From an uncultured Coriobacteriales bacterium (GTDB lineage: Bacteria > Actinomycetota > Coriobacteriia > Coriobacteriales > UMGS124): a DNA stretch of 64,000 bases. The position numbers were made by a program, and so were the translations under genes. The stretch spans positions 6,253 to 70,252 of the forward strand of contig CABQHM010000008.1 in the NCBI GenBank assembly GCA_902464015.1. The letters are read 5' to 3'. Shown piece by piece: positions 1-64,000 of the stretch (positions are counted from its first letter, which is position 1; every line of letters begins with the position of its first letter). The notes under the pieces are model-generated. The model was not told the origin of the DNA. It saw nothing but the letters and a program-made list of their open reading frames with translations, and searched no databases.

Positions 1-1536
1 GGCGAGCTCGGCGATGGCTGCATCGACGAGCTCGGCATCATGGGGGTCACTGGGGCTGTCGAGGCCAAATGCCGTTTTATAGAAGGCGCGCATTGCTTCA
101 TCGGCCTGATCGAACCCGTCGTCGCCGATACGGGGAAACGTTGCCGTGCGGCCGTACTGTGTGTATCCCCAGGCGTGCAGCGGGAGCTGCGGCACGATGT
201 CGGATGCAACGAGCAGGTTGAAGATGTTGCCATACTGCGGCTCTGCGGCGTCTGTGGCAAGCGTGTCGGTGGGGCAGGCGAGCGTGTAGGCAAAGACGTC
301 GTGCGTATCGATGCCCATGTCGGAGAGCTGGCCGTCATCAAGCCGCGCCGCGAGAAGGTTCGAGACGGCTGCGCCGCGGCTGTGCCCGCACACGAGCAGG
401 CAGATGTCTTCGCCTGCGTGCGCCTTCAAGACCAACTGCAGGTCGTTCATCACCACGACGCTCGCCGCGGCGAAACCAACGTGGTCGTTCTCGTAGCCCT
501 GGGGCGGGTTGCCTGCGATGTTGAAGTCGCTCAGCCATTCCGAGCCGTACGAGCCGCGCACGGCCACTGTGACGAGGGTCTTTTGCTCGCCCGTCGGTGA
601 TGCGATCTTCTTGGTGGCGATGGTGTAGGCGACGGTGTCGGTCGCGCCGCTGGAGAAGGTGGCCACGTTGTCGGTCACCGTCGAGCGGTGCTCGTATGAG
701 GTGGTGCACACATCGTCAAAGCCCAGCTGGCTCAGGAAGTCGGTCAACTCGGTGCTTTCACAAGGCACGCTCGAGTATGCCGTTGACTCGGAGTTTGCAA
801 ATGCCGCGAGCACGCCCGAGGCAAACGCCAGGTCTGGATTGTACACGGTTGGATCCCCGAAGAACCAGGCGTCGTCCCAGACGACGTCCACGCCGTCGCC
901 CGAGCCATCCTGTGCGCACCCGATGGCATTGATGCGCGTATGGGCCTCGATTGCGCCCGAGGACCTCGGCGCGTCCTGTGAGTAGGCGATGACCTCGGTG
1001 TCGCTTGTTTGCTCGACGGGGGAGAGGTACATGTAGGCGACCTTCATGGCAAGCCAAGTGACTCCAGTGATGATTGCCGATATGACGACCATGAGTGCGG
1101 CGACGCTGAGGTTGTGCAGCCAGGGACGCACAAGTCGCTGCTTTGTCTGGAAGACCCAGAACCGCTCGACGGGCCATGACGCGACGAGGACGGCGAGTCC
1201 GGCGATGGTGCGGGCGACGACGACGGGGGTTCTCGCGATATCCTGCAGTACCCAGGAGATGGCAAGAAATGCGACGATGACCAGCAAGGTCAATGCGAAA
1301 AAGCGGGCAAGGTCGCCTTCTTGCTTGAGGCCGTCGCGAAACACGGCATGGCGGCAGAGCAGGTAGTCCAAGGCGAAGCTGGCTGAGATGCAGACGATGC
1401 CCACGGCGAGGTTCGTCATGAAGCGGCCGTCGCTGAAGTATTCGCTGGCCAGATAGAAGAGGCATTTGTAGAGGGCCGCGCATATGAACGCAGTGAGCAG
1501 AAACATCACTATTTCAAAAAAGCGGTGTCTTGTCAT
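1..1536 (-). CDS. Membrane-anchored class-3-lipase-like alpha/beta hydrolase; 3' end lies beyond the left window edge
   Basis: Absent from the ORF track because it runs off the edge. My minus-strand translation from ATG 1536 (alternative ATG 1506) stays open to base 1: MTRHRFFEIVMFLLTAF... The N-terminus has 4-5 hydrophobic helices, with an ERFWVFQ ending reminiscent of GtrA-like modules. The soluble domain carries the nucleophile elbow LLVCGHSRGAAV. Confidence 0.65.
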   Translation of the reverse strand, partial: MTRHRFFEIVMFLLTAFICAALYKCLFYLASEYFSDGRFMTNLAVGIVCISASFALDYLLCRHAVFRDGLKQEGDLARFFALTLLVIVAFLAISWVLQDIARTPVVVARTIAGLAVLVASWPVERFWVFQTKQRLVRPWLHNLSVAALMVVISAIITGVTWLAMKVAYMYLSPVEQTSDTEVIAYSQDAPRSSGAIEAHTRINAIGCAQDGSGDGVDVVWDDAWFFGDPTVYNPDLAFASGVLAAFANSESTAYSSVPCESTELTDFLSQLGFDDVCTTSYEHRSTVTDNVATFSSGATDTVAYTIATKKIASPTGEQKTLVTVAVRGSYGSEWLSDFNIAGNPPQGYENDHVGFAAASVVVMNDLQLVLKAHAGEDICLLVCGHSRGAAVSNLLAARLDDGQLSDMGIDTHDVFAYTLACPTDTLATDAAEPQYGNIFNLLVASDIVPQLPLHAWGYTQYGRTATFPRIGDDGFDQADEAMRAFYKTAFGLDSPSDPHDAELVDAAIAELA

Positions 1537-1570
1537 TGCCACGTTGGGCCCAATCTGCCGGGTCGGGTAA

Positions 1571-1600
1571 GAAAAAAGGGCGCCCCGCGAAGGGACGCCC
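1571..1600 (-). terminator. Rho-independent terminator after the NhaC-family gene
   Basis: Minus strand reads GGGCGTCCCTTCGCGGGGCGCCC followed by TTTTTT, about 40 nt after the stop at 1642. Confidence 0.75.
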
Positions 1601-1641
1601 TCAAGATGACGCAAGCAAATGATACCAGCTGGAAGCGCGCG

Positions 1642-3222
1642 TTACTCCGCTGCCTTGTAAGCTTCCAGAGACTTCTTGCCCACGGTGCAGCGCAGCACGA
1701 ACAGGACTGCGATGGTGAGCACGACGGCGATGGGCAGGCAGATGAACGCGCTGCGCACAAAGCCAGCGATGACGAACATCACAAAAGAGATGCCGGCCAC
1801 GGTGAGCGCGTAGGGGAGCTGGGTGCTCACGTGCGTGATGTGGCTCACGTTGGCACCGGCGCTCGCCATGACCGTGGTGTCGGAGATGGGCGAGATGTGG
1901 TCGCCGCAGACGGCACCGGCCAGGCATGCGGAGATGCCGATATTCATGAGCACGGGATCGGAGGAAGCGAAGATGGCGGTGACGATGGGGATGAGGATGC
2001 CGAAGGTGCCCCAGCTCGTGCCGGTGGAGAAGGCCAGGAAGACGGCAACCAGGAAGATGATGGCAGGCAGCATGGAGAAGAGGCTCTCAGCGGCGCCACC
2101 CACAACGCCGGCCACAAACACGTCGGCACCCAGGGCGCCCGTCATGGACTTGAGGGTGAGTGCGAAGGTGAGGATGAGCAGGGCCGGCACCATGGCGATG
2201 AAGCCCTTGGTGATGCAGTCCATGGCCTCCTTGAACGTCACGACGCGGCGGGCGATGAGGTAGATGATGGAGAGGATGAGTGCGATGATGGTGCCCCAAG
2301 GCAGGCCAACGGAGGCGTCGGTGTCAGAGAACGCAAGGGACGGGTTCATGTAGCCTTCGGTGGTCGCGTCCCAGAAGCCACCGACGTAGAGCATGCCGGC
2401 GATGCAGCAAATGATGAGCATGATAATCGGCACAAGCATGTCCCACAGGTTGGCCTTGGGGTTGGAGACAACGTCCTCTTTGGAGAGTTTGCCCAGCTCG
2501 CCGTCACGGTAGGCAGCAAGCTCGGCCTTGGCCATGGGGCCGTAGTCAAAGCCCATGATGCACAGGCCGATGACGAATACGATAGTCATGAGCGAGTAGA
2601 AGTTAAACGGGATGGCCTCAATGAACAGCTGGATGCCCGAGATGCCGTTATTGAGGCCGGCGGCGGTGGAGCTCACGGCGGCCGCCCACGAGGAGATGGG
2701 GGCAATCATGCAGATGGGTGCGGCCGTGGCGTCGATGATGTAGGAAAGCTTGGCGCGCGATACACGGCAGGCGTCGGTCACGGGGCGCATCACGGAACCC
2801 ACAGTGAGGCAGTTGAAGTAGTCATCGATGAAGATGAGCACGCCGAGAGCAAACGTGGCGAGCTGCGCGCCCATGCGGGACTTCACATGCTTGGCCGCCC
2901 AAGCAGCGAATGCCGCCGAGCCGCCAGCCTTGTTGACAAGGGCCACGACGATGCCGAGCATGATGAGGAAGATGAAGATACCCGCGTTGCTCGGGCTGCT
3001 TACCGCGTTGATAAAGCCGACAGTGGTCCCCTCGCCATCCACGCCGGGCACCGTGTTGGAGATGATGTTGTTTATCGTGTCGATGGGGTTGAAGCCTGCC
3101 ACGAGCAGGGCACCCACGACAATGCCGATGAACAGCGAGCTATAGGTTTCCTTGGTGATGAGGGCCAACACGATAGCCACAATGGGCGGCACGAGTGACC
3201 AAAACGTTCCGACGAACTCCAC
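1642..3222 (-). CDS. NhaC-family Na+/H+ antiporter-like transporter, probably an amino-acid (lysine-linked) carrier
   Basis: Track ORF 1642..3234. The polytopic sequence (FWSLVPPIVAIVLALITKETYSSLFIGIVVGALL...) is typical of the NhaC family. I prefer GTG 3222 as the start because GGAGGA lies 5 nt upstream; TTG 3234 is the alternative. Confidence 0.85.
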   Translation of the reverse strand: MEFVGTFWSLVPPIVAIVLALITKETYSSLFIGIVVGALLVAGFNPIDTINNIISNTVPGVDGEGTTVGFINAVSSPSNAGIFIFLIMLGIVVALVNKAGGSAAFAAWAAKHVKSRMGAQLATFALGVLIFIDDYFNCLTVGSVMRPVTDACRVSRAKLSYIIDATAAPICMIAPISSWAAAVSSTAAGLNNGISGIQLFIEAIPFNFYSLMTIVFVIGLCIMGFDYGPMAKAELAAYRDGELGKLSKEDVVSNPKANLWDMLVPIIMLIICCIAGMLYVGGFWDATTEGYMNPSLAFSDTDASVGLPWGTIIALILSIIYLIARRVVTFKEAMDCITKGFIAMVPALLILTFALTLKSMTGALGADVFVAGVVGGAAESLFSMLPAIIFLVAVFLAFSTGTSWGTFGILIPIVTAIFASSDPVLMNIGISACLAGAVCGDHISPISDTTVMASAGANVSHITHVSTQLPYALTVAGISFVMFVIAGFVRSAFICLPIAVVLTIAVLFVLRCTVGKKSLEAYKAAE

Positions 3223-3306
3223 GGTTTCCTCCAATCTGGCAGGCTCGACAGCAAGCGTCTCTTGGTCCTGTCAGGCAGAAGTATCCTCATGCGTCCGCCC
3301 GGCCTA

Positions 3307-3476
3307 GATAGCGCTCCGCCTTTCGGCGACAGTGCGGAGGATGTTCTCCCACGCCCCAGGGTGCATATGCGGAAACATATGGGCCCTTCGGCGGCTTCCC
3401 CTTTTGCCCAGGCGCACCTTTCCGGATACTGCATCTCTGCGTGCCTGGCGCTACTTATGGTTGCCGCGCCTCTATC
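3307..3476 (-). promoter_or_regulatory. Lysine riboswitch (L-box)
   Basis: Minus-strand RNA reads GAUAGAGGCGC..AAGUAG..AAAAGGGGAAGCCGCCGAAGG..CCCUGGGG..CACUGUCGCCGAAAGGCGGAGCGCUAUC. This reproduces the invariant L-box blocks (AGAGGCGC, GAGUAG, GG.GA..CGCCGAAG, CCUGG, ACUGUC). The 5' GAUAG pairs with the 3' CUAUC to close P1. It sits about 85 nt upstream of the transporter start. Confidence 0.85.
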
Positions 3477-3751
3477 GTGCCTTTGTATAAAGACGCCGCC
3501 ATAGTAGAGCACCCTGTCGCTTATGTCTTACAGGAATATGAGTTTTTAAAAAACCTTGACGGCGAGTGCATAAATAATCGAAAAACGGTTGACGGCAAAG
3601 CGATGAGCGGCGCAGGGAATTAGTCGGGAGCAAGTTCGAGGTAACGATATGGAATCCGCTGGTGATTCCGCGCTAAAATAGCCCGAATAGATGAGTGCCG
3701 CCCGCCGCGCATCGCGGCGCCCCTGCGGCATCGCGCAAGAAAGGACCTGCC

Positions 3752-6040
3752 ATGCAGACTCTTGCCCGCTTCATCGTGAAGTTCCGTGTGGCCATCCTTG
3801 CGGTGTTTGCTGTGATCACCGTGGCGAGTGCGTTCATGGTGCCCCGCGTTGTGGTCAACCACGACTTGACCACCTATCTGCCCGATTCTCTGCAGTCTAA
3901 ACAAGGCCTGGCCGTGATGAACACCGAGTTCGGTGAGTCCACGACCTTTCGCGTGATGACGCAGGGCATGACCGATGACGAGCGTGTCTCCTTTGCCGAG
4001 GAGTTGTCGGGCGTCGAGGGCGTGGCCGACGTGACGTACAACGCAGGCGACGATGCGTGCAACAGTGGCGAGTATGCCCTCTACTCGGTGAGTGCCCAGG
4101 GTGGCACGTACTCGGAGAGTGCCAAACAGACGGACGCCCACCTCAAGGAGTTCCTGGAAGACAGTGGTGCCGTGTATCAGTTCGACAGCCCCGTCTCCAA
4201 TGCCGATATGGGATATCTGACCCCCATCCTTGTCTGCGCGGTGCTTCTGGGCATCACGGTACTCTTTGTCATGTCGAGTTCTTGGATCGAGCCACTGCTC
4301 ATCTTGGCGAACGTCATGCTGGCAGTTGTCATCAACATGGGCACGAACGCGTTTTTCCCCAGCGTGAGCGACGTCACGTATTCCATCGCCGCCGTGCTGC
4401 AAATGGCCCTCTCTATGGACTACGCTATCATGCTTATGAGCCGTTACCGCCAGGAGCGTCTCTCCACCGACGACTGCGAGCTTGCCATGCGCAACACGCT
4501 TGTGAAGGGCGCTCGTGCTATTGCCTCAAGTTCGCTTACCACCATTGTGGGCCTGCTCACGCTTGTCTTTATGAGCTTTACCATCGGCCGTGACCTGGGC
4601 ATTGTCCTGGCGAAGGGTGTGTTCCTGAGTCTCGTGTGTGGTCTGTGCATCATGCCTGCCCTGGGCATTTGGGCCGACGGGCTTATCCGCAAGACTGCAA
4701 AGAAGGTTCCGCGGCCTGCCTGCAAGGCGCTGGCGACGTTCAGCGCACGTCATCGCGCCCCCGTGCTTGCGGCGTTCGTGATCCTCATTGTTGTGGCGTT
4801 TGGCGTGAAGGGTATGATGGTGGCTTCTTACCATGCCGACAGCCGCTACGAGGCACCTGTCGCCATCGAGGCCGTGTTCCCGCGCGACGAGCAGTTCGTC
4901 GTTGTATATAAGAACAAGGACGAGGCTTCGGTGACGCAGACGGCTGAGCGCATCGCCGGTATGGAGGGCGTCAGCTCCGTCACGTCGTACGCGCAGACTC
5001 TGGGCCGTGCCTACACAGCCGACGAGCTTATCGGCCTCCTTGCCGGTGAGGCGGGCGACAGTGCGGGGTCTTCCGAGGGCGTAGGCTTGGATGCCAGCAC
5101 GGTAAACATGGTCTTCTATCTCTACCACACCGGCCGTGACGTGGACTCTATGAGCCCCGTGGCCCTGCTCAAGCTCTCGCGCAGTGCCGACTCCATGGTT
5201 GAGCCCGATTGGACGATGACGTTGCCCCAGCTCGTGGGCTATCTCAATGACACGCTGCTTGTGAGCAAGACCGTGGGCAGCAAGGTCGACGACGCGCAGC
5301 GTGAGAAGCTGGCCGAGTTCTCCGCCCAGCTCGACAAGGGAATGAGCCAGCTTGTGGGCGATGAGTACTCGCGCATGATCGTCACGACGCCCTACGAGAG
5401 CGAGGCTGACGAGGCCGACAACCTTCTCGATGCCGTCGAGGCTGAGGTTGCTGCGGCGACTGACGGTTACTATCTGGTGGGACAGTCCGCCATGGCTCGC
5501 GACATGTCGCGCAGCTTCCTCGATGAGTTCAACTTCATTAGCTGGATCACGGCGGGTGCCATCTACCTTATTGTGGCGCTGACGTTTCGCTCGGTGCTTT
5601 TGCCTTTGCCGCTCGTGTTGGTCATCCAGAGCGCATATGGCCTGGTTACCGGTCTGAACGGCCTTTTCGACAACGCGATTTACTACATGGCGATTATCGT
5701 GGTGCAGGCCATCCTCATGGGTGCCACCATCGACTACGCCATCCTGTTTACCAGCAATTACCGCGAGGCACGTCTTGCCAAGGTGGTCCCGGAGGCGCTG
5801 GCGCAGGCATACCGCACCTCCACGCCCACCATCCTCACCTCGGGTACCATCCTTGTTGTGGTGACGTTGGCGTTGGGACTGTTTGCCGGTGGCGCCGTGG
5901 CGCAGATTTGCCTCGTGCTCTCTGAGGGTAGCGCCATGGCGATGCTGCTTGTGCTGGTGCTACTGCCTGGTGTTTTGGCGGCGCTTGACCGCTTTACCGC
6001 TCCCAAGGGCAGCGTGCGGGAGGTTGGGGCTGGAGAGTAA
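3752..6040 (+). CDS. MMPL/RND-superfamily membrane transporter
   Basis: Track ORF 3695..6040. The ATG at 3752 (MQTLARFIVKFRVAILAVFAVITV) starts the first TM helix. There are two TM bundles separated by large extracytoplasmic domains, as expected for the MMPL family. Confidence 0.85.
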   Translation: MQTLARFIVKFRVAILAVFAVITVASAFMVPRVVVNHDLTTYLPDSLQSKQGLAVMNTEFGESTTFRVMTQGMTDDERVSFAEELSGVEGVADVTYNAGDDACNSGEYALYSVSAQGGTYSESAKQTDAHLKEFLEDSGAVYQFDSPVSNADMGYLTPILVCAVLLGITVLFVMSSSWIEPLLILANVMLAVVINMGTNAFFPSVSDVTYSIAAVLQMALSMDYAIMLMSRYRQERLSTDDCELAMRNTLVKGARAIASSSLTTIVGLLTLVFMSFTIGRDLGIVLAKGVFLSLVCGLCIMPALGIWADGLIRKTAKKVPRPACKALATFSARHRAPVLAAFVILIVVAFGVKGMMVASYHADSRYEAPVAIEAVFPRDEQFVVVYKNKDEASVTQTAERIAGMEGVSSVTSYAQTLGRAYTADELIGLLAGEAGDSAGSSEGVGLDASTVNMVFYLYHTGRDVDSMSPVALLKLSRSADSMVEPDWTMTLPQLVGYLNDTLLVSKTVGSKVDDAQREKLAEFSAQLDKGMSQLVGDEYSRMIVTTPYESEADEADNLLDAVEAEVAAATDGYYLVGQSAMARDMSRSFLDEFNFISWITAGAIYLIVALTFRSVLLPLPLVLVIQSAYGLVTGLNGLFDNAIYYMAIIVVQAILMGATIDYAILFTSNYREARLAKVVPEALAQAYRTSTPTILTSGTILVVVTLALGLFAGGAVAQICLVLSEGSAMAMLLVLVLLPGVLAALDRFTAPKGSVREVGAGE

Positions 6041-6042
6041 AG

Positions 6043-6441
6043 TTAGTACCCCATGGCGTACAGCTCGTCGTCGGTAAGGCCGAAGTAGTGGCCCACCTCG
6101 TGGACTACCGTCTTGCGCACCTCTTCGGCAAGCTCCTCGGCGCTGTCGCAGCAGCGCTCGTGCGGCCCCTTGTACACAGTGATGACGTCGGGCAGGTCGA
6201 ACGCGCCGTCTCCGTAGTCGATGCCGCGTTCGGTGATGGGTGTGCCATCGTACAGACCCAGTAGCTCACCGGATTCTTCCTCGCAGGTGCCGTACTCGGC
6301 CCCAATCTCGAGCTCTTCCTCGTCGGGCTCGTCGGCCACAGCAAAGGCTACGTTGTCAATCGCCGAGGCGAACTTGGCGGGCAACCCCTCCATGGCAGCC
6401 TCCACGAGTGCGTCGAACTCCTCGTCGCCTACCTTGTACAT
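6043..6441 (-). CDS. Zinc metallopeptidase family protein (HExxH)
   Basis: Track ORF 6043..6465. GGGAGG lies 7 nt before ATG 6441 (MYKVGDEEF). HEVGH motif near the C-terminus. Small acidic protein of the zincin-like family. Confidence 0.8.
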   Translation of the reverse strand: MYKVGDEEFDALVEAAMEGLPAKFASAIDNVAFAVADEPDEEELEIGAEYGTCEEESGELLGLYDGTPITERGIDYGDGAFDLPDVITVYKGPHERCCDSAEELAEEVRKTVVHEVGHYFGLTDDELYAMGY

Positions 6442-6516
6442 GGTGGGGCCTCCCTGTGGTCGCAAGCTGCTCTGTTAGTGCCCGACTGATTGGACGGGCC
6501 TCAGCATATGAGTATA

Positions 6517-6560
6517 CCCGCCGGCCCCAACACATCTTGCATGTTGGGGCCGGCGGTTTC
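6517..6560 (-). terminator. GC-rich hairpin terminator after the SBP gene
   Basis: CCGCCGGCCCCAACA..TGTTGGGGCCGGCGG is a perfect 15-bp stem directly after the stop at 6567. The flanking U-run is weak. Confidence 0.55.
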
Positions 6561-6566
6561 AGCCTG

Positions 6567-8138
6567 CTATTCTACCTCAATCTTGGAGAGGTCCTCGAAG
6601 GTGTAAATAGGCACAAGGCCTGCCTCTTCCACACCCGAGACGCGCTTGTTGGCCACAAGCAGGCGCCTGTTGGAGTACATGGGGTAGAAGCAGGCGAGTT
6701 CCTGTACCTTGCGCTGGGTCTCGTCGTAGATCTCGTGGCGCTTTGCCTCGTCGGTCTCGGTGCGTCCCTGGTCAAAGAGTTCGTCGAGCTCGGGCGACTC
6801 GTAATACATGAAGTTCTTCGTGGAGCGCGACAACGAGACGAACAGGTCGGAGAACGTGTCTGGATCGATGCCGCGGATGTAACCCGTGTAGTACATGTCG
6901 TAAGGGTTGTTCTCGGGGTCCATGATTGCCTGCCACAGGGCGTTGGCCTCCACGCCCACGAGCTCGACGGTGATGCCTGCCTCGGCGGCTTGCTCCTGCA
7001 TGAGCACGGCCGCTACCTGCTGCAACGAGTCGTCGGAGGCATACGCGATGGTGAAGGTGGGCGAGGGCTGGCCGGCCTCTTCGAGCAGCGCGCGGGCTTT
7101 GTCGAGGTCGCGCTCGTACTTCTCGACGTCCTCGGTGGCCCAGGGGCTCGTGGGCGGCAGGTACGTCCAGGCATCTGCATAGTATTCGGTGCTCAGCATG
7201 GAGGCTATGGCGATTTCCTCCTTGTTGAGGGCAAAGAGGAAGGCCTGGCGCACGCGCTGGTCGGGCACGCGCAGAGCGTTGATCATCATGTAAGCGATGC
7301 GGCCCTCGTCAAAGGCGTACAGTGCCAGGTTGTTCGCGTCGAGGTTGATCTGCTCGACTGTGGCGGGTGTGGCGACCCAAGCGTCGACGTCGCCGGTTTG
7401 AATGGCTTGCATGGCGGTGTTCTCGTTGGCCACGAAGCGATATACGACCGAATCGACCTTGGGGGCTCCCAAGAAATAGTCGGGGCGGGCCGCGAGCTGG
7501 ACGTAGGAACCTGCCTGGTAGTCGGCCAAGGTGAAGGGACCGGTGCCCACAGGCTGGGTGTTAAGCTCGCTCGAGCCAAAGTCGGTCACGCCGTCGTAGA
7601 CGTGCTTTGCCATGACGAAGATGGCCGAGAGCATCTCCACGGCGTTTGCTTTGACGAAGGGGAAGGTGAAATCCACGGTGAGGTCGTCGACGGCGGTGGC
7701 TTCAACCACGCCCTGCTCGCCGTAGTTGAGGTTGACGTAGGCCGAGGCGGAAGGTTCGTTGGCGATGGTGTTGAAGGTGAAGATGACGTCTTCGGCGGTG
7801 AAGGGCTCGCCGTCCGACCAGGTGACGCCTTCGCGCAGGTGCGCCGTCACCGTGAGGGCGTCGTCGGACACGTCGTAGGACTCGGCGAGGAAGTAGTTCA
7901 CGCCGTCCTCGTTGTACATCCACAGGGGCGAGTAGAGGGCCTTTACGACCATGGAGCCCCAACGGTCGGTCGTGGTGACGACGTTGATCATGTTGCCCGG
8001 GTCGCCGCCGATGGCGAACGTGAACATCTTGCCCGCTGCATCTGCCTGGGCCTGGGGCAGTGAGACGCCCAAGCCCGCAAAGCCCAGTGCCAGCGTCGCG
8101 GCAGCACCGCTCACGAATGACCTTCTTGTGATGTCCAT
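6567..8138 (-). CDS. ABC-transporter family-5 (peptide/nickel type) substrate-binding protein with Tat signal
   Basis: Track ORF 6567..8516. The internal ATG 8138 follows AGGAGAGGGAC and gives MDITRRSFVSGAAATLALGFAGLG, a twin-arginine signal. Body length and sequence are typical of SBP_bac_5. Confidence 0.85.
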   Translation of the reverse strand: MDITRRSFVSGAAATLALGFAGLGVSLPQAQADAAGKMFTFAIGGDPGNMINVVTTTDRWGSMVVKALYSPLWMYNEDGVNYFLAESYDVSDDALTVTAHLREGVTWSDGEPFTAEDVIFTFNTIANEPSASAYVNLNYGEQGVVEATAVDDLTVDFTFPFVKANAVEMLSAIFVMAKHVYDGVTDFGSSELNTQPVGTGPFTLADYQAGSYVQLAARPDYFLGAPKVDSVVYRFVANENTAMQAIQTGDVDAWVATPATVEQINLDANNLALYAFDEGRIAYMMINALRVPDQRVRQAFLFALNKEEIAIASMLSTEYYADAWTYLPPTSPWATEDVEKYERDLDKARALLEEAGQPSPTFTIAYASDDSLQQVAAVLMQEQAAEAGITVELVGVEANALWQAIMDPENNPYDMYYTGYIRGIDPDTFSDLFVSLSRSTKNFMYYESPELDELFDQGRTETDEAKRHEIYDETQRKVQELACFYPMYSNRRLLVANKRVSGVEEAGLVPIYTFEDLSKIEVE

Positions 8139-8385
8139 GTCCCTCTCCTGTCTGTGTTTGCGCATGGGCGCAGTGGTGAGATTGTTGGGGCGGATGATAT
8201 ACCTATCAAAACAGTAGGACAATGTAATGTCGATGAGTTGAAACATACGACCGCCAATGGTTGCCGCGGCCCCTTGCGCCTGGCGTTCTTGGGCAGAAGC
8301 CCGGGATGCGCCTGCTGAGGGCGCTCGATGTGGCACAATGCCCCAGAGAGCTGCATGGATATCGAGACAGAACGGACCGCTCACC

Positions 8386-10884
8386 ATGACGAGAGACGTT
8401 GAAACCCCCACGTGCATCGAGGTGCGCGGGACCCGGGTGCACAACCTCAAAGACATCGACATCGACATTCCACTGGGCGAACTTGTGGGTGTAGCCGGCG
8501 TGTCGGGTTCGGGCAAGAGCTCGCTGGCGCTTGGCGTGCTCTATGCGGAAGGCAGCAGGCGCTATCTCGAGGCGCTCTCCACCTACACGCGCCGTCGCCT
8601 CACGCAGGCGGGTCGTGCCAGTGTCGACGAGGTGCTGCATGTGCCGGCAGCACTCGCGCTGCACCAACGTCCTGCCGTACCGGGTGTGCGCTCGACTTTC
8701 GGTACCATGACCGAGCTGCTCAACAGCCTGCGCCTTTTGTTTTCGCGTTGCGCCGAGCACGTATGCCCGCATTGCGGAACCCGCTGTGCGCCGACGCTCA
8801 ATGTGGCGGCTGGCAAGTCCATCACCTGCCCCTCATGCGGGCGCGACTTCAACGCGCCCGGCGCAGAGGACCTCGCGTTCAACTCTGGCGGTGCCTGCCC
8901 CACCTGCGGTGGCACGGGCGTGGTGCGCGAGGTGGACCTTGCGAGCCTGGTGCCTGACGAGACGCTCTCCATCGACGAGGGTGCGGTCAAGCCCTGGGGC
9001 AGCCTCATGTGGGATCTCATGAAGCAGGTCGCGGGCGCCATGGGCGTGCGCACCAATGTGCCGTTCAACCAGCTCACGGCCGAGGAACGAGACATCGTCT
9101 TCAATGGTCCCGCCGTGAAGAAGCACATCCTGTACCACCCCAAGTCGGGCGACGATTTCGCTGAGCTCGACTTTACCTATTACAACGCTGTGTATACCGT
9201 GGAGAACGCCCTGGCCAAGGCCAAGGACGAAAAGGGTCTGGCGCGCGTTGCCAAGTTCCTGCACGAGGGAACATGCCGCGACTGCGCCGGCACGCGCCTG
9301 TCCGAGTGCGCCCGTGCCCCTCGCGTGTGCGGTCTGACGTTGCCCGAGGCATGTGCGCTTACGCTCGACGACGCTGTGGTATGGGTGCGCGACGTGCCTG
9401 AGCAGCTGCCCGAGGCGATGCAGCCCATGGCGCGCAACATCTGCGAGTCGTTCCTCGACGTGTCGAAGCGCCTCGTGGAGCTCGGCCTGGGATACCTGTC
9501 GCTTGACCGCGCGGGCGCCACGCTCTCTACCGGCGAGAGGCAGCGTGTGCAGCTGGCCCGTGCCGTGCGCAACCGCACGACGGGCGTGCTCTACGTGCTC
9601 GACGAGCCTTCCATCGGCCTGCACCCGGCGAATGTCGACGGTCTGCTCGGCGTGATGCGCGATCTGGTGGCCGACGGCAACTCCGTTGTGGTGGTTGACC
9701 ATGACACGCGCGTGCTTGCCGCGTGCGACCACTTGGTTGAGATGGGCCCCGTGGCAGGCGCAGGCGGTGGCCATGTCATCGCCCAGGGCACGGTTGCCGA
9801 GGTCGCCGCCTGCGAGGGGAGCCGCATCGCACCCTTCCTGCATGAAGATATGCATATGTATGTGCGCAATCGCACCTCTGCCCTGGAGATGTTCGAGGCG
9901 GGCTGCATCCATCTGGAAACTGGCGCCCTGCACACCGTGCATCCCCTCAGCGTTGACATTCCTCGAGGTAGACTCGTTGCCGTGACCGGCGTGTCGGGCT
10001 CGGGCAAGACGACCCTCGTGCTTGAGACGCTCGTGCCCGCGCTCAAAGCCGCTGCGGCGGGGGAGCCGCTGCCTTCCCATGTGCGCGCAATCGACGCCGA
10101 GGGCATCATGCGAGCTGAACTTATCGACGCCACGCCCATCGGTGCCAACGTGCGCTCCACGGTGGCAACCTATGCCGACGTGCACGACGAGCTGCGCCGC
10201 GCCTTTGCGCGCACCGACGAGGCGAAGGTTGCCGGGCTCAAGGCGGGAGATTTCTCGTACAACACGGGATCGCTGCGCTGCCCCACTTGCGACGGCACAG
10301 GTTCCATCTCGCTCGACGTGCAGTTCCTGCCTGACGTGGACATCGAGTGCCCCGATTGCCGCGGTTCGCGCTATGCCGAGGCGGCCTGGCATATTCACCG
10401 AGGCTGCGACGGTGGGGCGCTCTTCACGTTGCCCCAGCTCATGGAGTTGAGCGTGGATGAGGCACTCGATGCGTGCCTGGGAATCAAGAAGGTCTCAGCT
10501 CGTCTGCAGACCTTGCATGACCTGGGCTTGGGCTATCTCACGCTCGGCGAGCCCACGCCTGCTCTGTCGGGCGGCGAGGCCCAGCGTCTCAAGCTTGCCA
10601 GCGAGATGGGCCGCGTGCAGGGCGGTGCGGTCTTCGTGTTCGATGAGCCCACCATCGGCCTGCACCCGCTTGACGTGCAGGTGCTGCTTGGCGTGTTCGA
10701 CCGTCTCGTGCAGGCCGGCGCCACCGTCGTCGTCATCGAGCACGACCTCGACGTTATCCGCAACGCCGATCACATCGTCGACATGGGCCCGGGCGGTGGC
10801 GCGTCGGGTGGCCGCATCGTGTGCGCGGGAACTCCCGAGCAGGTGGCGGCCTGCCCCGAGAGCGTCACGGGAAGGTATATATAA
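8386..10884 (+). CDS. UvrA-like ABC ATPase (short class-II, UvrA2/DrrC-like paralog)
   Basis: Track ORF 8257..10884, start ATG 8386 (MTRDVETPTCIEVRGTRVHNLKDIDIDIP). Two Walker A motifs (GVSGSGKSSLA, GVSGSGKTTL). Signatures LSTGERQR and LSGGEAQR. CxxC zinc modules. About 830 aa, shorter than canonical UvrA. Confidence 0.85.
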   Translation: MTRDVETPTCIEVRGTRVHNLKDIDIDIPLGELVGVAGVSGSGKSSLALGVLYAEGSRRYLEALSTYTRRRLTQAGRASVDEVLHVPAALALHQRPAVPGVRSTFGTMTELLNSLRLLFSRCAEHVCPHCGTRCAPTLNVAAGKSITCPSCGRDFNAPGAEDLAFNSGGACPTCGGTGVVREVDLASLVPDETLSIDEGAVKPWGSLMWDLMKQVAGAMGVRTNVPFNQLTAEERDIVFNGPAVKKHILYHPKSGDDFAELDFTYYNAVYTVENALAKAKDEKGLARVAKFLHEGTCRDCAGTRLSECARAPRVCGLTLPEACALTLDDAVVWVRDVPEQLPEAMQPMARNICESFLDVSKRLVELGLGYLSLDRAGATLSTGERQRVQLARAVRNRTTGVLYVLDEPSIGLHPANVDGLLGVMRDLVADGNSVVVVDHDTRVLAACDHLVEMGPVAGAGGGHVIAQGTVAEVAACEGSRIAPFLHEDMHMYVRNRTSALEMFEAGCIHLETGALHTVHPLSVDIPRGRLVAVTGVSGSGKTTLVLETLVPALKAAAAGEPLPSHVRAIDAEGIMRAELIDATPIGANVRSTVATYADVHDELRRAFARTDEAKVAGLKAGDFSYNTGSLRCPTCDGTGSISLDVQFLPDVDIECPDCRGSRYAEAAWHIHRGCDGGALFTLPQLMELSVDEALDACLGIKKVSARLQTLHDLGLGYLTLGEPTPALSGGEAQRLKLASEMGRVQGGAVFVFDEPTIGLHPLDVQVLLGVFDRLVQAGATVVVIEHDLDVIRNADHIVDMGPGGGASGGRIVCAGTPEQVAACPESVTGRYI

Positions 10885-10885
10885 G

Positions 10886-12151
10886 ATGGGGTGCACAGAC
10901 AAGGGCAAGCGCACCGATCCGATCATGACGAACAGCGCTGCGCTGCGCGTGCTGTATGACCTGGCCGGTGGTCGCATGAAGACATGGGGGGCGCTCGGCC
11001 GCGAGCTTGGGGCCATGCTGGGGGAGGAGGCGGCCGCGGGGCAGACGAGTGCCGTGGCGAGCAGCCTGCCGCCCGTCAACGTCGACGACATCTACAAGCG
11101 CAACCGACCCTGGCCGAGCGGCTTCGGCCCCAAGGAATACTGCCGGGCGTTTCGCAAGTACGCCGACGAGGGCCATGCATCCCATTACGGGGCGCTGCTC
11201 AAGGTGCAGCAGTCCCTTGAGGCCAGCAATGCCTACACACCGCAGGTCAAGGCCCTTATGGAGAACATCCGTCCCGATGCCGACGACCGCGAGGTAGCCG
11301 AGGGCCTCGAGCGCGTGATGGAGGCGATCGTCGAGACGGCGCGTCCGTACAACAAGGTGGGCTCGCCTGCCGGCCCGGTGCCGCGTGAGGACGAGCGGAG
11401 CGGGGAGGCTAGCGAGACTTGCTCGGCGGAGCGCCAGATTGCTTGCGACCTCGCGGCTGCAACCACGCGTGGAGTCGATTGCGGGCTTAGCATGGACGGG
11501 CCCGCAATGGTTGCAGCGGGGCGCACAACCGGCACGGTGGCGCCTGTTGCCCGCGCGATGGGGCATGAGCCTGGCGCTGCCCGCAATGCCGCGTTGCCTG
11601 CACAAACGTGCCCTTCTGCTGCCGGGGCCGGCTGTGATTCTCATGTGAGTATGGCCACTGCGTCATGCGAGGAGATTGGCCTTCCGCGTATCGTGCAGCT
11701 GCTTGAGTCCTGCGCCTTTGGCAAGACCGGCGTCAAGATTCTGATGTGCGTTGTTCCCGCGCGACTACTAGGCGCGCCTGCCTTGCATGCCGACCTGACC
11801 CAAGCCTGCGAGCAGGGTCTTTCTCCTCAAGCGCAGGCGGCGCTTGCCCAGGAGCTCTGCTGTGACTCGGGCCTTGCGTGCCGGTCGATGAGACGCAGCT
11901 GCGAGGCACTTGTGGCCGGTGGCGCAATAGACGCCGACAGGGTCTTTTCCTGTGCAACCTCGCTGTTCGCCGCTTCGTCTGGCCGCCCGGCAGGCGCCGA
12001 GCTTTCCCGCGCGCGGTCGTTCTACACGCGCTATGCCGACGGTGACGCGGCCCGGGCCCTGCTCTGCCTGATCTTGACGGGACTTGTTGGCATCCCAGGG
12101 TTCAATCGCATTATGATGTGCCCCGACGTTGGCCTTCTGTTGGCCCATTAA
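10886..12151 (+). CDS. Hypothetical protein coupled to the UvrA-like gene
   Basis: ATG 10886 lies 2 nt after the uvrA-like stop. The N-terminal third looks like a folded domain (YKRNRPWPSGFGPKEYCRAFRKYADEGH). The middle is a low-complexity Ala/Gly region and the C-terminal part is Cys-rich. I recognise no family. Confidence 0.5.
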   Translation: MGCTDKGKRTDPIMTNSAALRVLYDLAGGRMKTWGALGRELGAMLGEEAAAGQTSAVASSLPPVNVDDIYKRNRPWPSGFGPKEYCRAFRKYADEGHASHYGALLKVQQSLEASNAYTPQVKALMENIRPDADDREVAEGLERVMEAIVETARPYNKVGSPAGPVPREDERSGEASETCSAERQIACDLAAATTRGVDCGLSMDGPAMVAAGRTTGTVAPVARAMGHEPGAARNAALPAQTCPSAAGAGCDSHVSMATASCEEIGLPRIVQLLESCAFGKTGVKILMCVVPARLLGAPALHADLTQACEQGLSPQAQAALAQELCCDSGLACRSMRRSCEALVAGGAIDADRVFSCATSLFAASSGRPAGAELSRARSFYTRYADGDAARALLCLILTGLVGIPGFNRIMMCPDVGLLLAH

Positions 12152-12173
12152 CTTTGCGAGAGGAATTGCATCC

Positions 12174-13220
12174 ATGGACGATTTCGCCGAACTGCTCAAA
12201 TCCATGTCGGCTGCCCATGTCGACTCGAATACTGTTTGCGACGATGAGTGCGCTGCCGACCTGCCCAGGTTCATGTCGGTCAAGGAGGCCGAGTCGTGCG
12301 TCGACGGGCCCGAGGGACGAATGGGCGGAGGGGAGTACTTCCGCAAGGCTGCCCGCAGCGTGCTCGACCCGGGCAACGACGTCTTCGGCACTGCGACTGA
12401 GTTCTTCAACTACATGAACTCCTACCTGTGCGCCGGCGACTATTTCACCGCGCTCAAGCTGTCGCGCCGTGCCTTGGAGCTCTATCCCTACAACGTCGAC
12501 CTCATCTCGGCTGCCCTTCAGGCCGCAAACGGCTGCGCACAGTTCGACACATGTGCTGAGCTGCTCGAACGTGCTCGCCGTATCCCTCAGGCCATTTGGA
12601 ACTGGCGCCTTTTCATCTTCACCATCGAGTACTACCAGGCGTACCTGTACTCGTGCGATCCTGCTCTCATTGAGGGCGTGCTTAACGACGCTCTTGCCGT
12701 GGCGCGTGACTATCAGCGCTGCCTGCCGCGCGATGAGCGTGGTTACGACAAGGAGGCCGAGCTGTTGCTCTACGCCAACCGCGTGGAAGAGGCGCAGGCA
12801 GTGCTTGAGCGTGCAATTTTCGGCAAGGTGACGTTGGCCGACGGCACGGCGGCGAGTCTCGTTGCCCCGCAGTGTTGCGTCACGATGCTCGACGACGTGC
12901 TGGGCGACAGCACGGATTACGAACTCATCGCTCGTGTGGCGCAGCGCGGCGTGCGCAACACTGCACAGGCTCAGCCCAGCGCCAACATCGGCTATTTCAT
13001 GTACCGCGAGGCCTTGGCGCTTGACGCGCTCGTGTGCGACGCGGCCGACGAGCGCGACGGTTTCCGCAACGGGGAGCGCGTGCGCAACGCCCTCGTCGCC
13101 TATCGGTGTGCCTACGGAATACTTGAGGGGCGTTCGGCGTTCCGCACGACCATTGAGCGCCGCTACTCGGTGCTGTGCCACAAGGGCGGCGTGACCGACA
13201 TGCCGCTGACAGAAGAGTAG
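12174..13220 (+). CDS. Hypothetical helical-repeat (TPR-like) protein
   Basis: Track ORF 12129..13220. ATG 12174 follows GAGAGGAA. Repeated helix pairs (YLCAGDYFTALKLSRRALELYPYNVDLISAAL...). The fully overlapping minus ORF 12111..13181 has antisense-type composition. Confidence 0.55.
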   Translation: MDDFAELLKSMSAAHVDSNTVCDDECAADLPRFMSVKEAESCVDGPEGRMGGGEYFRKAARSVLDPGNDVFGTATEFFNYMNSYLCAGDYFTALKLSRRALELYPYNVDLISAALQAANGCAQFDTCAELLERARRIPQAIWNWRLFIFTIEYYQAYLYSCDPALIEGVLNDALAVARDYQRCLPRDERGYDKEAELLLYANRVEEAQAVLERAIFGKVTLADGTAASLVAPQCCVTMLDDVLGDSTDYELIARVAQRGVRNTAQAQPSANIGYFMYREALALDALVCDAADERDGFRNGERVRNALVAYRCAYGILEGRSAFRTTIERRYSVLCHKGGVTDMPLTEE

Positions 13221-13272
13221 GGTCAGTGCCGCCTAGTGGGGCTCATTCCATCTACCAGCGATTTTTATGGCA

Positions 13273-13318
13273 AGGACCTCCAACTCACAATTCGGTGAGG
13301 CGGAGGTCCTGCTTTCTT
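13273..13318 (+). terminator. Rho-independent terminator
   Basis: AGGACCTCCAACTCACAATTCGGTGAGGCGGAGGTCCT followed by GCTTTCTT. Confidence 0.7.
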
Positions 13319-13451
13319 GCGGTGTGTGCTCATGGACGTTCCCGCGCTGATGGAGGCCTCAGGCCCATGCCATGTGTCGGCGACCCACCCTCACGGGTGG
13401 TTTTGAGCTGGCGAGAGATGCAGGCCCATACCATGTGCCTGCATCTCTCGT

Positions 13452-14024
13452 TCACGGGCGGTCGTTGAGGTGGAGGTGGCGCGAGAAGGTCTTCTCGTAG
13501 TCGGCACGCAGTGCCATGGCCTGTGCCGCAAGCTCCTCGGCCGCCTTGCTCACGGCACAGGTGGCGGTTGCCGACGCGGTCGCATCGAGACGGGCGGCGC
13601 GCAGGTAGGTGGCCGAGACGATGTCGAGGCACTGCTGCTCGACCAGGGCCAGCGTCTGCGCGTGCTCGCTTGCCGAGAGGGCCTTGTCCACCGATGAGCC
13701 CACCTTTGCGCGAATCTGCTCGCACAGATACAGGGCGTCCCTGCTCGTGCGGGCGTCGGCAAGCTTGAGCGCATAGGTGCCGAGCGCCTCGTCGGTGCAG
13801 GCACGGGCGTCGCTGAACATCTGCGCAGCCTCGTGGAGCGCCTCGGCGACGCGACCTTTGCGCTGTGATTCGATGCCTGCCAGGTATTGGCTCGTGGCCA
13901 CGCCGTCGCGAACGGAGATGTTGCCCTCCTTGCGGCGGTCGAAGAAGCCCGCAATACGTGCCGCCAGCTTGCCGCGCGGCTTAACCTTCTGACGGTCCTT
14001 GATGGCTCTCGTTGCGCTAGTCAT
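13452..14024 (-). CDS. Hypothetical all-helical protein; last gene of the 7-gene operon
   Basis: Track ORF 13452..14201. ATG 14024 (MTSATRAIKDRQKVKPRG) overlaps the upstream stop by 8 nt (GGATGACTAG) and is preceded by GGAGG. Confidence 0.55.
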   Translation of the reverse strand: MTSATRAIKDRQKVKPRGKLAARIAGFFDRRKEGNISVRDGVATSQYLAGIESQRKGRVAEALHEAAQMFSDARACTDEALGTYALKLADARTSRDALYLCEQIRAKVGSSVDKALSASEHAQTLALVEQQCLDIVSATYLRAARLDATASATATCAVSKAAEELAAQAMALRADYEKTFSRHLHLNDRP

Positions 14025-14334
14025 CCAAATCGACCTCCAATTCCTTCTCGCGCAGGCGCTTGAGGCGGGCCAGGCACTGCTCGCGCGACTCCTCAAGCTG
14101 GCGGATGCTTGCCTCGCACTCCACGGCCGCTTCCTCGTCGCCATAGATCTCCTTGGCCAATGCCTTGCGCAGGACCTCCTTGTCCATGCGGGCGGCGGCA
14201 TCCAGGCGCGCCTTGTAGGCGCTGGCTTCGTTGTCGGTAAGGCGTCCGTTGTGGTTCTTGGCGTGGCCGCGCGCCTCCTCGAGCACCTTGGTGACGCCGT
14301 CAGTGAACGTGCACACGGTGTAGCGCTTTTTCAT
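14017..14334 (-). CDS. Small coiled-coil protein (105 aa)
   Basis: GAGGAGG lies 6 nt before ATG 14334. The sequence is heptad-like and charged (RQLEESREQCLARLKRLREKELEVDLDD). Confidence 0.6.
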   Translation of the reverse strand: MKKRYTVCTFTDGVTKVLEEARGHAKNHNGRLTDNEASAYKARLDAAARMDKEVLRKALAKEIYGDEEAAVECEASIRQLEESREQCLARLKRLREKELEVDLDD

Positions 14335-14358
14335 AGTTGACCTCCTCGTGTGGGTGCC

Positions 14359-15642
14359 TTACTGGCTGACGATTGCGACGACCCGGCGGTTCTGCTGCGC
14401 TGCATCCTTGTCCTGCGTGCCGTCGGCCAGGATGTCGGGCACATGTTTGACCAGGTCGTTTGACTGGTCTCCTAGGCCGATGACGGTGATGCGCTCGGCG
14501 CCGACGCCAGCGTCGGTGAGCATTTTTGCCACGGCCTGGGCGCGCTCGAGCCCCAACGGCACGCCGTGGTCCTCACGCCAGGGGCACCCGGCGGTGCTTC
14601 CCACGAGCGTGACTGTTGAGGTGGGATAGTTGGCCATCGTGGAAGCGAGCTCGGCCACAGCTTGGCGAGCGGCGTCGGGGTCTGCCAGCTCGGCCGTGTC
14701 AGGCACGAAGGGAACGGTCGTGTCGTCGAAATTGACGACGGCGACGGGCTCTGCCACGGGTTCCGGCTCCGGCTCGGGATCAGGTTCGGGTTCGGGGGTC
14801 TGCGGAATCTCGACGTCGACCGTGACTTGGGGCAGCTCCACTGTCGACACGGGGTACGCGCCTTCGGTTTCCTTGCCGGAGAGGGGCGCCGTCACGTACT
14901 GCACCTCGCCCACACCACAGGCGAGCAGAATCTGGCTCCAAAGGTCCTTGAGGTCGTTTGCCTGGGCGGTGTTGGGCGCGACCTGGTCGCCGGCTGTGAC
15001 GCCTGCGCCGTAGATGACGACCTTCGAGACGCATGACATGTCGGGGAGCAGCGGCTTGAGCTGTTCGACCACGCGGGCATGAAGCTCCTCGCTCGTGATG
15101 TCGCTGCCCGCAGGGGCGCTTACCCACTCGGGATGTTCAGCGAGGTTCACCACGCCTGCGGTAGACAGAAGGCTTGAGAAGAGGTGCACGATGTGCGAGC
15201 CAGGTGCCTGGGCAAGCGATGCGGCGGCGGCGCTCAGCCCGCCCAAGACGTCGGTCTCGGCGCACTGTGCTTGAGCACCTGCGGCCTCATTGACGAACGC
15301 CTCGGCGATGGCCTGGGCTTGCGTGGCGCGCACCTGGGCTGCCGTTGAGGAGGCTGCGGCAGACTGCACGCCGCCCTCGAGCACGGTGCGCGGGTGGCCG
15401 TCGGCGATGAGGACGTCAACCCAGCCTCCGGTTGAGGCTGTCTCGGTGAGCACGTCACCCAGGAGCTCGTAGGGGTATACCTCCTGGTTAGACACGTTGC
15501 TGGCCACAATGGCGACCGAGGATGGCGCTGTGTCCTCACCAGAACATCCGCTGGCAAACAGGGCAAGAGCGGCGCACAGGGCGCACAGGGCGACCTTGAT
15601 GGGTCCTGCGAGTAAGCGGTGAAAATCAAGATTCTTCATCAT
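14359..15642 (-). CDS. Lipoprotein with a vWA-like (MIDAS-less) region, a PE-repeat linker and a C-terminal OmpA-like peptidoglycan-binding domain
   Basis: AAAGGAG precedes ATGATG at 15642. Lipobox LALFASGCSG. Linker PEPEPDPEPEPEP. The C-terminus (GLERAQAVAKML...QQNRRVVAIV) is typical of OmpA/MotB-like domains. The vWA-like call is inferred from the strand/helix pattern (VAIVASNVSN, TDVLGGLSAA, IVHLFSSLLSTAG). Confidence 0.8.
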   Translation of the reverse strand: MMKNLDFHRLLAGPIKVALCALCAALALFASGCSGEDTAPSSVAIVASNVSNQEVYPYELLGDVLTETASTGGWVDVLIADGHPRTVLEGGVQSAAASSTAAQVRATQAQAIAEAFVNEAAGAQAQCAETDVLGGLSAAAASLAQAPGSHIVHLFSSLLSTAGVVNLAEHPEWVSAPAGSDITSEELHARVVEQLKPLLPDMSCVSKVVIYGAGVTAGDQVAPNTAQANDLKDLWSQILLACGVGEVQYVTAPLSGKETEGAYPVSTVELPQVTVDVEIPQTPEPEPDPEPEPEPVAEPVAVVNFDDTTVPFVPDTAELADPDAARQAVAELASTMANYPTSTVTLVGSTAGCPWREDHGVPLGLERAQAVAKMLTDAGVGAERITVIGLGDQSNDLVKHVPDILADGTQDKDAAQQNRRVVAIVSQ

Positions 15643-15666
15643 GACGGGCTCCTTTCTTGGGGTCGT

Positions 15667-16365
15667 TTACCAGCGGTTGGTGAGTGCGTCGATCTCGGCC
15701 TTCGCCTTGAGGAGCGCGGCGTCGATGATGGCCTCGCCGCTCTTGAGCCTCTCGCCGGCCTGGGTCGAGGCGAGCTTGGCGCGTGCTATCTGCAGGTCGT
15801 ACTCGTAGGCCTGCTTCGCCTCCTTCTCGATGGCTGCGGAGCGGCGCATCTCACGGGACAGGATGTAGGAGAGAGCGATGGTGGACACCATGCATACGAG
15901 CGTGAGCAGGGCAAACAGCGCGGCCGTCTCCATCTGGCCGGTTGCTGAGCCTGCCATTGCCTCGGCGGCGACGCCTGTGCCTGCCGTATTGCCGCTGGCC
16001 GAGGCCGCGAGCTGGCCGTAGAGGCGGATGGCCGCCACGGTCAAGGCCAGTCCCGCGGGCAGGACGAGCATCGCCTTGCTGTTCTTGCGGCCCGCAATCA
16101 TCGGGATGACGAGGATGAGTGCCGAGGCGATGGCGGCCACCACGAGGGCCTCAATGCCGGCGGTCATGCCCTGGGCGCGTTCGGCGGCGGTCGTGAGGCC
16201 GGCGCCTGTGAGGTTGCCGCCGAGCAGCAGCTCACAGGCGGTGTAGCTCAGCACGAAGTCGGCGGCCTCGGTGGCCACGAGGATGACGAGGCCGATCACC
16301 ATCCAGGGGTGGTAGGCGTCGCGGTGGATGGTCTTCATGACCTTGCGGGGGATGTCGTTGCTCAT
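15667..16365 (-). CDS. Polytopic membrane protein with a C-terminal coiled coil
   Basis: Track ORF 15667..16416 (GTG). ATG 16365 (MSNDIPRKVMK) is an alternative start. Four to five hydrophobic segments, then IEKEAKQAYEYDLQIARAKLASTQAGERLK. Confidence 0.6.
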   Translation of the reverse strand: MSNDIPRKVMKTIHRDAYHPWMVIGLVILVATEAADFVLSYTACELLLGGNLTGAGLTTAAERAQGMTAGIEALVVAAIASALILVIPMIAGRKNSKAMLVLPAGLALTVAAIRLYGQLAASASGNTAGTGVAAEAMAGSATGQMETAALFALLTLVCMVSTIALSYILSREMRRSAAIEKEAKQAYEYDLQIARAKLASTQAGERLKSGEAIIDAALLKAKAEIDALTNRW

Positions 16366-16482
16366 ATGCGCTCTCTTTTCGTATCGTGCGCCCCCAGGCG
16401 CGTTTGACAAGGCCACTATGGACCCGTGCGCGGCGCCCGACGAGACGCCGAAATGGTGCGTGTTCGGTGCGCCTTGCCTGGC

Positions 16483-17667
16483 TTATCCTGTGAAGCCCAC
16501 GGTGCGCTGCCCGTCGGCGCCGCCCAGGTCGGGCTGCTTGTAGGCCGCGCGCAGGTCGCAGGCCTCGATGAGGGGGCGGTCGCAGCGTACGGCGCACTCC
16601 ATGGTGGCGCGGTCGAAGAGGCGGCGGGCGGTGCGGGCGTTGGCGAAGTCGCGCTTGTTGCGCAGGCCCTCCAGGCAGCGCACGAGCTCGACATGGGCGT
16701 CGGGGTCCACGGCGAACCCGTGGTGGCGCGCGAAGAGGTCGAAGACCTGTGCCAGCTCGGCGGTCGTGTAGTCGTCGAACTCAACGCGCAGGCCAAAGCG
16801 GTCGCGAAGGCCGGAGTTGCGCTGGAAGAGCTGCTCGATGTCCTCGGGGTAGCCGGCGATGATGCACACGAGCTTGTCGCGCTCGGCCTCGAGCATCTCC
16901 ACGAGCGTGTCGATGGCCTCCTGGCCGTAGTCGCCGCCCGACAGCAGCGAGTACGCCTCGTCGATGAAGAGGATCCCACCCACGGCGCGCTCCACCACGG
17001 CGCGTGTCCTGCCGGGCGTCTGGCCCAGGTAGGGGGCCACAAGGTCGGCGGCCGTCGCCTTCACGAAGGTGCCCGTGCCGTCGGTGACGCCGAGCGCGTC
17101 GAGGTGGGCGAGAAGGCGGTGGGCGAGCTCGGTCTTGCCGGTGCCAGGGGCGCCCGTGAACGCCATGTGCAGGCATTCCACCGAGTCACGGCCGTGCTTT
17201 GCCACCAGGGCGCTCACCTTGCGGAGCATGTCGCGCTGCGTGTTGAGGCCGATGAGCCCCTTGAATGCGTCGTCGGGGTTGGCGGAGGGCTTGGGGCGCG
17301 GCTTGAGGTCGGAGGGCTTGGTGACGCCCGTGTCGCGGTTGTCGTTCGAGAGCTTCACCATGGCCTTGAGGGCAAAGGTTCCTGCGGTCTTAGGGTCGAG
17401 CCTCTTGTATGAGTCGAGCTTGTAGGGGCACATCGCCTCGATGAGGCCGCGCGGGTCAGCCGAGTCGTCGAGGTACTCGCGCAGGCGTCCCGAGCGGGCG
17501 AAGAAGGGCACGTGCATCTTTCCTTCTTTGCCCGCCACGGCCGAGAGGCACTCGATGCGCACGTCGTTTGCGGCAATCAGGTCGACGGATTTGGCGACGC
17601 GTTCCCAGTCGGGCTCGGTGCCCACGTCGAACATGCCGGCGAAATACTGTGCAGCACGCGTCGCCAT
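16483..17667 (-). CDS. AAA+ ATPase of the CbbX/SpoVK/EccA-like family
   Basis: Walker A FTGAPGTGKT; Walker B GGILFIDEAYSL. The family-typical tail DYGQEAIDTLVEMLEAERDKLVCIIAGYPEDIEQLFQRNSGLRDRF is present. The unique ~150-aa N-terminal domain has no TPR. AAGGAGGA precedes the ATG. Confidence 0.85.
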   Translation of the reverse strand: MATRAAQYFAGMFDVGTEPDWERVAKSVDLIAANDVRIECLSAVAGKEGKMHVPFFARSGRLREYLDDSADPRGLIEAMCPYKLDSYKRLDPKTAGTFALKAMVKLSNDNRDTGVTKPSDLKPRPKPSANPDDAFKGLIGLNTQRDMLRKVSALVAKHGRDSVECLHMAFTGAPGTGKTELAHRLLAHLDALGVTDGTGTFVKATAADLVAPYLGQTPGRTRAVVERAVGGILFIDEAYSLLSGGDYGQEAIDTLVEMLEAERDKLVCIIAGYPEDIEQLFQRNSGLRDRFGLRVEFDDYTTAELAQVFDLFARHHGFAVDPDAHVELVRCLEGLRNKRDFANARTARRLFDRATMECAVRCDRPLIEACDLRAAYKQPDLGGADGQRTVGFTG

Positions 17668-17672
17668 GGTCG

Positions 17673-18095
17673 CTAGTCCTCCTTCTTGGAATACACGTTT
17701 GCGACGTAGTCGATGACGAGGGGATAGAAGTGCTCGTCAAACCAGGCGAGCTCGGGCATCAGGGTGCGCTCGATGGTCTGGGGGTCGTAGTCGTGGATGT
17801 CGCGGCGCAAGACGACCTCGCCGTCCTTGGGGTCGAAGGAGAGGTCGATCATCTCCTCGTCGTCGCACACGAACTGGAAGCGCTCGAATCCGCGGCGTGC
17901 CTCGCGGGGAATCTGCACGCTCGGGGTGAAGCGCAGGTAAGGGGTTTGAGAGCCCTTCTCGATGGTGACGCCGCAGCTCAGGTGCTGCAGGCGGAAGATG
18001 GCGTAGACGCTGTCGTCGTCCGCGGCACGCCAGGTCACTCCGGCGATCTCCTTGCCGACGAGGCCGGTCTCGTTCTTCTCAGCGTTGATAAGCAT
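17673..18095 (-). CDS. Hypothetical 140-aa protein
   Basis: Tail of track ORF 17673..18668. ATG 18095 follows CAGGAGGAACACC. The stop lies 5 nt before the ATPase start. Confidence 0.6.
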   Translation of the reverse strand: MLINAEKNETGLVGKEIAGVTWRAADDDSVYAIFRLQHLSCGVTIEKGSQTPYLRFTPSVQIPREARRGFERFQFVCDDEEMIDLSFDPKDGEVVLRRDIHDYDPQTIERTLMPELAWFDEHFYPLVIDYVANVYSKKED

Positions 18096-18175
18096 GGTGT
18101 TCCTCCTGTGGGGTGGGTTGTGTTTTATGTTGGTGGGCGAGGGCAGATGAAACCGTAACGGTTTCGTAGGGTGCG

Positions 18176-18754
18176 CTAGTCGTTGTTCATGAGACGGCGC
18201 AGCGTGGCGAGGAGGTCGTCGCTCGACTCGCTGTTCGAGTCGTCGTCCTCCTTGTCGGCGCGCAGGATGTCCCAGGGGTCGCGGCCCGCCGCAAGCTGGC
18301 AGGCGACGCTGGCGTAGGCGTGCACGGTGGAGAGGCCCTTGCCCAGGCAGTCGGCCAGGTCGCCGCCGTGGACGAGGTCGACGGGCTCCTCGGGGCGGAA
18401 GTGCAGCCAACCCTCGTCGTCCACCATGAGGCCGGCCACGATGAAGCTTGCGTTCAGGCGGCGGAAGAGCTTCCTCGTTACCTTCATGAGCTCGGGTGTG
18501 ACGCGCTGGTTCATGACGATGTCGACGGCCGCCATGCCCGTGGCGGGGTCGACGACCGCAACCGCTTCGGCAAATCCGCAACCGTGGCGGTTGCCGCAGG
18601 CGCGGAAGGTGCCTTCCGGGCCCTCGCAGTAGGGGGTGCGCACAGCGTCGAGCTGGCGGCGCGCGCACTCGAGGGGGGTCTCGGCGCAGGTCTCTCCGTC
18701 ACGGCCGTTCTCCACGTCGGAGAAGATGCGTCCAAGTTCGTCGAAGTAGCTCAT
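18176..18754 (-). CDS. Hypothetical 192-aa protein with an acidic tail (possibly YbjN/chaperone-like)
   Basis: GAAAGGA precedes ATG 18754. The central pattern (FRRLNASFIVAGLMVDDEGWLHFRPEEPVDL) resembles YbjN-type folds; this is inference only. The C-terminus is D/E/S-rich. Confidence 0.6.
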   Translation of the reverse strand: MSYFDELGRIFSDVENGRDGETCAETPLECARRQLDAVRTPYCEGPEGTFRACGNRHGCGFAEAVAVVDPATGMAAVDIVMNQRVTPELMKVTRKLFRRLNASFIVAGLMVDDEGWLHFRPEEPVDLVHGGDLADCLGKGLSTVHAYASVACQLAAGRDPWDILRADKEDDDSNSESSDDLLATLRRLMNND

Positions 18755-18848
18755 GCGATGTCCTTTCTCGTTGGCGCGGTTTTCTTTGTCCCGCGCATTT
18801 GACGAGGTCAGTATCGCCCCCAGCCGCCTTGCCGACGAGTTGCCAAAA

Positions 18849-18906
18849 AGGTGCGACTTTGGTGCATCCAGGGTGCAAAGGGGTGCACGAGAGACGCGAG
18901 GGGTGC
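18849..18906 (+). promoter_or_regulatory. Five phased direct repeats GGTGC(A/G) in a divergent promoter region
   Basis: Copies start at 18849, 18860, 18871, 18881 and 18901 (spacing 11, 11, 10, 20 nt). They lie between the operon start (18754) and the 5'-nucleotidase start (19074). Confidence 0.5.
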
Positions 18907-19073
18907 ACGGGATGAGGGTTTCACGTTTCGATTGCGGACAAACCGTTTACGTTTCTTGCACTTTCTTTTGGTGCCTGTGGCAGCCAAGACTTGTTACCAT
19001 GCTGCCAACACGCGATGCGCTTGGCTGGTTTTCTGGCTTTGCTGGGCGCGCAAACTGAAGGAGCTGAGCCGCC

Positions 19074-21128
19074 GTGATTGATACCCGCTTCCTCGATGTT
19101 ATCCCTGCAATTGGTGCCACTCTGTCTCGCCCTACGCGCCGCGCCGTGGTCGCGGGTGCGTGCGGGGCTGCGGCGCTGGCGGCTGCGTCTGGCGTGGCGC
19201 CGCTGGGGCAGGGCCAAGTGCTCGCTGATGAGAGCGCCCGCGCCGACCAGGTCGTCATCTACCACACGAACGACGTCCACGGCCACCTGCAGGGGGACGG
19301 TTCTTCAGCCGTTGGCATCGACTACGTGGCGGCCCTGCACGTCTCCACCCCCAACAGCCTGCTGGTTGATGCAGGCGATGCGACGCAGGGCATGCCGGTC
19401 GTGTCGCTCTCCAAGGGCGCCTCTGCCATCGAGCTCATGAACGCCGCAGGCTACGACGCTATGTGCCTGGGCAACCATGAGTTTGACTTCGGCCAGGAAG
19501 TGCTGCTCACAAATGCCGAGGCAGCTGAGTTCCCGATGCTGAGCGCCAATGTCGTGCGCAAGGACTCGGGCGAGGCCTTGCTGGCGGGCGTGGGCGTATG
19601 CGGTAACGGCGTCACTGCGGTGCTGGAGTGTGCGGGCCGCCACATCGGAGTCTTCGGCATCACCACCGCCTCCACCAGCCACAGCACATCGCCGGCAAAC
19701 GTGGAGGGCCTTCAGTTTGAAGACGAGGTCGATACGGCCCGGCGTTGCATCGCCGAGCTTGCCGCGCAGGGGGTCGACGCCATCGTGGCCCTATGCCACC
19801 TGGGCGATGGCCCCGTGTCGTGCCGTGCCGTCGACCTGGCCGCCGAGCTTGAGCCCGAAGAAGCCGCCAAGCTCAGCGTCATCGTGGACGGCCACAGCCA
19901 CACGGTTGAGAACATCGAGGTCAACGGCGTTCTTGTTGTGCAGACGGGCTGCAATTTGGCAAACATTGGCAGGCTGACGCTGGCATTTGACGCTGACGGC
20001 TCGGTTTCTGCCATCGAGGAGCTGCTCGACCCCGAGGCCGCGGCGCAGGCCGTTGAACCCGCCTCTGAGGTGACCGAGGTTCTTGCCGAGGTCAGCGCCG
20101 AGCAAGACGCGCTCATGGCGCAAGTGCTCTTCGATACGCCTACCACGCTTTGGGCCGGATGGCTCTCCGAGAGTGCCATCTCCGCTCCCACGCGTGCGGT
20201 GGAGACGAACCTGGGCGACGTTGTGTGCGATGCGTTTCGCGCGGCGGCAGGTGCCTACCTCGAAGGTGAGGGGCTGGAGAGCATGCCGGTTGTCGCTGTG
20301 GAGAACGGCGGCGGCATCCGTGAGGCGTTTGCCCGCGGTATGGTCTCGATGGGAAATCTCGTGGCGGCGTTTCCCTTCTCCAACACCGTCGTGCTGAAAA
20401 AGGTCACGCCTCGCGTGCTGCACGATTTGTTTGAGGGGTCGTTTTCCGGCATGGCCGGGCAGGATCCCCAGACGGGCATGCTGCTCCAGGAGGCTGTCTC
20501 AGGCGGTTTTCTGCAGATGGCAGGCTGCGACGTCGTGTGTGACCCCAACGCCGAAGCGGGCGCCCGCGTGCAGGCGATCACGCTCGAAGGCGCGGCCGAG
20601 CCGCTCGACCTCGCCGACGACGAGACGCCCCTGCTTCTCGTTTCCAACAGCTACGTGATGGCGGGCGGCGACTCCTATGCCGCCGTGGCTGGCATCGACC
20701 CCATGGCCGATCTGGGCGGTGAGCTCGAGATACTCCAAAACTATCTGGTAGAGCTTACCGGTGATGACAACGACGCCGAGTCTCCCTCGCTTCCCCTGTA
20801 TGCCGGCACGTTGGAGCGCTTGCAGCTGCGCGGCGGCTACGAGCCTGCCGGCTGGGTGGCGGTCGTCCGCCTGGTCGACGGAAGTGGCGTTGCGCTCCCT
20901 GGGTGTGCCGCGACGCTCGAGGTGGACGCCAGCGAGCGCGTTGATGTGCAGGCTGATGAGAACGGCCTGGTCTACCTGGATGTTTCCGATGGCCCGCACG
21001 CCGTTTGCCTGGTTGCGGCCGATGGAAGCGACGTTGTGGGGCCCGAGCATTACGTGAACAACTACCTGGGCTACGGCCTTGTTGAGGATGATTTACGCTC
21101 GTATCCCGAGATTGCGGTTGAGGGATAG
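19074..21128 (+). CDS. Tat-exported bifunctional metallophosphatase/5'-nucleotidase (UshA-like)
   Basis: GTG start after AAGGAG. Tat motif SRPTRRAVVAGACGAAALA. Metallophosphatase motifs YHTNDVHGH and GNHEFDFG. 5'-nucleotidase C-terminal domain plus an extra C-terminal beta-rich module. Confidence 0.85.
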   Translation: MIDTRFLDVIPAIGATLSRPTRRAVVAGACGAAALAAASGVAPLGQGQVLADESARADQVVIYHTNDVHGHLQGDGSSAVGIDYVAALHVSTPNSLLVDAGDATQGMPVVSLSKGASAIELMNAAGYDAMCLGNHEFDFGQEVLLTNAEAAEFPMLSANVVRKDSGEALLAGVGVCGNGVTAVLECAGRHIGVFGITTASTSHSTSPANVEGLQFEDEVDTARRCIAELAAQGVDAIVALCHLGDGPVSCRAVDLAAELEPEEAAKLSVIVDGHSHTVENIEVNGVLVVQTGCNLANIGRLTLAFDADGSVSAIEELLDPEAAAQAVEPASEVTEVLAEVSAEQDALMAQVLFDTPTTLWAGWLSESAISAPTRAVETNLGDVVCDAFRAAAGAYLEGEGLESMPVVAVENGGGIREAFARGMVSMGNLVAAFPFSNTVVLKKVTPRVLHDLFEGSFSGMAGQDPQTGMLLQEAVSGGFLQMAGCDVVCDPNAEAGARVQAITLEGAAEPLDLADDETPLLLVSNSYVMAGGDSYAAVAGIDPMADLGGELEILQNYLVELTGDDNDAESPSLPLYAGTLERLQLRGGYEPAGWVAVVRLVDGSGVALPGCAATLEVDASERVDVQADENGLVYLDVSDGPHAVCLVAADGSDVVGPEHYVNNYLGYGLVEDDLRSYPEIAVEG

Positions 21129-21142
21129 GGGCTGGAAGGGAC

Positions 21143-22231
21143 ATGGGTTTGTCGAAGAAGAGCATCGGGTTTGCCCTGGGGGCCCTTGGCGCCGCGGGGG
21201 TTTCGGCGCTGCTGGCATATGGCGTGCACAAGGCTGACCCGCGCTTTTACCGTACCAAGTTTGGGCCGGCCGTTGTGTGCACCACGACCGACGCCGACGG
21301 GCGAGCGGTGCGCCTCTTGCTTGTGGGGCGCAGCGTGCAGTCTGCGACGTACGTGGACGAAGAATACCGAGCCGAGCCGGTCTTCGACTACTACCTGGCC
21401 TTCGACCTCATGTTTGATGCCAAGCCCGACATCGAGCGCGTCCTCATGGTGGGCGGCGGCGGGTACGCCTATCCCAAGCACATCATCGCCACGCGGCCCG
21501 AGGTGCACATGGACGTGGTCGAGATCGACCCGGCCATCACGCGCATTGCGCTCAAGGACTTCTACCTTGCGGAGTATCTCTCCGACTTCCCCTTTGGTGG
21601 GACCTACGACCTGGGCAGGGTGTGTGCCGACGGGTGCGACTACCTGGCCGATTTGTCCCATGTGCTGCGAGAAGAGCTTGGGGGAGAGGGCCGCGGAATC
21701 GGTCGTGCCGAGCGCGTGATTGGGGATGCCGCGTGCAGGACTGCTGACAACCGTGGGCCCAGTGGCATCGCGAATGAGGTTGATGGGGCCGAGTGCGAGG
21801 TCGGCGATGCTGCGTGCCAGACCGACCATGCCGGGCACGTGACCGGCGATGTCGCGGACCAAACTGACCACGCCATGCCTGACACTGAGTTTGCCCGCCA
21901 GGCGCGCCGTCGCTACGGTGCGAGCTTCGGACGGCGCTATGACGCCATGGTTTTCGACGTATTTGCTGGTAAAAAGCCCGTTGCGTCCCTTGCGAGTCCA
22001 GCGACCATCCGCAACGCCCATGCCTGCCTGAACCCCGGCGGCGTCCTCATCGCCAACGTTGTTTCAACGCTCGAGGGCCCAAAATCGACGTTTCTGCACC
22101 AGTACGTCGAGGCCCTCGAGGGCGAGTTCGCCTACGTCCACGTTATCCCCCTCTCACCCGACAGCACCGACGTTCCCGATAACGTCATTCTCCTCGCCAC
22201 CGACGCCACCTGGGAGTTCGCGGGGATGTAG
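21143..22231 (+). CDS. Spermidine-synthase-like SAM-dependent transferase with an N-terminal TM anchor
   Basis: N-terminal helix GFALGALGAAGVSALLAY. Rossmann-like MVGGGGYAYP..DVVEIDP. It contains a repeat-bearing insertion (see findings). Confidence 0.7.
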   Translation: MGLSKKSIGFALGALGAAGVSALLAYGVHKADPRFYRTKFGPAVVCTTTDADGRAVRLLLVGRSVQSATYVDEEYRAEPVFDYYLAFDLMFDAKPDIERVLMVGGGGYAYPKHIIATRPEVHMDVVEIDPAITRIALKDFYLAEYLSDFPFGGTYDLGRVCADGCDYLADLSHVLREELGGEGRGIGRAERVIGDAACRTADNRGPSGIANEVDGAECEVGDAACQTDHAGHVTGDVADQTDHAMPDTEFARQARRRYGASFGRRYDAMVFDVFAGKKPVASLASPATIRNAHACLNPGGVLIANVVSTLEGPKSTFLHQYVEALEGEFAYVHVIPLSPDSTDVPDNVILLATDATWEFAGM

Positions 22232-22233
22232 CC

Positions 22234-22280
22234 AAAAAAAGCCCGCGCTTTGGCGATGTGTGCCAAGACGCGGGCTTTTT
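22234..22280. terminator. Bidirectional rho-independent terminator
   Basis: AAAAAAA-GCCCGCG...CGCGGGC-TTTTT between convergent genes. Confidence 0.75.
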
Positions 22281-22300
22281 CATGGGCGCAGCCGGAATGC

Positions 22301-22642
22301 TTAAAACTCCAGGTAACTTGTGATGACCTGCACGTAGGCCCGATTAACGCGCCCAATCGGTGCCTCACGTAGGAGCTTGTCGTACGATAGCTCGAATACT
22401 TGGTCTATACGCACGAACGACGGCTTTCTTAAACCGCATTCTTGCCAGTCGAGAATGGGCAGGCATTTACCCGAGCCGTCTGCCCTGAGGTCTTTCGAAG
22501 TCACTTTTGCCGCTATGACCAGGCAGTGCCCGTCTTGAACGTCAAGAACAATAACTGGCCTCACCTTGCCGATGCCGGGATGATCGGCAAATTCAACATA
22601 GGCGAGCCAGACATCCCCGATCGAAGGCTTATGCCAGGTCAT
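22301..22642 (-). CDS. PemK/MazF-family type II toxin
   Basis: Track ORF 22301..22708. ATG 22642 (MTWHKPSIGDVWLAYVEFADHPGIGKVRPVIVL) gives the usual ~113-aa MazF-like size and N-terminal pattern. It overlaps the antitoxin stop. Confidence 0.8.
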   Translation of the reverse strand: MTWHKPSIGDVWLAYVEFADHPGIGKVRPVIVLDVQDGHCLVIAAKVTSKDLRADGSGKCLPILDWQECGLRKPSFVRIDQVFELSYDKLLREAPIGRVNRAYVQVITSYLEF

Positions 22643-22895
22643 CGTAGAGTCCGTCGTCTTCGGCGCAGTCCCAGTCTGCTGGTAGGGTAGTCGTACGGGT
22701 TCTGACATCCATGGATATGACGTCCTGCTTTGACCAGTCTATATTTGGAATGTGGTCCTCAGATATTGGTGCAATAACAACCCATGGTTTCGAGTTTCGA
22801 AAGACTGTGACTGGTTGTCTTGTGGAAGAAACGGTTGCGGCAATCTTAGAGAAGTTGGCGCGGGTCTCTGCAACTGTTGCTGTGAGTTCGGGCAT
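22629..22895 (-). CDS. Phd/YefM-family antitoxin
   Basis: ATVAETRANFSKIAATVSSTRQPVTVFRNSKPWVVIAP is the classic YefM N-terminal domain. The C-terminus is acidic. Confidence 0.8.
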   Translation of the reverse strand: MPELTATVAETRANFSKIAATVSSTRQPVTVFRNSKPWVVIAPISEDHIPNIDWSKQDVISMDVRTRTTTLPADWDCAEDDGLYDDLA

Positions 22896-23048
22896 TGTTC
22901 CTCCTTTGCAACTAACTGAAGTAGAATTATAGCGCTCATTATGTACATGATACTAGACATCGTTACAAATTGAAACCATGCATGCGTCGTAACGGGCATG
23001 CTGCTAAAATAGGCACACGATCCGTTTTTGGATGAAAGGCGGTTTGCG

Positions 23049-23753
23049 ATGGTCGAGAAGACGGGCACTGTGCAGGTCCCTGCGAACGCTCCAGTGCAGG
23101 GCGGTGCGGAAGCGACGGCGACGAAGGCCCCCTTCACTCCGAAGGTTGACCTTCCCAAGGAGAAAAAGCCGCGCACGCCGATTCCCATCAAGTTCAACTC
23201 ACCGGTGATTCTTGGATTTGCGGCCCTGTCGCTCGTGGCATTGTTGCTGGGGCTCATTACCGGAGGGGCGACCAACACGCTGCTTTTCAGCACGTACCGC
23301 ACCTCGGCGCTCGACCCGCTTGGCTTCGTGCGCATGTTCACATACGTGCTGGGTCACGCCGACTTCCAGCATTGGATCACCAACATTACGCTGCTCCTCA
23401 TCGTAGGCCCCCTGATTGAGGAGAAGTACGGCAGCATCAAGACCCTTCTGCTCATTCTCATCACCGCGTTTGTCACGGCGGTCTTCAACAACCTGCTCTT
23501 TAGCACGGGGCTGATGGGTGCGAGCGGCATCGTCTTCGCGATGATCCTGCTCTCCTCGTTTGCCAGCTACGAGAGGGGTTCCATCCCACTCACGCTTATC
23601 CTCGTTGCGGTGATTTTCATCGGCGGCCAGATTTTCGCAGCTCTACAGCCCGATGGCATCTCCCAGTTCGCTCACATCTTCGGCGGCATCGTGGGCTGCG
23701 CCGCCGGCTTCTTCATGAACCGCAAGGCTTCGAAGAAAGGCAAGAAGAAGTAA
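23049..23753 (+). CDS. Rhomboid-family intramembrane serine protease
   Basis: Catalytic GASGIVFAM and downstream HIFGGIVG. Six TM helices. Alternative TTG start at 23028. Confidence 0.85.
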   Translation: MVEKTGTVQVPANAPVQGGAEATATKAPFTPKVDLPKEKKPRTPIPIKFNSPVILGFAALSLVALLLGLITGGATNTLLFSTYRTSALDPLGFVRMFTYVLGHADFQHWITNITLLLIVGPLIEEKYGSIKTLLLILITAFVTAVFNNLLFSTGLMGASGIVFAMILLSSFASYERGSIPLTLILVAVIFIGGQIFAALQPDGISQFAHIFGGIVGCAAGFFMNRKASKKGKKK

Positions 23754-23777
23754 GGCTCAGCAAGCAAATAGGTCACG

Positions 23778-23813
23778 AAAAAGGGCTTCGGGAACAATCC
23801 CGAAGCCCTTTTT
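23778..23813. terminator. Bidirectional rho-independent terminator
   Basis: AAAAA-GGGCTTCGGG..CCCGAAGCCC-TTTTT. Confidence 0.8.
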
Positions 23814-23953
23814 GCAGGCGGTGTTTTGCTGCCCTATAAGGTGAATCGCCTGTTGGACCGCCTCGTCGCCAGTTGTGCAAGCTGCTCTTGCACTAGTCCC
23901 AACAAAGATTGCATCAGCCCTAAATGAGTGCCTCGCCGCAGGTTGCTTACCTC

Positions 23954-25366
23954 TTACGCCAGCCCCAGCCAGGTCTGTACCACGGGAATCCAGCCGCCGA
24001 TGAGGATGACGACGATGAGCACGGGCAGCACGTAGGTGAGGTAGCCGCGTGCCCAGCGCGGGAACTTGAGGCCCTCGCCGGTGTTGGCCTCGGCCAGGAA
24101 GTTGTCGAAGCCCCAGCCGCGCTTATGCGTGCAGAAAAGCAGCAGCAACAGGCCGCCAAGGGGCAGCAGGTTGTTGGACATGATGAAGTCTTCAACGCCC
24201 TGGATGTCGCCGATGCCGGGCACAACGACGCCAGAAAGCACGTTGAAGCCCAGCAGGCACGGCAGGCTCAGGAGGAAGAGCAAAATGCCGTTGATGACGC
24301 AGGCCTTCTTGCGCGGCGTGCCCCACTGGTCCATCGAGAAGCTCATGATGTTCTCAAAGACGGCCACCACGGTGCTGAGCGCGGCAAAGCTCATGAACAG
24401 GAAGAAAAGCGTGCACCAGAGCTGGCCGAGAGGCATCTGCTCAAAAACGCTGGGAAGCGTGATGAACACGAGGCCAGGGCCGCTACCAGGTTCGACGCCA
24501 AAGGCGAAGCAGGCGGGGAAGATGATGAGGCCGGCCATGAGCGCGACGAGGGTGTCAACACCGGCAATGCGCACAGCCTCGCCGGGAAGCGAGCGGTCCT
24601 TGCCCAGGTAACTGCCGAAAATCAGCATGCCGCCCGCGCCGATGGACAACGTGAAGAACGCCTGGCCCATGGCGGCGTACACGGCGTCCACGGTGTTGCC
24701 CAGACCCTGGCCGAAGAGCTTGTCGAAGTCGGGCAGCAGGTAAAAGGCCAGGCCGTCCATGCCGCCGGGCAGGGTGACTGCGCGCACGCACAGCACGAGC
24801 ATGATGACGAACAATGCGCTCATCATGACCTTCGTGATGCGCTCCACGCCCTTCTGCAAGCCTAGGCTGCAAATAAGCACGCCGAGTACTACGACGATGG
24901 CCATGTACACGAGCATCTCGCCGGGACTGGCGAGCAGCGCGTTGAAGATCTGGCTGCTCTGCTCTGCCGTGACGCCCGCGAGCTGCCCCGTTGCGCTCTT
25001 CACCATGAAGGCGAGCATCCAGCCTGCAACGGTAGTGTAGAACATCATGAGCAGATAGTTGCCGACCAGGCCGAGCCACTTGATGCGGTGCCATTTGGTA
25101 CCCTCGGGCTCAAGCGTGTCGTAGCTGCGGGCAATGCTCTTCTGGCTCGCGCGGCCGGCGGCGAACTCCATTACCAGGATAGGCAGGCCAAAGATGAGAA
25201 GGAACACCAGGTACATGAGGACGAACGCACCGCCGCCGTACTCACCCGTGATATAGGGGAAACGCCAGACGTTGCCCAAGCCGATGGCGCAGCCTGCGCT
25301 CACCAGGATGAAGCCGAGCCGCGAGGCGAATTGTTCGCGCTCGGGGACGGAGGCGTGTTTTTCCAT
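23954..25366 (-). CDS. Neurotransmitter:sodium symporter (NSS/SNF) family transporter
   Basis: Track ORF 23954..25417, start ATG 25366 (MEKHASVPEREQFASRLGFILVSAGCAIGLGNVWRFPY). This is the hallmark NSS N-terminal motif. Confidence 0.85.
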   Translation of the reverse strand: MEKHASVPEREQFASRLGFILVSAGCAIGLGNVWRFPYITGEYGGGAFVLMYLVFLLIFGLPILVMEFAAGRASQKSIARSYDTLEPEGTKWHRIKWLGLVGNYLLMMFYTTVAGWMLAFMVKSATGQLAGVTAEQSSQIFNALLASPGEMLVYMAIVVVLGVLICSLGLQKGVERITKVMMSALFVIMLVLCVRAVTLPGGMDGLAFYLLPDFDKLFGQGLGNTVDAVYAAMGQAFFTLSIGAGGMLIFGSYLGKDRSLPGEAVRIAGVDTLVALMAGLIIFPACFAFGVEPGSGPGLVFITLPSVFEQMPLGQLWCTLFFLFMSFAALSTVVAVFENIMSFSMDQWGTPRKKACVINGILLFLLSLPCLLGFNVLSGVVVPGIGDIQGVEDFIMSNNLLPLGGLLLLLFCTHKRGWGFDNFLAEANTGEGLKFPRWARGYLTYVLPVLIVVILIGGWIPVVQTWLGLA

Positions 25367-25547
25367 TCTTGGTCTCCTTTGCGTGCTTGGGCGCCCTTGG
25401 ATTGAGCGCTTGCGCAAAAGCGCATACGGTCGTTTTCACACAACGGCATAGGATACCAGTCTTTTTTGCTGGAAGATGGCTGAAAACGCCCTAATTGGCT
25501 GCGTTTGCGTTCTGAATCACGCACTAGCCTCGCCGTCGCCAATAAAT

Positions 25548-25630
25548 AACATACATTTGAAGAGTTGAAATGTATGTTAAAGTATCAAAATCCCAGTTGG
25601 CACAATTTCTACATCTCTGAAATGTATGTT
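25548..25630. promoter_or_regulatory. AT-rich operator-like repeats: three copies of AAATGTATGTT, two of them forming a palindrome
   Basis: AACATACATTT (25548-58) and AAATGTATGTT (25568-78) are inverted. A third copy lies at 25620-30, 33 nt before the glycosylase ATG. Confidence 0.4.
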
Positions 25631-25662
25631 GTTTGCTGTCACTTCGAATGAATGAGGCCTGC

Positions 25663-26181
25663 ATGACTGATTCTTCTGCACATGCGTCGCTTGTTGTCCA
25701 TAGTGTCGAGCCCATCTGGTCGCCCGATGCCCGCGTGCTTGTGCTCGGGACCATGCCGAGCCCAAAGTCTCGTGAGGTGGGCATTCCCTACGGTCACCCG
25801 CAGAATCGCTTCTGGCCGGTGCTCGCCGCTCTTTTTAACGATCAGGATCCCAAGACGCCCGGGGGAAGGCGCGCCTTAGCCCGCGCACATCATGTTGCCA
25901 TTTTCGACGTGCTCAAGAGCTGCAATATTGAGGGCGCCTCGGATGCCTCCATTCGCGACGCGGTGCCTCAGGATATCCCTGCGTTTATCGCGGGCACGCA
26001 GATCGGCCACGTTGTGCTCACGGGCTCCACGGCCCTGCGATTTTACGAACGCTTTCTCGCCAAGAAAGTCGGCCTGCCGTACCGGGGCTTCCCCTCCACC
26101 AGCCCCGCCAACGCCCGCTGGAAACTACCCGATCTCATCGAGGCATACAGGCCGCTCAAGCAGTGGGCGGAAGGGGAATAG
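25663..26181 (+). CDS. Uracil-DNA-glycosylase superfamily protein, family-6-like (DNA-deoxyinosine/hypoxanthine glycosylase)
   Basis: ARVLVLGTMPSPKSREVGIPYGHPQNRFWPVLA matches the G(S/T)xPSxxS...HPxNRFW signature. About 170 aa. Confidence 0.75.
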   Translation: MTDSSAHASLVVHSVEPIWSPDARVLVLGTMPSPKSREVGIPYGHPQNRFWPVLAALFNDQDPKTPGGRRALARAHHVAIFDVLKSCNIEGASDASIRDAVPQDIPAFIAGTQIGHVVLTGSTALRFYERFLAKKVGLPYRGFPSTSPANARWKLPDLIEAYRPLKQWAEGE

Positions 26182-26257
26182 TCTGGCTTACCGGTGCTGG
26201 GGCGTATTCCTGGCGGCTCTTCTGCAGGGATTCCAAGCAAAAATAGTCCAACAAAGA

Positions 26258-26295
26258 GGGCTGGTTTCGAATGCGTCGAAGCCAGCCCTTTGATT
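26258..26295. terminator. Hairpin terminator between convergent genes
   Basis: GGGCTGGTTTCGAATGCGTCGAAGCCAGCCC followed by TTTGATT. Confidence 0.65.
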
Positions 26296-26321
26296 GCGCT
26301 ACAGACGTATTTACTGTTGAG

Positions 26322-27401
26322 CTACAGCTCGTGATAGTACGGCACGATGTCCTCGTAGGTGCCGTCGGGCAGGCGGAAGCCGCCGGGGATGACGCCCAGC
26401 TGAGTGAAGCCGAGCTTCTCGTAAAGGTGGCGGGCCACTGCGTTGGTGGCCACGACGGCGTTGAACTGCAGGATTCTAAAGCCGTGCGCTTTGCCTTGTG
26501 CGAGGCTGTCCCGCACAAGTGACTCTCCCACATGGTGCCCGCGCGCTTCGCGGCTCACGGCGTAGCTCGTGTTGCAGATGTGCCCGCAGCGGCCCACGTT
26601 GTTGGGGTGGAGGATGTACATGCCCACAACCTCGCCCGTCTGCGGGATGCAGGCAACGCCACAGTGCGTCTGCTGAGCGAAGAATCCTGCGGCATTTTCG
26701 GCGGTCAGGCATTCATCCTGCGGGAAGGCGATGCCGTCCTCGACAACTTGGTTCCAGATGTCGGCCATGGCAGGCACGTCGAAGGCAGTGTAGGGCCGCA
26801 CGAGAAGTGGCTCGCTCAGGGCGGCGAGCTCATCGGTGCTCATGATGCGCGCGCCGACGGCTGCCATGTCTTCGAGGTTGGCGGTCTGTACTTCGGGTGA
26901 TCTGCTCGACGTTGCGTCTGCGAGCGCGGCCACATCGAACCCGTGCGCCATGGCGTCGTAGCAGGTGGAGCGGATGCAGTTGGGCGTGGTGGTTCCCGCC
27001 AAGATGACGCAGGTCACGCCCAGGTTGCGCAACGTTTCCTCCAGGCCAGTGCGGTCGAAGACCGACCAACTCGGCTTTATGATGACGGTCTCGCCAGGCA
27101 GTGCCTCGAGGCCTGGGCAAGGCTCAAGCGTGTTGGGCCGTGCGTCGCTCAAGGGCTTTCCTGCGGCAAGCCATGCCTCGCGACGACCCGGTTCCACGTC
27201 GTGCCCGTCGAGCGCATAATGACGACGAACGTGAATCACGGGAATGCCCTGCCTGCGTGCAGCCTCAAGGACCTGAACGCATGCGGGCAGGGTCGCCTTG
27301 GCCCCTGCGATGCAAAGTCCGCCGTTAGGCTCAACGAAGCCGCTTTGCATGTCGATGAGCACAAGCGCGCTGGTCTTGGGCGTAAGCACAGGCGATGACA
27401 T
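26322..27401 (-). CDS. Isochorismatase-family cysteine hydrolase fused to a GNAT N-acetyltransferase
   Basis: Track ORF 26322..27569, start ATG 27401 after AAAGGA. The N-terminal half carries LVLIDMQSGF and TTPNCIRST (isochorismatase-like). The C-terminal half carries GHHVGESL...FNAVVATNAVARHLYEKLGF (GNAT). Confidence 0.8.
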   Translation of the reverse strand: MSSPVLTPKTSALVLIDMQSGFVEPNGGLCIAGAKATLPACVQVLEAARRQGIPVIHVRRHYALDGHDVEPGRREAWLAAGKPLSDARPNTLEPCPGLEALPGETVIIKPSWSVFDRTGLEETLRNLGVTCVILAGTTTPNCIRSTCYDAMAHGFDVAALADATSSRSPEVQTANLEDMAAVGARIMSTDELAALSEPLLVRPYTAFDVPAMADIWNQVVEDGIAFPQDECLTAENAAGFFAQQTHCGVACIPQTGEVVGMYILHPNNVGRCGHICNTSYAVSREARGHHVGESLVRDSLAQGKAHGFRILQFNAVVATNAVARHLYEKLGFTQLGVIPGGFRLPDGTYEDIVPYYHEL

Positions 27402-27785
27402 GGAACATCCTTTCATAGTGACGTATGCACTGCATGCTAGCAGCGTGTCGCGCCAGAAGTGTTTCCGGTGAGCGTCTTCACATTTGACACTTTCGACGCT
27501 TTGCCAGGACCCATTGCAATCCAGCGCATCGGCCGAGACTGTCCCCGCATCGCAGCTCGTCATGACCATGCTTACGGACTATGTCCACTGCACCCCGCCT
27601 CAGCCATGCCGGCTGCGTTGGCCTCACGCGGCCTGGCGCGACACGCTCAAGGCGTCACGCCCATTGCGCCACGCCTCAGCCATGCCAGCCGAGTCGCCCC
27701 TCATTAAGCCTGGCATGCCACGTTCAAAGTGGCATGCCCGTTGCGACTTACCTTGGGTACTCCACCGTAGCCCCGCGCGTCCCAC

Positions 27786-28643
27786 CTACTTCGTCTTCAT
27801 CTCGCCGATGCGGTTTTCCACGATCAGCGCCTCACCGTCGGCATTGCGAATCGTCTCCTCAACGGCGTGCAAGTCGCGGGGGTCGAGGATGAGCCTGATC
27901 ATATTCGCAGGTAGACCAGCGCATTCAACAGGCATGACGACCATCGTGGTCTTGGGGCCGGTGTGGGCGAGGAGCGCCTCGCGAAGGGCGTCGACGCGCC
28001 TGGTGACCACGTCGAGCTGGACGCGGCGCTTTCCCAGTGAGAGCAGCTTGTCCAGCGTCAGGGTGTACACCATCACCAGGACGATGCCGTACATGACGCG
28101 GTTGAGGTCGGTGAAGGGAACTTGCACCAACAGAATAAGGAAGTCGAAGACGTACATGGTGCCCGAAATGGGCAGGCCAAAGCGCTTGTTGAGCACGAGG
28201 GGCGGGATGTCCATGCCGCCTGTGCTCGCGCCCAGTCGGATGACGAGGCCCAGACCGCAGCCGATGCACAGTCCGCCGAAGAGGGCGCACAGGAAGGGGT
28301 CGGTCGTGAGCACGGTGTCACCGAGCAGGCTCTGGACGCAGCCGAGCAGCGTTGGGTAGGCAATGGTGCTCGCAAGCGTGCTGAGGGCGAAGGTCTTTCC
28401 GAGCGCGACAAGGCCCACGACGAACATGACGAGGTTGAACGCTCCCACAAAAGGTGCCAAAGGGATGCCCGCTGCGTGTTGCACCGCCAGGCCGATGCCG
28501 GTCGTGCCTCCCGTGACCAGGCCTCCTGGCACCACGAATACGGCAACACCCAGGGCATACACCAAGTTGCCCAAGATAATCCACGCCAAGAGGGATACAA
28601 CCTGCTTACAAGTCTTGGTTACGCGCTGTTCCTTCTCACCCAC
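27786..28643 (-). CDS. YitT-family membrane protein with a C-terminal DUF2179-type domain
   Basis: Track ORF 27786..28892. GTG 28643 is preceded by AAGGAGGA. GGLVTGGTTGIGL and GASTGGMDIP motifs. Soluble C-terminal domain. Confidence 0.8.
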   Translation of the reverse strand: MGEKEQRVTKTCKQVVSLLAWIILGNLVYALGVAVFVVPGGLVTGGTTGIGLAVQHAAGIPLAPFVGAFNLVMFVVGLVALGKTFALSTLASTIAYPTLLGCVQSLLGDTVLTTDPFLCALFGGLCIGCGLGLVIRLGASTGGMDIPPLVLNKRFGLPISGTMYVFDFLILLVQVPFTDLNRVMYGIVLVMVYTLTLDKLLSLGKRRVQLDVVTRRVDALREALLAHTGPKTTMVVMPVECAGLPANMIRLILDPRDLHAVEETIRNADGEALIVENRIGEMKTK

Positions 28644-28658
28644 GTTGTCCTCCTTTAT

Positions 28659-28712
28659 AAAAAAATCCACGCCTGCGAGATTTTCCCTAACAGACGTGGA
28701 TCGAGGCGTGGG
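28659..28712 (-). terminator. Strong intrinsic terminator abutting the yitT-like Shine-Dalgarno (attenuator, or end of an upstream small transcript)
   Basis: Minus strand reads CCACGCCTCGAT...ATCTCGCAGGCGTGG then ATTTTTTTATAAAGGAGGA. Confidence 0.65.
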
Positions 28713-28970
28713 CCTAATACAGATGGTGCCTATAGCTTTGTCAGCACGGCGAAGTATAGCATGCTTCATGGCTATTCGACACCACAAACCGCTTGACGAA
28801 AGGTGACTCCAGGGTGTAAAGAGCATCATCCGATTTTTCTGGCGGTAAAGAGGTGTGCGGTGGAAAAGCAGACCCACGGTGGATTGAATCAATCGAAGGG
28901 CGAAGGTTTACGTATAAGACCTGGGGAGTCAGCCTCTGTTCGACCAACAAGTGGCATCTTCCCGAAGCCT

Positions 28971-30121
28971 GTGCCGGCCTCTAGCCTCGACTTTCTGGAT
29001 GAAATCAATCAAGAGCTTGTATCCCAAGGATTTGTACAACTTATCCAGGCGGAACAAGTCATGCTTGCATCCAGCCGTCTGGACGCCCTCGAAGAGACGC
29101 AGCGCGTCGAGTTTGGAGACGGGCCCGCCTTGATGTTCACAGGGGCCTCGCCTCATCGACCCTTATCTCGCGCGAGAATCTTACAGATACCATCGCAGCG
29201 CTTGAAACAGCATTTTACCAGGTAAAGGATGACACGCTTGACGCATGTCCCGATATAGAGGCTGTTGAGGAGCTTGTTGCGGCCCTTGATGAGTGCGATG
29301 GCGATGTTGAGCGCGCGTGTTCTACGGCGACCGAGCACCTGCGTCGCCGATGGTTTGTGGGAGAGAGCCCCTGGGGTGACGACGACACTGCCTGTGCTAC
29401 ATGCGAGGCTGCATTTGGCCCTTCGTTGCCGGCCTGGGAAGTTGTCGAGTGTCTCGCCTCTGCTGAATATGTTCTCGACGATGATTGCGGTCTTGCTTCG
29501 CAGTTTGACCGAGGTGTTGAGCGCATCAAGCATAAGGCCGAGCAAACTCGCACGCTTTGGAGCCAAGTGCGTGCTTCGGTTCCGCGGCCGACATCACAAT
29601 CAATGCTCGATACGTTTAAAAGCATAGGCCGGTTATTCGATCTCTACGATCCGGTTCTGTCAGCCCATGTAGTGCCTTGCGACATCGACTACCAGCTTGA
29701 CCTGTCGGTCCCTGACAGCTTTTTGGGTATCGATTATGTGCACGAATACCTGCGACGCTTGTCTATTGAAAACTCGCTGTTGGTTTGCTGTGAGCCAGGG
29801 GTTCTCGCCTCCCTGCTCGATTCTTGGATGCCTGACTGGCGCGCTTTGGTCGCCAATTTTTATGAGCCTGTTGCCAGCGCTTTGTTGCAATCGGTGCTCA
29901 TGGCAAACGCTGCCGGGGTTGTTTGTCCAGATAGTTCCTCGCGGCAAGAAGGTATCGACTTGGCTGCCAGCGTCTCGAATGCCTGTCCCAATGCCCGTTT
30001 CAGCCGTGCTTCCATCCTCCAGGTGGCATCCGATGCCGCAGATAATCTCGCGCTCGACGTCGATGCAAGGTCCTATCTGTTTGACTTTGCAAGAGAAAAC
30101 GGGATTTACCTGGCACGATAG
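28971..30121 (+). pseudogene. Unknown-function gene interrupted by a single-base frameshift at a G-run near 29142
   Basis: The frame of ORF 28803..29225 reads ...LDEINQELVSQGFVQLIQAEQVMLASSRLDALEETQRVEFGDGPALMFTG. It continues sensibly in the frame of ORF 29357..30121 (LASSTLISRENLTDTIAALETAFYQVKDD...) if one G is added to ACAGGGGCC. No start codon exists in the downstream frame before 29357. The 5' start (GTG 28971) is tentative. Confidence 0.45.
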
Positions 30122-30160
30122 GTACAATCGGGCAAGGAGGCAGTTCGGTTCTTGCTGATT

Positions 30161-31576
30161 TTATTGGGCTGTTGCGAGTGCCTCCAGCTTTTCTAGCAGC
30201 TGGCCTTTTGAGCGCACGCCTGTTTTCGAATATATGTGTTCGCAGTGAGCCTTTACGGTTCCGCGAGCAATTGAGAGTTCATCGCAGATATCACTTATCC
30301 CTTTTTCAGCTGCTAGCAGTGCGAGAACCTCGCTCTCACGAGTGGTCAGTCCGCAATGCTTCGTCAAGAGGGCGCATGCCTGGCGCACTCGTTCTTGAGC
30401 CTCGTGCTCTTGGCTGATTCGACCAGGCCCAAATACCCCAACTCCCCATTTGCTGCCAACGCCGCTGTCTTTGAAGAAAAGCAATGTTGCCACTGCGGTA
30501 AGGGCCACGAGTGTTATGACAAGCAGGGACGTCGAAAGCCCATGGGATGCAAGGAGTTCCCCCCGTCCTCCAATAGCAATTCCAGCCGACTGGAACACTG
30601 CGGCAGCCTCTTCGATTCCGAACAGAAACACTGCCGGAATCCTGTGGCGATGCGATATGTCGCACAGCAGAAGGAAGACGGCAAGTTCAAATAATGCGGC
30701 ACCTAGAGATGTCGTGACGGCCACAAGATTCTCGTTGGTGCCTTCGCCTGTGAAGGGGAGGAGCAAAAGCACGCAGACCAAGACTATAAGTGGCGAGCTG
30801 AGAACGCGTTGCAGGTCAAAGGAGTCGGAGAACAATGCCAGGGGTATGAGCACCAGCAGTCCGGCCAAGGCGTTTGAGATGTTCTTGAATACAAGCGATG
30901 AGGCTTCAGCAGTACCCATGCAAATTCCTGACGCCAGGTAGTACATGGCTATCAAAACAAGCAATTGCCAGGGAAAGCGCAGCTTTGTATTCCGGGTAGC
31001 GACAGGCGATTGAGGCGCGACCGTTGTTGCACGCATAAAGCAAGCGGTGGAGAGCAACGGCAGGACGATCAAGGCGACATGGCGATACGGCACAATCATG
31101 CCATCGAGAAGTGCATTGATGAAAACGGCCAGGATGAACGATGTCGAAAGGCTCAATGCCGCCTTCGTTATATCCAGCCTACTGTAGAGCTCGCACCAGA
31201 GAAGGATGAACAGGGCTGAAGCGCAGGCCGCCACGGAACCCAGTAAGACGCCCGCCGCCGGGTTGAACGCACTGGAATTCAGCGCGGTGAGAATGAGAGC
31301 CCCTGCGGACGAAAGCACTGCAAGAACGGTTGCGCTTGCCAGTGGCCAATGCCGTTGTGAGACGGGGGAGATGCGTGTGGCAAGCAGTGCCAGGATGAGA
31401 AGTACGGCGGCCAGAACGATATCGTGGGCAAGGCCGTCGAGCCCGACAAGCAGATTCTCATGGGTAAGCAGCGATAACCACGAGCGGAAAAAGGCCAAAC
31501 CCATGAATGAGACGGGTACGTTGAGAAACGCCAACAATCCGGAACGCATTGATTCTTTGGTTGGCAGAGTAGCCAT
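30161..31576 (-). CDS. Polytopic membrane-bound LuxR-family transcriptional regulator
   Basis: About 10 TM helices, then a C-terminal HTH: TTRESEVLALLAAEKGISDICDELSIARGTVKAHCEHIYSKTGVRSK. Confidence 0.85.
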   Translation of the reverse strand: MATLPTKESMRSGLLAFLNVPVSFMGLAFFRSWLSLLTHENLLVGLDGLAHDIVLAAVLLILALLATRISPVSQRHWPLASATVLAVLSSAGALILTALNSSAFNPAAGVLLGSVAACASALFILLWCELYSRLDITKAALSLSTSFILAVFINALLDGMIVPYRHVALIVLPLLSTACFMRATTVAPQSPVATRNTKLRFPWQLLVLIAMYYLASGICMGTAEASSLVFKNISNALAGLLVLIPLALFSDSFDLQRVLSSPLIVLVCVLLLLPFTGEGTNENLVAVTTSLGAALFELAVFLLLCDISHRHRIPAVFLFGIEEAAAVFQSAGIAIGGRGELLASHGLSTSLLVITLVALTAVATLLFFKDSGVGSKWGVGVFGPGRISQEHEAQERVRQACALLTKHCGLTTRESEVLALLAAEKGISDICDELSIARGTVKAHCEHIYSKTGVRSKGQLLEKLEALATAQ

Positions 31577-31699
31577 CTTTTGCCATGCCTCCTGATGTGC
31601 TGGGACTCAAACGGAAAGATTATATCGTTTACCTGCGAGGTTTAGGAGGGGTTTATGAATATAGGACTCATTTTTGCTTGCGGCCAATGGTGGATAACG

Positions 31700-31740
31700 C
31701 CTCAGCAGACGTACTTTTCGACTTGTCAAAGCGTCTGAGG
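31700..31740. promoter_or_regulatory. Inverted repeat in the LuxR/reductase divergent promoter region
   Basis: CCTCAGCAGACG..(20 nt)..CGTCTGAGG. Confidence 0.35.
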
Positions 31741-31828
31741 TCGTACGGGAGATAAAGATGTCGAACATCCCCAGGCGCGCAACTCAAAGCCCACCTCAAT
31801 TGATGTGGGCGTGACAAGGAGGACCATC

Positions 31829-33388
31829 ATGCTTATGAACAATGCTGCACCCATGACTCGTCGCAGTGCAATCGGCCTCTCGGCTGGCGTTGCCGCGCTT
31901 GCATGTGTTTCTTCTGCAAAGGCCGACGAGATGCAGCCTGCCGTTGAGAATACGCCGTCTTTCCTTGCTCAGCCCGAGCCTATCACGGATATTGCCAACA
32001 CCGTCGATTACGACATCGTCGTGGTAGGTGCCGGTCAGGCCGGTATGGCTGCCGCCATGCATGCGGCAGAACTGGGAGCCAGGGTCGCCCTTCTTCAAAA
32101 GCTTTCGTTTGCCTCGACGCAGGGCTTTACCGCCGTCGGCCTGGACAGCGAGACCGATGATGCCACGCGTGAGGGTTTTGTGAGCTACCTCATGCTCCTC
32201 AACGACCTTCGTTCGAAGCGCGAGCTGCTTGAGGTTTGGGCCAAGCGCAGCGGTGAGGTCATCAAGTGGCATCGTGACTTTCTTACCAAGGCCGGCGCTG
32301 AGGTGCCTTCTGAGGAAGACAGCCTCTATACCCGCATGTGTAATGGCTACGAGGCCCATTTCCTGATGGCACGCCCTAAGGGCACCCATGCTGCCACTGC
32401 CCAGCTTCTTGCCGACTATGCCCAAGCCAATGGCGTGGACGTGTTCTATGAGACCCCTGGCGTTCAGCTTGTGTGCTCCGACGGTGCTGTCACCGGTGTT
32501 ATCGCGGGTACCGAGGGCAACTACACCCAGTTCAACGCCAGTAAGGGTGTCATCCTGGCTACGGGCGACTATCAGTGCAACAAGGAGATGATCGCTTACT
32601 ACTGCCCCGACGCCCTGTACTTCCCGCCGCTCATCTCTGAGCGCACTGGTGATGGCCATTGCATGGGCGTGTGGGCTGGCGGTCATATCGAGCCCCTTAA
32701 CCACACCAAGATGATTCACGACGTCTGGATGCAGTTTGCCCCCTACATGATGGTGGACGAGTCGGGCAAGCGTTTTTGCGACGAGCACATCCCGTGGTTC
32801 CGCATCAACAACCTCATGCGCGACATGCTCAAGGCGCATCAGGATGACCCCGAGAATGCGCGTGTCTTCAGCATCTTTGACAGCGCTTATGTTGACCAGG
32901 CAACCGAGTGGGCCACCCACGATGAGAACATCGTGCCCAAGGAAGTTCCGACCGACCAGGAGACGCTCGGTGACTACGCGCTGGTAAACAAAGCAGACAC
33001 CCTTGAGGGGCTGGCCGAGCTCATCAACATTGACCCCGAGGTCTTGGTCTCCAGCGTGGAGCGTTACAACGAGCTGGTAGACAAGGGTGCTGACGATGAT
33101 TTTGGCAAGGACGCTCGTTATCTTGCCAAGATTGAGGCCGGTCCCTTCTATGCGGTGCAGCGCGACTTTAATTGGGGCCTGTCCGCCACGCTGGGTGGAC
33201 TCGTCATCGACGAAAAGCAGCATGTGCTTGACGACAACGATGAGCCTATCCCCGGTTTGTTTGCGTCGGGCAACTGCTCTGGTCCGTTCTTTGGCGCGGT
33301 GGATTACCCCATGACCTTTGGTGGACTTTCCATCGGCCGTTGCATTACCGGCGGCTATATTGCCGCTGAGGTTGCGATGGAAGTTTAA
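31829..33388 (+). CDS. Tat-exported FAD-dependent oxidoreductase (fumarate-reductase/flavocytochrome-c flavoprotein family)
   Basis: AAGGAGGA precedes ATG 31829. Tat signal MTRRSAIGLSAGVAALACVSSAKA. Dinucleotide fold YDIVVVGAGQAGMAAAMHAAELGARVALLQK. C-terminal GLFASGNCSG. Confidence 0.85.
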   Translation: MLMNNAAPMTRRSAIGLSAGVAALACVSSAKADEMQPAVENTPSFLAQPEPITDIANTVDYDIVVVGAGQAGMAAAMHAAELGARVALLQKLSFASTQGFTAVGLDSETDDATREGFVSYLMLLNDLRSKRELLEVWAKRSGEVIKWHRDFLTKAGAEVPSEEDSLYTRMCNGYEAHFLMARPKGTHAATAQLLADYAQANGVDVFYETPGVQLVCSDGAVTGVIAGTEGNYTQFNASKGVILATGDYQCNKEMIAYYCPDALYFPPLISERTGDGHCMGVWAGGHIEPLNHTKMIHDVWMQFAPYMMVDESGKRFCDEHIPWFRINNLMRDMLKAHQDDPENARVFSIFDSAYVDQATEWATHDENIVPKEVPTDQETLGDYALVNKADTLEGLAELINIDPEVLVSSVERYNELVDKGADDDFGKDARYLAKIEAGPFYAVQRDFNWGLSATLGGLVIDEKQHVLDDNDEPIPGLFASGNCSGPFFGAVDYPMTFGGLSIGRCITGGYIAAEVAMEV

Positions 33389-33413
33389 ACAGCGTTTAGG
33401 AATCAGGTAAAAA

Positions 33414-33451
33414 GAGGGCCGCTCGCGCGCATGCGAGCGGCCCTCGGTTTT
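33414..33451. terminator. Bidirectional terminator shared by the two convergent reductase genes
   Basis: AAAAA-GAGGGCCGCTCGCGCGCATGCGAGCGGCCCTC-GGTTTT. Confidence 0.8.
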
Positions 33452-33468
33452 AATCGGTGCTGCTAGCT

Positions 33469-35688
33469 CTAGATCTTCTCGACCTGGCACAGGGCTGCGC
33501 GGAAGGGCGGGAAGCCGGTAATGGGGCAGAAGTCGCGCGAGATGAGCAGGTTGACGTCTGCCTTGGCCCAGCCGTGGAAGATGTCCACGACGCCGGGGAG
33601 CACCATGTTGGTCACTTCGACCTTCATGAAGATCTCGCCCAGGTGGTTGAACACGCGCACGTCATCACCGTCGACCAGGCCGCGCTCAGCCGCGTCCTTG
33701 GGGTGCAGGCGCACGACGGGATCGGGCATGAACTGGTTGAGCCACGGAAGTCCGCGCAGCTTGGAGTGCGTGTAGTAGGGCACGCGGCCGCCGGAGTTGA
33801 GCACGAGCGGGTAGTCCTTGGCATACTCGGGGGTGCTCAGGGGGCTGTACACGGGCTCCTCGTACACGGGCAGGCCCTCATAGCCGTACTTCTCGTACAC
33901 ACCGCTGACCAGCTCGACCTTGCCGGAGAGCGTGTTGAAGCCAGGCTTGCCGTCCTTGCGGATACCGCCGGTCTCGTAGCGCTTCGGCTCGGGCGCGGGG
34001 CCCTCGATGGTGATGCCCTCGGGATGGGCGCGCAGGTCGTCCAGGGTGATGCCGGCGTTGATGTCCACGAGCATGCTCTCAAGCGCCGCCTCGACCGAGC
34101 CGTGGAAGCACTCCTCCTCATAGCCCAGCTTGCAGCCGAGCTCGAGCAGGATCTGGAAGTCCTCGCGTGCCTCGCCGGCAGGCTTCACCACGGGCTCGCG
34201 CAGGAAGATCTTGCGGCCGAAGACCGCGAAGGGAGCCATGCGCTCGTAGGGCATTGCGGCCGGCAGCAGGATGTCCACGTAGTCGTGGGTCCAGGGGCGC
34301 ATGTAGTAGTCGATGGCGACGGAGAACTCCATGTCGCCGATGGCCTTCTGGTACTCAGGCGTCTGGGGGAGCATCATGGCGTTGGCGCCCAGCAGGACGG
34401 CCGCCTTGAGGTCGCCGTTGGCCACGAACTCGGGCAGGGCGTTCATCTGGATCATCTGGTTGTAGTGCGCCCACACGGGGTAGAGGTCCTTGTCCAGACG
34501 CTTCTCACCCAGGTTGTTTTCGGCGTAGATGCCCACGCCGTTGAAGTTGGGCGTGGAGGCGGCGTAGTCGAAGCCCAGGCCGCCGCCCAGCGACAGGCCG
34601 CCGGGGATGTCGAGCGAGCCCATGAGCGAGATGATCATGAAGACGGCGCGCAGGTAGTGACCCACGTTGGTCTGGTGGGCGCCGCCGGCGGAAGAGGAGA
34701 CGAGGGTGCTGGGGGAGTTCTCCCAGATCATCTTGACGGCAGCCTCGAGCTTGTCGGCGGGAACGCCCGTGATGGCCTCGACGCGCTCGGGAGTGTAGTC
34801 GGCCACGTAGGCCTTGAGCTCCTCAAGACCCGTGGTCCAGTTCTCGGCGAAGTCGACGTCATACATGTTGTCGCGGAACATGATGTGCAGCCAGCCGGCG
34901 GCAAGGGCGCCGTCGGTGCCGGGGCGCAGCTGCAGGTGAATGTCGGCCAGGCCCGTGACCGTGGGGGTGATACGGGGGTCGACCACGACGAACTTGCAGC
35001 CGCGCTCCTTCTGCTTCATCATCGAGCTGAAGCGGTAGGGCTGCGACCAGGCGGGGTTCAGACTCCAGACCAGCGCGGAGTTGGACGCGTCGGAGGGGTC
35101 GGTGCCCATGGAGATGTTGCCGATGACGGCCTGGGAGGTGATCCAGGTGGCGCTTGCGCAGCAGGAGCTCTCCACGCCGTAGTTGGGCGAGCCGAAGAGC
35201 GTGGCCAGGCGCTGCATGGCGCCGCGGGGCTCCTTGGGGTCACCGCAGTAGAAGAAGACCTTCTCGGGGCCGTACTCCTCCTTCACGCGGTTCAGCTCGG
35301 AGGCGATGCGCTCGTAAGCCTCGTCCCAGGAGATGGGCGCCCACTCGGGGGTGCCGGTGCCCTTGGCGTTGGTGCGGATCATGGGCGTGGTGATGCGCTC
35401 GGGATCGTAGAGCTCCTGCATGGAGGAGAGGCCCTTGGCGCACAGGGGGCTGGCGGGGTAGCCCTCGCGCGACTCGATGTGCACGACCTTGCCGTCCTTC
35501 ACGGTGCAGGCGATGCCGCACTTGGGAACATGGTTGCACATGTCGCAGTAGGTGTACTTGATTTCCTCGGGGGCATCTTCAGCAATGGCGCCCGCAGGGT
35601 GGGAGATGTCATAGGAACCCAGGGCAGCGGCGCCGGCAAGAGCGGCGGTACCCTTGATCATGGAGCGGCGCGTAATGTTCGTCTGCAT
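33469..35688 (-). CDS. Tat-exported molybdopterin (bis-PGD, DMSO-reductase-family) oxidoreductase catalytic subunit
   Basis: Track ORF 33469..35811, start ATG 35688 (MQTNITRRSMIKGTAALAGAAALG). N-terminal Cys cluster YCDMCNHVPKCGIAC. Molybdopterin and dinucleotide-binding domains run throughout. Confidence 0.9.
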   Translation of the reverse strand: MQTNITRRSMIKGTAALAGAAALGSYDISHPAGAIAEDAPEEIKYTYCDMCNHVPKCGIACTVKDGKVVHIESREGYPASPLCAKGLSSMQELYDPERITTPMIRTNAKGTGTPEWAPISWDEAYERIASELNRVKEEYGPEKVFFYCGDPKEPRGAMQRLATLFGSPNYGVESSCCASATWITSQAVIGNISMGTDPSDASNSALVWSLNPAWSQPYRFSSMMKQKERGCKFVVVDPRITPTVTGLADIHLQLRPGTDGALAAGWLHIMFRDNMYDVDFAENWTTGLEELKAYVADYTPERVEAITGVPADKLEAAVKMIWENSPSTLVSSSAGGAHQTNVGHYLRAVFMIISLMGSLDIPGGLSLGGGLGFDYAASTPNFNGVGIYAENNLGEKRLDKDLYPVWAHYNQMIQMNALPEFVANGDLKAAVLLGANAMMLPQTPEYQKAIGDMEFSVAIDYYMRPWTHDYVDILLPAAMPYERMAPFAVFGRKIFLREPVVKPAGEAREDFQILLELGCKLGYEEECFHGSVEAALESMLVDINAGITLDDLRAHPEGITIEGPAPEPKRYETGGIRKDGKPGFNTLSGKVELVSGVYEKYGYEGLPVYEEPVYSPLSTPEYAKDYPLVLNSGGRVPYYTHSKLRGLPWLNQFMPDPVVRLHPKDAAERGLVDGDDVRVFNHLGEIFMKVEVTNMVLPGVVDIFHGWAKADVNLLISRDFCPITGFPPFRAALCQVEKI

Positions 35689-35723
35689 GTCGAACACCTT
35701 TCTCGAGTGAAGTGGCGATGGCG

Positions 35724-36359
35724 CTAGGCGCTGACGATCTGGTCGATGGAGCCCTCGGGCATGCCGTCGACGGTGCGGTAGTACAGACCGCTCAGACCAA
35801 TCTGCTCGCACTCGGGATGCGCGGCGAGGAACACGCTCACGTCGCTCTCTGGGTCGTCAAGGTCGCCGAAGTAGCGGGCCTTGCCGGGGCAGTTCACAAC
35901 GCAGGCAGGCTTCTTGCCCTCGTCGACGCGATGGGCGCAGAAGGCGCACTTCTCAACGACGGCACCGCGCTGCTCGCCATATGCCTCGTAGGGGGCAGGC
36001 TCGTCGGCGTCAAACAGCCAGCCAGTGCCCGCGCTCACCTTGCGGGCGCCGTAGGGGCAGGCGCTCACGCATGCCTGGCAGGAGATGCACTTCTCGTAAT
36101 CGACGGCGACGATGCCGTCCTCGCGCGTGTAGGTGGCGCCGGTGGGGCAAATCTCGACGCAGGGAGCGTTTTCGCAATGCATGCAGGCGTGCGGGACATA
36201 GCAACGGCCGCTCTGGCCGGGCTCGTCGCCCCACTCGCAGCAATCAAGCTCGTTCCAGGAAACGCCGGGCTTCTGGTTGTTCTCCATCTGGCAAGCAACG
36301 ACGCAGGCGCCGCAACCAGCGCACCTTCTCAAGTCGATAGCCATGGCATAACGGGACAT
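35724..36359 (-). CDS. 4Fe-4S dicluster electron-transfer subunit (DmsB-like)
   Basis: Track ORF 35724..36554, start ATG 36359 (MSRYAMAIDLRRCAGCGACVVAC). Four CxxCxxCxxxCP-type motifs. Confidence 0.9.
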   Translation of the reverse strand: MSRYAMAIDLRRCAGCGACVVACQMENNQKPGVSWNELDCCEWGDEPGQSGRCYVPHACMHCENAPCVEICPTGATYTREDGIVAVDYEKCISCQACVSACPYGARKVSAGTGWLFDADEPAPYEAYGEQRGAVVEKCAFCAHRVDEGKKPACVVNCPGKARYFGDLDDPESDVSVFLAAHPECEQIGLSGLYYRTVDGMPEGSIDQIVSA

Positions 36360-36546
36360 AGCCTCCCCTTTCGTTGTATGGAACAAGTCCCCCTTCCGGG
36401 TTCCCTCACCCGGTGACCGTTCCCTGAAATCAATAATAGGGGCTGAAAATGCCAAGTACAGAAGGCCCCAACACACTTGAAATGCTGTGCCGAACACTGG
36501 CAAAATGTGGTCTAGACCAGGTTTTCGGTATGGTGCAGGGGGTGCT

Positions 36547-37245
36547 ATGGCCACAAAAGAGGATTACCGCGCAATTTTGCTGCCGGGGGAGTCGTTCGGC
36601 GTGTCCCAAATCGCGCGTTACAAGGATCGCGCCCACAAAAAGAAGCTGTTCAAGGGCGAGTGCATCACAACGGTCGCGCGCAGCATTGACGACCCGTACT
36701 ACTATTACATCGACGAGGGCCAGATTCTCACGACGTTTACCGACGATTCGGGCGAAGGCACCGTTGTGGCGTGGCGCTGTGCCGGCAATGCGTTTTCGGG
36801 CGAATACAACGATTTTGCCTCGATAGGAAAATACAAGGCCCGCCATGTGGCGGCAAAAAACAGCGTCTTGTTCGTATTCTCGCAGCGACAGCTTTACGAG
36901 ATTGCCAAGGAAGACCCCGAGGTCTTCTACGAGTACGTGCACAGCTGCCATATCCACTTTGCCCAGATGGCGCACCGCCTGTCGGGAACGGGCAACACCT
37001 CAACCGCCCGCCGCCTAGCCATGTGGCTGCAAAAACTCTGCTATACCAGCGACGTTGCCGATGACGGCAGTTGCTTTATCCCGTGCAAGATCACGATTAA
37101 GCAGATAGCCGACATGCTGCGCATCCACATCACCACCGCGACCAAGCTGCTTGCATCCTTTGAAGACGCCGGCATCATCAGCCGCACGAAGGAAGGCATC
37201 CTGATTCACGACGTGAACCGCCTCGACAGCGCGGGGATGGAATAG
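36547..37245 (+). CDS. Crp/Fnr-family transcriptional regulator
   Basis: Start ATG 36547. N-terminal cNMP-binding-like beta-barrel. C-terminal HTH IKQIADMLRIHITTATKLLASFEDAGII. Confidence 0.8.
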   Translation: MATKEDYRAILLPGESFGVSQIARYKDRAHKKKLFKGECITTVARSIDDPYYYYIDEGQILTTFTDDSGEGTVVAWRCAGNAFSGEYNDFASIGKYKARHVAAKNSVLFVFSQRQLYEIAKEDPEVFYEYVHSCHIHFAQMAHRLSGTGNTSTARRLAMWLQKLCYTSDVADDGSCFIPCKITIKQIADMLRIHITTATKLLASFEDAGIISRTKEGILIHDVNRLDSAGME

Positions 37246-37305
37246 AGAAGCGTCTGAGTTGCTGGGAAATTGTTGGCAGTTTGGGCGAGGAAAACGACTA
37301 CGGAG

Positions 37306-37420
37306 CGGTATACTGTGTTGCGATGGGCCCGGGATGACCGCTGATTCAAGTCACCGGGCCTGAATTTGTACCTGTGGGGAATTCGCGTGGCGGACGCCAA
37401 CCAAGAACTTCGAGGGTAGC
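37306..37420 (+). repeat. Copy 1 of a ~110-nt repeat carrying a conserved hairpin
   Basis: TATACTGTGTTGCGATGGGCCCGGGATGACCGCTGATTCAAGTCACCGGGCCTGAATTTGTACCTGT... Stems GGCCCGG/CCGGGCC and TGAC/GTCA. Homologous to 40365-40500. Confidence 0.6.
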
Positions 37421-37473
37421 GAGAACGAGAAGGATATGGGAGGGCAGCCACTAGCGGGGCTTTGCTCTCCCAA

Positions 37474-37507
37474 TAAAAAAACTGGAGCGAAACCGCTAAG
37501 CAGCTCC
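37474..37507 (-). terminator. Rho-independent terminator of the abi gene
   Basis: Minus strand reads GGAGCTGCTTAGCGGTTTCGCTCC then AGTTTTTTTATT. Confidence 0.75.
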
Positions 37508-37543
37508 GCCCCTACAAACCCGAAGGTTTTACGTATGAGAGTA

Positions 37544-38554
37544 TCATGACTGCACCGGTGCCCAGATGTCAACAAGCTTTAGAAGAAAATCAAAGAACGA
37601 TGTAATTACGTTGTTCCCCTCAAAGAGCGGGCGACTCTTCTCCCATGAGCCTCTCAGCGCCTCTAGTGATCTAGCGTGCCTTGCCTTCGTTTCGGATCTT
37701 ATGCAGACCAGCTGCGCCGCGTAGAGGGTTGAAGCAATCTGAACGGTTCTCAGGTTCGAGAGCCTTGCGCGTCTTGACTTGGTTCGCTTGAGACCATGCT
37801 TGTTAAGCGACGCGGTTATGAGGGCGTTGACGTCCGTACTTGCCTTCTGTTCCGTTCGCGACACGCCGTTGAGAATGCAGCTGTTGTGGGCGCAGGCGTT
37901 TCTGAGTCCCTGCGTGCTTCGAAGCACATAGTGCTCCTGTCGCATCTCTTCGTCGTCCCAACGGTTTGCGCAAAAGAGGTAGAGAGAATTGAGCGTGCCG
38001 AATTCTGCTGCCTCAAGGAGCACCCATATTGGGATGCCGGTGTTGTAGTAGTGTGCAACGAGATCGCCCGAGTACTCATCGTGCTTTTCGTCGCCGTTGC
38101 TTCTGCCTTTGAGGTTGCCACTGATGTAGCTGCGGCCCTTGTGATTCATCTGTGCCAAGAAGTCCTCGACAATTGCGTAGCCGTCTTCTCTGTGGGCCTC
38201 GCACTTGTTGAGCAATCTGACGCGAGTGAAGTGCTCCACGTCGATTGCGATGGGTAGCAGACATTCTCTGAGTTGCCTGTCCAGTGAGGAAAGGCTTCGC
38301 AAGTGCTCGAAGTCAAGTCCCAGGTACTTGCCTACGTGTGGGCCCTGGTCCTGTACTGGAAAGAGTTTACGGTAAGAGGATGTGCGTAATAGGTTATTGC
38401 CCGAACGGAGATAGTCGGTGGCTTCGGCCTCGGTGCAGAGGGCGAAGGTTACGCCTTTGGACTTGAGGTGGGCGATTTGCTCGGGTACTGTGAGCAGGGG
38501 CTTGTTGTGTGGCTGTTGCTGGGCCCCGTGAGCTTGGCCGCTGTCTTCGGACAT
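37544..38554 (-). CDS. Abi_2 (AbiD/AbiF-like) abortive-infection family protein
   Basis: LTVPEQIAHLKSKGVTFALCTEAEATDYLRSGNNLLRTSSYRKLF and downstream LRNACAHNSCIL fit the Abi_2 family pattern. About 336 aa. Confidence 0.8.
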   Translation of the reverse strand: MSEDSGQAHGAQQQPHNKPLLTVPEQIAHLKSKGVTFALCTEAEATDYLRSGNNLLRTSSYRKLFPVQDQGPHVGKYLGLDFEHLRSLSSLDRQLRECLLPIAIDVEHFTRVRLLNKCEAHREDGYAIVEDFLAQMNHKGRSYISGNLKGRSNGDEKHDEYSGDLVAHYYNTGIPIWVLLEAAEFGTLNSLYLFCANRWDDEEMRQEHYVLRSTQGLRNACAHNSCILNGVSRTEQKASTDVNALITASLNKHGLKRTKSRRARLSNLRTVQIASTLYAAQLVCIRSETKARHARSLEALRGSWEKSRPLFEGNNVITSFFDFLLKLVDIWAPVQS

Positions 38555-38843
38555 TGGGGCCCTCCTGTCGAGCTCGGTTGGATCGTATTGTGCCGTGCAT
38601 CGGGAATCCTGCGGTTTACATGGGGCCTGCGGGGGTCTTTCGAGTCGGCGTGTCAGTTCTCTCGCATGTAGATTCTTCTCGTAGAGATTGATGAGATGGG
38701 AACCATCATCGAACCGTTCATGAAGGGCCGAGTGAGTGGTCAGTAGTTCGACGGCGCACTGCTCTCACAAGATTCATCAGCATATGCGCTCGTTTCGAGC
38801 ATATGCCCTCTCTTCGCAGGGAGATAAAGGTGCCGCCATCTTT

Positions 38844-39230
38844 CTACTTCCAGTCCTGGGAGGTGTTTGCCGCCTCGCGGAATTCGAGGTACCGCATGAA
38901 ATCGTCGAGCATCTCGCGGCCGCTTCTGCTGAGCCTGCGCACGCGGTCATCGAGCGTGGGCGTGCGCTTGGCGTCGATATCGTCGCGGCCCACTACGAGG
39001 TCGATGCTGACGCCGAGCTCGTCGGCCATGGCCCAGGCGGCGGGAAGCGGTATGCCGGAGTTCGGGTCCTCCGGGGCCCGCTCGTAGCGAGAGTACGTGG
39101 AGTTGGGGATGTTGAGCGCGGCGGCGAACTCCTTGGCCGACGAGTAGCCGGCCTCGCGGCGCAGGCGCTGAAGCGTGCGCTTTCCATAGGCCTTTCCCGC
39201 ATCGCGGCGTGATACGACAGTAGATGACAT
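38844..39230 (-). CDS. XRE-family helix-turn-helix regulator
   Basis: LQRLRREAGYSSAKEFAAALNIPNSTYSRYER...LPAAWAMADELGVSIDLVVGR. Confidence 0.8.
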   Translation of the reverse strand: MSSTVVSRRDAGKAYGKRTLQRLRREAGYSSAKEFAAALNIPNSTYSRYERAPEDPNSGIPLPAAWAMADELGVSIDLVVGRDDIDAKRTPTLDDRVRRLSRSGREMLDDFMRYLEFREAANTSQDWK

Positions 39231-39329
39231 ATGCTGTCACTTGTCCTTTCCTGAAAGCGGTTTCTGGGAAACGGACGCACCATGCCCGCAAGGGCGTCAC
39301 CCTCTTCGGGCACCCTTGTTCATCGGGGC

Positions 39330-39971
39330 CTAAGACATCGAGCCCATCTCTTTCTCGGACTCGCGTACGGCTGCCATGTCGACCTTGGCGTACCTGATGG
39401 ACATGCCCTTGAATTCGAAGTCGCCGTGGATGCGGTCGTATGCGGCCATGATCTTGCCCATCGAATCCCTCACCCCGAGCTCCTGGCGCTCGTCAGCGCG
39501 CCTCTCCAGATACTCTTTGAATCGCTCACGCAGCTCGGCCGTCGTGGCCGACAAGGCGACGCCGGGCTCGTTGCAGTCGAGCTCGGCCAAAAAGAGACTG
39601 TCGAGCCTTGCGCACAGCGCCTCGGTGCGACGGTGCTCGGCCTCTGCCTTTCGCTTGGCTGTATCGGCGTTCTTGGCGGCCAAAAAGTCCAGGTAGTCGT
39701 CGAGCGAGGATTGGAACTCGGGGGCGAGCGCGTCGTAGCGCAGTTGCACCTCGCCGCGCTCTTCGGCGGGCGCGGGCTCGTTGCGGTCGACTATGACGTC
39801 GATGGACACGCCGAACTCGTCGGCGAGGCGCCAGGCGGCGGTGAGGGGAATCTTTTCAGGGCTGGACTCGTAGCGGGCGTAGGTGGTGAACGGGATGCCC
39901 ATCGCTTCGGCGAAGTCCCTGGCCGTCCTGTACCCGGCTCGCTTCCTCAGCTCCTGCAAGCCGCTTGCCAT
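39330..39971 (-). CDS. XRE-family helix-turn-helix regulator with a coiled-coil C-terminal extension (paralog of 38844..39230)
   Basis: LQELRKRAGYRTARDFAEAMGIPFTTYARYES...LTAAWRLADEFGVSIDVIVDR. Confidence 0.8.
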   Translation of the reverse strand: MASGLQELRKRAGYRTARDFAEAMGIPFTTYARYESSPEKIPLTAAWRLADEFGVSIDVIVDRNEPAPAEERGEVQLRYDALAPEFQSSLDDYLDFLAAKNADTAKRKAEAEHRRTEALCARLDSLFLAELDCNEPGVALSATTAELRERFKEYLERRADERQELGVRDSMGKIMAAYDRIHGDFEFKGMSIRYAKVDMAAVRESEKEMGSMS

Positions 39972-40364
39972 TTCGAATCAACTCCTCGTTTATTTTCATC
40001 CTGTGGGGGCGGGTCCCGCAAGATGGGGATTCATGCGACGCTTCGGGGCCAATTGTAGCTATATGTGGTGATTCGTGCTAGTAAAAAAACACCAAAATTC
40101 GCAAACAGTCTCAATCAAAGCTAAATTGCATGATATTATGGCGTAGTTTGAAAGCGCAATGTACTCTCTGATGAGAACTTGAGGGTTCTCGTGTGTCACG
40201 AGATGGAGAGTACTCAGCGCGAACGCGACCGGCCACGCAAGCAGAACGCGCGGCTGTGCGGGAAGTGTGGGCTGGTGGGAAGAAGCCAGCACGGACGGGG
40301 TTGAGCGCTTGTGTCGTGTTGACGGGTCACAACTTTCAGGCTCTTGTATAAACTTTTGGGCCGC

Positions 40365-40500
40365 GTCATAATACTGGCCAATGGCCCCGGAATGACCTCT
40401 GATTCAAGTCACCGGGGCTCGATTTGTTTACTTGTACGGATTCGAGGACGTGACCCTGGACAAGTTCCTTGAGGAGCACCCCGTGCCGGTGGATGTCAAG
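40365..40500 (+). repeat. Copy 2 of the hairpin-bearing repeat
   Basis: CATAATACTGGCCAATGGCCCCGGAATGACCTCTGATTCAAGTCACCGGGGCTCGATTTGTTTACTTGT... Stem GCCCCGG/CCGGGGC is maintained by compensatory changes. A TTGTAT-17nt-CATAAT promoter-like element lies just upstream. Confidence 0.6.
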
Positions 40501-40789
40501 TTTTAGACCTTAAACCAATGCCCATTTGTGAACGCTTTTGTGAAGCGGGCGGTTTGTGACGCCTGAGGATAATGCTGCCAGCGCAGGACAACCCTATAGA
40601 CGGTGATTTCCATGCCGAAACGAGGCCGACCGAGGAGATGGTCGAGCAGGCCAGCAAGCTGAAAAACGACAGGCTCTTTAATGGCGGCATAATGTCTCGT
40701 GCCGTTCGCAAACCTCCGACAGTTCGGGTATGTCTCGCAAGTCGGCCCATATGTATGATGGCTCCACTCTTTCAGGCGGGAGCATTCTC

Positions 40790-41431
40790 ATGGAACAGGT
40801 TTTGGCCGTTCTGGGCGATGCCATCCAAAGCACCCACCCCTTTGTCCTTTATTTCGTGGGTATGAACGTACTCACATTCGTTCTCTTCGCAATCGACTAT
40901 GCGATAGTCTGTCGCAACCAGGACCCGGACACCGGGCTCATGGATGGCAGGATTCTGACGCTGTTTGCCGTGGTGGGTCGTGCCCTCGGGATGTTCGTCG
41001 CCTTGGCCATCTTTACCAGGCTACACATGAACAAGGCCAACATCGCCTGGTGGTTCAGCGCCATAATGCTCCTGATTGTCTGGGTTCTCGTCGTTCTCGT
41101 GTGGGCCGGCGTCATCGAGCTGAGCCCGGACCTTGGTGCGCCGTTCAATATCCCCGTTCTTGTCGGGTTGGGCGTATACCTTCTTCTTATCAATGTCGTC
41201 ACGTTCGCCGTCTTCTGTCTGGACAAGAAGAGAGCCGTCAACCGGAGCAGCAGGTTTCCCGAGGCCGCCCTGCTGGGCCTCTCGCTCGCCGGAGGGTCCC
41301 TGGGCGGCATCGTCGCCATGCGAGTCGCGCACCACAAGACGTCCAAGTGGTATTTCACGGTTGGGCTGTCTGCGTTCATCGCCCTGCACGTCGTGCTGTT
41401 CTTTTTTGCGCACAGTGCCGGGATCGTTTAG
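40790..41431 (+). CDS. DUF1294-domain membrane protein (extended/duplicated form)
   Basis: Track ORF 40730..41431, ATG 40790. The C-terminal half (FCLDKKRAVNRSSRFPEAALLGLSLAGGSLGGIVAMRVAHHKTSKWYF) matches the DUF1294 signature. The N-terminal half is a degenerate copy. Confidence 0.7.
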   Translation: MEQVLAVLGDAIQSTHPFVLYFVGMNVLTFVLFAIDYAIVCRNQDPDTGLMDGRILTLFAVVGRALGMFVALAIFTRLHMNKANIAWWFSAIMLLIVWVLVVLVWAGVIELSPDLGAPFNIPVLVGLGVYLLLINVVTFAVFCLDKKRAVNRSSRFPEAALLGLSLAGGSLGGIVAMRVAHHKTSKWYFTVGLSAFIALHVVLFFFAHSAGIV

Positions 41432-41442
41432 GAGGTCTCAAA

Positions 41443-41988
41443 ATGGAAGTAATCGGACTTGTTTCTCTCCTTCTCCTTTTCTTCTTGGTTCTCGTGATTC
41501 TCGGGTTCACACTTTTCTTCGAAGACAGGCAAAACAAGCGGAATGCCGAGCTTGAGAAGGCCAGGCTCGAAGCCAAGTGGGAGCGCGCGAGCAAGGCCTT
41601 CAGGGACGACATGACCCAGGAGGGCTTCGAGGAAGTCGTCGCTGGGGCCGAGCGCCTGATCAAAAGGGTCGAATCCCTTAAGGTAAAGGGTCACAAGGTC
41701 TACGGCGCCGTCTCCGCCTTAAGCGGAATCAGCTCGTGGAAGTTCGTCATCATATTCGATTGCGGAGGGCATCTTACGAGCGAGTACATCATCGCGAGTG
41801 ATAACGATGACTCGAACATACCGGATCGCATTGCCAAGCACATCGCCGAGGGGATAAGGACCTGGTCGCCCTTGACTTGCAGGGTGGCTGCGGCTTTCTG
41901 CCCGTACTGCGGTACCAAGGCGGGCCAAGGCATGGTCTTTTGCCCCTCATGCGGCGCAAGGCTACCGCAGGTGCCGGAGAGGCCCTAA
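41443..41988 (+). CDS. Single-pass membrane protein with a C-terminal zinc ribbon
   Basis: Tail of track ORF 41050..41988. ATG 41443 lies 11 nt after the DUF1294 stop. TM helix VIGLVSLLLLFFLVLVILGFTLFF. C-terminal CPYCGTKAGQGMVFCPSCG. Confidence 0.65.
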   Translation: MEVIGLVSLLLLFFLVLVILGFTLFFEDRQNKRNAELEKARLEAKWERASKAFRDDMTQEGFEEVVAGAERLIKRVESLKVKGHKVYGAVSALSGISSWKFVIIFDCGGHLTSEYIIASDNDDSNIPDRIAKHIAEGIRTWSPLTCRVAAAFCPYCGTKAGQGMVFCPSCGARLPQVPERP

Positions 41989-42197
41989 CGTACCTTCGCG
42001 GTTGCTACATGGCGCATAGATGGATTTGGTCGAGCTTGCTCGCAAGCGCCTGGGCGGTGGCCAGAAATCTTCTGCCCGCGTGACTAACTGGCCCTCGAGA
42101 GCGGCATGGTTTCTCGCGATGATGGATTGCGCCTCTTTTAACGGTGGCTTTCTTTTGTGTCGCCGCCGCGCGCTTCTTGATTGCCCCCCTGTGAAGA

Positions 42198-42908
42198 CTA
42201 TTCTTCGGCGTCGTGGTTCGTGCGCCACTCGGGCGTGTCGGTGTCCCAGATGCATGCGAGGAAGTCGCCATCGTCGCTGTAGCCCTCGCAGGTGAGAGTC
42301 GCGCTCGTGACAAACGGCTCTGGCTCGGGGTCGTCGATACAGCGCAGTCCGCCCTTGCCGGTGTTGAGTTCCATTCCAAGTTCGAACCCGAAGCCTCGAA
42401 CCTCGAACTCGCAGCTCACGGTAAGCAGCATTGCATCGCATGCCGGAACCTCGCAGGAGTCGAAGGATAGCGCAGTTGGGACGAGGTTGGTCGGCAGCGC
42501 CCTGGCGAGGATCTCGCCGATGGCATTGGCGACCATGTCTTCGTAGGTGTAACGGTAGTCGCGTTCGCTGGGGTTGGCACCCGTGGGGAACTTGCTGTTT
42601 TCACTGACGTTCGCCCTATGCCAGACGTAGAAGTCGAGGTTGAACGGCAGATCCTCGGCCATGTCGGAGTCGTGGCTATCGTCGAGCCTGAGCCCGTGTG
42701 CCTCGGCCAGCAGACGAATGGCGCGGTCGAGGTCGAACACGTCCCAAGCGTCGGCATTTTCCGAACAATCGAGGACTTCTGCGGCGAGACCGCACGTGTT
42801 GACGCTACAGCCGTCGGGCATGGATTCAAGGGCGAAGAGGATGCGCTCTGCGTCCTGCCTGGTTGATGTGGGGATGGAAAGTAGAGCGTCGAGGTCTTCG
42901 TGGTTCAT
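42198..42908 (-). CDS. Strongly acidic hypothetical protein (236 aa)
   Basis: Track ORF with natural composition, D/E-rich throughout. I recognise no family. Confidence 0.6.
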   Translation of the reverse strand: MNHEDLDALLSIPTSTRQDAERILFALESMPDGCSVNTCGLAAEVLDCSENADAWDVFDLDRAIRLLAEAHGLRLDDSHDSDMAEDLPFNLDFYVWHRANVSENSKFPTGANPSERDYRYTYEDMVANAIGEILARALPTNLVPTALSFDSCEVPACDAMLLTVSCEFEVRGFGFELGMELNTGKGGLRCIDDPEPEPFVTSATLTCEGYSDDGDFLACIWDTDTPEWRTNHDAEE

Positions 42909-42928
42909 GGGATACCCTTCCTTTTGAG

Positions 42929-43135
42929 TTAGTCGACGGGCTTTGCATGGTACTGGTCGATGGGCTTGCCGTTCTTGTCACGCCAGTCCATCCGACTGTT
43001 TGACGAGTGAGCCAGGACGCCGACGCCCTTGACCCTGCGGCACATGTGGTAGGTGCCGTCGGGGATGTGTGACCAGTCAACCTCGATAGAGCGTTGCTTG
43101 GTGGCCTGGTCGAAGAGAGTCTCCTTCGAGGGCAT
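42929..43135 (-). CDS. Small basic hypothetical protein
   Basis: Track ORF 42929..43159, with ATG 43135 (MPSKETLFDQ) as an alternative start. It lies 20 nt upstream of the acidic gene. Confidence 0.4.
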   Translation of the reverse strand: MPSKETLFDQATKQRSIEVDWSHIPDGTYHMCRRVKGVGVLAHSSNSRMDWRDKNGKPIDQYHAKPVD

Positions 43136-43389
43136 GCGCGCACCGCCTTTCCGTTTCATTGGGGTGGATTATCGCACCGCGCAGGATGTCCGCCAATGGG
43201 CGACAGCGTGGTCGTAGGGATAAGTGTCCGTAACCGTTTGTGGTCCTGAGGGCGTGTTTTGCTTGCCAGTATGTCAGCAGCATTGAGCATTCTATTAACA
43301 GGTGAGTGTTAAACTGCCATGGTATGATACTTTTGACCATCGAGGGCGGCCTTTAGATTCCGCCGTCTTGTTTACCGCATAGGGGCGTT

Positions 43390-45024
43390 ATGGCACGTAA
43401 GACCACGAAGAAGGAAACCGAGCTAACGCTTGAGGATGCGTTGTGGAACTGTCGTGTGGCGCTTCGCGGCGTGGGCAGCATCGAGAAGAACCGTGACGCC
43501 GTTATCAGCCTGGTGTTCCTGAAGTTCGCAAGCGACAAGTTCGAGGCACGCCGCGCCGAGATTCCCGCTGAGGTGAAGCAGAAGCAGGGTATTGACCCCT
43601 GCCCCGAGTTCATGCTGGAACAGCCTTCCTTCTATAACGCTGCCAACGTCTTCTATCTGCCTCGTGAGTCGCGCTGGCAGTACCTCGTCGACAATGCCTC
43701 GGCAAACGACATCGCCAGCAAGATCGACAAGGCCATGGCCGACGCCGAGCGGGAGAACCCTGCGCTGAGGGGTGCTCTGCCGCTTAACCTGTTCTCCACC
43801 CTGGGGGCCGAAATCCGCTCTGTGAAGTCGCTTATTGACAACGTAGGCAAGATTGACCGCAGCCGCTTTCACGAGGAAGACCTCATCGGGCGCGTGTACG
43901 AGTACTTTCTGCAGTCGTTCGCGGTGGGCAGCTCCAAGGAGGACGGTGAGTTCTATACGCCGGCCAGCGTGGTACAGCTCATTGCCGAGCTCATTGAGCC
44001 CTACGAGGGCGTGGTGTACGACCCCTGCTGCGGGTCGGGCGGCATGTTCGTGCAGTCGCACAAGTTCGTCGAGAAGCACAACGGCAATCGCAGTGCCATC
44101 TCGATTGTGGGCCAGGAGTCCAACTCCGACACCTGGCGGCTGTGCAAGATGAACCTGGCCATACGCGGCATCGCCAACAACCTGGGTGAGAAAGCCGCGT
44201 CGAGCTTCACGGCCGACCAGCACAAGGACAAGAAGGTCGACTACATCATGGCCAACCCGCCGTTCAACCTGAAGAACTGGCGCAGGGAGGATGAGCTTAC
44301 GAAAGATCCCCGTTGGATGGGTTACCCTGTGCCGCCCGTCTCCAACGCGAACTATGCCTGGATTCTGCATATGATTTCGAAGTTGGATGTGAACCACGGT
44401 GTCGCGGGGTTCTTGCTGGCCAACGGCGCCCTCAACGCCGACGGCGACGAGGGTGCGATTCGTCAGAAGCTCATCGAGAACGACAAGGTAGAGGCCATTA
44501 TCGTGCTGCCGCGCGACATGTTCTATACCACCGACATATCGGTGACGCTGTGGATTCTGAACATGAACAAGGACGCCTGCGAGCGCAACGGCCGCCGACT
44601 GCGTGACCGGCGCGGCGAGGTGCTGTTTATGGACCTGCGCACCTGGGACGAGAACGTCGAGAAGTACAAGCTGGACAAGAACAAGACCAAGAAGAAAACT
44701 GTGCTCACGTCCGAGCAGATCTCGCGCGTGAAGGACATCTTCGAAAGTTGGCGTTGCGCCGACGGCTGCTATAAAGACGCATCCGAGTTGTGCAAATCTG
44801 TCCGCGTGAAGAGCGACGACTCCGATGAGCTGACCATTGCAAGCCGTGGTTATGTGCTGACGCCAAGTAAATACATCGAGTTTGTTGATCGCGACTTGGA
44901 TATCGACTACGAGAAAGAGATGGGCCGCATCCAGGCCGAGATGAGGGAGCTGCTGGCAATTGAGAAGAAGTCCCAGGCCATGCTCGAGGCCGCGTTCGAG
45001 GGCATTGGCTATGGGATTGAATAG
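43390..45024 (+). CDS. hsdM: Type I restriction-modification system, methyltransferase subunit
   Basis: HsdM N-terminal domain (LEDALWNCRVALRG). SAM motif VYDPCCGSGGMF. Catalytic IMANPPFN. Confidence 0.9.
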   Translation: MARKTTKKETELTLEDALWNCRVALRGVGSIEKNRDAVISLVFLKFASDKFEARRAEIPAEVKQKQGIDPCPEFMLEQPSFYNAANVFYLPRESRWQYLVDNASANDIASKIDKAMADAERENPALRGALPLNLFSTLGAEIRSVKSLIDNVGKIDRSRFHEEDLIGRVYEYFLQSFAVGSSKEDGEFYTPASVVQLIAELIEPYEGVVYDPCCGSGGMFVQSHKFVEKHNGNRSAISIVGQESNSDTWRLCKMNLAIRGIANNLGEKAASSFTADQHKDKKVDYIMANPPFNLKNWRREDELTKDPRWMGYPVPPVSNANYAWILHMISKLDVNHGVAGFLLANGALNADGDEGAIRQKLIENDKVEAIIVLPRDMFYTTDISVTLWILNMNKDACERNGRRLRDRRGEVLFMDLRTWDENVEKYKLDKNKTKKKTVLTSEQISRVKDIFESWRCADGCYKDASELCKSVRVKSDDSDELTIASRGYVLTPSKYIEFVDRDLDIDYEKEMGRIQAEMRELLAIEKKSQAMLEAAFEGIGYGIE

Positions 45025-46099
45025 AGTTCGGCTGGGCGACCTGATTGAGCCCTGCTATGGCGGTAATGAAGATGGGCGTTACGGGGTTGATGCCGTCTAC
45101 GGTATTTCCGTTGATAAAGAATTCATAAAGACAAAGGCTGACCTGAACGGCGTTTCGCTCAAGAGCTATATCACGGTTGAACCCAAGAGCTTCGCTTTCG
45201 TTATGGTTACGTCTCGAAATGGCGGGAAGATTTCTGTTGCTTTTAATCATTCCGACAGAACAATACTCGTCTCATCTTTCAATGCCGTGTTTCGTCTTAG
45301 CAATCGAGGGCGTAAAGAGTTACTGGAAGAATTCCTGTTTATGTACTTGAACAGGTCAGAGTTTGATCGATATGCCCGAATGAACTCGTGGGGCTCTGCG
45401 CGTGAACGTTTTTACTTTAGTGATATGTCAGATATTATTATCGATTTGCCGTCGATTGAGGTGCAGCGGAAGTATGTCGCTATCTATGAGGTGATGCTGG
45501 CGAACCAGCGCGCTTATGAGCGGGGCCTTGATGACCTCAAGCTGAGTTGCGACGCGCTTGTTGAAAAGCTCATGCGCGAACTGCCGCCCGTCGCAATCGG
45601 CCCCTACATCGAGCAGAGCGATGCCCGAAACGGTGAGGGCAAATACGGGGAAGAGGATGTTCGCGGACTGTCCGTCAACAAATGCATTATCGAGACTAAC
45701 GCAAGCCTCACTGAGGTTAATCTTGGGAACTATAAGGTTCTTTGCCCAGGTGAACTTGCGTATGTTGCGGACACATCAAGGCGCGGCGATAAGATTTCCA
45801 TTGTCTTAAACGAAACAGATGACACGTTCATCACTTCCGCAATCAATACGGTCTTTCGTGTCAAGCAAACAGCAGAAAGAGAACTGTTACCTGATTACCT
45901 GATGCTGTTCTTCGGGCGCACCGAATTCGATCGTTATGCCCGTTTCAAATCTTGGGGCAGCGCGCGCGAGACGTTTGACTGGGACGAGATGTGCGAGGTC
46001 AGCATTCCTTTACCTAGAGTTGAGGTCCAGCGCTACGCAGTTGACCTGTACCAGGCCTGGCGCATGCGCCTGTCGATTAATGAGAGGCTGAAAGCCTAG
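45011..46099 (+). CDS. hsdS: Type I restriction-modification system, specificity subunit
   Basis: ATG 45011 overlaps the hsdM stop by 14 nt. Two target-recognition halves, each ending in the conserved FDRYAR..SWGSARE.F and helical spacer regions. Confidence 0.85.
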   Translation: MGLNRVRLGDLIEPCYGGNEDGRYGVDAVYGISVDKEFIKTKADLNGVSLKSYITVEPKSFAFVMVTSRNGGKISVAFNHSDRTILVSSFNAVFRLSNRGRKELLEEFLFMYLNRSEFDRYARMNSWGSARERFYFSDMSDIIIDLPSIEVQRKYVAIYEVMLANQRAYERGLDDLKLSCDALVEKLMRELPPVAIGPYIEQSDARNGEGKYGEEDVRGLSVNKCIIETNASLTEVNLGNYKVLCPGELAYVADTSRRGDKISIVLNETDDTFITSAINTVFRVKQTAERELLPDYLMLFFGRTEFDRYARFKSWGSARETFDWDEMCEVSIPLPRVEVQRYAVDLYQAWRMRLSINERLKA

Positions 46100-46164
46100 C
46101 TTAAGGACATCTGCCCCATCCTCATTCGGGGCTCGATAGAGGAAGTTTTGCGTTAGGGGCCCAT

Positions 46165-49100
46165 ATGGACGGAGACTTCGCAACCCAGAACGGCAAGTTC
46201 ACCGAAGATCAGCTGGAGCAGGCTATCATCGAACTGTTTTGTCAGCAGAATGCCGATGGCGTACGCTGGAACTACGTCAACGGCGAAGACATGCAGCGAG
46301 ACCTGGGCGAGCCCTTGCTCGAAGACCGCCTTCGTGCGAACATCGGTAAGCGCTATGCCGACCTCGATTTGACCGAGGGCGAGGTACAGGCTGTCGTGAA
46401 CGAGCTGAAGTACATCCCCGACACGCCCCTGTACGATGGCTGCCGGGCAACCTACTGGCTCATCAACGAGGGCTACACGCTTGTTCGCGAGGATGCGTCC
46501 GAGCCCGCCGCCCACATCGAGTACATCGATTTCGATGACATATCCAACAACGACATCCTCATCGTGAACCAGTACACGGTGGAGGATGTGAGGACGCGCC
46601 GCCCTGACCTGCTGTGCTTCGTTAACGGTATCCCGCTGGCTATCCTGGAGTTCAAGACCGCCGTTGAGGAGGACAAGAGCATACACGACGCGTGGATGCA
46701 GATATGCGTGTGCTACGCCCGCGACATACCGAACCTCTTGAAGTACTGCTGCGTTGCCGCTATAAGCGACGGCGCCAACAGTCGACTGGGCACGGTGTTC
46801 ACGCCGTACTCGTACTTCTACGCATGGAACAAGGCCAACAATCGTGACAAGGTTTCGAACGGCATCAGCTCGCTTCTCACTATGGTGAAGGGGGCTTTCG
46901 CACCCGGCCGTTTTTTGGCCATCGTCCGCGACTTCGTCTTTTTCCCCGACGACGACAAGCGCGAGATCGAAATCGTGTGCCGCTACCCGCAATACTTTGC
47001 CGCTACGAAGATGCTCGACAGCGTCTGCGCTCACCTGAGGCCTGCCGGCGACGGCAAGGGCGGCACGTACTTCGGCGCCACCGGCTGTGGCAAGACCTAT
47101 ACGATGCTGTTCCTGACGCGCCTGATGATGCTGCGGCGCAGCCACGAGCTGGGCAACCCCACCGTGGTGATAATCGTGGACCGCGAGGATTTGGACGACC
47201 AGACCAGCGAGCTGTTCGTCACCGCGAAGCAATTCCTGCACGAGGAGGACGTGCGCAGCATTGAGACGCGCGCCGATCTGGCTCGCACGCTTAAGGACAA
47301 GCCGTCGGGTGGTGTGTACGTGACCACCATCCAGAAGTTCAGCGAGGGGATGGGGCTTCTTTCCGACCGCACCAACATCGTGTGCATCTCCGATGAGGCA
47401 CACCGCACCCAGACGGGCGTAGGATCGAAATTGAAAGTAACCGGGGAGGGCGCGTTCACGCGCTACGGCTTCGCCAAGTACTTGCGCGACGGTTTTCCCA
47501 ACGCGACCTACGTGGGCTTCACGGGCACGCCCATCGACGAGACAATCGCCGTGTTCGGTCCCGTGGTGGACCGCTACACCATGAAGGAGTCGAGCGACGA
47601 CGGCATTACCGTGCGCATTGCCTACGAGCCGCGTCTGGCTCGCGTGATGCTCTCCGACGAGCAAGCCAAACAGATCCAGGCCTACTACGACCACTGTGCG
47701 GAGGAGGGCTCGACCGAGGACGCCATCGAGGAAAGCCAGCGCGCCATGAGTTCGATGGCGGTGCTGCTGCGTCACCCCGAGAGGTTGGAGAAGCTGGCGG
47801 TGGACATGGTGGCCCACTACGAGAGGCTCTGCCACGAGAAGCCCGGCGTGGTGCAGAAGGCAATGGTGGTGTGCTCAAACCGCGCGCATGCGTTCGACCT
47901 GCTCAACGCCGTGTTAAAGATTCGCCCCGAGTGGGGTGTGTCCAAGAAGGCTGAGGACGAGGGCGCACTTCCCGCCGAGAAGCTCGAAGAGCTCGAAGCG
48001 CTGCCCAAGATTAACATCGTGGCCACGCGCGGCAAGGACGACCCAAAAGACCTGTTCGATGCCTGCGGCAACAAGGAATGGCGTAAGAAGCTTGACAAGC
48101 AGTTCAAGAATAACGATTCCAACTTCAGTGTCGCCGTGGTCTGCGACATGTGGATTACGGGATTCGATGTGCCGTCGCTTGCGGTCATGTATATCGACAA
48201 ACCGTTGCAGAGGCACACGCTGGTGCAGACGATTAGCCGCGTGAACCGCGTGTTCGAGGGCAAGGACCAAGGGCTCGTCGTCGACTACATCGGCATCAAG
48301 GAGAACATGCTCAAGGCTCTTAAGACCTACGGGGGCGACGACGCGGGGTCGATTGACGAGCTCACGGTAACGCTGGGCATCTTCCGTAACCATCTGGCTA
48401 TGGTCGACGAGCTCATGGCGAACTTTGACTCTGCACCCTTCAGGACGGGTACCCCGCTCGAGCGGTTGACGTGCCTGAACGAGGCGGCCGAGTATGTACA
48501 GCTTTCCAGGGAGACGCAGACACGCTTCATGGGACTGACCCGCGTTTTGAAGTCGGCCTACGGGATTTGCTTCCCCTCGGGCGAGCTCACCGATCGAGAG
48601 ACGTCCATGGCCCAGTTCTACCTGGCCATCCGCTCGATTATCTACAAACAGACTATCGGCGACGCGCCCGATGCCGAGACCATGAACGAGGCCGTGGAAG
48701 AGATGGTGAGGCGCGCCATCAGCTGTACGGGCGTGGAGAACGTGATCGACGCCGACGGCGCCGAGGACCTGTTCGGCGAGGAGATGGCCGCCGAGCTGGA
48801 CGCGGTGAAGATGCCCATTACGAAGTTCAACGCGCTGCTGAAGCTCGTGCGCCGCGCAATCAGGGAGTACGGGCGCACGAACAAGGTGAAGGCAGTGCAG
48901 TTCGACGAGCGCCTGCGCAAGGTGGTGGACGCCTACAACTCGCGCGACAACCTGACGTTTACCAGCGAGGTTGTGTCGGACTTCGTGGACAGCCTGTCCG
49001 ACCAGTTGGTTGCCATACTGAACGACCTAAGGCGAGACAAGGCCTCGTTTGCCGAGATGGGCGTAACCTTCGAGGAGAAGGCGTTCTTCGACATATTGGT

Positions 49101-49383
49101 CAAGGTGCGCGATGACCACGGCTTCAAGTTTGAGGACGACAAGTGCGTCGCCTTGGCTAAGGAGATTGCGAAACTGGTGAACGACAAGGCACAGTTCGCT
49201 GACTGGTCGACCCGCGATGACATCAAAAACCAGCTGCGCATGGACCTGACGATCATGCTGTATAAGAACGGCTACCCGCCCGAGTGGGACGAGGAAGTGT
49301 TCGAGAAGGTCATGGAGCAGGCCGAGAACTTCAAACAGTACGAAGGGCCGACCCGGTATGAGAACTCGACTGTGGGGGTGTGA
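46165..49383 (+). CDS. hsdR: Type I restriction enzyme, endonuclease/helicase subunit
   Basis: N-terminal PD-(D/E)xK region RPDLLCFVNGIPLAILEFK. Helicase motifs GATGCGKT and CISDEAHRTQ. 1072 aa. Confidence 0.9.
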   Translation: MDGDFATQNGKFTEDQLEQAIIELFCQQNADGVRWNYVNGEDMQRDLGEPLLEDRLRANIGKRYADLDLTEGEVQAVVNELKYIPDTPLYDGCRATYWLINEGYTLVREDASEPAAHIEYIDFDDISNNDILIVNQYTVEDVRTRRPDLLCFVNGIPLAILEFKTAVEEDKSIHDAWMQICVCYARDIPNLLKYCCVAAISDGANSRLGTVFTPYSYFYAWNKANNRDKVSNGISSLLTMVKGAFAPGRFLAIVRDFVFFPDDDKREIEIVCRYPQYFAATKMLDSVCAHLRPAGDGKGGTYFGATGCGKTYTMLFLTRLMMLRRSHELGNPTVVIIVDREDLDDQTSELFVTAKQFLHEEDVRSIETRADLARTLKDKPSGGVYVTTIQKFSEGMGLLSDRTNIVCISDEAHRTQTGVGSKLKVTGEGAFTRYGFAKYLRDGFPNATYVGFTGTPIDETIAVFGPVVDRYTMKESSDDGITVRIAYEPRLARVMLSDEQAKQIQAYYDHCAEEGSTEDAIEESQRAMSSMAVLLRHPERLEKLAVDMVAHYERLCHEKPGVVQKAMVVCSNRAHAFDLLNAVLKIRPEWGVSKKAEDEGALPAEKLEELEALPKINIVATRGKDDPKDLFDACGNKEWRKKLDKQFKNNDSNFSVAVVCDMWITGFDVPSLAVMYIDKPLQRHTLVQTISRVNRVFEGKDQGLVVDYIGIKENMLKALKTYGGDDAGSIDELTVTLGIFRNHLAMVDELMANFDSAPFRTGTPLERLTCLNEAAEYVQLSRETQTRFMGLTRVLKSAYGICFPSGELTDRETSMAQFYLAIRSIIYKQTIGDAPDAETMNEAVEEMVRRAISCTGVENVIDADGAEDLFGEEMAAELDAVKMPITKFNALLKLVRRAIREYGRTNKVKAVQFDERLRKVVDAYNSRDNLTFTSEVVSDFVDSLSDQLVAILNDLRRDKASFAEMGVTFEEKAFFDILVKVRDDHGFKFEDDKCVALAKEIAKLVNDKAQFADWSTRDDIKNQLRMDLTIMLYKNGYPPEWDEEVFEKVMEQAENFKQYEGPTRYENSTVGV

Positions 49384-50018
49384 AACCGGGCATGAAAGAC
49401 AAGGTTGAGTTGGCCGCCACGCTTGTTGGCACCGCCGTTGCCGTTTTGACCTATCTGGGAGTCAGCGTTTCCGACCTTTGGGGCCTTGCCGAGAAGCTCG
49501 CCTGGGCCCTTCCCTTCGTGTATGTTCTTGCCGGATTCGCCATCGGATACGGGTTTCATGCGTCCCATGGCCGCTGCGGCCGCAGACCTGAGGTTGTCGG
49601 AGAAGGTGTCGGCCCCACAGAGGAAGACATCAGGGAGAGCTTCCGCTCGGCGCCATTTGAAATCAAGGTGTTCCTCAAAGCGATTCTGGATCATCAGGCA
49701 GCCTATCGGGGGGCGAATGACTACTTTTGGAATCGTTGGTCACAGTCTCTTGCGCAGTTCGTTGTTGTGACCAACATACGCAACGACATATGCAGGTGCA
49801 CGCTGAGAGCCTCTGCGCGGCTGCAGTTCGAACAGATGCCTGACCTGCTCGCCGACGTGACGGATGCCGACGTTCGTATGCACGCCGTAAGGGGCACTGA
49901 AGGTGTGAAACCGCATATCATGTCGGCAGACAACCTGATTTGGTGGTTCTACACCGACGATGAGACGTTGCCAGCCCCTTGTGGCAACATCGGCTTTATG
50001 AGAGGCCGTATGGGATGA
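49380..50018 (+). CDS. Hypothetical two-TM protein translationally coupled to hsdR
   Basis: GTG 49380 overlaps the hsdR TGA (GTGTGA); alternative ATG at 49392. Two hydrophobic helices, then a ~140-aa soluble domain. No family recognised. Confidence 0.55.
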   Translation: MKPGMKDKVELAATLVGTAVAVLTYLGVSVSDLWGLAEKLAWALPFVYVLAGFAIGYGFHASHGRCGRRPEVVGEGVGPTEEDIRESFRSAPFEIKVFLKAILDHQAAYRGANDYFWNRWSQSLAQFVVVTNIRNDICRCTLRASARLQFEQMPDLLADVTDADVRMHAVRGTEGVKPHIMSADNLIWWFYTDDETLPAPCGNIGFMRGRMG

Positions 50019-50216
50019 ATCGGGAGATAGCCTGCTTGTGATATGCCTGCGCACTAGGCTGCGAGGGCGAGCTCGTCTTGGGCGAGCGACTCGGCGTCGA
50101 CGTGGGGATTGCTGCTGTCCAACTCGCACTCTTCTGCCCTCGCATCGGCGCACTATACACGACAACGTTGCGCGGATACCATTAGCCTGCGAGCCCTCAA
50201 CTCCATTCCGCGCAAC

Positions 50217-50266
50217 AAAATAACCCCCGAGCTGCTATTCCAGAAAGTGAATAACGGCTCGGGGGT
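50217..50266 (-). terminator. Hairpin terminator (long loop) after the ferric-reductase-like gene
   Basis: ACCCCCGAGC..26 nt..GCTCGGGGGT. On the minus strand it is followed by TTATTTT. Confidence 0.55.
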
Positions 50267-50296
50267 TTCATGGTGCAGATTGTGCACTGCGTGGTT

Positions 50297-51010
50297 TTAT
50301 GCCCCAGCTACCTCGGGTTTCACGGCGCCTGTCTCCTCTGCCTTCTCTGCCAACGCCCTCTTTGCGCGCAACACGGCGTAGCTGCCAAAAATCGCGGTGT
50401 ACACAAGTGAGGTGAAGGCGGCCTGACCCGATCCGTACACGGCGGAGGGCACGACCATGAGCGTCACGTGGATGTACGTGCAGGCGTAGAACAGGTACGA
50501 CCAGCGCTGCACGGCCTTCCAGGTGGTGGCGTTCATGGCACGCTTCACGAACTTAAACGAAGTGACGCCCAGAACGATGAGCAAAACGAGCAAGATGAGC
50601 GCCACGATGAGGCCGACCACCGTCATAGGCATGGCAAAGCCCAGGCGAATTGCGATGTCTGCCATGCGCGGGATGACCGTCAAATAGAACAGGTGGCCCA
50701 GGCACAGAATCCAGGCGAAGATGCTGAGCTCGCCGCGCGAGGGACGAAGCCGCTGGGCAATGGGGGAATTCTTGGGGAACACGCCCACAAACATCACGAC
50801 CACGAACAGCGCCGTGCCGAGCATGCACTGGTCAACGGCGAAGAAGATGGGCGTCCACAGAAAGCTGGGCAGCGAGAAGAACTTGCCGTACAGGAAAAGC
50901 GCCTCAAGAGCGAATGCGCCAACGTAATACGCGATGGCGTGTTTGCGCATCGAGCGTGCCGCAAACCAGCAGAATGCGACGGCCAGCAGCTGAATAATCA
51001 GGTATTTCAT
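50297..51010 (-). CDS. Ferric-reductase-like (MsrQ/YedZ-type) transmembrane-domain protein
   Basis: Six hydrophobic helices with conserved His positions (LCLGHLFY, TYIHVTLM). The assignment is inference from the pattern. Confidence 0.55.
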   Translation of the reverse strand: MKYLIIQLLAVAFCWFAARSMRKHAIAYYVGAFALEALFLYGKFFSLPSFLWTPIFFAVDQCMLGTALFVVVMFVGVFPKNSPIAQRLRPSRGELSIFAWILCLGHLFYLTVIPRMADIAIRLGFAMPMTVVGLIVALILLVLLIVLGVTSFKFVKRAMNATTWKAVQRWSYLFYACTYIHVTLMVVPSAVYGSGQAAFTSLVYTAIFGSYAVLRAKRALAEKAEETGAVKPEVAGA

Positions 51011-51505
51011 TCCCAGAACCCCTTTGATGTCCCTTGCCTTACCAATCGAGGGCCAATCATAGCGCGCGAAGACGCGACAAAGGGCCCTGCCGCTTATGTC
51101 AAGCTTGCTTGGGGCGCAACAATTGCCGACGGTGCCGAAACCTCATGTTTCGCCACCGAGGGTGGGTTGAGCGCTTTCTCACTTCATCACAATATCTTGA
51201 CGTTCGTACGGGGTGGGGGAATGCCCTTTGTTGTTTTTGCGCGGTGCAGTCCAAGGGCAACGCCCGCTTCCTGGCCGCCGATGAGGAAGGTGCGGCCGAG
51301 AAGTTCGGCGTGTACTGCGGCCATGCTGTGTGCGGGAAACCACCGATGGAGCGAGCAGGACTGGCTCCGCACCCTGCCTCTCAGTTTGCATTCTCGGCAT
51401 TTGGGCAGGTTGATGGGTGAGTTTCGCATGCCTTTGGGCTATGATTGCCGCTTGTGAGCTCCTTTGGACCACTGGTACGCACACCGCCGCGAAGGGTTGG
51501 TTTTC

Positions 51506-52516
51506 ATGCAGGATAAAAAGCGCATCTTGGCCGTCGCCACGGGCGGAACGATTGCCTCCGTCGAGGACGGTCGCGGCCTGACGCCGGGATTGAGCGGCGA
51601 CGAGCTGCTGGCCTACGTTCCCGAGGCCGCAAGCCTGTGCCGCATCGACGTGGTGCAGCCCATGAACATCGACAGCACGAACGTGCGCCCGCGTGACTGG
51701 ATGCACATTCGCAACGTGATTGTGGACGCGTATGACAGCTACGACGGCTTTGTGGTGCTGCATGGCACGGACACCATGGCTTACACAGCGGCGGCCCTGT
51801 CGTACCTGATTCAAGACAGCCCCAAACCCATCGTGCTGACGGGCTCGCAGCAGCCCATGGCCAACCCTTTCACCGACGCCAAACTCAACCTTTACCAGAG
51901 CCTTCTGTATGCCGTAGACGATTCGGCCCACGACGTGTGCGTGGTCTTCGGCGGGATGGCCATCGCTGGCACGCGTGCCCGCAAGCAGCGCACCATGAGC
52001 TTCAACGCGTTTGTCAGCGTAAACTACCCCGAGCTCGCCCTCATCCGCAACGGGCGCGTCATCCGGGCGGGTCGCGACAACAAGCCGCCTGCGGACTCGG
52101 CGCGCTTCTACGACGGGCTCGACGAGCGCGTGTTCGTCCTGAAGCTGACTCCCGAGATGGGTCCGGGCATCTTCGAGCTTCTCAAGCGCGACTACGACGC
52201 CGTCATCGTCGAGACGTTCGGCATTGGAGGTATCCCCGAGCACGAGGACGCCTCGTTTGAGCGTGCCATCTTCGACTGGGTGGATTCCGGGCGCTTCGTT
52301 GTCATCACGACACAGGTGCCCGAAGAGGGTTGCGACCTGGGTGTTTACAAGGTTGGCCGTGCCTACCTCGACCATCCGGGCATCCTCATCGGCGACGACA
52401 TGACAACCGAGGCGCTCGTTGCCAAGACCATGTGGGTTCTGGGCCAGAGCCGCGACCCGCAGTGCGTGAGCGAGCTGTTTAGGCGACCTGTCAATTGTGA
52501 CCGCGCGATGGGCTAG
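51506..52516 (+). CDS. ansA: Type I L-asparaginase
   Basis: ATG 51506. ILAVATGGTIAS and VLHGTDTMAYTAAALSY active-site motifs. Confidence 0.85.
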   Translation: MQDKKRILAVATGGTIASVEDGRGLTPGLSGDELLAYVPEAASLCRIDVVQPMNIDSTNVRPRDWMHIRNVIVDAYDSYDGFVVLHGTDTMAYTAAALSYLIQDSPKPIVLTGSQQPMANPFTDAKLNLYQSLLYAVDDSAHDVCVVFGGMAIAGTRARKQRTMSFNAFVSVNYPELALIRNGRVIRAGRDNKPPADSARFYDGLDERVFVLKLTPEMGPGIFELLKRDYDAVIVETFGIGGIPEHEDASFERAIFDWVDSGRFVVITTQVPEEGCDLGVYKVGRAYLDHPGILIGDDMTTEALVAKTMWVLGQSRDPQCVSELFRRPVNCDRAMG

Positions 52517-52712
52517 GAAAACGATACATAGGCGGGCTGTGTGGCATTTCACCATTGCCGCCATGCTGGTAAAGAGCGTGTTCGACGATGCCGGCTGCGT
52601 TTGATCGCCTCTTCACTCGCCGGTGACGGCCTCTCCTGATGCTGGTCATCCCGAGCGCGCCCACCTTGTCGGGTGGCGCGAGGCATTGTGCAAGGTCGAT
52701 TCCAAGGTCTTT

Positions 52713-52990
52713 TTGGCAGCAAAACGAGTTTCGGAGTAGTTTTCTCGCGTGCGTTGGCAGAAAAATGGGTTTCGGAGTAGTCAAAACGTTCCACAAGGTC
52801 CTCTGTCCGCTCTCTAGGGGTCCTAAGGCAGCGCTGGTCCGCATCCTGACGCCTATTTCTGTTGTTTTTACAACAGAAATAGGCTCTTTAGCAAGCAGTG
52901 ACTTCCTTCTACTTTGAAGCCGCTGCACCGAAACGCGTTTGGCTGCCAGCGCGCCCTTCGGGACTGCACCGAAACGCGTTTCGCTGCCAG
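52713..52990. repeat. Four ~27-bp repeats (two direct, two inverted, each pair 41 bp apart) flanking a perfect 13-bp-stem palindrome
   Basis: R1 TTGGCAGCAAAACGAGTTTCGGAGTAG (52713). R2 TTGGCAGAAAAATGGGTTTCGGAGTAG (52754). Palindrome CCTATTTCTGTTG-TTTTTA-CAACAGAAATAGG (52852-52883). R3 CTGCACCGAAACGCGTTTGGCTGCCAG (52923). R4 CTGCACCGAAACGCGTTTCGCTGCCAG (52964). Confidence 0.6.
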
Positions 52991-53015
52991 CTTGACCCTA
53001 GGAGAACGGTGGGCA

Positions 53016-53042
53016 GGCTCCCCAAAACCGTTTTGGGGAGCC
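53016..53042. repeat. Perfect 12-bp-stem hairpin
   Basis: GGCTCCCCAAAA-CCG-TTTTGGGGAGCC. Confidence 0.6.
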
Positions 53043-53213
53043 TGGGAGGGGTTCACCGGGCGGTCGAGGCCGCCGCATAAGGGTACGGAAGCGCCCCTTG
53101 GTCGCCTGATGCAGACAGGACGCGACAAAAGTCCCCGACGGCCCCGACCGATTGTTGGCGCAGGTGCGGGAGGGGTTTCCGCTGGGGACTACTTACCCAT
53201 CGCTTTCTAGGTG

Positions 53214-55706
53214 CTAGGCCTCGTTTTTGGGATAGCCTATGATGCGCACACTCCAGCCGCGCTGGGGGTCGAGTGCGAGGTATGCCTCGAACTTCGAACC
53301 GTCTCGCTTGGAGGTCAGGCCTTTTACCAGTACCGTCTCGCCCTTGAGCAACTTGAGGATGTCGGCCTTGGGCAGCTTCTTGCCCAGATGCTCGCGGTTC
53401 AAGCGAAAGTCGCAGGTGCGTTCCCCGGGCGCGACGTCCTTCTTGTTGTGCTTGCACAGGTAAGGCACCTTGTCGTTGCCCACATCCACCACTTCGCCGC
53501 CGCACTTGGGGCACACGCCCACCTTCACCGATTGGTCATGTGCAATGCGGGGGCGATACCCTTGTGCGGGGTCGAGCTCGATGAGCCGGTCGACCGTCGA
53601 GCCGTCCTTGCGGGCCAGGCCCTTGACCTTCGCCGCCTTGCCCGCCAGCAGTTTTTTGGCGCTGACAGCCGAAATCTCAGCCCCCATGAAGGTTTTCGAC
53701 AGCTTAAACGAGCAGGTACCGCATGATTTCCAGGCAGGTGCGCCGTCGGGACCCGTCGTGCGCTCGCGGCGCACGTTCTCGCAAAGATATGGCGAGCGGG
53801 GGTTGCCGTTGTCCAGCACGCGTCCTCCGCACTGGGGGCAGCGACCGATAATCTCGCCTGTGGGCGCCGCCTCACGACGCGGCATCGCCATGCCAGCGGC
53901 AACAACCTCGTGGACAAGCTTTGTCACGCCTTGCATGAAGGCCTCTGAGTCGGCTCCCTCGCGCTCAACCGCGGCAAGGTCACGCTCCATCGAAGCCGTG
54001 AGGCGCACGTCTTTCAGACGAGGGTCCACCGCGTCGATGAGGGCCCGTCCTTCGGCCGTCGACATGAGCGTCGTGCGCTTGCGCTCCAGGTAACCGCGGT
54101 CGACAAGCGAGGCGATGATGCCGGCACGAGTGGCGGGAGTGCCGAGGCCGCCCGAGTGGGAGGCGGAGTCCTTGATTGCCGAGCGCAGGTCTTCCTCGTC
54201 GAGAAAACGCTCGGCATGCTCCATGGCGGCGAGAAGCGTTGCATCGGTGAAGCGCTTGGGCGGGGTGGACTTCACGGTCTTGAGGTCGCCGCCGAGTACC
54301 GGCAGCTCCATCCCGGGCACAAGGTTCTCAGGGATGCGAGAGGTGTCCTCGCCGCCCTCTTCTTCCTCGGTAGACGCTGTGCGGCGCAGCTTTTTCCAGC
54401 CAGCTTCGAGCTCAAGGGAAGAGGTTGCACGGTAGGCCTGGTCGTTGACGACGACGTCGAGACCGGCCTTTTCCAGCACGCGGTCGGGCGCCACCGCGGC
54501 AAGCAGCGACTCGCAGATCATGCCCGCGATGAGGGCGTCGTCACCCTTGAGGCCTTGCATGCACAAGGAAGTCAGGCGGGTCGTGGGAAGAAGCGCGCCA
54601 TGGCCCTCGACCTTCGAGTCGTCGATGACTTTCGACGCGTCGTGCGACATGCTGCCAAATGCTTTCGCCGTATCTGCGCCCACATGCTCGGGGGTGCTCA
54701 CCAGGCGGATAAGCTGCTCGAGGCCCTCGCCGTCCTCGGTGTTCACAAAGCACGAGTCCGTGCGCGGATAGGTGATGAGGCCGCGCTCGTAAAGGCTTTG
54801 CAGGGCTCTATCGCATGCGTCAGGACTCATGCCGAAGCGCTCGCTGGCAAGCTTCTGAGCGCCGGTCGTGTTGAGCAGGGTGGGGGAGCCTTCCGCCGCC
54901 TTCTTCCTCTGAACACCAGCAACCGTCGCACGCGTCTTTTTGGCGGCATTGAGTCGATCTTTCGCCTCCTTCTGCGAAGCGCAGGGCTCGCCGAGAACGA
55001 CAAGGCCGTCTCCCAGATTGAGCGCCACGCGGTACGATTCTGCAGGCTCGAACGTCTCGATGGCGCGGTCGCGCGCCACCACGAGGGCCAGCGTGGGCGT
55101 GCGCACGCGTCCCACGCTTTGCGCCGACCTTAAAGTGCGCGAATAGAGGCGGCTGGCGTTCATGCCAACCAGCCAGTCAGATTTCGAGCGCAGGATTGCA
55201 GATTCCAGCAATCCCTGGTATTCGGCGTTAGGCTTAAGCTGGGCAAATGCCTTTGCGAGAGCCGCATCTTCAAGCGAGGAGCACCAGAGCCTGTCCACCG
55301 GCAGCGTGCAGCCCAGTTCGCGCAGGACCAGGTCGGCGATGGCCTGACCCTCTCGATCGGGGTCGCATGCGTGAATAACACGCCCATACAACCCGCTTTG
55401 CAGCAGCTCGGCCATGCAGCTGAATTGCTCAGCCGCTGCGCCGCCATCAGGCGATTTCCAGCGCCATCCGTCGCTACCCGGATCGATGGGCAGCTTTGCG
55501 CCCGAGCTGGACCACTCGGGATGGTCTTTGTACTCCTCGGGCAGAAGCAGCCGCATGAGATGCCCCTGAGCCCACACGACGTCGTAAGCCTCGCCCTCGA
55601 TCCAGGTGCCGTGGTCTTTCTTGCATCCCAAATGGCGCGCCAGCACCTTGCCCACTGTGCGCTTCTCAGCGATGACGAGGGTCTTCTTACCAGGGGTTGC
55701 CTGCAT
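53214..55706 (-). CDS. topB: Type IA DNA topoisomerase (topoisomerase III-like) with C-terminal zinc-ribbon repeats
   Basis: Toprim start KTLVIAEKRTVGK. Catalytic-tyrosine motif GLITYPRTDS. C-terminal CPQCGGRV, CGTC and CPKCGGEV modules. Confidence 0.9.
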   Translation of the reverse strand: MQATPGKKTLVIAEKRTVGKVLARHLGCKKDHGTWIEGEAYDVVWAQGHLMRLLLPEEYKDHPEWSSSGAKLPIDPGSDGWRWKSPDGGAAAEQFSCMAELLQSGLYGRVIHACDPDREGQAIADLVLRELGCTLPVDRLWCSSLEDAALAKAFAQLKPNAEYQGLLESAILRSKSDWLVGMNASRLYSRTLRSAQSVGRVRTPTLALVVARDRAIETFEPAESYRVALNLGDGLVVLGEPCASQKEAKDRLNAAKKTRATVAGVQRKKAAEGSPTLLNTTGAQKLASERFGMSPDACDRALQSLYERGLITYPRTDSCFVNTEDGEGLEQLIRLVSTPEHVGADTAKAFGSMSHDASKVIDDSKVEGHGALLPTTRLTSLCMQGLKGDDALIAGMICESLLAAVAPDRVLEKAGLDVVVNDQAYRATSSLELEAGWKKLRRTASTEEEEGGEDTSRIPENLVPGMELPVLGGDLKTVKSTPPKRFTDATLLAAMEHAERFLDEEDLRSAIKDSASHSGGLGTPATRAGIIASLVDRGYLERKRTTLMSTAEGRALIDAVDPRLKDVRLTASMERDLAAVEREGADSEAFMQGVTKLVHEVVAAGMAMPRREAAPTGEIIGRCPQCGGRVLDNGNPRSPYLCENVRRERTTGPDGAPAWKSCGTCSFKLSKTFMGAEISAVSAKKLLAGKAAKVKGLARKDGSTVDRLIELDPAQGYRPRIAHDQSVKVGVCPKCGGEVVDVGNDKVPYLCKHNKKDVAPGERTCDFRLNREHLGKKLPKADILKLLKGETVLVKGLTSKRDGSKFEAYLALDPQRGWSVRIIGYPKNEA

Positions 55707-55721
55707 GGGCGATGTTCTCCT

Positions 55722-56216
55722 CTACCTTTTAAAAAGCCGGGGGTCGTTGGACACGCTCTCGTTGCCCAGGGCGAATGTGAGCCAGGAGCGCAGCTCCTCG
55801 AGATATGCTCCGCCAAGGGATGACGCCTGCTGTGACACGGCGGTAGGAACCTGAAAGACGCGGCGCCAAAAGGCCTGGTTGCGCACCATGACCAGTTCAT
55901 ACTTCCAAATCGCGTCATAGTCCTCGCGCGAGATGCCCAGGTGCCGCTCGTACCAGTCGGGAACGTTGCGGACGCCTTCGTCTTCTAAGAACTCACGGAC
56001 GTCACCGCATCCCGCCATGGGATATTCGGGAATGTTGTAACCATCATGGCGCGCAATGCCCCAGATAAGCATGCGTCCGTCAGGATAACGCTCGATTGTG
56101 TCGCCCAGAATCTCTTCTACGAGACGCGCGAGCCTGCCGCATGTGACTCCAGCAGGCAGCTCGCCACCAGGCTGGGGGAGCAGCCGCAAAACACGCCTTG
56201 CAAGCACAACGTTCAT
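55722..56216 (-). CDS. Hypothetical protein upstream of and co-oriented with topB
   Basis: Tail of track ORF 55722..56333. ATG 56216 follows GGAGGAGG. It ends 15 nt before the topB start. Confidence 0.55.
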   Translation of the reverse strand: MNVVLARRVLRLLPQPGGELPAGVTCGRLARLVEEILGDTIERYPDGRMLIWGIARHDGYNIPEYPMAGCGDVREFLEDEGVRNVPDWYERHLGISREDYDAIWKYELVMVRNQAFWRRVFQVPTAVSQQASSLGGAYLEELRSWLTFALGNESVSNDPRLFKR

Positions 56217-56488
56217 GCCGGCCTCCTCCTGCCCCAGTAGTGTTGTGCGTATACATGCGCATGGTAGCGTACCGCAGGTTGGGCTCGGGGAGAAGGAGAG
56301 GCAGGGGCGTGTCCGCAACCTCGAAGAATTCACGCAGGTAATGCAGTAAAAACATAACGGGGCGCAGCATTGCTACCGACGCCCCGCCCGGGGCGGCGAG
56401 GCGGGCCATGCGTGCATCGGGGCGCTTGTTGTGCGGGGAATCGGCCAGCCGTGGTGGTTCCTGCACGCTTCGCGAAAGGCAGCCGCTA

Positions 56489-59065
56489 TCAGCGAAGCGC
56501 ATCCTCCAGTACGCGCAGCAGATGCGGGATGTCCAGCGGCTTTGCGATGTGGCCGTTCATGCCGGCGTTCAGCGCATTCTGGCGGTCCTCCTCAAAGGCG
56601 TTTGCCGTCATGGCAAAGATCGGGATGTTGGCCTTGCGCACGTCCCTCATAGCACGAATCTGTCGCGTTGCCTCGTACCCGTCGATGTCGGGCATCTGGA
56701 TGTCCATCAGAACCAGGTCGTACTGTCCGGCCGGCGCCTGCTCCATCATCTGAACGGCGGTCTCGCCGTCTTCGGCGGTATCCACCACAAAGCCGGCGCC
56801 CTTGAGGATCTCCACTGCAATCTCACGGTTGAGCTCGTTGTCTTCCACCAGCAGGATGTTCTTCCCCTTGAGATCGACGGGCTCTGGCTGGGGCAGCTCA
56901 CCGGCAACCTCCCCATGGAACGGTTCGGCCAGAACGCGGCGCAGCTCGGAGGGGAAGAGCGGTTTTTCGCAGAAGGCAGTTACGCCGGCGGTGCGCGCTT
57001 CGTCTTCGATGTCGGCCCAGTCGTAGGCGGTCAGGATGATGATGGGGCAGTCGTCTCCAATCAGCTTGCGAATCCTGCGCACGACCTCGATGCCGTTCAT
57101 GTCGGGAATCAGCCAGTCGATGATGAAGACGCTGAATCTATCGCCCTGCTCCACGGCGTACTTGGTTCGAATCACCGCCTCCTTGCCAGAAATCGTCCAT
57201 TCCGGGCGCATTCCGATTTTAGAGAGCATGGTGCTGACGTTGAGGCAAGTGTCGGTGTCGTCGTCTGCCACCAGCGCGTGGAGCCCTTCCAGCTGCGGGA
57301 GCCTTTTCTGCTCAATCTTTTGCTCGTTGAGTGCAAAGCACAGGTTTACGATGAACTCGCTGCCTTTGCCCGGCTCGCTTTGGATGGAGATGGTGCCGCC
57401 CATCAGGTCCACGATGCTCTTGGTGATGGACATACCGAGCCCTGTGCCCGGAATACGGCTGACAGTGGCGCTTTCCTCGCGGGCGAACTGCTCGAAGATG
57501 TGCGCCTGGAACTTCTCGCTCATGCCGATGCCGTTGTCCTTGACGCGGAACTCGTAGCAGGCATGACCCTTGGGCGCGCCGTTTTTCTGAGCTATGCGAA
57601 TGCTGACCATGCCGCCTGCGGGAGTGAACTTGATGGCGTTGGACAGAATGTTCAGCAGTATTTGGTTGAGTCGCAGCGGGTCGGTGACGATGTCCTCGTC
57701 CTCTATGTCCATGGTGTCGATGAAGAACGCCAGTCGCTTCGCCGTCATATCGGGCTGAATGATGGAGCGCACATCGTGGATGATGTCGGGCAGATGCACC
57801 GGCTTTTCATCAATCTTGATCTTGCCGTTTTCGATGCGGCTCATATCCAGCACGTCGTTGATGAGAGAAAGCAGATGTTGGCTGGAAGTGGAAATCTTCT
57901 TCAGGTAGTTCAGCACCTGCTCGCGGTTGTCGATGTGGGTCGCGGCCAGCGAGGTGAAACCGATGATAGCGTTCATCGGCGTGCGGATATCGTGGCTTAT
58001 GTTGAACAAGAACTCCCGCTTGGCGCGGTTCGCCGCCCCCTCGTGCTGCAGGGCAATCTCCAGCCTGCGGTTTTGTTCCTCCAGCTGGGCCTGATACGAC
58101 TCCTCCTGCTCTTTTTTCTGCCGCTCCATCGCCCGCATAGAGCGGTCGCGCACTATCAGAAGGACTGAGACAACCAGGGCATAGCTGATGAGTGCTATCG
58201 AGGCGGCGGTAAACGTGCTGGTGAAAACAGTCTTTTCGTCCGTGTATGCATACAGGTCGAACGACCTGCCGTGGCTGTACATCCCAAAATAGCAGCCAGA
58301 ACCGTCCCAGCCTTGGGTGTGGGTCAGCGTCTCTGCGTTTCCGGTGCTGCGGATGCCCAGAACAAGTGGGCTTTGCGCAACATCGCGTCCGATCAACTCT
58401 TCGCGGTTGGAGGCGATGACCTGGTTGTTCTGCACCATGAACAACGTGCCGCTGGACTCTTCGGCATAGCCGTCCAGAACGCTCTGAACAGACAGCGACC
58501 CTCCTGACACAAACTCTTTGGGCGTGCGTCGATACGCGAGCACGACCACGTCTTCGTCGGCTGCTCGGCGCACGGCCACATCCACCGTGGACCCGTCTTC
58601 CAATGAAACGCGCTTCACGTACGTCTTCTGTGGGTAGCGCAGGGCATCCAGAACGGTATCTGTTTTAAGGGCGTCCTCCAATTGGGCAAACCCGATTCCA
58701 TCTGCCGTGTATTCGCACAGAAGCTCACCGTTGGAATCCAGGGCAGAAATGCCTGTGACCCAAAGCTCCTCCGCCTGCTTTTCCAGGCATTGGGGATCGG
58801 AAAGGTCGAGCGTGGGGTCATCGGCCAGTTGGTGCACCGAAGCCGCCTCACGACGCAGCGCCTTGGCCGTGGCGATGTTATTGTGCTGCTCGTAGCTGGT
58901 GGATTGCGATTTGATGAAGTCAAGCGTCTGGCAAAAGCGCTGCTCTGTGATGCGCAGCTCGTTTTGACCAGATATGAGGACGACGCCTGCCACGAAGAGC
59001 ACGCCGACAATGAGATAGACTGCCTTCCTCCGTGCGGTTGGGGCGGCACCGGTCTTATGCTTCAA
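56489..59065 (-). CDS. Hybrid sensor histidine kinase with an extracytoplasmic sensor domain and two receiver domains
   Basis: Track ORF 56489..59152. The probable TTG start at 59065 overlaps the upstream stop. TM helix, periplasmic domain, TM helix. His[16 protein letters not shown]. HATPase GTGLGMSI. Two REC domains (ALVADDD.., ILLVEDNELNRE..DLVLMDIQMPDIDG). Confidence 0.85.
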   Translation of the reverse strand: MKHKTGAAPTARRKAVYLIVGVLFVAGVVLISGQNELRITEQRFCQTLDFIKSQSTSYEQHNNIATAKALRREAASVHQLADDPTLDLSDPQCLEKQAEELWVTGISALDSNGELLCEYTADGIGFAQLEDALKTDTVLDALRYPQKTYVKRVSLEDGSTVDVAVRRAADEDVVVLAYRRTPKEFVSGGSLSVQSVLDGYAEESSGTLFMVQNNQVIASNREELIGRDVAQSPLVLGIRSTGNAETLTHTQGWDGSGCYFGMYSHGRSFDLYAYTDEKTVFTSTFTAASIALISYALVVSVLLIVRDRSMRAMERQKKEQEESYQAQLEEQNRRLEIALQHEGAANRAKREFLFNISHDIRTPMNAIIGFTSLAATHIDNREQVLNYLKKISTSSQHLLSLINDVLDMSRIENGKIKIDEKPVHLPDIIHDVRSIIQPDMTAKRLAFFIDTMDIEDEDIVTDPLRLNQILLNILSNAIKFTPAGGMVSIRIAQKNGAPKGHACYEFRVKDNGIGMSEKFQAHIFEQFAREESATVSRIPGTGLGMSITKSIVDLMGGTISIQSEPGKGSEFIVNLCFALNEQKIEQKRLPQLEGLHALVADDDTDTCLNVSTMLSKIGMRPEWTISGKEAVIRTKYAVEQGDRFSVFIIDWLIPDMNGIEVVRRIRKLIGDDCPIIILTAYDWADIEDEARTAGVTAFCEKPLFPSELRRVLAEPFHGEVAGELPQPEPVDLKGKNILLVEDNELNREIAVEILKGAGFVVDTAEDGETAVQMMEQAPAGQYDLVLMDIQMPDIDGYEATRQIRAMRDVRKANIPIFAMTANAFEEDRQNALNAGMNGHIAKPLDIPHLLRVLEDALR

Positions 59066-59906
59066 TGGTGTCAACCTCCAGGTATTGCGAGGGGTTCTCG
59101 AGATACTTGCCGATGATCTCCTCCAGCGTGCCGTCCGCGCGCATCTGCGCAAGGGTGTCAGTCAGCCGGCCGTCCAACCCCCGGTTGTCGCTCTTTGCAA
59201 AGGCAACACCCAACCCAGTGATCAGCAGCGGTTCTTCCAGAATACGGAACTCAGCGATATTGTCCTTCATATATTGCAGGATTGCGGTTTCGTGGGCGGC
59301 GATGGCATCAACGTATCCGCAGGCCAGCATGGCATATTGCACACTGCTGTCTTCAGTGCTGAACACCTCGATGTCTTTGGGGATGCGCGGGTCGGAGCCG
59401 CCGAGAAAGATGCCTTCCGGCTTGGAGGTGCTTTGCACCATGATGGTCTTTCCGGCAAGATCACCCAACGTTTGGATGCTGCTGCCGGCATCCACTGCGA
59501 CCACTTGGCGGCTTACCATGTAAGGCCCGGCCCAGCGGTACAAGTCCTCGCGTCCCTCCATGGAGAAGCAGTCCCAGATGCAGTCTATGGCTCCGCTTTC
59601 CACGAGATTGGTCTTCTGCTCCCAGTCGATCGTTTCAAATCGGGCGGCATACCCCATGCGACGAAATGCCTCGGTGGCAATCTTCACGTCGATACCGGTG
59701 GGAACGCCGTCGTTGCTCAGGTACACATAGGGTGGATACGTGTCGCTTCCCACAACGATTTGCGGAAGGTCGATGTCGTCCCCTTGCCCCGCGCTGCAGG
59801 CGGTCACGCTGCCGATGGCGGCGGATGCCATCAGCAGCGTGCACCCATTCAGGAATGTGCGGCGTGAGATGCTACGTTTCATCGGGCTTTTGTTCCTTTT
59901 GCTCAT
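59055..59906 (-). CDS. Family-3 (amino-acid type) periplasmic binding lipoprotein
   Basis: Signal SISRRTFLNGCTLLMASAAIGSVTACS. SBP_bac_3-like body. Confidence 0.85.
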   Translation of the reverse strand: MSKRNKSPMKRSISRRTFLNGCTLLMASAAIGSVTACSAGQGDDIDLPQIVVGSDTYPPYVYLSNDGVPTGIDVKIATEAFRRMGYAARFETIDWEQKTNLVESGAIDCIWDCFSMEGREDLYRWAGPYMVSRQVVAVDAGSSIQTLGDLAGKTIMVQSTSKPEGIFLGGSDPRIPKDIEVFSTEDSSVQYAMLACGYVDAIAAHETAILQYMKDNIAEFRILEEPLLITGLGVAFAKSDNRGLDGRLTDTLAQMRADGTLEEIIGKYLENPSQYLEVDTIEA

Positions 59907-59920
59907 GGTCTATCGCTGGC

Positions 59921-61105
59921 TCATTGAAGGTGGTGCAGTTCTTCCTTGAGGTCGGCTTGAATGTCCGCCAAGCACTGCAACAGCACGGGATTGAACGCAC
60001 CGCATTCGCCGTTCAAAATCATCCGGATGGACGTTTCATGGGTGAATGCCTTTTTGTAGCAGCGTTCGCTGGTCAGGGCGTCGTACACGTCTGCCAGGGC
60101 AACCAGCTGCGCGCTTATGGGGATCTCGTCGCCCTTCAGCCCGTCTGGGTAGCCACGCCCGTCCCAGCGCTCATGGTGCCAGCGGCAGATCTCGTAGGCT
60201 GTTTGCAGCAGCGGTTCCTTGTTGAAGTTCTCCTGCTGCTGCAGAATTTCGGCTCCCAATGTCGTGTGAGTCTTGATGACTTCGAATTCCTCCGGGGTCA
60301 GCCTGCCGGGTTTGTTGAGAATCTTCTCGTCAATGGCAATCTTGCCGATGTCGTGCAGGGAAGAGGCAAGCGGAATAATGCCCTGCTGCTCGGTGGTGAT
60401 GGGGCACTCAGCGCTGCTTTCCAGCAGGTGATCGAGCAACAGCTTCGTGATGTGGCGAATACGCCGCACATGGGCCCCGCTCTCGCCGTTGCGGAACTCC
60501 ACGATTTGGCTCAGCACGCCCACCAGCATGTCTGTATTGTTCTCGCGGGCACGGATTTCGTCGGACACCATCTGTGCCAGACACCGCTGCTTGGCGTACA
60601 GCTTGACGGTGTTGGTCACTCGACGATGGACAATCTGTGTATCAAAGGGTCGATTGACGTAATCGCTCGCGCCCAGGTCGTAGGACCTGCGCAGGGTAGC
60701 GAGGGAGTCGTCGCTGGAAATCATAATCACCGGGATGTCTTCAATGACATGGCTGGCATTCATGGCCTCAAGCACCTCAAAGCCATCCATCTCAGGCATG
60801 ATGATGTCGAGCAGCACAAGAGCAATGTCTCCAGCTTCTGCCTGGAGTTTCTCCATGCACTCTTTGCCGTTTTCCGCTTCGAGAATGCGATAGTCGCTCC
60901 CAAGAATCTCGGCCAGTATCGCACGGTTCAGCGCAGAGTCGTCCACAAGCAGAATCTGCGGCTTCGGCTGCGTGGGTGCAGGAGCTGCGCCTTGCACGCG
61001 TGGCTTATCCATCATCTGCCACTCACGCGCGCAGCGGTATTCTTCAATCTCGGAGTGTGCTGCTCGATGGTCGTTCATATTCGGGTCATCCTCCGTATAC
61101 GTCAT
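59921..61105 (-). CDS. Response regulator with an HD-GYP output domain (probable c-di-GMP phosphodiesterase)
   Basis: [43 protein letters not shown] and [14 protein letters not shown]. The ATG overlaps the upstream TGA (ATGA). Confidence 0.85.
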
Positions 61106-63699
61106 GTGCGCAATCCCGCTTGCCTGCTAAAACGTGCCTTTCCGCTATACGTTAGCGGGGGGGGGGTGACTCTAAAGCGCTTTACAACTTTCTCGAGCGT
61201 GGCAAGGTCTACAGGCTTGGAAAGATGCTCGTCCATTCCGGCCTCCTTGCTCTTCTGCATGTCTTCAAGGAAGGCGTTGGCCGTCAGGGCGAGGATGGGG
61301 ATGGTCGTGCCCAGCGGATTGTCGCCACCGCGAATCCGACGGGTGGCCTCGAGGCCGTCCATGACGGGCATCTGCACGTCCATCAGAATCATGTCGTAAT
61401 CACCTGGCTTGACATTGGCAAAAGCATCCACAATCTCTTGGCCGTTAGAGTAAATCGTGCAGGTGGCATCCTTGGCTTCCAGAAGCATCTTCAGAATCTC
61501 GGCATTAATGGCGTTGTCTTCGGCGCAGAGAAAGTTCATCCCGCACAAAGGAGAGGTGGCTTCCGCATCATCGCAAAACACTGAGGTCTCATGTGCGGCA
61601 CCCGCATCGACATCGATGGGAAACTCCAGCACAATCTCAAAGCAGGTGCCCTTGCCAGGGGTGCTTTTCACATTGATGGTGCCGCCTAAAAGGTCAACAA
61701 CGCTTTTGACAATTGCCAGGCCCAAACCCGTGCCCTGCACCCTGTTGGTTCCGGAGCGCTCCTCGCGAGTAAAGGGGTCAAAGAGGACCTTTTGATAAGC
61801 CTCGCTCATGCCAATGCCGTCATCCTGCACCATAAAACGGTACTTGGCGTAGCGCTTGCTATGGGAAAGCTCCTCCACTTTCATCTGGATGTGCCCGCCG
61901 CTGGGAGTGTACTTGACTGCGTTGGAGAGGATGTTCACCAGCACCTGGTTCAGGCAGTTGGGGTCGGTCAGTACATGTTCATGCTGCACGCGGGTTTGCA
62001 CCGTAAATGTCTGGCCGTGCTGGGTCGCCTGTTGCTGTGCGATACTGCAGAGCCGCCCTATCTGTTGGGCAAGGTTCACCTGCTCGGTATTGAGCGTGGT
62101 CTTGCCGCTCTCAATGCGACTCATATCCAGGATATCGTTGATGATGCTCAGCAGCAGCTGGCTGGAGCTTTCCAGTTTGTCCAGATGCTCGGCAAGCTTT
62201 TTTGGCTGATCGAGTTCGTGCTTCATGAGGGTGGTAATGCCCACGACGGCATTCATGGGGGTGCGGATGTCGTGACTCATGTTGGAGAGGAAGTCCGTCT
62301 TGGCCCTGCCGGCCTTTTCGGCCGCCTCCAACGCGGTTTGCAGTGTGAGTGCAATCTGATGGTCATCCGTACGGTCGGACATATCGAGGATGCACTTCTT
62401 CTCGCCCTGAATGGCATTGATGAAGCCGATCACATGGATATAACGGGGCTCGCCGGTTTCCTGATTGATAAACTCCCGATCCCATTCTTGCTGGCTGCCC
62501 TGCTCCACCCGCATCAGGCTCTCCAGGCGTGCGGAGCAGTCTTCTTTTCCGGCGCGGCATAGCACGTGGTAGTCCTCTCGCACCGCCTGAGGAGAGATGC
62601 CCAGAATGCGCTGGACATTGGAGCTAATGTACTCGACTTTGTGCGTGTCGATGTCGATCATCAAGAAGACGTCGTCCACGTTGCGGGAAAGATGCGAGAA
62701 CAGCTCCTCGCGTGTCAGCAGCTGCCGGTCTTTGGTCTGTAGTTTCCTCTTGCTACTCAGCAGGATAAGCAGAGCGAAAACAATGGCCAGCGCGCCCATC
62801 ACGCATCCCATGACGACCATGGTGGTGTATTGGAGATTGTTCATGTTGGCGTTCACGACAGCCTTAGGCGCGATGCCGATAATCGTCCAGTCCTGGAAAG
62901 AGGCTGCGCCATACACCATGTAATAGTCAACGCCGTCGATGGAGAACTCAAGGTTGCCGCCCTGCCCGGCGGCAAAGCTCTTTCGCAAAGCCTCGACTCG
63001 ATCCGTCGTAAAACCGGCTGAGTCTTTGAGCAGGGCAAGGATGTTGTGCGTCTCGGGCATGTCCGTGCTGCTGTTGTCCAACACCACGCGGCCGTCTGGC
63101 AACACGGCAAAGGTGCTGCCGGACCCATTAAAGGCAGAAATCTTCAGGGATTCCACCAGGTCGGCATTGTTGTAAGAGATGGCAATGGCCTCGTAGTCAA
63201 ACCCTTGATAGCTACCTTTTTCGGCAGGCACGGCGAACACCATGATCTCCGGGTTGTTCGGCATCACCGAGTTTGCCACCACGGGCTGCTGCTCCAGAAT
63301 CAGCTGGGACTGCATTTGTCCCAGATCAAGATACCCCTGCTCGCCATCGAGCGTGATGTAGGAGCCGTCTCGCGAAACGAAGAAAAAGTCCGTAAAGTCG
63401 TATTCTTCCTGCGCCGATGCGAGAAACGAGCGTATCTCAGCATCGCTTTGCGCGATTTCCAGATAGGGCAACCACATCTGCATGACGCCCCAGTTGAAGG
63501 ACACCTTGTTGTTGAGGGTTTGGTTTGCCTGATGGTAGATTTCGGTAAGGTGTGCGGTGCTTTCCTCGTAGATAGTGCGATTCATGAGAACCATGTAGGC
63601 GCGGACGCCCATCACTGTTGCAGCGATGCACAACAGCGCTATCGCAGCCGCGAAAACACGGTGTCGTATGGTAGTCCGCGCCTTTTTCTGGTTCTTCAC
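61102..63699 (-). CDS. Hybrid sensor histidine kinase (Cache-like sensor, PAS, HisKA-HATPase, REC)
   Basis: GTG 63699 after CAGGGAG. N-terminal TM, large extracytoplasmic domain, second TM. His[16 protein letters not shown]. HATPase [25 protein letters not shown]. Confidence 0.85.
61157..61166. repeat. G10 (C10 on the coding strand) homopolymer inside the kinase 3' end
   Basis: ...GTTAGCGGGGGGGGGGTGAC... encodes VTPPPLT, about 50 nt before the kinase stop and HD-GYP start overlap. Confidence 0.9.
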
Positions 63700-63703
63700 A
63701 GGC

Positions 63704-64000
63704 TTATGCTCCCTGGACGATGGTGAGATAGTCGGTGGGTGCGGGGAACTGCTTGCTGTTTGCCAGTGACTCTTTCAGGCAGGAGCGGCTGTCCGCGCCC
63801 TCAATGGCGTAGTCCGTCCGCTTGGTCTTGAGGTTTTCGGGCATGGGGCAGTTGCAGAAGTTCTCGTCTTCCATCCACACATCGGTACCTGCGACGAACA
63901 CGGTGTAGGTCGCGGCCTCGTTCAACGGCTCGCCGTTGACAGTAATCTCTTCCAGGTGGAACTTGCCCCGCTCATATTCGGTCACCTTGTACTCCATGCC
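63704..64000 (-). CDS. 3' fragment of an unknown gene; 5' part lies beyond the right window edge
   Basis: Track ORF 63704..63997 is open to the window end. It stops 4 nt before the kinase start. The sequence is natural ([27 protein letters not shown]). Confidence 0.5.

What the first reader, a model, noticed from the sequence alone, without database searches (positions are those of the whole stretch)
13452..18754. Seven-gene operon around a CbbX/SpoVK-type AAA+ ATPase and a vWA-like/OmpA-like lipoprotein that fits no described system
Seven co-directional genes are packed with gaps of about 80, 5, 66-117, 24 and 24 nt and a final 8-nt overlap. Most have strong SDs, so they form one transcription unit. 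Gene order is as follows. (1) A 192-aa protein with an acidic tail, possibly a YbjN/chaperone-like fold. (2) A 140-aa unknown. (3) An AAA+ ATPase with the unmistakable CbbX/SpoVK/EccA core but a novel ~150-aa N-domain instead of TPRs. (4) A 4-5-TM protein ending in a coiled coil. (5) A lipoprotein whose first domain has a vWA-like strand/helix pattern lacking MIDAS residues, followed by a PEPEPDPEPEPEP linker and an OmpA/MotB-type peptidoglycan anchor. (6) A 105-aa coiled-coil protein. (7) A 190-aa helical protein. CbbX-family ATPases are known as Rubisco activases, sporulation factors and T7SS EccA. Here there is no Rubisco, no EccC/FtsK-type ATPase and no WXG100-like gene. AAA+/vWA pairs normally use MoxR-type, not CbbX-type, ATPases. 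The combination of a cytoplasmic remodelling ATPase, a membrane coiled-coil protein and a wall-anchored lipoprotein suggests a trans-envelope ATP-driven machine, for secretion, wall remodelling or a conflict/defence function. This is my best candidate for the undescribed system.
Basis: partly seen in the sequence, partly recalled or inferred. Interest (0 to 1): 0.75.

Follow-up and report, generated by a model that had tools for sequence, protein, structure and literature searches.

The report
Chaperone ATPase operon with envelope add-on
A real seven-gene operon in a gut Coriobacteriia genome pairs a CbbX/EccA-class remodelling ATPase with a secretion-chaperone-like (YbjN-family) protein, and in this lineage has gained four cell-envelope genes; the gene set matches no annotated system, but it is built from known kinds of parts.

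Summary
Seven co-directional minus-strand genes lie at 13452-18754 with the stated spacing, and a strong hairpin follows the last one.
- g3 is a SpoVK/CbbX/EccA-clade AAA+ ATPase with an unmatched N-domain of about 135 aa.
- g1 is a YbjN / type III-chaperone fold.
- g4 is a 4-TM protein.
- g5 is a lipoprotein with a MIDAS-less vWA-like domain, a PE-rich linker and an OmpA-like domain.

The unit is drawn wrongly, though. In 11 related loci the conserved core is g1 + g2 + ATPase (10 of 11). The envelope genes g4-g7 occur only in this species and one sister lineage. There, g4 starts 2 nt after g2.

No partner gene was found in 80 control loci around generic CbbX/SpoVK ATPases. No Pfam, NCBIfam, PADLOC or PDB match names the system.

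Best reading: a dedicated AAA+ chaperone module that uses TY-chaperone-type adaptors and is coupled here to a wall-anchored membrane complex. A true trans-envelope machine is possible but unsupported. I rate it a new variant of a known kind, of moderate interest.

The parts
18176..18754 (-). g1: 192-aa YbjN-family (type III-chaperone / 'TY-chaperone' fold) protein with an acidic C-terminal tail
   Evidence: The AF2 model has pLDDT 90.7 and an alpha-beta4-alpha-beta2-alpha topology. Foldseek against the PDB puts ExsC, SchA, SicP, SpcU and CesT on top, together with the YbjN proteins DR_1245, AmyR and 2plg (prob up to 0.99). Family members P0192 (24.3 bits) and P0179 (22.1 bits) pass the Pfam YbjN cut-off of 22. 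The family has only 42 representative clusters among 1.84 billion proteins. The g1 HMM hits 10 of 11 related loci and 0 of 80 controls.
17673..18095 (-). g2: 140-aa small protein of unknown fold, a constant partner of g1 and the ATPase
   Evidence: No Pfam, PDB or PADLOC match, even at E<=10, for any of 8 family members. No profile similarity to g1. Present in 10 of 11 related loci and 0 of 80 controls. It ends 5 nt before the ATPase gene here and 2 nt before g4 in L090/L098.
16483..17667 (-). [quoted passage not shown]
   Evidence: Pfam AAA and AAA_lid_6. NCBIfam SpoVK 179, CbbX 167 and EccA 141 bits, all below their cut-offs of 423-467. PDB CbbX 3zuh E 1.7e-44 and EccA1 9lur E 3.4e-37, both over residues ~136-363 only. 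The clade signatures G272-Y273, N284...R288 and R345 are invariant in 18 homologues. The N-domain has no PDB match.
16492..16500 (-). Conserved C-terminal V-G-F motif of the ATPase (residues 390-392)
   Evidence: G391 and F392 are invariant in 18 homologues down to 39% identity, and lie 0-3 residues from the C-terminus. Function unknown. A role in docking to the TPR protein is only an idea.
15667..16365 (-). g4: 232-aa membrane protein with 4 TM segments; both termini predicted cytoplasmic; C-terminal tail of ~60 aa, helical by sequence inspection only
   Evidence: Hydropathy gives TM segments at 20-44, 66-94, 97-117 and 145-171, and K/R-rich segments predict an N-in/C-in topology. The acidic residues E33, D36 and E45 and the motif ELLLGGNxTGAGL are conserved across lineages. 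Found only in L090 and L098 outside this species.
14359..15642 (-). g5: 427-aa lipoprotein with signal peptide and lipobox (1-33), vWA-like domain without MIDAS (~38-270; window 14833-15531), PE-rich disordered linker (273-298; 14749-14826) and OmpA-like domain (299-427; 14362-14748)
   Evidence: The G-C-S lipobox is nearly invariant. AF2 pLDDT is 76.5, with a beta-alpha-beta order like vWA. BFVD Foldseek finds several VWA proteins over ~225-240 columns (E 1e-4 to 1e-2, prob 0.96-1.0). The N-domain has no Pfam or PDB sequence hit. OmpA PF00691 scores 31.8 bits against a cut-off of 27.2, and the top 50 PDB fold hits are all OmpA-like.
14017..14334 (-). g6: 105-aa charged cytoplasmic protein, probably helical, with a possible C-terminal coiled coil
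   Evidence: No signal peptide or TM segment. Heptad periodicity at residues 74-101 was matched by 6 of 200 shuffles. Conserved at 39-41% identity in L090/L098. No family or PDB match.
13452..14024 (-). g7: 190-aa cytoplasmic protein of unknown fold; its start overlaps the end of g6 by 8 nt
   Evidence: ORF and overlap. Conserved at 31-32% identity in L090/L098 with 53 invariant columns. No family or PDB match. No heptad signal.
13413..13450 (-). Terminator-like hairpin directly after g7, between the two convergent gene sets
   Evidence: dG -30.3 kcal/mol and z -4.9; none of 200 shuffles folded as well. There is no U-tract.
   Evidence: Weak Pfam TPR_14/TPR_19 hits. The profile hits consensus-TPR structures at residues 65-105. 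Highly conserved (63% mean column identity). Adjacent to the core in L083, L087, L088, L090 and L098, and absent from 80 controls.
   Evidence: Alignment A5. No Pfam, PDB or PADLOC match. Adjacent to the core in L083, L087, L088, L090, L098 and L100, and absent from 80 controls. Its start lies 1 nt after the stop of the UvrA-like gene.

Best explanation
This is a dedicated AAA+ chaperone (remodelling) module of the SpoVK/CbbX/EccA clade.

Its fixed core has three parts. The ATPase is a probable hexamer with intact Walker A/B motifs, a pore-loop aromatic residue and both arginine fingers. g1 is a YbjN-family protein with the fold of type III secretion class I chaperones. g2 is a second small protein of unknown fold. 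The most likely mechanism is that g1, perhaps together with g2, holds a specific client polypeptide. The family-specific N-domain of the ATPase docks this adaptor-client complex. ATP-driven pulling then releases, unfolds or assembles the client. This mirrors how CbbX acts on Rubisco, SpoVK on MurG and EccA on ESX substrates.

A TPR protein (dnA) and a partly disordered protein (dnB) are frequent co-factors or clients.

In this species and one sister lineage the module has gained four envelope genes. g4 is a 4-TM protein with a cytoplasmic tail. g5 is a lipoprotein that presents a MIDAS-less vWA-like binding domain outside the membrane and carries an OmpA-like wall-binding domain. g6 and g7 are small cytoplasmic proteins. 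In this lineage, then, the chaperone module probably assembles, remodels or regulates a membrane complex tethered to peptidoglycan.

Shown: the gene structure, the domain identities and the pattern of co-occurrence. Inferred: every physical interaction, the identity of the client, and the direction of action.
For: ATPase clade membership and catalytic competence:
- Searches place it with CbbX, SpoVK and EccA.
- The invariant G272-Y273, N284/R288 and R345 match the three clade signatures defined in PMC11513918.

g1 as a TY-chaperone / YbjN protein.

Linkage of the core:
- The g1 and g2 HMMs each hit 10 of 11 loci carrying this ATPase family, and none of 80 control loci (1.41 Mb) around generic CbbX/SpoVK ATPases.
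- The triad survives gene-order permutation: g1-g2-ATPase in the window, L087, L088, L091, L099 and L100; ATPase-g1-g2 in L086, L090 and L098.

dnA and dnB co-occurrence.

Linkage of g4-g7 to the core:
- They were never found without it (3 of 3 contexts).
- In L090/L098, g4 starts 2 nt after g2.
- Adjacency is kept even though the ATPase has moved and dnA/dnB have been inverted.

Topology: the g4 tail, g6 and g7 are predicted cytoplasmic, and g5 carries a lipoprotein signal peptide and is taken to be extracytoplasmic.
Against: - No interaction was tested.
- The folds of g2, g4, g6, g7, dnB and the ATPase N-domain remain unknown.
- YbjN-family proteins have only loose links to chaperone activity (review PMC13466201), so 'adaptor' is an analogy.
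- The evidence for g4-g7 rests on two independent lineages at most, because L090 and L098 are near-identical and share flanking synteny with the window. Shared ancestry could therefore explain part of the adjacency.
- The 117-nt g3-g4 spacer could hold an internal promoter.
- One ATPase relative (L084) has no partner genes at all.
Confidence: 0.45

Rival explanations
1. Trans-envelope secretion or translocation apparatus. g1/g2 act as secretion chaperones. The ATPase strips and unfolds substrates, possibly g6, g7 or dnB. g4 forms or gates a membrane conduit, and g5 anchors the apparatus to the wall.
For: - The g1 fold is that of type III secretion class I chaperones.
- The ATPase clade includes the T7SS chaperone EccA.
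- The g4 tail, g6 and g7 are predicted cytoplasmic, and g5 has a lipoprotein signal peptide.
- g2 and g4 are translationally coupled in L090/L098.
- In L086 the triad sits next to TraG/VirD4-type coupling-protein genes.
Against: - No channel-forming or translocase family was detected. g4 has only 4 TM segments, short loops and no family match.
- Nine of the 11 related loci lack all envelope genes, so the chaperone/ATPase core works without them.
- No EccB-E, EccC/EssC or MycP gene lies nearby.
- g6 and g7 carry no recognisable secretion signal.
Confidence: 0.15
2. A conflict system (anti-phage or inter-bacterial), or cargo of a mobile element. The ATPase/chaperone core would act as sensor or regulator, with lineage-variable effector modules; g4-g7 would be one such module.
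For: - The distribution is patchy and the families are very small: 42 clusters for g1, 26 proteins for g5.
- The genes flanking the core vary: a vWA-PP2C-kinase-like set plus a transglutaminase-like gene in L083; DO-GTPase2 in L089; an integrase and T4SS coupling proteins in L086; Transglut_core in L099.
- BREX-like genes lie about 5 kb away in L098.
- A PemK toxin pair lies 3.5 kb away in the window.
- Strain-level changes in g1 are concentrated in its N-terminal half.
Against: - No PADLOC hit for any of the nine proteins beyond generic P-loop matches.
- No nuclease, protease, pore-forming or NADase effector domain was found.
- tblastn found no homologue of g1, g2 or dnA in 72,556 plasmids, and none of g1 or g2 in 50,697 phage records.
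- The window locus is flanked by housekeeping-type genes.
Confidence: 0.15
3. Two functionally unrelated units that happen to be adjacent: the cytoplasmic chaperone triad (with dnA/dnB), and a separate envelope operon g4-g7 with its own promoter in the 117-nt spacer.
For: - g4-g7 are missing from 9 of 11 related loci.
- The g3-g4 spacer is the longest gap in the operon.
- The window, L090 and L098 share flanking synteny, for example the spermidine-synthase-like gene. Adjacency could therefore be inherited rather than selected.
Against: - In L090/L098, g4 starts 2 nt after g2.
- g4-g7 stay next to the triad and between it and dnB/dnA despite two rearrangements.
- There is no terminator-like structure between g3 and g4.
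- g5 homologues were found in no other context, although only three contexts could be read.
Confidence: 0.15

Closest known systems
EccA with EspG-type chaperones (cytosolic arm of mycobacterial ESX / type VII secretion)
   Same: The AAA+ ATPase belongs to the same SpoVK-EccA-like clade. A TPR element and small dedicated chaperone-type proteins are encoded alongside it. The phylum is also the same (Actinomycetota).
   Different: - The score is 141 bits against the EccA cut-off of 467, and only the AAA part aligns.
- The TPR protein is a separate gene rather than an N-terminal fusion, and its profile search recovered no EccA entry among 35 hits up to E 10.
- The partner is a YbjN-family protein, not EspG.
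- No EccB-E, EccC or MycP genes lie nearby, and no WXG100 gene is known here.
CbbX (red-type Rubisco activase) and SpoVK (MurG chaperone in Bacillus sporulation)
   Same: These are the best sequence matches for the AAA core: PDB 3zuh E 1.7e-44, and SpoVK model 179 bits. The same clade signatures are present. The functional logic is the same too: a specialised remodeller for one or a few clients. SpoVK and EccA1 have links to cell-envelope synthesis (PMC11513918).
   Different: It scores far below both equivalog cut-offs. It has a different, unmatched N-domain of ~135 aa. No Rubisco gene was seen in the locus gene table or among the ORFs scanned. The host is a Coriobacteriia relative, not a sporulating Bacillota. 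It has constant small partner proteins, which are not described for CbbX or SpoVK.
Type III secretion class I chaperones and the YbjN family (Pfam clan TypeIII_Chap, the 'TY-chaperones')
   Same: g1 has this fold, and its family overlaps Pfam YbjN. The idea of a chaperone handing its client to an ATPase is borrowed from the injectisome.
   Different: No injectisome is present, and the host lineage is taken to be monoderm (background knowledge, not tested here). The partner ATPase is a classical AAA+ protein, not an F1-like SctN. The window's g1 itself scores below every Pfam threshold. YbjN proteins have no established mechanism (PMC13466201).
MoxR-vWA pairs and Bat-type (Bacteroides aerotolerance) operons
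   Same: They combine an AAA+ ATPase, a vWA-type protein and a TPR protein in one neighbourhood. In L083 a canonical VWA protein sits upstream of the core.
   Different: The ATPase is not MoxR-type, as it has no AAA_3 match. The vWA-like domain lacks MIDAS and lies on a lipoprotein predicted to be extracytoplasmic, so the cytoplasmic ATPase cannot reach the folded domain directly.
OmpA-like wall-binding lipoproteins (Pal, YiaD, YfiB, MotB C-domain)
   Same: The g5 C-domain passes the Pfam OmpA threshold and matches these structures. g5 is also a lipoprotein, like Pal, YiaD and YfiB.
   Different: It scores below all NCBIfam equivalog cut-offs. It carries an extra vWA-like domain of ~230 aa. 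The Asp of the usual G-H-[TA]-D motif (recalled from family knowledge) is Ala in all 10 family members, so wall binding may differ.

Membership tests
SpoVK-EccA-like clade of classical AAA+ ATPases (as defined in PMC11513918) | [quoted passage not shown] | tested here: met
   G272-Y273 is invariant in 18 homologues. Definition read.
SpoVK-EccA-like clade of classical AAA+ ATPases (as defined in PMC11513918) | [quoted passage not shown] | tested here: met
   N284 and R288 are invariant (N-S-G-L-R).
SpoVK-EccA-like clade of classical AAA+ ATPases (as defined in PMC11513918) | Second arginine finger (sensor 2) retained | tested here: met
   A344-R345 is invariant in the A-N-A-R motif. AAA_lid_6 hit.
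CbbX (Rubisco activase, TIGR02880) | Score at or above the equivalog cut-off (459 bits), with Rubisco genes in the locus | tested here: not met
   166.8 bits. No Rubisco gene in the ±10-kb gene table.
SpoVK (TIGR02881) | Score at or above the equivalog cut-off (423 bits), in a sporulating Bacillota host with the short 3-strand N-domain | tested here: not met
   179.1 bits. The N-domain is ~135 aa and unmatched. Named homologues come from Coriobacteriia.
EccA / type VII secretion (TIGR03922) | Score at or above the cut-off (467 bits), with an N-terminal TPR domain fused to the ATPase | tested here: not met
   141.4 bits, aligned to model positions 310-503 only. No TPR hit in the ATPase.
EccA / type VII secretion (TIGR03922) | Neighbouring T7SS core genes (EccB-E, EccC/EssC FtsK-type ATPase, MycP, WXG100) | tested here: not met
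   None in the ±10-kb gene table or among the ten longest ORFs of the window. Small WXG100 genes were not specifically searched for.
YbjN family, PF10722 (Pfam clan TypeIII_Chap) - for g1 | Pfam model score at or above the gathering cut-off (22 bits) | tested here: inconclusive
   The window's g1 has no hit. Five of 41 family members hit YbjN, and two pass the cut-off: P0192 at 24.3 bits and P0179 at 22.1 bits. P0179 matches g1 at E 1.1e-9.
YbjN family, PF10722 (Pfam clan TypeIII_Chap) - for g1 | The alpha/beta chaperone fold (a beta-meander packed by helices) | tested here: met
   AF2 pLDDT 90.7. The best PDB matches are ExsC, DR_1245, AmyR, SchA, SicP and CesT, with TM-score (target-normalised) 0.43-0.63 and prob 0.47-0.99.
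von Willebrand factor A domain - for the g5 N-domain | Sequence match to the VWA models | tested here: not met
   No VWA hit at E<=10 for any of 6 family members. No PDB sequence hit.
von Willebrand factor A domain - for the g5 N-domain | vWA fold | tested here: inconclusive
von Willebrand factor A domain - for the g5 N-domain | MIDAS metal site (DxSxS ... T ... D) | tested here: not met
   After strand 1 the family has S-N-V-S-N-Q, S-P-V-A-N-Q or G-A-C-A-N-Q. After strand 4 it has S157 and T161 rather than Asp. Only T130-D131 is conserved.
OmpA-like peptidoglycan-binding domain, PF00691 - for the g5 C-domain | Pfam score at or above the cut-off, and an OmpA-like fold | tested here: met
   31.8 bits against 27.2. 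The top 50 PDB fold matches are all OmpA, Pal, MotB or YfiB, with E down to 1.8e-8.
OmpA-like peptidoglycan-binding domain, PF00691 - for the g5 C-domain | Ligand-contacting Asp and Arg (the G-H-[TA]-D motif and the R of L-S-x-x-R-A; recalled from family knowledge) | tested here: inconclusive
   The Arg (R367) and N-R-R-V are invariant. The Asp position is Ala351 in all 10 members. Binding was not tested.
MoxR-vWA / Bat operon | MoxR-type ATPase (AAA_3) paired with a MIDAS-bearing vWA protein | tested here: not met
   No AAA_3 hit, and MIDAS is absent.
Known anti-phage defence systems (PADLOC-DB 2.0) | Any system-specific protein model matched by the operon's proteins | tested here: not met
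   The ATPase gives only weak P-loop matches (IetA, mad8, TRIP13; E >= 1e-4). g1 gives one chance-level hit (DpdH, E 0.02). g2, g4-g7, dnA and dnB give nothing.

The most novel reading that the evidence does not exclude
The nine genes encode a previously unrecognised export or surface-assembly apparatus of monoderm Actinomycetota. An EccA-class AAA+ ATPase and type III-style (YbjN-fold) chaperones would feed small helical proteins (g6, g7 or dnB) to a 4-TM membrane protein. That protein would be tethered to the wall by a vWA-like/OmpA-like lipoprotein. This would be a minimal secretion system unrelated to T7SS, and it would give a first mechanistic role to a YbjN-family protein.
Probability: 0.12. 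Interest if true: 0.85.

Novelty: new variant of a known kind. Interest (0 to 1): 0.5.

Why it matters
YbjN is the most widespread branch of the type III-chaperone clan, yet it has no established mechanism (PMC13466201). The SpoVK/CbbX/EccA clade is emerging as a set of single-client remodellers whose clients are mostly unknown (PMC11513918).

A tight, permutation-resistant gene linkage between a YbjN-family protein and an ATPase of this clade gives a directly testable hypothesis for both: a chaperone-type adaptor paired with an AAA+ remodeller. In this lineage there is also a candidate envelope target.

The host species is abundant in metagenomes: several hundred near-identical sequences exist for each protein. 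Any envelope phenotype could therefore matter for gut Coriobacteriia biology.

The reach is limited. The partner families are very small and, so far, confined to Coriobacteriia.

Tried and rejected
1. Scan of genome contigs with the ATPase alignment. The patterns chosen were the Walker A and B motifs, so all 80 loci returned were generic CbbX/SpoVK ATPases. They were useless for synteny but were reused as negative controls.
2. Word-based homologue search with g2. It found only 4 near-identical proteins, so no alignment was available for structure prediction.
4. The metagenome scan with the TPR protein gave only 6 loci. The one long distant locus (L096) has no ATPase on the side that could be read.
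5. Profile or PDB sequence searches for g1, g2, g4, g6, g7, dnB, the g5 N-domain and the ATPase N-domain found nothing significant.
6. hhalign comparisons of g1 with g2, and of the ATPase N-domain with g1, g2, dnA and dnB, showed no relationship.
8. An Rfam scan of 10500-19400 found nothing. An alignment of the regions upstream of g1 from six loci showed no shared motif beyond the ribosome-binding site.
9. The consensus promoter/terminator scan was uninformative in this GC-rich DNA.
10. Rejected ideas:
   - A MotA/MotB- or Tol-Pal-type stator: no family match, and g5 is a lipoprotein without a TM helix carrying the key Asp.
   - T7SS: see the membership table.
   - Plasmid or phage cargo: no tblastn hits.

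Full report

Yes. A public metagenome contig holds the identical ATPase and was annotated independently. Its gene calls have the same seven lengths: 192, 140, 394, 232, 427, 105 and 190 aa. All seven proteins are conserved in another lineage at 32-63% identity, so none is a spurious GC-rich ORF.

A 14-bp-stem hairpin sits right after the last gene (dG -30.3 kcal/mol, z -4.9). The longest internal spacer, between g3 and g4, has no significant structure. This fits one transcript, but transcription was not measured.

**2. What are the parts?**

*g3, the ATPase.* It matches Pfam AAA and AAA_lid_6. Its best models are SpoVK (179 bits), CbbX (167) and EccA (141), all far below their family cut-offs of 423-467 bits. 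The best solved relatives are CbbX (E 1.7e-44) and EccA1 (E 3.4e-37), aligned only over residues ~136-363.

A 2024 study defined the SpoVK-EccA-like clade by three signatures: a G-Y sensor-1, an Asn four residues before the first Arg finger, and a retained sensor-2 Arg (PMC11513918). All three are invariant in 18 homologues of g3. So is the Walker A motif, with the Walker B motif essentially conserved (invariant D236-E237). A pore-loop aromatic residue is conserved as Y or F.

The first ~135 residues match nothing. The family also has a conserved V-G-F at the extreme C-terminus.

*g1.* It has no direct family hit. An exhaustive search found only 42 representative clusters among 1.84 billion proteins. 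With that alignment AlphaFold gave a confident model (pLDDT 90.7). Its best PDB matches are type III secretion class I chaperones (ExsC, SchA, SicP, SpcU, CesT) and YbjN-family proteins (DR_1245, AmyR, 2plg). Five of the 41 family members hit Pfam YbjN, and two of them score above the gathering cut-off.

*g2.* It remains unassigned, and profile comparison shows no relation to g1.

*g4.* It has four TM segments. By the positive-inside rule, both termini, including the ~60-aa C-terminal tail, are predicted cytoplasmic. Conserved acidic residues lie in TM1.

*g5.* It has a conserved lipobox. The model has pLDDT 76.5. Its C-domain is clearly OmpA-like. The N-domain has the strand/helix order of a vWA domain, and it matches several viral VWA proteins over 225-240 columns (E 1e-4 to 1e-2). 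It has no sequence-level VWA match and no MIDAS residues.

*g6 and g7.* They have no matches. A crude heptad test gives weak support for a coiled coil in g6 only.

**3. What is the unit?**

I read the neighbourhoods of ten ATPase relatives (39-63% identical, all sharing the N-domain) and of one g5 relative. I then searched these loci with the window's proteins and with profile HMMs.

| Gene(s) | Loci with a hit (of 11) | Notes |
|---|---|---|
| g1 | 10 | Absent only from L084 |
| g2 | 10 | Absent only from L084 |
| g4-g7 | 2 | L090 and L098, which are near-identical to each other |

Two gene orders occur for the core: g1-g2-ATPase and ATPase-g1-g2.

As a control, none of the eight HMMs hit anything in the 80 loci (1.41 Mb) around generic CbbX/SpoVK ATPases that an earlier, badly targeted scan had fetched.

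In L090 all nine genes are co-directional, in the order ATPase-g1-g2-g4-g5-g6-g7-dnB-dnA. In both L090 and L098, g4 starts 2 nt after g2.

So the core is the triad, dnA/dnB are frequent companions, and g4-g7 are a lineage-specific addition that has always been seen attached to the core.

**4. How does it most likely work?**

Characterised members of this AAA+ clade are specialised remodellers with one or a few clients, recruited through a variable N-domain: CbbX-Rubisco, SpoVK-MurG and EccA-ESX substrates (PMC11513918). The constant partner g1 has the peptide-binding chaperone fold of the type III/YbjN clan. A 2026 review calls the YbjN branch widespread but mechanistically obscure (PMC13466201).

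The simplest model is an adaptor/chaperone-plus-unfoldase pair. g1, with g2, presents a client to the ATPase N-domain, and ATP hydrolysis releases or assembles it. The TPR protein and the partly disordered dnB would be co-factors or clients.

In this lineage the g4 tail, g6 and g7 are predicted cytoplasmic, which gives the module a membrane address. g5 ties the membrane protein to the wall and presents a protein-binding vWA-like domain outside.

I put about 0.45 on this general picture. Every interaction in it is inferred.

**5. Rivals.**

- *A true secretion apparatus (0.15).* This is suggested by the chaperone fold and the EccA kinship. But no conduit component was found, and most relatives lack all envelope genes.
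- *A conflict or mobile-element system (0.15).* This is suggested by the tiny families and the patchy distribution. It is also suggested by the variable neighbours: a vWA-PP2C-kinase-like set and transglutaminase-like genes in L083, L086 and L099; DO-GTPase2 in L089; T4SS coupling proteins and an integrase in L086; and BREX-like genes near L098. But there is no PADLOC match, no recognisable effector domain, and no plasmid or phage homologue.
- *Two unrelated adjacent units (0.15).* This is weakened by the 2-nt g2-g4 junction and by adjacency surviving rearrangements. It cannot be excluded, because only about two independent lineages carry g4-g7.

**6. Comparison with known systems, and novelty.**

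[quoted passage not shown] It is not CbbX, SpoVK or EccA, because it fails each cut-off and each context test.

The closest analogy is the EccA + EspG cytosolic arm of ESX systems. Here, though, there is no T7SS core, the TPR protein is encoded separately, and the partner has a YbjN fold. The combination of an AAA+ ATPase, a vWA-type protein and a TPR protein recalls MoxR/Bat operons, but the ATPase type, the missing MIDAS and the topology all differ.

No paper in the searchable library describes this gene set. I classify it as a new variant of a known kind, namely a specialised clade chaperone with new adaptors and, in this lineage, an envelope module. It is not categorically new.

Interest is moderate (0.5). 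The system offers a concrete handle on YbjN-family function and on a new client class for this ATPase clade, but it is narrow in distribution and its mechanism is unproven.

Noticed in passing
window 8386-10884 (+): An 832-aa UvrA-paralogue gene ends 1 nt before the start of dnB, so UvrA-like, dnB and dnA look like one plus-strand operon here. It hits the PADLOC model mad3 (E 1e-69) and mad8, probably through generic UvrA/ABC-ATPase similarity. It is not adjacent to dnB in the other loci.
   Followed up: partly
window 16492-16500 (-); alignment A1: The ATPase family keeps a V-G-F motif 0-3 residues from the C-terminus in all 18 homologues down to 39% identity. This holds even for relatives without partner genes. 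A C-terminal peptide is a typical TPR ligand, but nothing was tested.
   Followed up: no
L083 4820-8821; L086 15970-17835 and ~20842-21152; L099 8270-9256: Transglutaminase-core genes lie beside the triad in three distant loci. L083 (Arabiibacter massiliensis) also has a canonical VWA protein, a PP2C phosphatase and a 511-aa membrane protein with only a chance-level kinase-like Pfam hit directly upstream. L086 has a Ser/Thr kinase.
   Followed up: partly
L086 7966-12264 and 19126-20822: In this relative the ATPase-g1-g2 triad sits between two pairs made of a ~133-aa gene and a TraG/VirD4-type coupling-protein gene. The element also carries an integrase and a transposase.
   Followed up: no
L098 17448-21284: BREX-like genes (BrxC/BrxD family plus a DEAD/Cas3-like helicase) lie about 5 kb from the nine-gene set in the sister lineage.
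   Followed up: no
L089 1145-1975 and 6031-7605: The most distant locus has an extra protein whose sequence looks YbjN-like by eye, and a zinc-ribbon/TM protein with a weak DO-GTPase2 hit, both upstream of the g1-like/g2-like/ATPase genes.
   Followed up: no
window 15667-16365 (-), g4 residues 33-57: Conserved acidic residues in or next to TM1 (E33, D36, E45) and an invariant loop E-L-L-L-G-G-N-x-T-G-A-G-L are shared across the two lineages. Charged residues inside a TM helix hint at ion or partner binding.
   Followed up: no
window 14362-14748 (-), g5 residue 351: In the OmpA-like domain the position that is usually Asp in the G-H-[TA]-D motif is Ala in all 10 family members. The Arg and the N-R-R-V motif are kept. 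Peptidoglycan binding may be altered.
   Followed up: partly
window 18176-18754 (-) compared with L092 11357-11944: Between strains of the same species g1 is only about 86% identical, while g4-g7 are 95-100% identical. Most of the g1 changes fall in its N-terminal ~90 residues or in the acidic C-terminal tail, which also carries a 4-aa insertion.
   Followed up: partly
window 22301-22895 (-): A PemK/MazF-type toxin gene (PF02452) lies with a small upstream antitoxin-like gene, 3.5 kb from the operon.
   Followed up: no
window 46165-49383 (+): A type I restriction enzyme R subunit (HsdR; HSDR_N, SWI2_SNF2 and T1RH-like_C domains) lies about 27 kb from the operon.
   Followed up: no
P0145, P0146 (g5 relatives, 36-39% identity): The two most distant g5 relatives have R-R in their signal peptides (a possible Tat motif), unlike the window protein. 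Their contigs (1.7-2.6 kb) are too short to show gene context.
   Followed up: no

What the first reader, a model, noticed from the sequence alone, without database searches (positions are those of the whole stretch)
37306..40500. Diverged ~110-nt direct repeats with a covarying hairpin bracket the abi / XRE / XRE cassette
Two homologous segments (37306-37420 and 40365-40500) flank exactly the Abi_2 gene and the two paralogous XRE regulators. Both contain ATGG-stem-(G/A)ATGACC(G/T)CTGATTCAAGTCA-stem. The outer stem differs (GGCCCGG/CCGGGCC versus GCCCCGG/CCGGGGC) but stays complementary, and the inner TGAC/GTCA stem and loop are identical. Preserved pairing despite sequence change argues for selection on structure. 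Copy 2 is preceded by a good promoter-like TTGTAT-17-CATAAT and copy 1 by TATACT, so the hairpins may sit at the 5' ends of small transcripts. Downstream similarity continues for ~60 nt with indels, including a relic reading frame ...FVYLYGFEDVTLDKFLEEHPVPVDVKF-stop in copy 2. Possible explanations are att-like boundaries of a 3-kb mobile cassette, a repeated sRNA or antitoxin-like RNA serving the Abi module, or a REP/MITE-type element.
Basis: seen in the sequence. Interest (0 to 1): 0.55.

Follow-up and report, generated by a model that had tools for sequence, protein, structure and literature searches.

The report
Orphaned leader hairpins of AbiF genes
The two repeats are copies of a 37-base RNA hairpin that, in related gut Coriobacteriia, sits between the promoter and the start codon of an AbiF-type abortive-infection (HEPN RNase) gene. 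In this genome both partner genes have been lost, so the repeats are leftover promoter-and-hairpin leaders, not the ends of a mobile cassette.

Summary
The repeat is real but shorter than reported, about 70 nt. Each copy has a -10 box, a 10-nt gap and a 37-nt hairpin (37325-37361 and 40383-40419, + strand). These are the only two copies in 64 kb.

The hairpin belongs to a family that no Rfam 15 model matched in any stretch searched. In 73 of 75 metagenome loci chosen only by an AbiF-like protein, it lies between a TANNNT box and the Shine-Dalgarno/start of that gene. It shows compensatory and G-U changes, and its subtypes track the protein clades. The protein clade matches Pfam Abi_2 and keeps the R-x4-H motif. 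Its model's best solved-structure match is PbAbiF bound to its ncRNA (8VZ6).

Copy 2 keeps the divergent XRE pair, promoter and hairpin, then jumps to the last ~25 codons of abiF, a deletion of about 0.8 kb relative to locus L031. Copy 1 belongs to a second lineage and keeps only the SD and a 10-codon stub.

The best reading is orphaned leaders of an AbiF toxin/RNA-antitoxin system. This is a new hairpin variant of the known abiF-motif/AbiFr kind. The att-site and REP readings are not supported. RNA-protein binding and antitoxin activity are inferred, not shown.

The parts
37309..37314 (+). -10-like box TATACT of copy 1
   Evidence: Read from the sequence. A TANNNT hexamer ends 5-12 nt before the hairpin in 72 of 73 protein-anchored loci. 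The simple sigma-70 scan does not flag it because the -35 is weak.
37325..37361 (+). Hairpin copy 1: GGGCCCGG-GA-UGAC-CGCUGAUUCAA-GUCA-CCGGGCCU, 12 of 12 pairs, subtype of the L040/L153-L168 AbiF clade
   Evidence: Model R1 scores 65.6 bits, E = 9e-14. Fold energy is -19.2 kcal/mol, z = -2.68.
37376..37419 (+). Relic of the first abiF gene: SD-like GGGGAA, then GTG GCG GAC GCC AAC CAA GAA CTT CGA GGG TAG (MADANQELRG, stop)
   Evidence: It aligns with the SD and start codons of intact loci L153 and L161. No further match to the AbiF profile follows.
37484..37512 (-). Intrinsic terminator of the resident Abi_2 gene. It is not part of the hairpin module but lies in the path of any transcript from copy 1.
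   Evidence: The terminator scan finds 13 pairs followed by AGTTTTTTTA.
37544..38554 (-). Resident Abi_2/AbiD-type gene (336 aa, HEPN motif RNACAH). It is not the hairpin's cognate partner.
   Evidence: Pfam Abi_2 E = 1.7e-21. PADLOC AbiD E = 1.1e-20. BLASTP against the cognate clade gives E = 2.2. No homologue occurs in any hairpin locus.
38844..39230 (-). XRE-family regulator 1 (128 aa)
   Evidence: Pfam HTH_3. A 78%-identical homologue lies next to hairpin-abiF in L147, and others occur in L145 and L162.
39330..39971 (-). XRE-family regulator 2 (213 aa), divergent from the promoter of hairpin copy 2
   Evidence: Pfam HTH_3. It is 98% identical over the 50 residues present in L031 and 53% identical in L147, with the same divergent layout.
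40344..40372 (+). Promoter-like TTGTAT-17-CATAAT of copy 2
   Evidence: Read from the sequence. The -10 position is conserved across loci. The region is 82% identical to L031.
40383..40419 (+). Hairpin copy 2: GGCCCCGG-AA-UGAC-CUCUGAUUCAA-GUCA-CCGGGGCU, 12 of 12 pairs, subtype of the L031/L126-L141 AbiF clade
   Evidence: Model R1 scores 63.3 bits, E = 3.2e-13. Fold energy is -18.9 kcal/mol, z = -2.63.
40426..40506 (+). 3' relic of the deleted abiF gene: VYLYGFEDVTLDKFLEEHPVPVDVKF, stop. The deletion junction is at about 40430.
   Evidence: It aligns to positions 226-250 of 251 in the AbiF-clade profile. It is the only hit in the six-frame window, E = 1.8e-5. It is 86% identical in DNA to the 3' end of the intact L031 gene.

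Best explanation
The repeats are two copies of a promoter-proximal module: a -10 box, about 10 nt, then a 37-nt RNA hairpin. In Coriobacteriia this module is the 5' leader of a clade of AbiF-like (Abi_2/HEPN) abortive-infection genes.

Shown:
- The hairpin family exists and is strand-specific.
- It keeps its pairing through compensatory and wobble changes.
- It sits at a fixed distance from a -10 box and 10-20 nt before the SD of the AbiF-like gene.
- Its sequence subtypes follow the protein clades.
- In this window both partner genes are gone.
- Copy 2 is the remnant of an XRE-XRE | promoter-hairpin-abiF module. An internal deletion of about 0.8 kb joined the leader to the last ~25 codons.
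- Copy 1 comes from a second abiF lineage and keeps only the SD and a 10-codon stub.

Inferred by analogy with PbAbiF-AbiFr and C. difficile AbiF-RCd22:
- The transcript starts a few bases before the hairpin.
- The AbiF dimer binds the hairpin, which neutralises its HEPN RNase (RNA antitoxin).
- Because the hairpin lies just before the SD, binding probably also limits translation of abiF.
- Phage infection or loss of the RNA would free the toxin.

The two window copies are most likely recent orphans with no cognate toxin nearby.
For: Repeat and strand:
- The repeat is real and has exactly two copies.
- A genome scan with the 21-nt core hit its 120-locus limit. Nearly all hits are Coriobacteriia: Collinsella, Senegalimassilia, Slackia, Ellagibacter and Olsenella.

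Linkage to AbiF-like genes:
- In the independent protein-anchored metagenome sample, 73 of 75 loci with at least 150 nt upstream carry the hairpin.
- Of those 73, 72 have TANNNT ending 5-12 nt before it, and 68 have an SD-like motif within 45 nt after it.

RNA structure:
- Among 23 distinct sequences, 95.7% of cells pair, against 30-51% when the partner column is slid.
- Three pairs change on both sides: CG/GC/AU, CG/UA/UG and UA/CG/UG.
- The closing pair is G-U in 14 sequences and A-U in 8.
- Of the hairpins before an intact abiF, 69 of 74 keep 12 of 12 pairs. Some orphan copies elsewhere have decayed to 9-11 pairs.

The protein clade is AbiF-like:
- Pfam Abi_2 matches 9 of 9 members, and PADLOC calls AbiD.
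- The R-x4-H motif is conserved: His invariant, Arg at least 90%.
- The only PDB sequence hit is 8VZ6.
- An AlphaFold model (pLDDT 86) has 8vz6_A, 'PbAbiF dimer bound to ncRNA', as its top hit: prob 1.00, TM 0.50.

Relics in the window:
- L031 is 82% identical across XRE2, the intergenic region and the hairpin. It is 86% identical to the relic, and it has an intact 281-aa gene between them.
- The relic matches the profile's C-terminus.
- Copy 1 aligns with the SD and start of intact loci.

Known biology comes from PMC12373285 and PMC12737573.
Against: - No RNA-protein binding, toxicity or transcript data exist for this clade. The antitoxin step rests on analogy.
- Rfam's abiF model RF03085 does not match the hairpin at E up to 10 or up to 1. 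Its architecture also differs.
- There is no terminator between hairpin and ORF, unlike RCd22.
- In more than 90 Collinsella species-level genomes a perfectly paired copy precedes a DnaQ-like exonuclease or a SIMPL gene. Single loci show it before an AbiEi-like gene, a HEPN+CBS gene or a membrane-protein gene, mostly with no intact abiF in the 8-kb locus. The hairpin may therefore have a role beyond serving AbiF.
- Covariation is modest (3 of 12 pairs), and many sequences are close relatives.
- Subtype/clade tracking could reflect linkage rather than co-adaptation.
Confidence: 0.68

Rival explanations
1. The orphan hairpins still work. They would be transcribed from their own promoters as small RNAs that act in trans. 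Possible roles are an antidote for the resident 336-aa Abi_2 toxin, an antidote for a cognate abiF elsewhere in the genome, or protection against incoming abiF-bearing elements (anti-addiction). This refines the first reader's sRNA idea.
For: Both window copies keep 12 of 12 pairs, the family's invariant loop positions and the -10 box. Orphan copies in other genomes have often decayed. RCd22 neutralises AbiF in trans (PMC12373285). Collinsella keeps intact hairpins without a nearby abiF, with arm diversity about 0.01 against 0.09-0.15 in the downstream leader.
Against: The resident Abi_2 is only distantly related to the cognate clade and is never linked to the hairpin in about 200 loci. Hairpin subtypes track their own protein clades, so cross-recognition is doubtful. 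No cognate abiF lies in the 64-kb window. A 37-nt element can stay intact by chance after a recent deletion, and the relic is still 86% identical to L031.
Confidence: 0.12
2. The inverted repeat is a DNA operator. It would be a palindrome just downstream of the -10 box, bound by the divergently encoded XRE regulators to repress the abiF promoter. The 'covariation' would then reflect matched half-sites.
For: It lies between the -10 box and the SD. An XRE pair is adjacent in the window, L031 and L147. Matched changes in both arms also preserve a DNA palindrome.
Against: The closing pair is G-U in 14 of 23 distinct sequences. U-G intermediates occur at three more pairs. These are tolerated in RNA but break a DNA palindrome. 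The model is strongly strand-specific, 65 against 12 bits. The 11-nt asymmetric loop is the most conserved part. Homologues of these XRE genes occur in only 4 of about 200 loci, and in L145 they lie on the other side of abiF.
Confidence: 0.08
3. The hairpin modules are recombination boundaries. They would be att-like or attC-like sites, or homologous anchors at which defence cassettes are inserted and exchanged, and the 3-kb Abi_2/XRE/XRE block would be one such cassette.
For: Hairpin copies flank single genes in other genomes. Pairs lie 1045 or 1362 nt apart around a SIMPL gene in Collinsella. A second copy sits 18-30 nt after the abiF stop in L026, L127-L130 and L159. The region is a variable defence island.
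Against: The bracketed 3 kb holds no integrase or transposase. The two copies are of different lineages and each carries a relic of its own gene. XRE2-hairpin 2 is one conserved module. A strain 94.8% identical up to the Crp stop diverges at 37245, 80 nt before hairpin 1. The centre of the element is the conserved part and the outer arms vary, the reverse of attC. The exact core was absent from IMG/VR viral contigs.
Confidence: 0.07
4. The element is a generic REP/MITE-type dispersed repeat, or a plain 5' stabiliser or terminator hairpin with no specific partner.
For: It is a GC-rich stable hairpin. In Collinsella it occurs before several unrelated genes.
Against: Only two copies occur in 64 kb. 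Promoter-proximal position and orientation are constant in the protein-anchored loci. The loop sequence is nearly invariant across genera. No run of U follows the stem, so it is not a terminator.
Confidence: 0.03

Closest known systems
abiF RNA motif (Rfam RF03085) and RCd22, the RNA antitoxin of AbiF in Clostridioides difficile prophages (PMC12373285)
   Same: Both are 37-nt hairpins with a GC-rich outer stem, a small 5' bulge, a short inner stem and a loop of about 11 nt. Both lie a few bases after the transcription start and directly upstream of an Abi_2/AbiF gene. Extra or orphan copies occur in both. A role as protein-bound RNA antitoxin is plausible for both.
   Different: - RF03085 does not match the window or 19 related loci (E up to 10; up to 1). 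It does find both motifs in phage phiC2.
- The RF03085 consensus is CCCGCC-A-AGC-loop-GCU-CAAAUC-GGCGGG, with a 6-nt 3' internal loop. Our hairpin has stems of 8 and 4 bp, no 3' internal loop and an unrelated sequence.
- There is one hairpin per gene, not two.
- No terminator separates the RNA from the ORF.
- The hosts are Actinomycetota (Coriobacteriia), not Bacillota.
PbAbiF-AbiFr ribonucleoprotein (PDB 8VZ6; Zilberzwige-Tal et al. 2025, as summarised in PMC12737573 and PMC12373285)
   Same: The cognate protein clade's best solved-structure match is 8vz6_A (prob 1.00, TM 0.50, full-length alignment). The alignment is collinear and includes the RNxxxH segment. The ncRNA is encoded in cis upstream of the gene.
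   Different: Sequence identity is about 14%, and the PDB sequence match is weak (E = 0.66 to 1.9). Binding and RNase inhibition are untested for this clade.
Classical type III toxin-antitoxin systems (ToxIN, CptIN, TenpIN)
   Same: Both have a protein RNase toxin preceded by a cis-encoded structured RNA under the same promoter. Both are linked to abortive infection.
   Different: The antitoxin is not a tandem repeat array. No terminator sets the antitoxin:toxin ratio. The toxin is a HEPN protein, not a ToxN/AbiQ fold.
Integron attC sites and att sites of integrative elements
   Same: Both are imperfect inverted repeats found on both sides of single genes in some loci.
   Different: There is no integrase. 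The conserved centre with variable arms is the opposite of attC. The element sits 5' of genes, after a -10 box. The window's two copies are not two halves of one recombination event.

Membership tests
AbiF / Abi_2 (AbiD/F) HEPN proteins - applies to the hairpin's cognate protein clade and to the window relic | Match to Pfam PF07751 Abi_2 above the curated cut-off | tested here: met
   Nine of nine clade members match (best E = 1e-9). L031 scores 31.1 bits against a cut-off of 25.6. The database annotates the family as PF07751 / 'Abi family protein'.
AbiF / Abi_2 (AbiD/F) HEPN proteins | HEPN catalytic motif R-phi-x-x-x-H | tested here: met
   The motif is RNR(I/V)AH. In the 35-sequence alignment the His is invariant, and the Arg and Asn are conserved in at least 90% of sequences. 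It aligns with RNSCCH of 8VZ6.
AbiF / Abi_2 (AbiD/F) HEPN proteins | Fold like the solved AbiF (8VZ6) | tested here: met
   The AlphaFold2 model has pLDDT 86.4 and pTM 0.78. Foldseek's top PDB hit is 8vz6_A: E = 1.6e-3, prob 1.00, TM 0.50/0.48. The next hit is a Csm6 HEPN protein at prob 0.35. The similarity is moderate, not close.
AbiF / Abi_2 (AbiD/F) HEPN proteins | Toxic RNase activity and phage exclusion | not testable with these tools
   This needs expression and phage assays.
abiF RNA motif (Rfam RF03085) | Match to the family covariance model | tested here: not met
   No RF03085 match at E up to 10 in either window copy or in 15 related loci, and none at E up to 1 in four more. As a positive control, phage phiC2 gives 37.6 and 19.5 bits.
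abiF RNA motif (Rfam RF03085) | Architecture: 6-bp outer stem, 1-nt 5' bulge, 3-bp inner stem, and a 3' internal loop CAAAUC | tested here: not met
   Our hairpin has an 8-bp outer stem, a 2-3-nt 5' bulge, a 4-bp inner stem and no 3' internal loop. An abiF-like alternative fold (GAU/AUU plus a CAAGUCA bulge) conflicts with the observed UGAC/GUCA to CGAC/GUCG covariation. Total length (37 nt) and loop size are the same.
abiF RNA motif (Rfam RF03085) | Position directly upstream of an abiF gene, near the transcription start | tested here: met
   This holds in 73 of 75 protein-anchored loci, with the -10 box 5-12 nt before the hairpin. In the window itself the genes are deleted.
Type III toxin-antitoxin systems (RNA antitoxin binding a protein toxin) | RNA binds and neutralises the toxin protein | not testable with these tools
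   This is inferred from AbiF-RCd22 and PbAbiF-AbiFr only.
Type III toxin-antitoxin systems | Antitoxin as tandem repeats, followed by a terminator before the toxin gene | tested here: not met
   There is a single hairpin per gene. No terminator-like site follows the hairpins, and only 10-20 nt separate the hairpin from the SD.
att sites of an integrated mobile element | Recombinase gene inside or beside the bracketed segment | tested here: not met
   The 3 kb encodes only Abi_2 and two XRE proteins.
att sites of an integrated mobile element | Empty site in close relatives, with the junction at the repeat | tested here: inconclusive
   Exact-protein look-ups found only this genome. The one related strain, L206 (94.8% identity), diverges at the Crp stop codon 37245, upstream of hairpin 1. 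Its contig ends before the right side.
REP / MITE dispersed repeats | Many copies at unrelated intergenic sites | tested here: not met
   Two copies occur in 64 kb with a sensitive model. The context is constant in the protein-anchored loci. The rest of this genome was not available.

The most novel reading that the evidence does not exclude
The promoter-plus-hairpin module may not be only AbiF's private antitoxin. It may be a portable RNA leader specific to Coriobacteriia and shared by several unrelated toxin and defence genes: AbiF-like, AbiEi-like, HEPN+CBS, a DnaQ-like exonuclease and a SIMPL protein. Under this reading it would be kept as functional orphan copies, such as the two here. 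These could act as trans antidotes against abiF-carrying invaders. They could also be one common sensor or regulatory RNA of a defence island, or anchors for swapping defence genes.
Probability: 0.15. Interest if true: 0.7.

Novelty: new variant of a known kind. Interest (0 to 1): 0.48.

Why it matters
AbiF with its cis-encoded hairpin RNA has been proposed as the ancestor of Cas13 and its crRNA. So far it has been characterised in Bacillota and Bacteroidota examples.

This finding points to a separate hairpin class that no Rfam 15 model matched in the stretches searched. It is tied to a Coriobacteriia-wide AbiF-like clade and is common in human-gut Collinsella, Senegalimassilia, Slackia and relatives.

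The class offers a natural series of matched hairpin and protein variants for testing how AbiF recognises its RNA. It also offers natural orphans and decayed copies that show how such modules erode. It would fill an annotation gap, since these leaders and the gene relics are currently unannotated. For this window, it replaces a 'mobile cassette' reading with two eroded defence modules inside a variable defence island.

Tried and rejected
- **tRNA or tmRNA fragment as an att target.** ARAGORN finds none in the window.
- **Any known RNA family.** The Rfam gathering scan of the window finds only a lysine riboswitch elsewhere. E-value scans of both copies, the Abi_2 upstream region, 15 diverse loci and four Collinsella/Slackia loci find nothing relevant.
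- **Reading the repeat as a tiny ORF** (ATGACC... gives MTADSSHR...). It ends after 9 codons in copy 1, and family conservation follows pairing, not codons.
- **Empty-site search.** Exact look-ups of the Abi_2, DUF1294 and Crp proteins returned only this same genome. A homologue search with the Crp protein gave one short contig from a related strain.
- **Phage carriage.** The exact core is absent from IMG/VR viral contigs.
- **An intact cognate abiF in the window.** There is none.
- **Hairpin plus U-rich tract as an intrinsic terminator.** It does not meet the scan's criteria.
- **MAFFT alignment of the hairpins.** It misplaced the 1-nt bulge-length difference. A covariance-model alignment was used instead.
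- **Literature search for AbiF in Coriobacteriia.** Nothing relevant was found. The Cell 2025 AbiF/Cas13e paper did not turn up in two library searches. I could not check whether its ncRNA survey already includes this clade.

Full report
**1. The observation**

The window holds two direct copies of a hairpin-containing segment on the + strand. The repeat finder reports 37323-37369 and 40381-40427, 47 nt at 87% identity. The 25-nt core occurs exactly twice with up to three mismatches allowed, and none is expected in shuffles.

I built a covariance model from related sequences (R1) and ran it with filters off over all 64 kb. It scores only 37325-37361 (65.6 bits) and 40383-40419 (63.3 bits). The reverse complements score 12-13 bits, so the signal is strand-specific.

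Each 37-mer folds alone into the same shape: an 8-bp GC-rich outer stem, a 2-nt 5' bulge, a 4-bp UGAC/GUCA inner stem and an 11-nt loop. The energy is about -19 kcal/mol, with z = -2.6 to -2.7.

The two copies align from the -10-like boxes (TATACT at 37309-37314, CATAAT at 40367-40372) to ...ATTTGT. That is about 70 nt, not 110.

**2. The genes around it**

| Coordinates | Strand | Gene |
|---|---|---|
| 36547-37245 | + | Crp-like regulator |
| 37544-38554 | - | 336-aa Abi_2/AbiD-type gene |
| 38844-39230 | - | XRE paralogue 1 |
| 39330-39971 | - | XRE paralogue 2 |
| 40730-41431 | + | DUF1294 gene |

A type I restriction-modification system lies further right. All three 'cassette' genes are on the strand opposite the hairpins. 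Copy 1 is therefore convergent with the 3' end of Abi_2, and copy 2 is divergent from XRE2.

**3. What the hairpin is elsewhere**

A scan of one genome per GTDB species with the 21-nt core stopped at its 120-locus limit. Nearly all hits are Coriobacteriia: mostly Collinsella, plus Senegalimassilia, Slackia, Ellagibacter and Olsenella.

In many loci the layout is a -10 box, about 10 nt, the hairpin, 10-20 nt, AGGAG, then a TTG or ATG start. The gene encodes a protein of 241-281 aa with WAE+WLS..R...YL near the N-terminus and ...FL..HPAPV.VEL at the C-terminus.

That sample was chosen by the hairpin itself, so I drew a second sample chosen only by the protein. An alignment of nine such proteins (A2) retrieved 80 metagenome loci at 41-79% identity.
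- Of the 75 loci with at least 150 nt upstream, 73 carry the hairpin just upstream.
- Of those 73, 72 have a TANNNT hexamer ending 5-12 nt before it.
- 68 have an SD-like motif within 45 nt after it.

**4. RNA or DNA?**

On the model-guided alignment of the protein-anchored hits (84 hits, 23 distinct sequences), 95.7% of cells form standard pairs. With the partner slid by 1-3 columns the figure is 30-51%.

Three pairs change on both sides:

| Pair | Types seen |
|---|---|
| Outer position 3 | CG / GC / AU |
| Outer position 5 | CG / UA, with a UG intermediate |
| First inner pair | UA / CG, with a UG intermediate |

The closing pair is G-U in 14 distinct sequences and A-U in 8. G-U and U-G pairs, the strand asymmetry and the near-invariant asymmetric loop all fit a folded RNA on the + strand. 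They do not fit a DNA palindrome.

The covariation is modest and many sequences are related. I therefore treat the structure as well supported, not proven.

**5. The partner protein**

- All nine clade members match Pfam Abi_2, and PADLOC calls AbiD.
- The HEPN motif RNR(I/V)AH is conserved. The His is invariant, and the Arg and Asn are in at least 90% of sequences.
- The only PDB sequence hit is 8VZ6, 'Abi family protein'. The hit is weak (E = 0.66 to 1.9) but collinear, and it includes the RNxxxH segment.
- An AlphaFold2 model of a 93%-identical family member (pLDDT 86.4) has 8vz6_A, 'PbAbiF dimer bound to ncRNA', as its top Foldseek hit. The match has prob 1.00 and TM 0.50 over the full length.

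The clade is a diverged AbiF-like family.

**6. What is known about AbiF**

AbiF proteins are HEPN RNase toxins held in check by a cis-encoded hairpin ncRNA.
- In C. difficile, RCd22 carries two abiF motifs (Rfam RF03085, 36-37 nt). It binds AbiF and neutralises it in cis and in trans.
- PbAbiF was solved as a dimer with two ncRNAs.
- The system has been proposed as the ancestor of Cas13.

These points come from PMC12373285 and PMC12737573.

I recovered the RF03085 consensus from phage phiC2 as a positive control: CCCGCC-A-AGC-loop-GCU-CAAAUC-GGCGGG-U, 37 nt.

Our hairpin has the same length and general plan but a different sequence and no 3' internal loop. RF03085 matches neither window copy nor any of 19 related loci. 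An abiF-like refolding of our sequence is contradicted by the observed covariation. It works like an abiF motif by position and size but fails the membership test for RF03085.

**7. What happened in this window**

*Copy 2.* Locus L031, from a Coriobacteriales MAG, is 82% identical to window 39821-40429. That stretch covers the XRE2 N-terminus, the intergenic region, the promoter and the hairpin. L031 is also 86% identical to window 40443-40513. Between these two stretches L031 has an intact 281-aa abiF-like gene.

The window frame VYLYGFEDVTLDKFLEEHPVPVDVKF-stop aligns to profile positions 226-250 of 251. It is the only match to the clade profile in the six-frame window (E = 1.8e-5).

Copy 2 is therefore a promoter-hairpin leader joined, at about 40430, to the last ~25 codons of its own gene. 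This is an internal deletion of about 0.8 kb.

The XRE pair belongs to this module. Homologues lie next to hairpin-abiF in L147 (78% and 53% identity, same divergent layout), L145, L162 and L031. The 336-aa Abi_2 has no homologue in any of the roughly 200 loci.

*Copy 1.* It has the other hairpin subtype (GGGCCCGG..., G in the loop). That subtype goes with a different AbiF subclade, L040 and L153-L168, at 43-51% identity to L031. It is followed by an SD and GTG GCG GAC GCC..., giving MADANQELRG-stop. This aligns with the start of intact genes. It then loses all similarity.

The two copies are relics of two lineages, not a local duplication and not the two ends of one insertion.

*The island boundary.* A strain 94.8% identical up to the Crp stop codon diverges completely from 37246 onward. 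Hairpin 1 therefore lies inside a variable island, not at its edge.

**8. Mechanism**

Shown:
- the conserved promoter-hairpin-SD-abiF anatomy;
- pairing conservation;
- linkage to AbiF-like genes;
- erosion of the genes in this window.

Inferred:
- transcription starts 1-5 nt before the hairpin;
- the AbiF dimer binds the hairpin, inhibiting its RNase and probably its own translation;
- the toxin is released on infection.

Hairpins before intact genes keep 12 of 12 pairs in 69 of 74 cases. Several orphan copies elsewhere have decayed to 9-11 pairs. This suggests orphans are usually not maintained. The two window orphans are still perfect, which fits either recent loss or a residual trans function.

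**9. What does not fit neatly**

In Collinsella, perfectly paired copies precede other genes. A DnaQ-like exonuclease gene follows a 170-nt leader. A copy without a -10 box precedes a SIMPL gene. Most of these loci have no intact abiF within 8 kb.

The unforced stem arms there are about ten times less diverse than the downstream leader, 0.01 against 0.09-0.15. Single loci show the module before an AbiEi-like gene, a HEPN+CBS gene and a membrane protein. Second, partly decayed copies sit just after the stop codon of abiF or of the exonuclease gene.

These facts keep alive a broader role: a shared leader, a trans antidote or a recombination anchor. I give that reading about 15%.

**10. Verdict**

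The att and REP interpretations are not supported. The 'antitoxin-like RNA' idea is close, but the partner is a deleted AbiF-like gene, not the resident Abi_2.

The hairpin family is a new variant of a known kind, the AbiF-associated ncRNA. No Rfam 15 model matched it in the stretches searched. I could not check whether the 2025 AbiF/Cas13e survey already lists it.

Noticed in passing
window 3301-3482 (-): Lysine riboswitch aptamer, 79.2 bits, full-length match to RF00168.
   Followed up: no
window 37246 to about 47000; L206: The stretch right of the Crp-like gene looks like a variable defence island. It holds two eroded abiF modules, an Abi_2 gene, an XRE pair and a type I R-M system (hsdM from 43390, then hsdS and hsdR). 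A strain 94.8% identical up to the Crp stop codon has unrelated sequence from 37246 on.
   Followed up: partly
window about 37509-37532 and L206 about 2170-2195: A shared 24-nt motif, CCCCTA(C/A)AAACCCGAAGGTTTT(A/G)CG, lies just 3' of the first minus-strand gene in two otherwise unrelated islands. On the minus strand it forms an AAACC-UUCG-GGUUU hairpin. It could be a terminator or a junction.
   Followed up: no
L078 about 1948-2073 (L078 + strand), and the sequence abutting the hairpin at L078 about 3045-3140: Collinsella loci carry a 41-aa hydrophobic ORF, MTDLIDFVKLLTALVSLLTALIGLSEALKQRTKQKKRGRRR, with an SD. A convergent TTGnTA-N17-TAGAAT promoter overlaps its 3' end, which looks like a type I toxin-antitoxin. 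A 5'-truncated paralogue is fused directly to the promoter-less hairpin copy. Pfam finds no match.
   Followed up: partly
L078, L006, L155, L160 and about 100 other Collinsella loci: The same hairpin, perfectly paired, precedes a DnaQ-like 3'-5' exonuclease gene via a conserved leader of about 170 nt. A copy without a -10 box precedes a SIMPL-domain gene. Copies lie 1045 or 1362 nt apart, forming short hairpin-gene-hairpin arrays.
   Followed up: partly
L026 982; L127-L130 3345-3382; L159 1341-1378: A second hairpin copy with a weakened inner stem (CAAC against GUCA) sits 18-30 nt after the abiF stop codon, so the gene is flanked by hairpins on both sides.
   Followed up: partly
L083 (Ellagibacter MAG) 3348 and 4165 (-); L099/L106; L050: The promoter-hairpin module also precedes other genes. 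These are an AbiEi-like 201-aa gene (followed by a second hairpin and abiF), a 251-aa protein with an RNLLSH HEPN-like motif that I read as carrying CBS-like domains (not scanned), and a 233-aa membrane protein.
   Followed up: no
L031 6199-6492 (-): A fragment of an IS200/IS605-type TnpA (...TRWDCTYHIVWIPKYRRKV...) lies immediately downstream of the intact abiF gene.
   Followed up: no
window 38555-38843 (-): The 289-nt gap between XRE1 and the resident 336-aa Abi_2 gene has no RF03085 or other credible Rfam match. I did not examine whether this Abi_2 has an RNA partner of its own.
   Followed up: partly

What the first reader, a model, noticed from the sequence alone, without database searches (positions are those of the whole stretch)
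40790..43159. Four uncharacterised genes wedged between the Abi module and the type I R-M system
Inside the AT-richer island, two convergent mini-operons carry no assignable function. On the plus strand is a double-length DUF1294 membrane protein, followed 11 nt later by a single-pass membrane protein ending in a CPYCG...CPSCG zinc ribbon. On the minus strand is a small basic protein, followed 20 nt later by a strongly acidic 236-aa protein. Genes embedded between known defence genes are statistically often defence or anti-defence genes themselves. A membrane protein paired with a zinc-ribbon sensor is a plausible abortive-infection effector/sensor pair. No nuclease, ATPase or other known defence domain is visible, so any function would be new.
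Basis: inference. Interest (0 to 1): 0.6.

Follow-up and report, generated by a model that had tools for sequence, protein, structure and literature searches.

The report
Mixed leftover genes in a defence island
The four unannotated genes between the Abi module and the type I restriction system are real ORFs, but they are three unrelated items (a membrane gene pair, a decayed stump of a restriction-associated gene, and a rare very acidic orphan protein), and none of them has a demonstrated defence role.

Summary
All four ORFs exist as described: the spacings of 11 and 20 nt, the CPYCG/CPSCG zinc ribbon, the internal DUF1294 duplication and an acidic protein with pI 4.05. They do not form two functional pairs.

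- **G3, the "small basic protein" (68 aa).** It is the stump of a T5orf172–RAMA/DUF4357 gene (PADLOC candidate PDC-S57). The nuclease domain and about 56 core residues are missing. Sister lineages destroy it by a nonsense mutation or a 131-bp deletion, while G4 stays intact.
- **G4, the acidic protein (236 aa).** It belongs to a tiny orphan family with no fixed partner. It was not found in GTDB species representatives, IMG/VR, plasmids or phages. Three of its four independent contexts lie next to restriction or Abi genes. Only a winged-helix-like N-terminus is modelled with any confidence.
- **G1 and G2 (DUF1294 plus TM/zinc-ribbon protein).** They are adjacent in 18 of 20 Collinsella/Senegalimassilia species genomes, often near DUF3800 and AbiD-like genes. 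G2 is inactivated in 15 of those 18, whereas G1 is uninterrupted in 16 of 20 (dN/dS about 0.15–0.2). An obligate sensor–effector pair is therefore unlikely.

The defence-island association is partly supported, mainly for G4. Function remains inferred. Interest is modest.

The parts
40790..41431 (+). G1: a 213-aa, six-segment membrane protein made of two tandem DUF1294 repeats. The N-terminal repeat is degenerate and the C-terminal repeat is canonical.
   Evidence: Pfam DUF1294 at aa 135-189, 76 bits. Self-similarity of the halves E=3e-4. Hydrophobic segments. All homologues start at MEQ. dN/dS 0.15-0.39.
41443..41988 (+). G2: a 181-aa bitopic protein with an N-terminal TM helix, a cytoplasmic region of about 110 aa and a C-terminal C4 zinc ribbon (CPYCG...CPSCG). 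It is translationally coupled to G1.
   Evidence: Zn_Ribbon_1 30.6 bits. AGGAGG overlaps the G1 stop. Adjacent to G1 in 18/20 genome loci. dN/dS 0.2-0.35 where intact. AF2 pLDDT 57.
41989..42197 (.). Convergent intergenic region between G2 and G4, with a terminator-like hairpin at 42115-42131 (+).
   Evidence: Conserved at 86-92% in sister loci.
42198..42908 (-). G4: a 236-aa cytoplasmic orphan protein, pI 4.05, net charge -35. It has a winged-helix-like N-terminal domain (aa 1-78), conserved LPFxLD[FY]xVWH and DYRY motifs, and a beta-rich C-terminus.
   Evidence: Only 7 clusters among 5.8 billion proteins. Alignment A1. AF2 pLDDT 63.8, N-terminal blocks 62-88. Foldseek gave nothing below E=0.02. 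pI. dN/dS 0.15-0.48.
42929..43135 (-). G3: a 68-aa ORF (76 aa if started at 43159). It is the eroded remnant of a T5orf172-RAMA/DUF4357 (PDC-S57-like) gene.
   Evidence: PADLOC PDC-S57 E=5.6e-10, model positions 103-139. Full HMMER scan plus Pfam of the hits. tblastn: aa 3-39 match P0020 106-142 and aa 37-65 match P0020 199-227. Nonsense mutation or deletion in sister lineages.
43168..43196 (-). Promoter-like site (TTGGCG-17-TG-GATAAT) upstream of G3/G4, in the divergent region shared with hsdM.
   Evidence: It lies inside the 131-bp stretch deleted in L021.
40370..40789 (+). Conserved non-coding leader upstream of G1. It includes one copy (40381-40427) of a 47-nt hairpin repeat.
   Evidence: 98.6/93.0/92.2% identity to L001/L021/L013. 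No Rfam hit, and fold z-score -0.10. Repeat.

Best explanation
The 2.4-kb segment is not one system or two paired systems. It holds three unrelated items that sit together at a variable, defence-rich spot in the chromosome of a gut Coriobacteriia bacterium.

**1. G1+G2, a co-transcribed membrane module**
- G1 is an internally duplicated six-segment DUF1294 protein. Only its C-terminal repeat keeps the family's polar motifs (DKKR, RFPE, HHKTSK).
- G2 is a bitopic protein whose cytoplasmic part ends in a C4 zinc ribbon.
- The pair is inherited together in this lineage and in Collinsella.
- G1 is the constrained partner and G2 is frequently lost. G2 is therefore most likely a dispensable accessory or regulatory subunit of a DUF1294 membrane protein, not an obligate sensor for an abortive-infection effector (inferred).
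- What DUF1294 does is not known.

**2. G3, a non-functional stump**
- It derives from a restriction-associated T5orf172 (GIY-YIG-like nuclease)-RAMA/DUF4357 gene that once lay divergent from hsdM.
- The nuclease domain and the middle of the RAMA domain are deleted.
- At most, the stump still supplies the promoter and upstream reading frame for G4.

**3. G4, a solo fast-evolving acidic protein**
- It has a winged-helix-like N-terminus, moves between accessory islands without any fixed partner and usually lands next to restriction or Abi genes.
- Its most likely mode of action (inferred, not shown) is stoichiometric binding to a basic, nucleic-acid-binding target. That would make it a DNA-mimic-like modulator or decoy of a restriction enzyme or a phage protein, rather than an enzyme.
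For: **G3 is a relic**
- It matches PDC-S57.
- Its relatives are proteins of about 225 aa with T5orf172 plus DUF4357/RAMA domains.
- G3 aligns only to positions about 106-142 and 199-227 of those proteins, and no N-domain remnant is found upstream.
- A TGG->TAG change at codon 21 occurs in the L013-18 lineage, and a 131-bp deletion removes the start in L021. G4 and its ribosome-binding site remain intact in both.
- The nearest full-architecture relative (itself frameshifted) lies 3 nt after a type ISP R-M gene.

**G4 is solo**
- It occurs without G3 in L011 (GmrSD-G4-Abi_2-HsdR, beside two tRNAs and an IS30-like gene), in L012 (followed by AbiEi_4) and in L042-45 (DUF3825, a DUF6179 fragment and a 430-aa unknown protein).
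- No partner is shared among these contexts.
- pI 4.05, net charge -35.
- The N-terminal 78 aa are the better-modelled part, and the top PDB match is a small wHTH-like protein.

**G1 and G2**
- They are adjacent in 18/20 species-representative loci.
- G2 is disrupted in 15/18. Twelve loci share the same in-frame TGA, L039 has another in-frame stop, and two have a 3' deletion.
- G1 is uninterrupted in 16/20.
- G1 dN/dS is 0.15-0.2 at dS of about 0.9.
- G1 diverges from Collinsella about as much as the nearby asparaginase does (72-75% against 71% aa identity).

**Rate of evolution**
- All four genes evolve faster than hsdMSR: dN/dS 0.2-0.6 against 0.06-0.10.
Against: - No function was demonstrated for G1, G2 or G4.
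- G1-G2 lie beside AbiD-like genes in two different arrangements (the window type and L037-39) and beside DUF3800 genes in Collinsella. A defence role is therefore not excluded.
- The G3 ORF is still open and 75-90% conserved in several strains, so a residual micro-protein role cannot be ruled out.
- The DNA-mimic idea for G4 rests only on charge and neighbourhood.
- G4 context sampling is thin: only 4 independent contexts.
Confidence: 0.55

Rival explanations
1. G1+G2 is a new abortive-infection pair, with a DUF1294 membrane effector triggered by a membrane-anchored zinc-ribbon sensor. G3+G4 is a second new defence or anti-defence pair.
For: - G1 and G2 are tightly coupled (11 nt apart, with the ribosome-binding site over the stop) and adjacent in 18/20 loci.
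- They recur near AbiD-like and DUF3800 genes. DUF3800 is retron- and CRISPR-associated in the literature.
- dN/dS is elevated relative to hsdMSR.
Against: - G2 is inactivated in 15/18 Collinsella loci, while G1 is uninterrupted in 16/20.
- G1 is frameshifted in L021.
- G1, G2 and G4 have no PADLOC hit.
- G3 is a domain-deleted relic, knocked out in sister lineages and absent next to G4 elsewhere.
- Several Collinsella contexts are otherwise housekeeping (guaA, asparaginase, pta).
Confidence: 0.12
2. G4 is an anti-restriction DNA mimic that works like ArdA or Ocr. It would be carried by a former mobile element to blunt type I or type IV restriction.
For: - Its charge is in the DNA-mimic range: pI 4.05, net -35 over 236 aa, spread evenly.
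- It lies directly beside a type I R-M system in the window.
- It lies beside GmrSD plus a type I HsdR in L011.
- It is a solo gene.
Against: - No Pfam family was reported for G4, so ArdA is not matched, and there is no PHROG hit.
- It is absent from IMG/VR, phage and plasmid collections.
- All copies are chromosomal-island contexts without conjugation or phage genes.
- The N-terminus looks like a winged helix rather than a mimic fold.
Confidence: 0.15
3. G1, G2 and G4 have nothing to do with defence. They are lineage-specific accessory genes, for example a small membrane transport or envelope module and a regulator. They happen to occupy a recombination hotspot where defence cassettes insert.
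For: - G1 shows divergence from Collinsella similar to that of the neighbouring asparaginase, which suggests vertical inheritance at a shared locus.
- Collinsella contexts include guaA, asparaginase, pta, TetR and a methyltransferase.
- The L042-45 context of G4 has no adjacent recognised defence gene.
- Abi_2 alleles are swapped around conserved neighbours.
- A 47-nt repeat flanks the Abi module.
Against: - 3 of 4 G4 contexts are immediately next to restriction or Abi genes.
- G4 is extremely rare and patchy, which is typical of island cargo.
- dN/dS is higher than for housekeeping genes.
Confidence: 0.25
4. All four are decaying, non-functional ORFs.
For: - G3 is a relic.
- G2 is widely pseudogenised.
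- G1 is frameshifted in L021, and hsdM is split in L013-15.
Against: - G1, G2 (where intact) and G4 keep open frames at dS of about 1, with dN/dS of 0.15-0.48.
- G4 has about 70 invariant columns across 46-88% identical homologues.
Confidence: 0.04

Closest known systems
PADLOC candidate PDC-S57, i.e. T5orf172 (GIY-YIG-like) + DUF4357/RAMA proteins associated with R-M systems
   Same: - G3 matches the PDC-S57 model (E=5.6e-10).
- It matches both ends of the RAMA/DUF4357 region of relatives of about 225 aa.
- It lies next to hsdM, and a close relative lies next to a type ISP enzyme gene.
   Different: - G3 lacks the whole T5orf172 domain and about 56 central residues.
- Pfam does not call DUF4357 in it.
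- It is inactivated in sister lineages.
- It is a remnant, not a member in working order.
DUF1294 (PF06961) membrane proteins, usually single-domain or fused to a cold-shock domain
   Same: The C-terminal repeat of G1 is a canonical DUF1294 (76 bits, full model coverage).
   Different: - G1 is a tandem duplication with a degenerate first repeat.
- It is paired with a TM/zinc-ribbon gene.
- The family itself has no established function. The only phenotype found in the literature was a transposon hit giving phage KIL5 resistance in P. syringae.
Acidic DNA-mimic anti-restriction proteins (ArdA, Ocr)
   Same: G4 is strongly acidic and sits beside type I and type IV restriction genes.
   Different: - There is no sequence match.
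- It is longer and has a winged-helix-like N-terminus.
- It is not found on phages, plasmids or viral contigs.
AbiD/Abi_2 single-gene abortive-infection loci and DUF3800 island genes
   Same: They share neighbourhoods with G1-G2 and G4 in several lineages.
   Different: - There is no homology to any of the four genes.
- The convergent 238-aa gene occupying G4's position in Collinsella is DUF3800 and is unrelated to G4.

Membership tests
DUF1294 (PF06961) | Match to the Pfam model above the gathering score | tested here: met
   G1 aa 135-189, 76.1 bits against a cut-off of 25, model positions 1-55/55.
DUF1294 (PF06961) | A second (N-terminal) DUF1294 copy, i.e. 'double-length' | tested here: met
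   Pfam does not call it. BLASTP of the N-terminal half against the C-terminal half gives E=3e-4 in register. The polar motifs are degenerate (DY for DK, RILT for RFPE, HMNKA for HHKTSK).
Zinc ribbon (PF13240 Zn_Ribbon_1) | CxxC...CxxC match above the cut-off | tested here: met
   G2 aa 152-174, 30.6 bits against 25. All four Cys are invariant in A5.
PDC-S57 / T5orf172-RAMA proteins | N-terminal T5orf172/MUG113 (GIY-YIG-like) domain | tested here: not met
   Absent from G3. tblastn of five relatives finds no remnant in 43136-43700. The relatives P0021 and P0023 do carry it.
PDC-S57 / T5orf172-RAMA proteins | Complete DUF4357/RAMA domain | tested here: not met
   Only the two ends align (aa 3-39 and 37-65 to P0020 106-142 and 199-227), so about 56 residues are missing. 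There is no Pfam DUF4357 call on G3.
Known or candidate defence systems (PADLOC-DB v2) | HMM match of G1, G2 or G4 | tested here: not met
   0 families at E<=0.1. The G4 homologue from L042 also gives none.
ArdA/Ocr-type anti-restriction DNA mimics | Sequence membership (Pfam/PHROG models) | tested here: not met
   No Pfam or PHROG family for G4.
ArdA/Ocr-type anti-restriction DNA mimics | DNA-like surface charge and inhibition of type I enzymes | not testable with these tools
   Only the bulk charge is known (pI 4.05, net -35). The model is too poor for surface analysis.
Two-gene toxin-antitoxin / effector-immunity pair (G3-G4) | Co-inheritance of both genes | tested here: not met
   G3 carries a nonsense mutation in L013-18 and a 5' deletion in L021, with G4 intact in both. 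G4 occurs without G3 in L011, L012 and L042-45.
Obligate two-gene sensor-effector module (G1-G2) | Both genes kept intact wherever the module occurs | tested here: not met
   G2 is disrupted in 15 of 18 species-representative loci and G1 is uninterrupted in 16 of 20. G1 occurs alone in Senegalimassilia L035.

The most novel reading that the evidence does not exclude
G4 may found a new family of solo, highly acidic winged-helix proteins that travel between defence islands. They would act as a DNA-mimic-type decoy or guard. One option is that they tune the neighbouring restriction or Abi system. The other is that they trap phage DNA-binding or anti-restriction proteins. A weaker alternative is that the DUF1294+zinc-ribbon pair is a new membrane-acting abortive-infection module that most Collinsella have since disabled.
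Probability: 0.15. Interest if true: 0.6.

Novelty: new member of a known kind. Interest (0 to 1): 0.3.

Why it matters
- **A warning about guilt by association.** Of four 'unknown genes between defence genes', one is a dead remnant of a known restriction-associated family. One pair is mostly half-inactivated in its other hosts. Only one gene, G4, remains a reasonable new candidate.
- **If G4 modulates restriction or Abi activity,** it would add a new, very rare protein type to the regulators or decoys found in defence islands.
- **If DUF1294 proteins turn out to have a phage-related membrane role,** the result would give a first function to a widespread domain of unknown function.

Tried and rejected
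**Structure and fold**
- AF2 models of G4 and G2 built from the available shallow alignments were of low confidence (pLDDT 63.8 and 57.2).
- Foldseek against PDB and BFVD gave nothing below E=0.02.
- PDB sequence and profile searches were empty.

**G3-G4 as a pair**
- This idea was rejected.

**Remnants of the T5orf172 domain upstream of G3**
- None was found.

**The 238-aa convergent gene after G2 in Collinsella as a G4 analogue**
- It is DUF3800 and is unrelated.

**A conserved partner for G4**
- None was found across the contexts.

**G4 in GTDB representatives, IMG/VR, plasmids and phages**
- There was no match. G1 also has no match on plasmids or phages.

**The conserved leader upstream of G1 as a structured RNA or riboswitch**
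- There is no Rfam hit at E<=5 and the fold z-score is -0.10.
- It has no homologue in Collinsella loci by nhmmer.
- The 39-aa uORF shows a non-coding substitution pattern.

**Literature**
- Nothing on PDC-S57.
- Nothing functional on DUF1294.
Full report
**Observation**

- The 11-nt and 20-nt gaps are correct. An AGGAGG overlaps the G1 stop codon, so G1 and G2 are translationally coupled.
- G1 hits Pfam DUF1294 only in its C-terminal half (aa 135-189, 76 bits). The N-terminal half aligns to the C-terminal half in register (E=3e-4), and there are six hydrophobic segments. G1 is therefore an internal duplication with a degenerate first repeat.
- G2 has one N-terminal TM helix and a C-terminal C4 zinc ribbon.
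- G4 has pI 4.05 and net charge -35. It has no Pfam, PADLOC, NCBIfam or PHROG match.
- All G3 homologues start at the second ATG, giving 68 aa (42929-43135).

**G3 is a relic**

- G3 matches the PADLOC candidate model PDC-S57 at model positions 103-139 of 229 (E=5.6e-10).
- An exhaustive HMMER scan of 1.84 billion representatives found only 11 hits. The informative ones are proteins of about 225 aa whose Pfam content is T5orf172/MUG113 plus DUF4357/RAMA, 'Restriction Enzyme Adenine Methylase Associated'.
- tblastn shows that G3 aa 3-39 correspond to P0020 106-142 and aa 37-65 to P0020 199-227. About 56 central residues and the entire N-terminal nuclease-type domain are missing, and nothing recognisable remains upstream.
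- In the DNA alignment of sister islands, the L013-18 lineage carries TGG->TAG at codon 21 and has lost the stop codon. L021 has a 131-bp deletion that removes the promoter-like site, the start codon and the first 21 codons. The G4 ribosome-binding site and ORF are untouched in both.
- One metagenomic variant (P0005) fuses G3 aa 1-45 to G4 from about aa 82.
- The nearest relative with the full domain architecture, itself frameshifted in the assembly (P0022, locus L046), lies 3 nt downstream of a type ISP R-M enzyme gene.
- G3 is therefore the stump of an R-M-associated accessory gene, not a partner of G4.

**G4 is a rare solo gene**

- Only 7 clusters were found among 5.8 billion proteins.
- It was not found in 185,579 GTDB species representatives or in IMG/VR by pattern scan with tblastn confirmation. 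tblastn found nothing in plasmid or phage records.
- There are four independent contexts:
  - The window-type island: hsdMSR on one side, G1-G2 and HTH-HTH-Abi_2 on the other.
  - L011: two tRNAs, an IS30-like gene, GmrSD, G4, Abi_2/AbiD, a transposase fragment and a type I HsdR.
  - L012: G4 followed by an AbiEi_4 gene.
  - L042-45: DUF3825, a DUF6179 fragment, G4 and a 430-aa unknown protein, with HipA 8 kb away.
- No neighbour is shared among these contexts.
- G4 is a real gene: about 70 columns are invariant across 46-88% identical homologues, and dN/dS is 0.15-0.48.
- The AF2 model is poor (pLDDT 63.8). Its best part is an N-terminal helical/winged-helix-like domain, and the top PDB match is the small protein 2ns0 at E=0.098. 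Nothing is significant.

**G1-G2 is a conserved pair, but G2 is expendable**

- A genome scan with the G1 alignment found 20 loci in Collinsella spp. and Senegalimassilia at 69-75% identity.
- G2 follows G1 in 18 of them.
- G2 is intact in only 3. Twelve loci share an in-frame TGA where intact copies have Arg, eleven of them with a further frameshift. Two have a 3' deletion that removes the zinc ribbon, and L039 has an in-frame stop.
- G1 is uninterrupted in 16 of 20 and shows dN/dS 0.15-0.2 at dS of about 0.9.
- In the window lineage, G1 is frameshifted in L021 and G2 in L013.
- The Collinsella neighbourhoods are guaA, asparaginase, TetR, a methyltransferase, DUF3800 on both sides, AbiD-like Abi_2 (L037-39), an ABC-F protein and pta.
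- G1 is as diverged from Collinsella (72-75% aa) as the nearby asparaginase (71%). This fits long residence at a shared hotspot rather than recent mobility.
- No homologue of G1 is found on plasmids or phages.
- DUF1294 has no established function.

**Selection**

Against L001, L013 and L021, hsdMSR and crp have dN/dS of 0.06-0.10. G1 has 0.35-0.39, G2 0.16-0.22, G4 0.30-0.44 and G3 0.59 on 13 substitutions.

**Interpretation**

- The segment is a patchwork: a membrane module whose second gene is dispensable, a dead R-M accessory gene, and a solo acidic protein.
- The sensor/effector and basic/acidic pair ideas are not supported.
- The mechanism for G4 (binding a basic or nucleic-acid-binding target as a modulator or decoy) and for G1-G2 (a DUF1294 membrane protein with an accessory zinc-ribbon subunit) are inferences from charge, topology and inheritance pattern only.

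**Limits**

- The alignments are shallow and the models of low confidence.
- Two fold libraries were unavailable.
- The pattern-based locus scans can miss divergent relatives.
- Most related sequences are short metagenomic contigs or MAGs.

Noticed in passing
window 37323-37369 and 40381-40427: A 47-nt hairpin-containing direct repeat (87% identical; the 31-nt core is found exactly twice in the window, against 0 expected) brackets the HTH-HTH-Abi_2 module. L001 has only the G1-proximal copy. It may be a recombination or cassette-exchange site, or a duplicated terminator.
   Followed up: partly
window 40370-40789: A non-coding leader of about 420 nt upstream of G1 is 98.6% identical to L001 and 92-93% identical to L021 and L013, as conserved as or more conserved than the flanking genes. 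It has no Rfam hit and no excess folding energy (z=-0.10). It holds a 39-aa uORF whose substitutions are mostly non-synonymous, and the window carries a +1 T that extends that uORF. The leader is unexplained.
   Followed up: partly
window 37544-38554 compared with L001:14361-15398 and L021:199-1179: The Abi_2/AbiD gene is replaced by different alleles (336, 345 and 326 aa; about 40% aa identity, or no DNA match) in otherwise syntenic islands whose HTH neighbours are 87-95% identical. This looks like allele swapping at a fixed slot.
   Followed up: partly
window 49380-50018 (+): A 212-aa ORF overlaps the hsdR stop by 4 nt. It has hydrophobic N-terminal segments and no family match. It is 97.6% identical to L001 with dN/dS 0.15, so it is an unknown, well-conserved rider on the type I R-M operon.
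   Followed up: partly
window 51179-52564 (-) and 51464-52516 (+): The long minus-strand ORF is the antisense shadow of a real asparaginase gene on the plus strand (Pfam Asparaginase, 71% identical to Collinsella). The island's right edge therefore lies at about 50-51 kb.
   Followed up: yes
P0005 (831-bp metagenomic contig): A 199-aa protein fuses G3 aa 1-45 in frame to G4 from about aa 82. This deletes the winged-helix-like domain of G4. It could be a real deletion variant or an assembly artefact.
   Followed up: no
L013-L015: hsdM is split into 323-aa and 217-aa ORFs in this lineage, which also has the G3 nonsense mutation. The whole island appears to be decaying there, while G4 stays intact.
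   Followed up: no
L011:5287-7321: The last 151 aa after the GmrSD ORF are read in another frame, so this is a possible frameshift in the type IV restriction gene. The island abuts two tRNA genes (3032-3184) and an IS30-like transposase.
   Followed up: no
L022-L039 (Collinsella loci): DUF3800 genes flank G1-G2 on both sides. DUF3800 genes are known to associate with several unexplained structured RNAs (Weinberg 2017, PMC5737381). No such Rfam motif reached the gathering threshold in the five of these loci scanned (L019, L022, L027, L038, L039), but yjdF/azaaromatic riboswitches occur in L038 and L039.
   Followed up: partly
window 3301-3482 (-): A lysine riboswitch (79 bits) is the only Rfam family above the gathering threshold in the window.
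   Followed up: no
window 53214-55706 (-): A Toprim/Topoisom_bac (topoisomerase III-like) gene lies just beyond the island, next to unassigned ORFs at 50297-51457 and 55160-56333. It may be a remnant of an integrative element.
   Followed up: no
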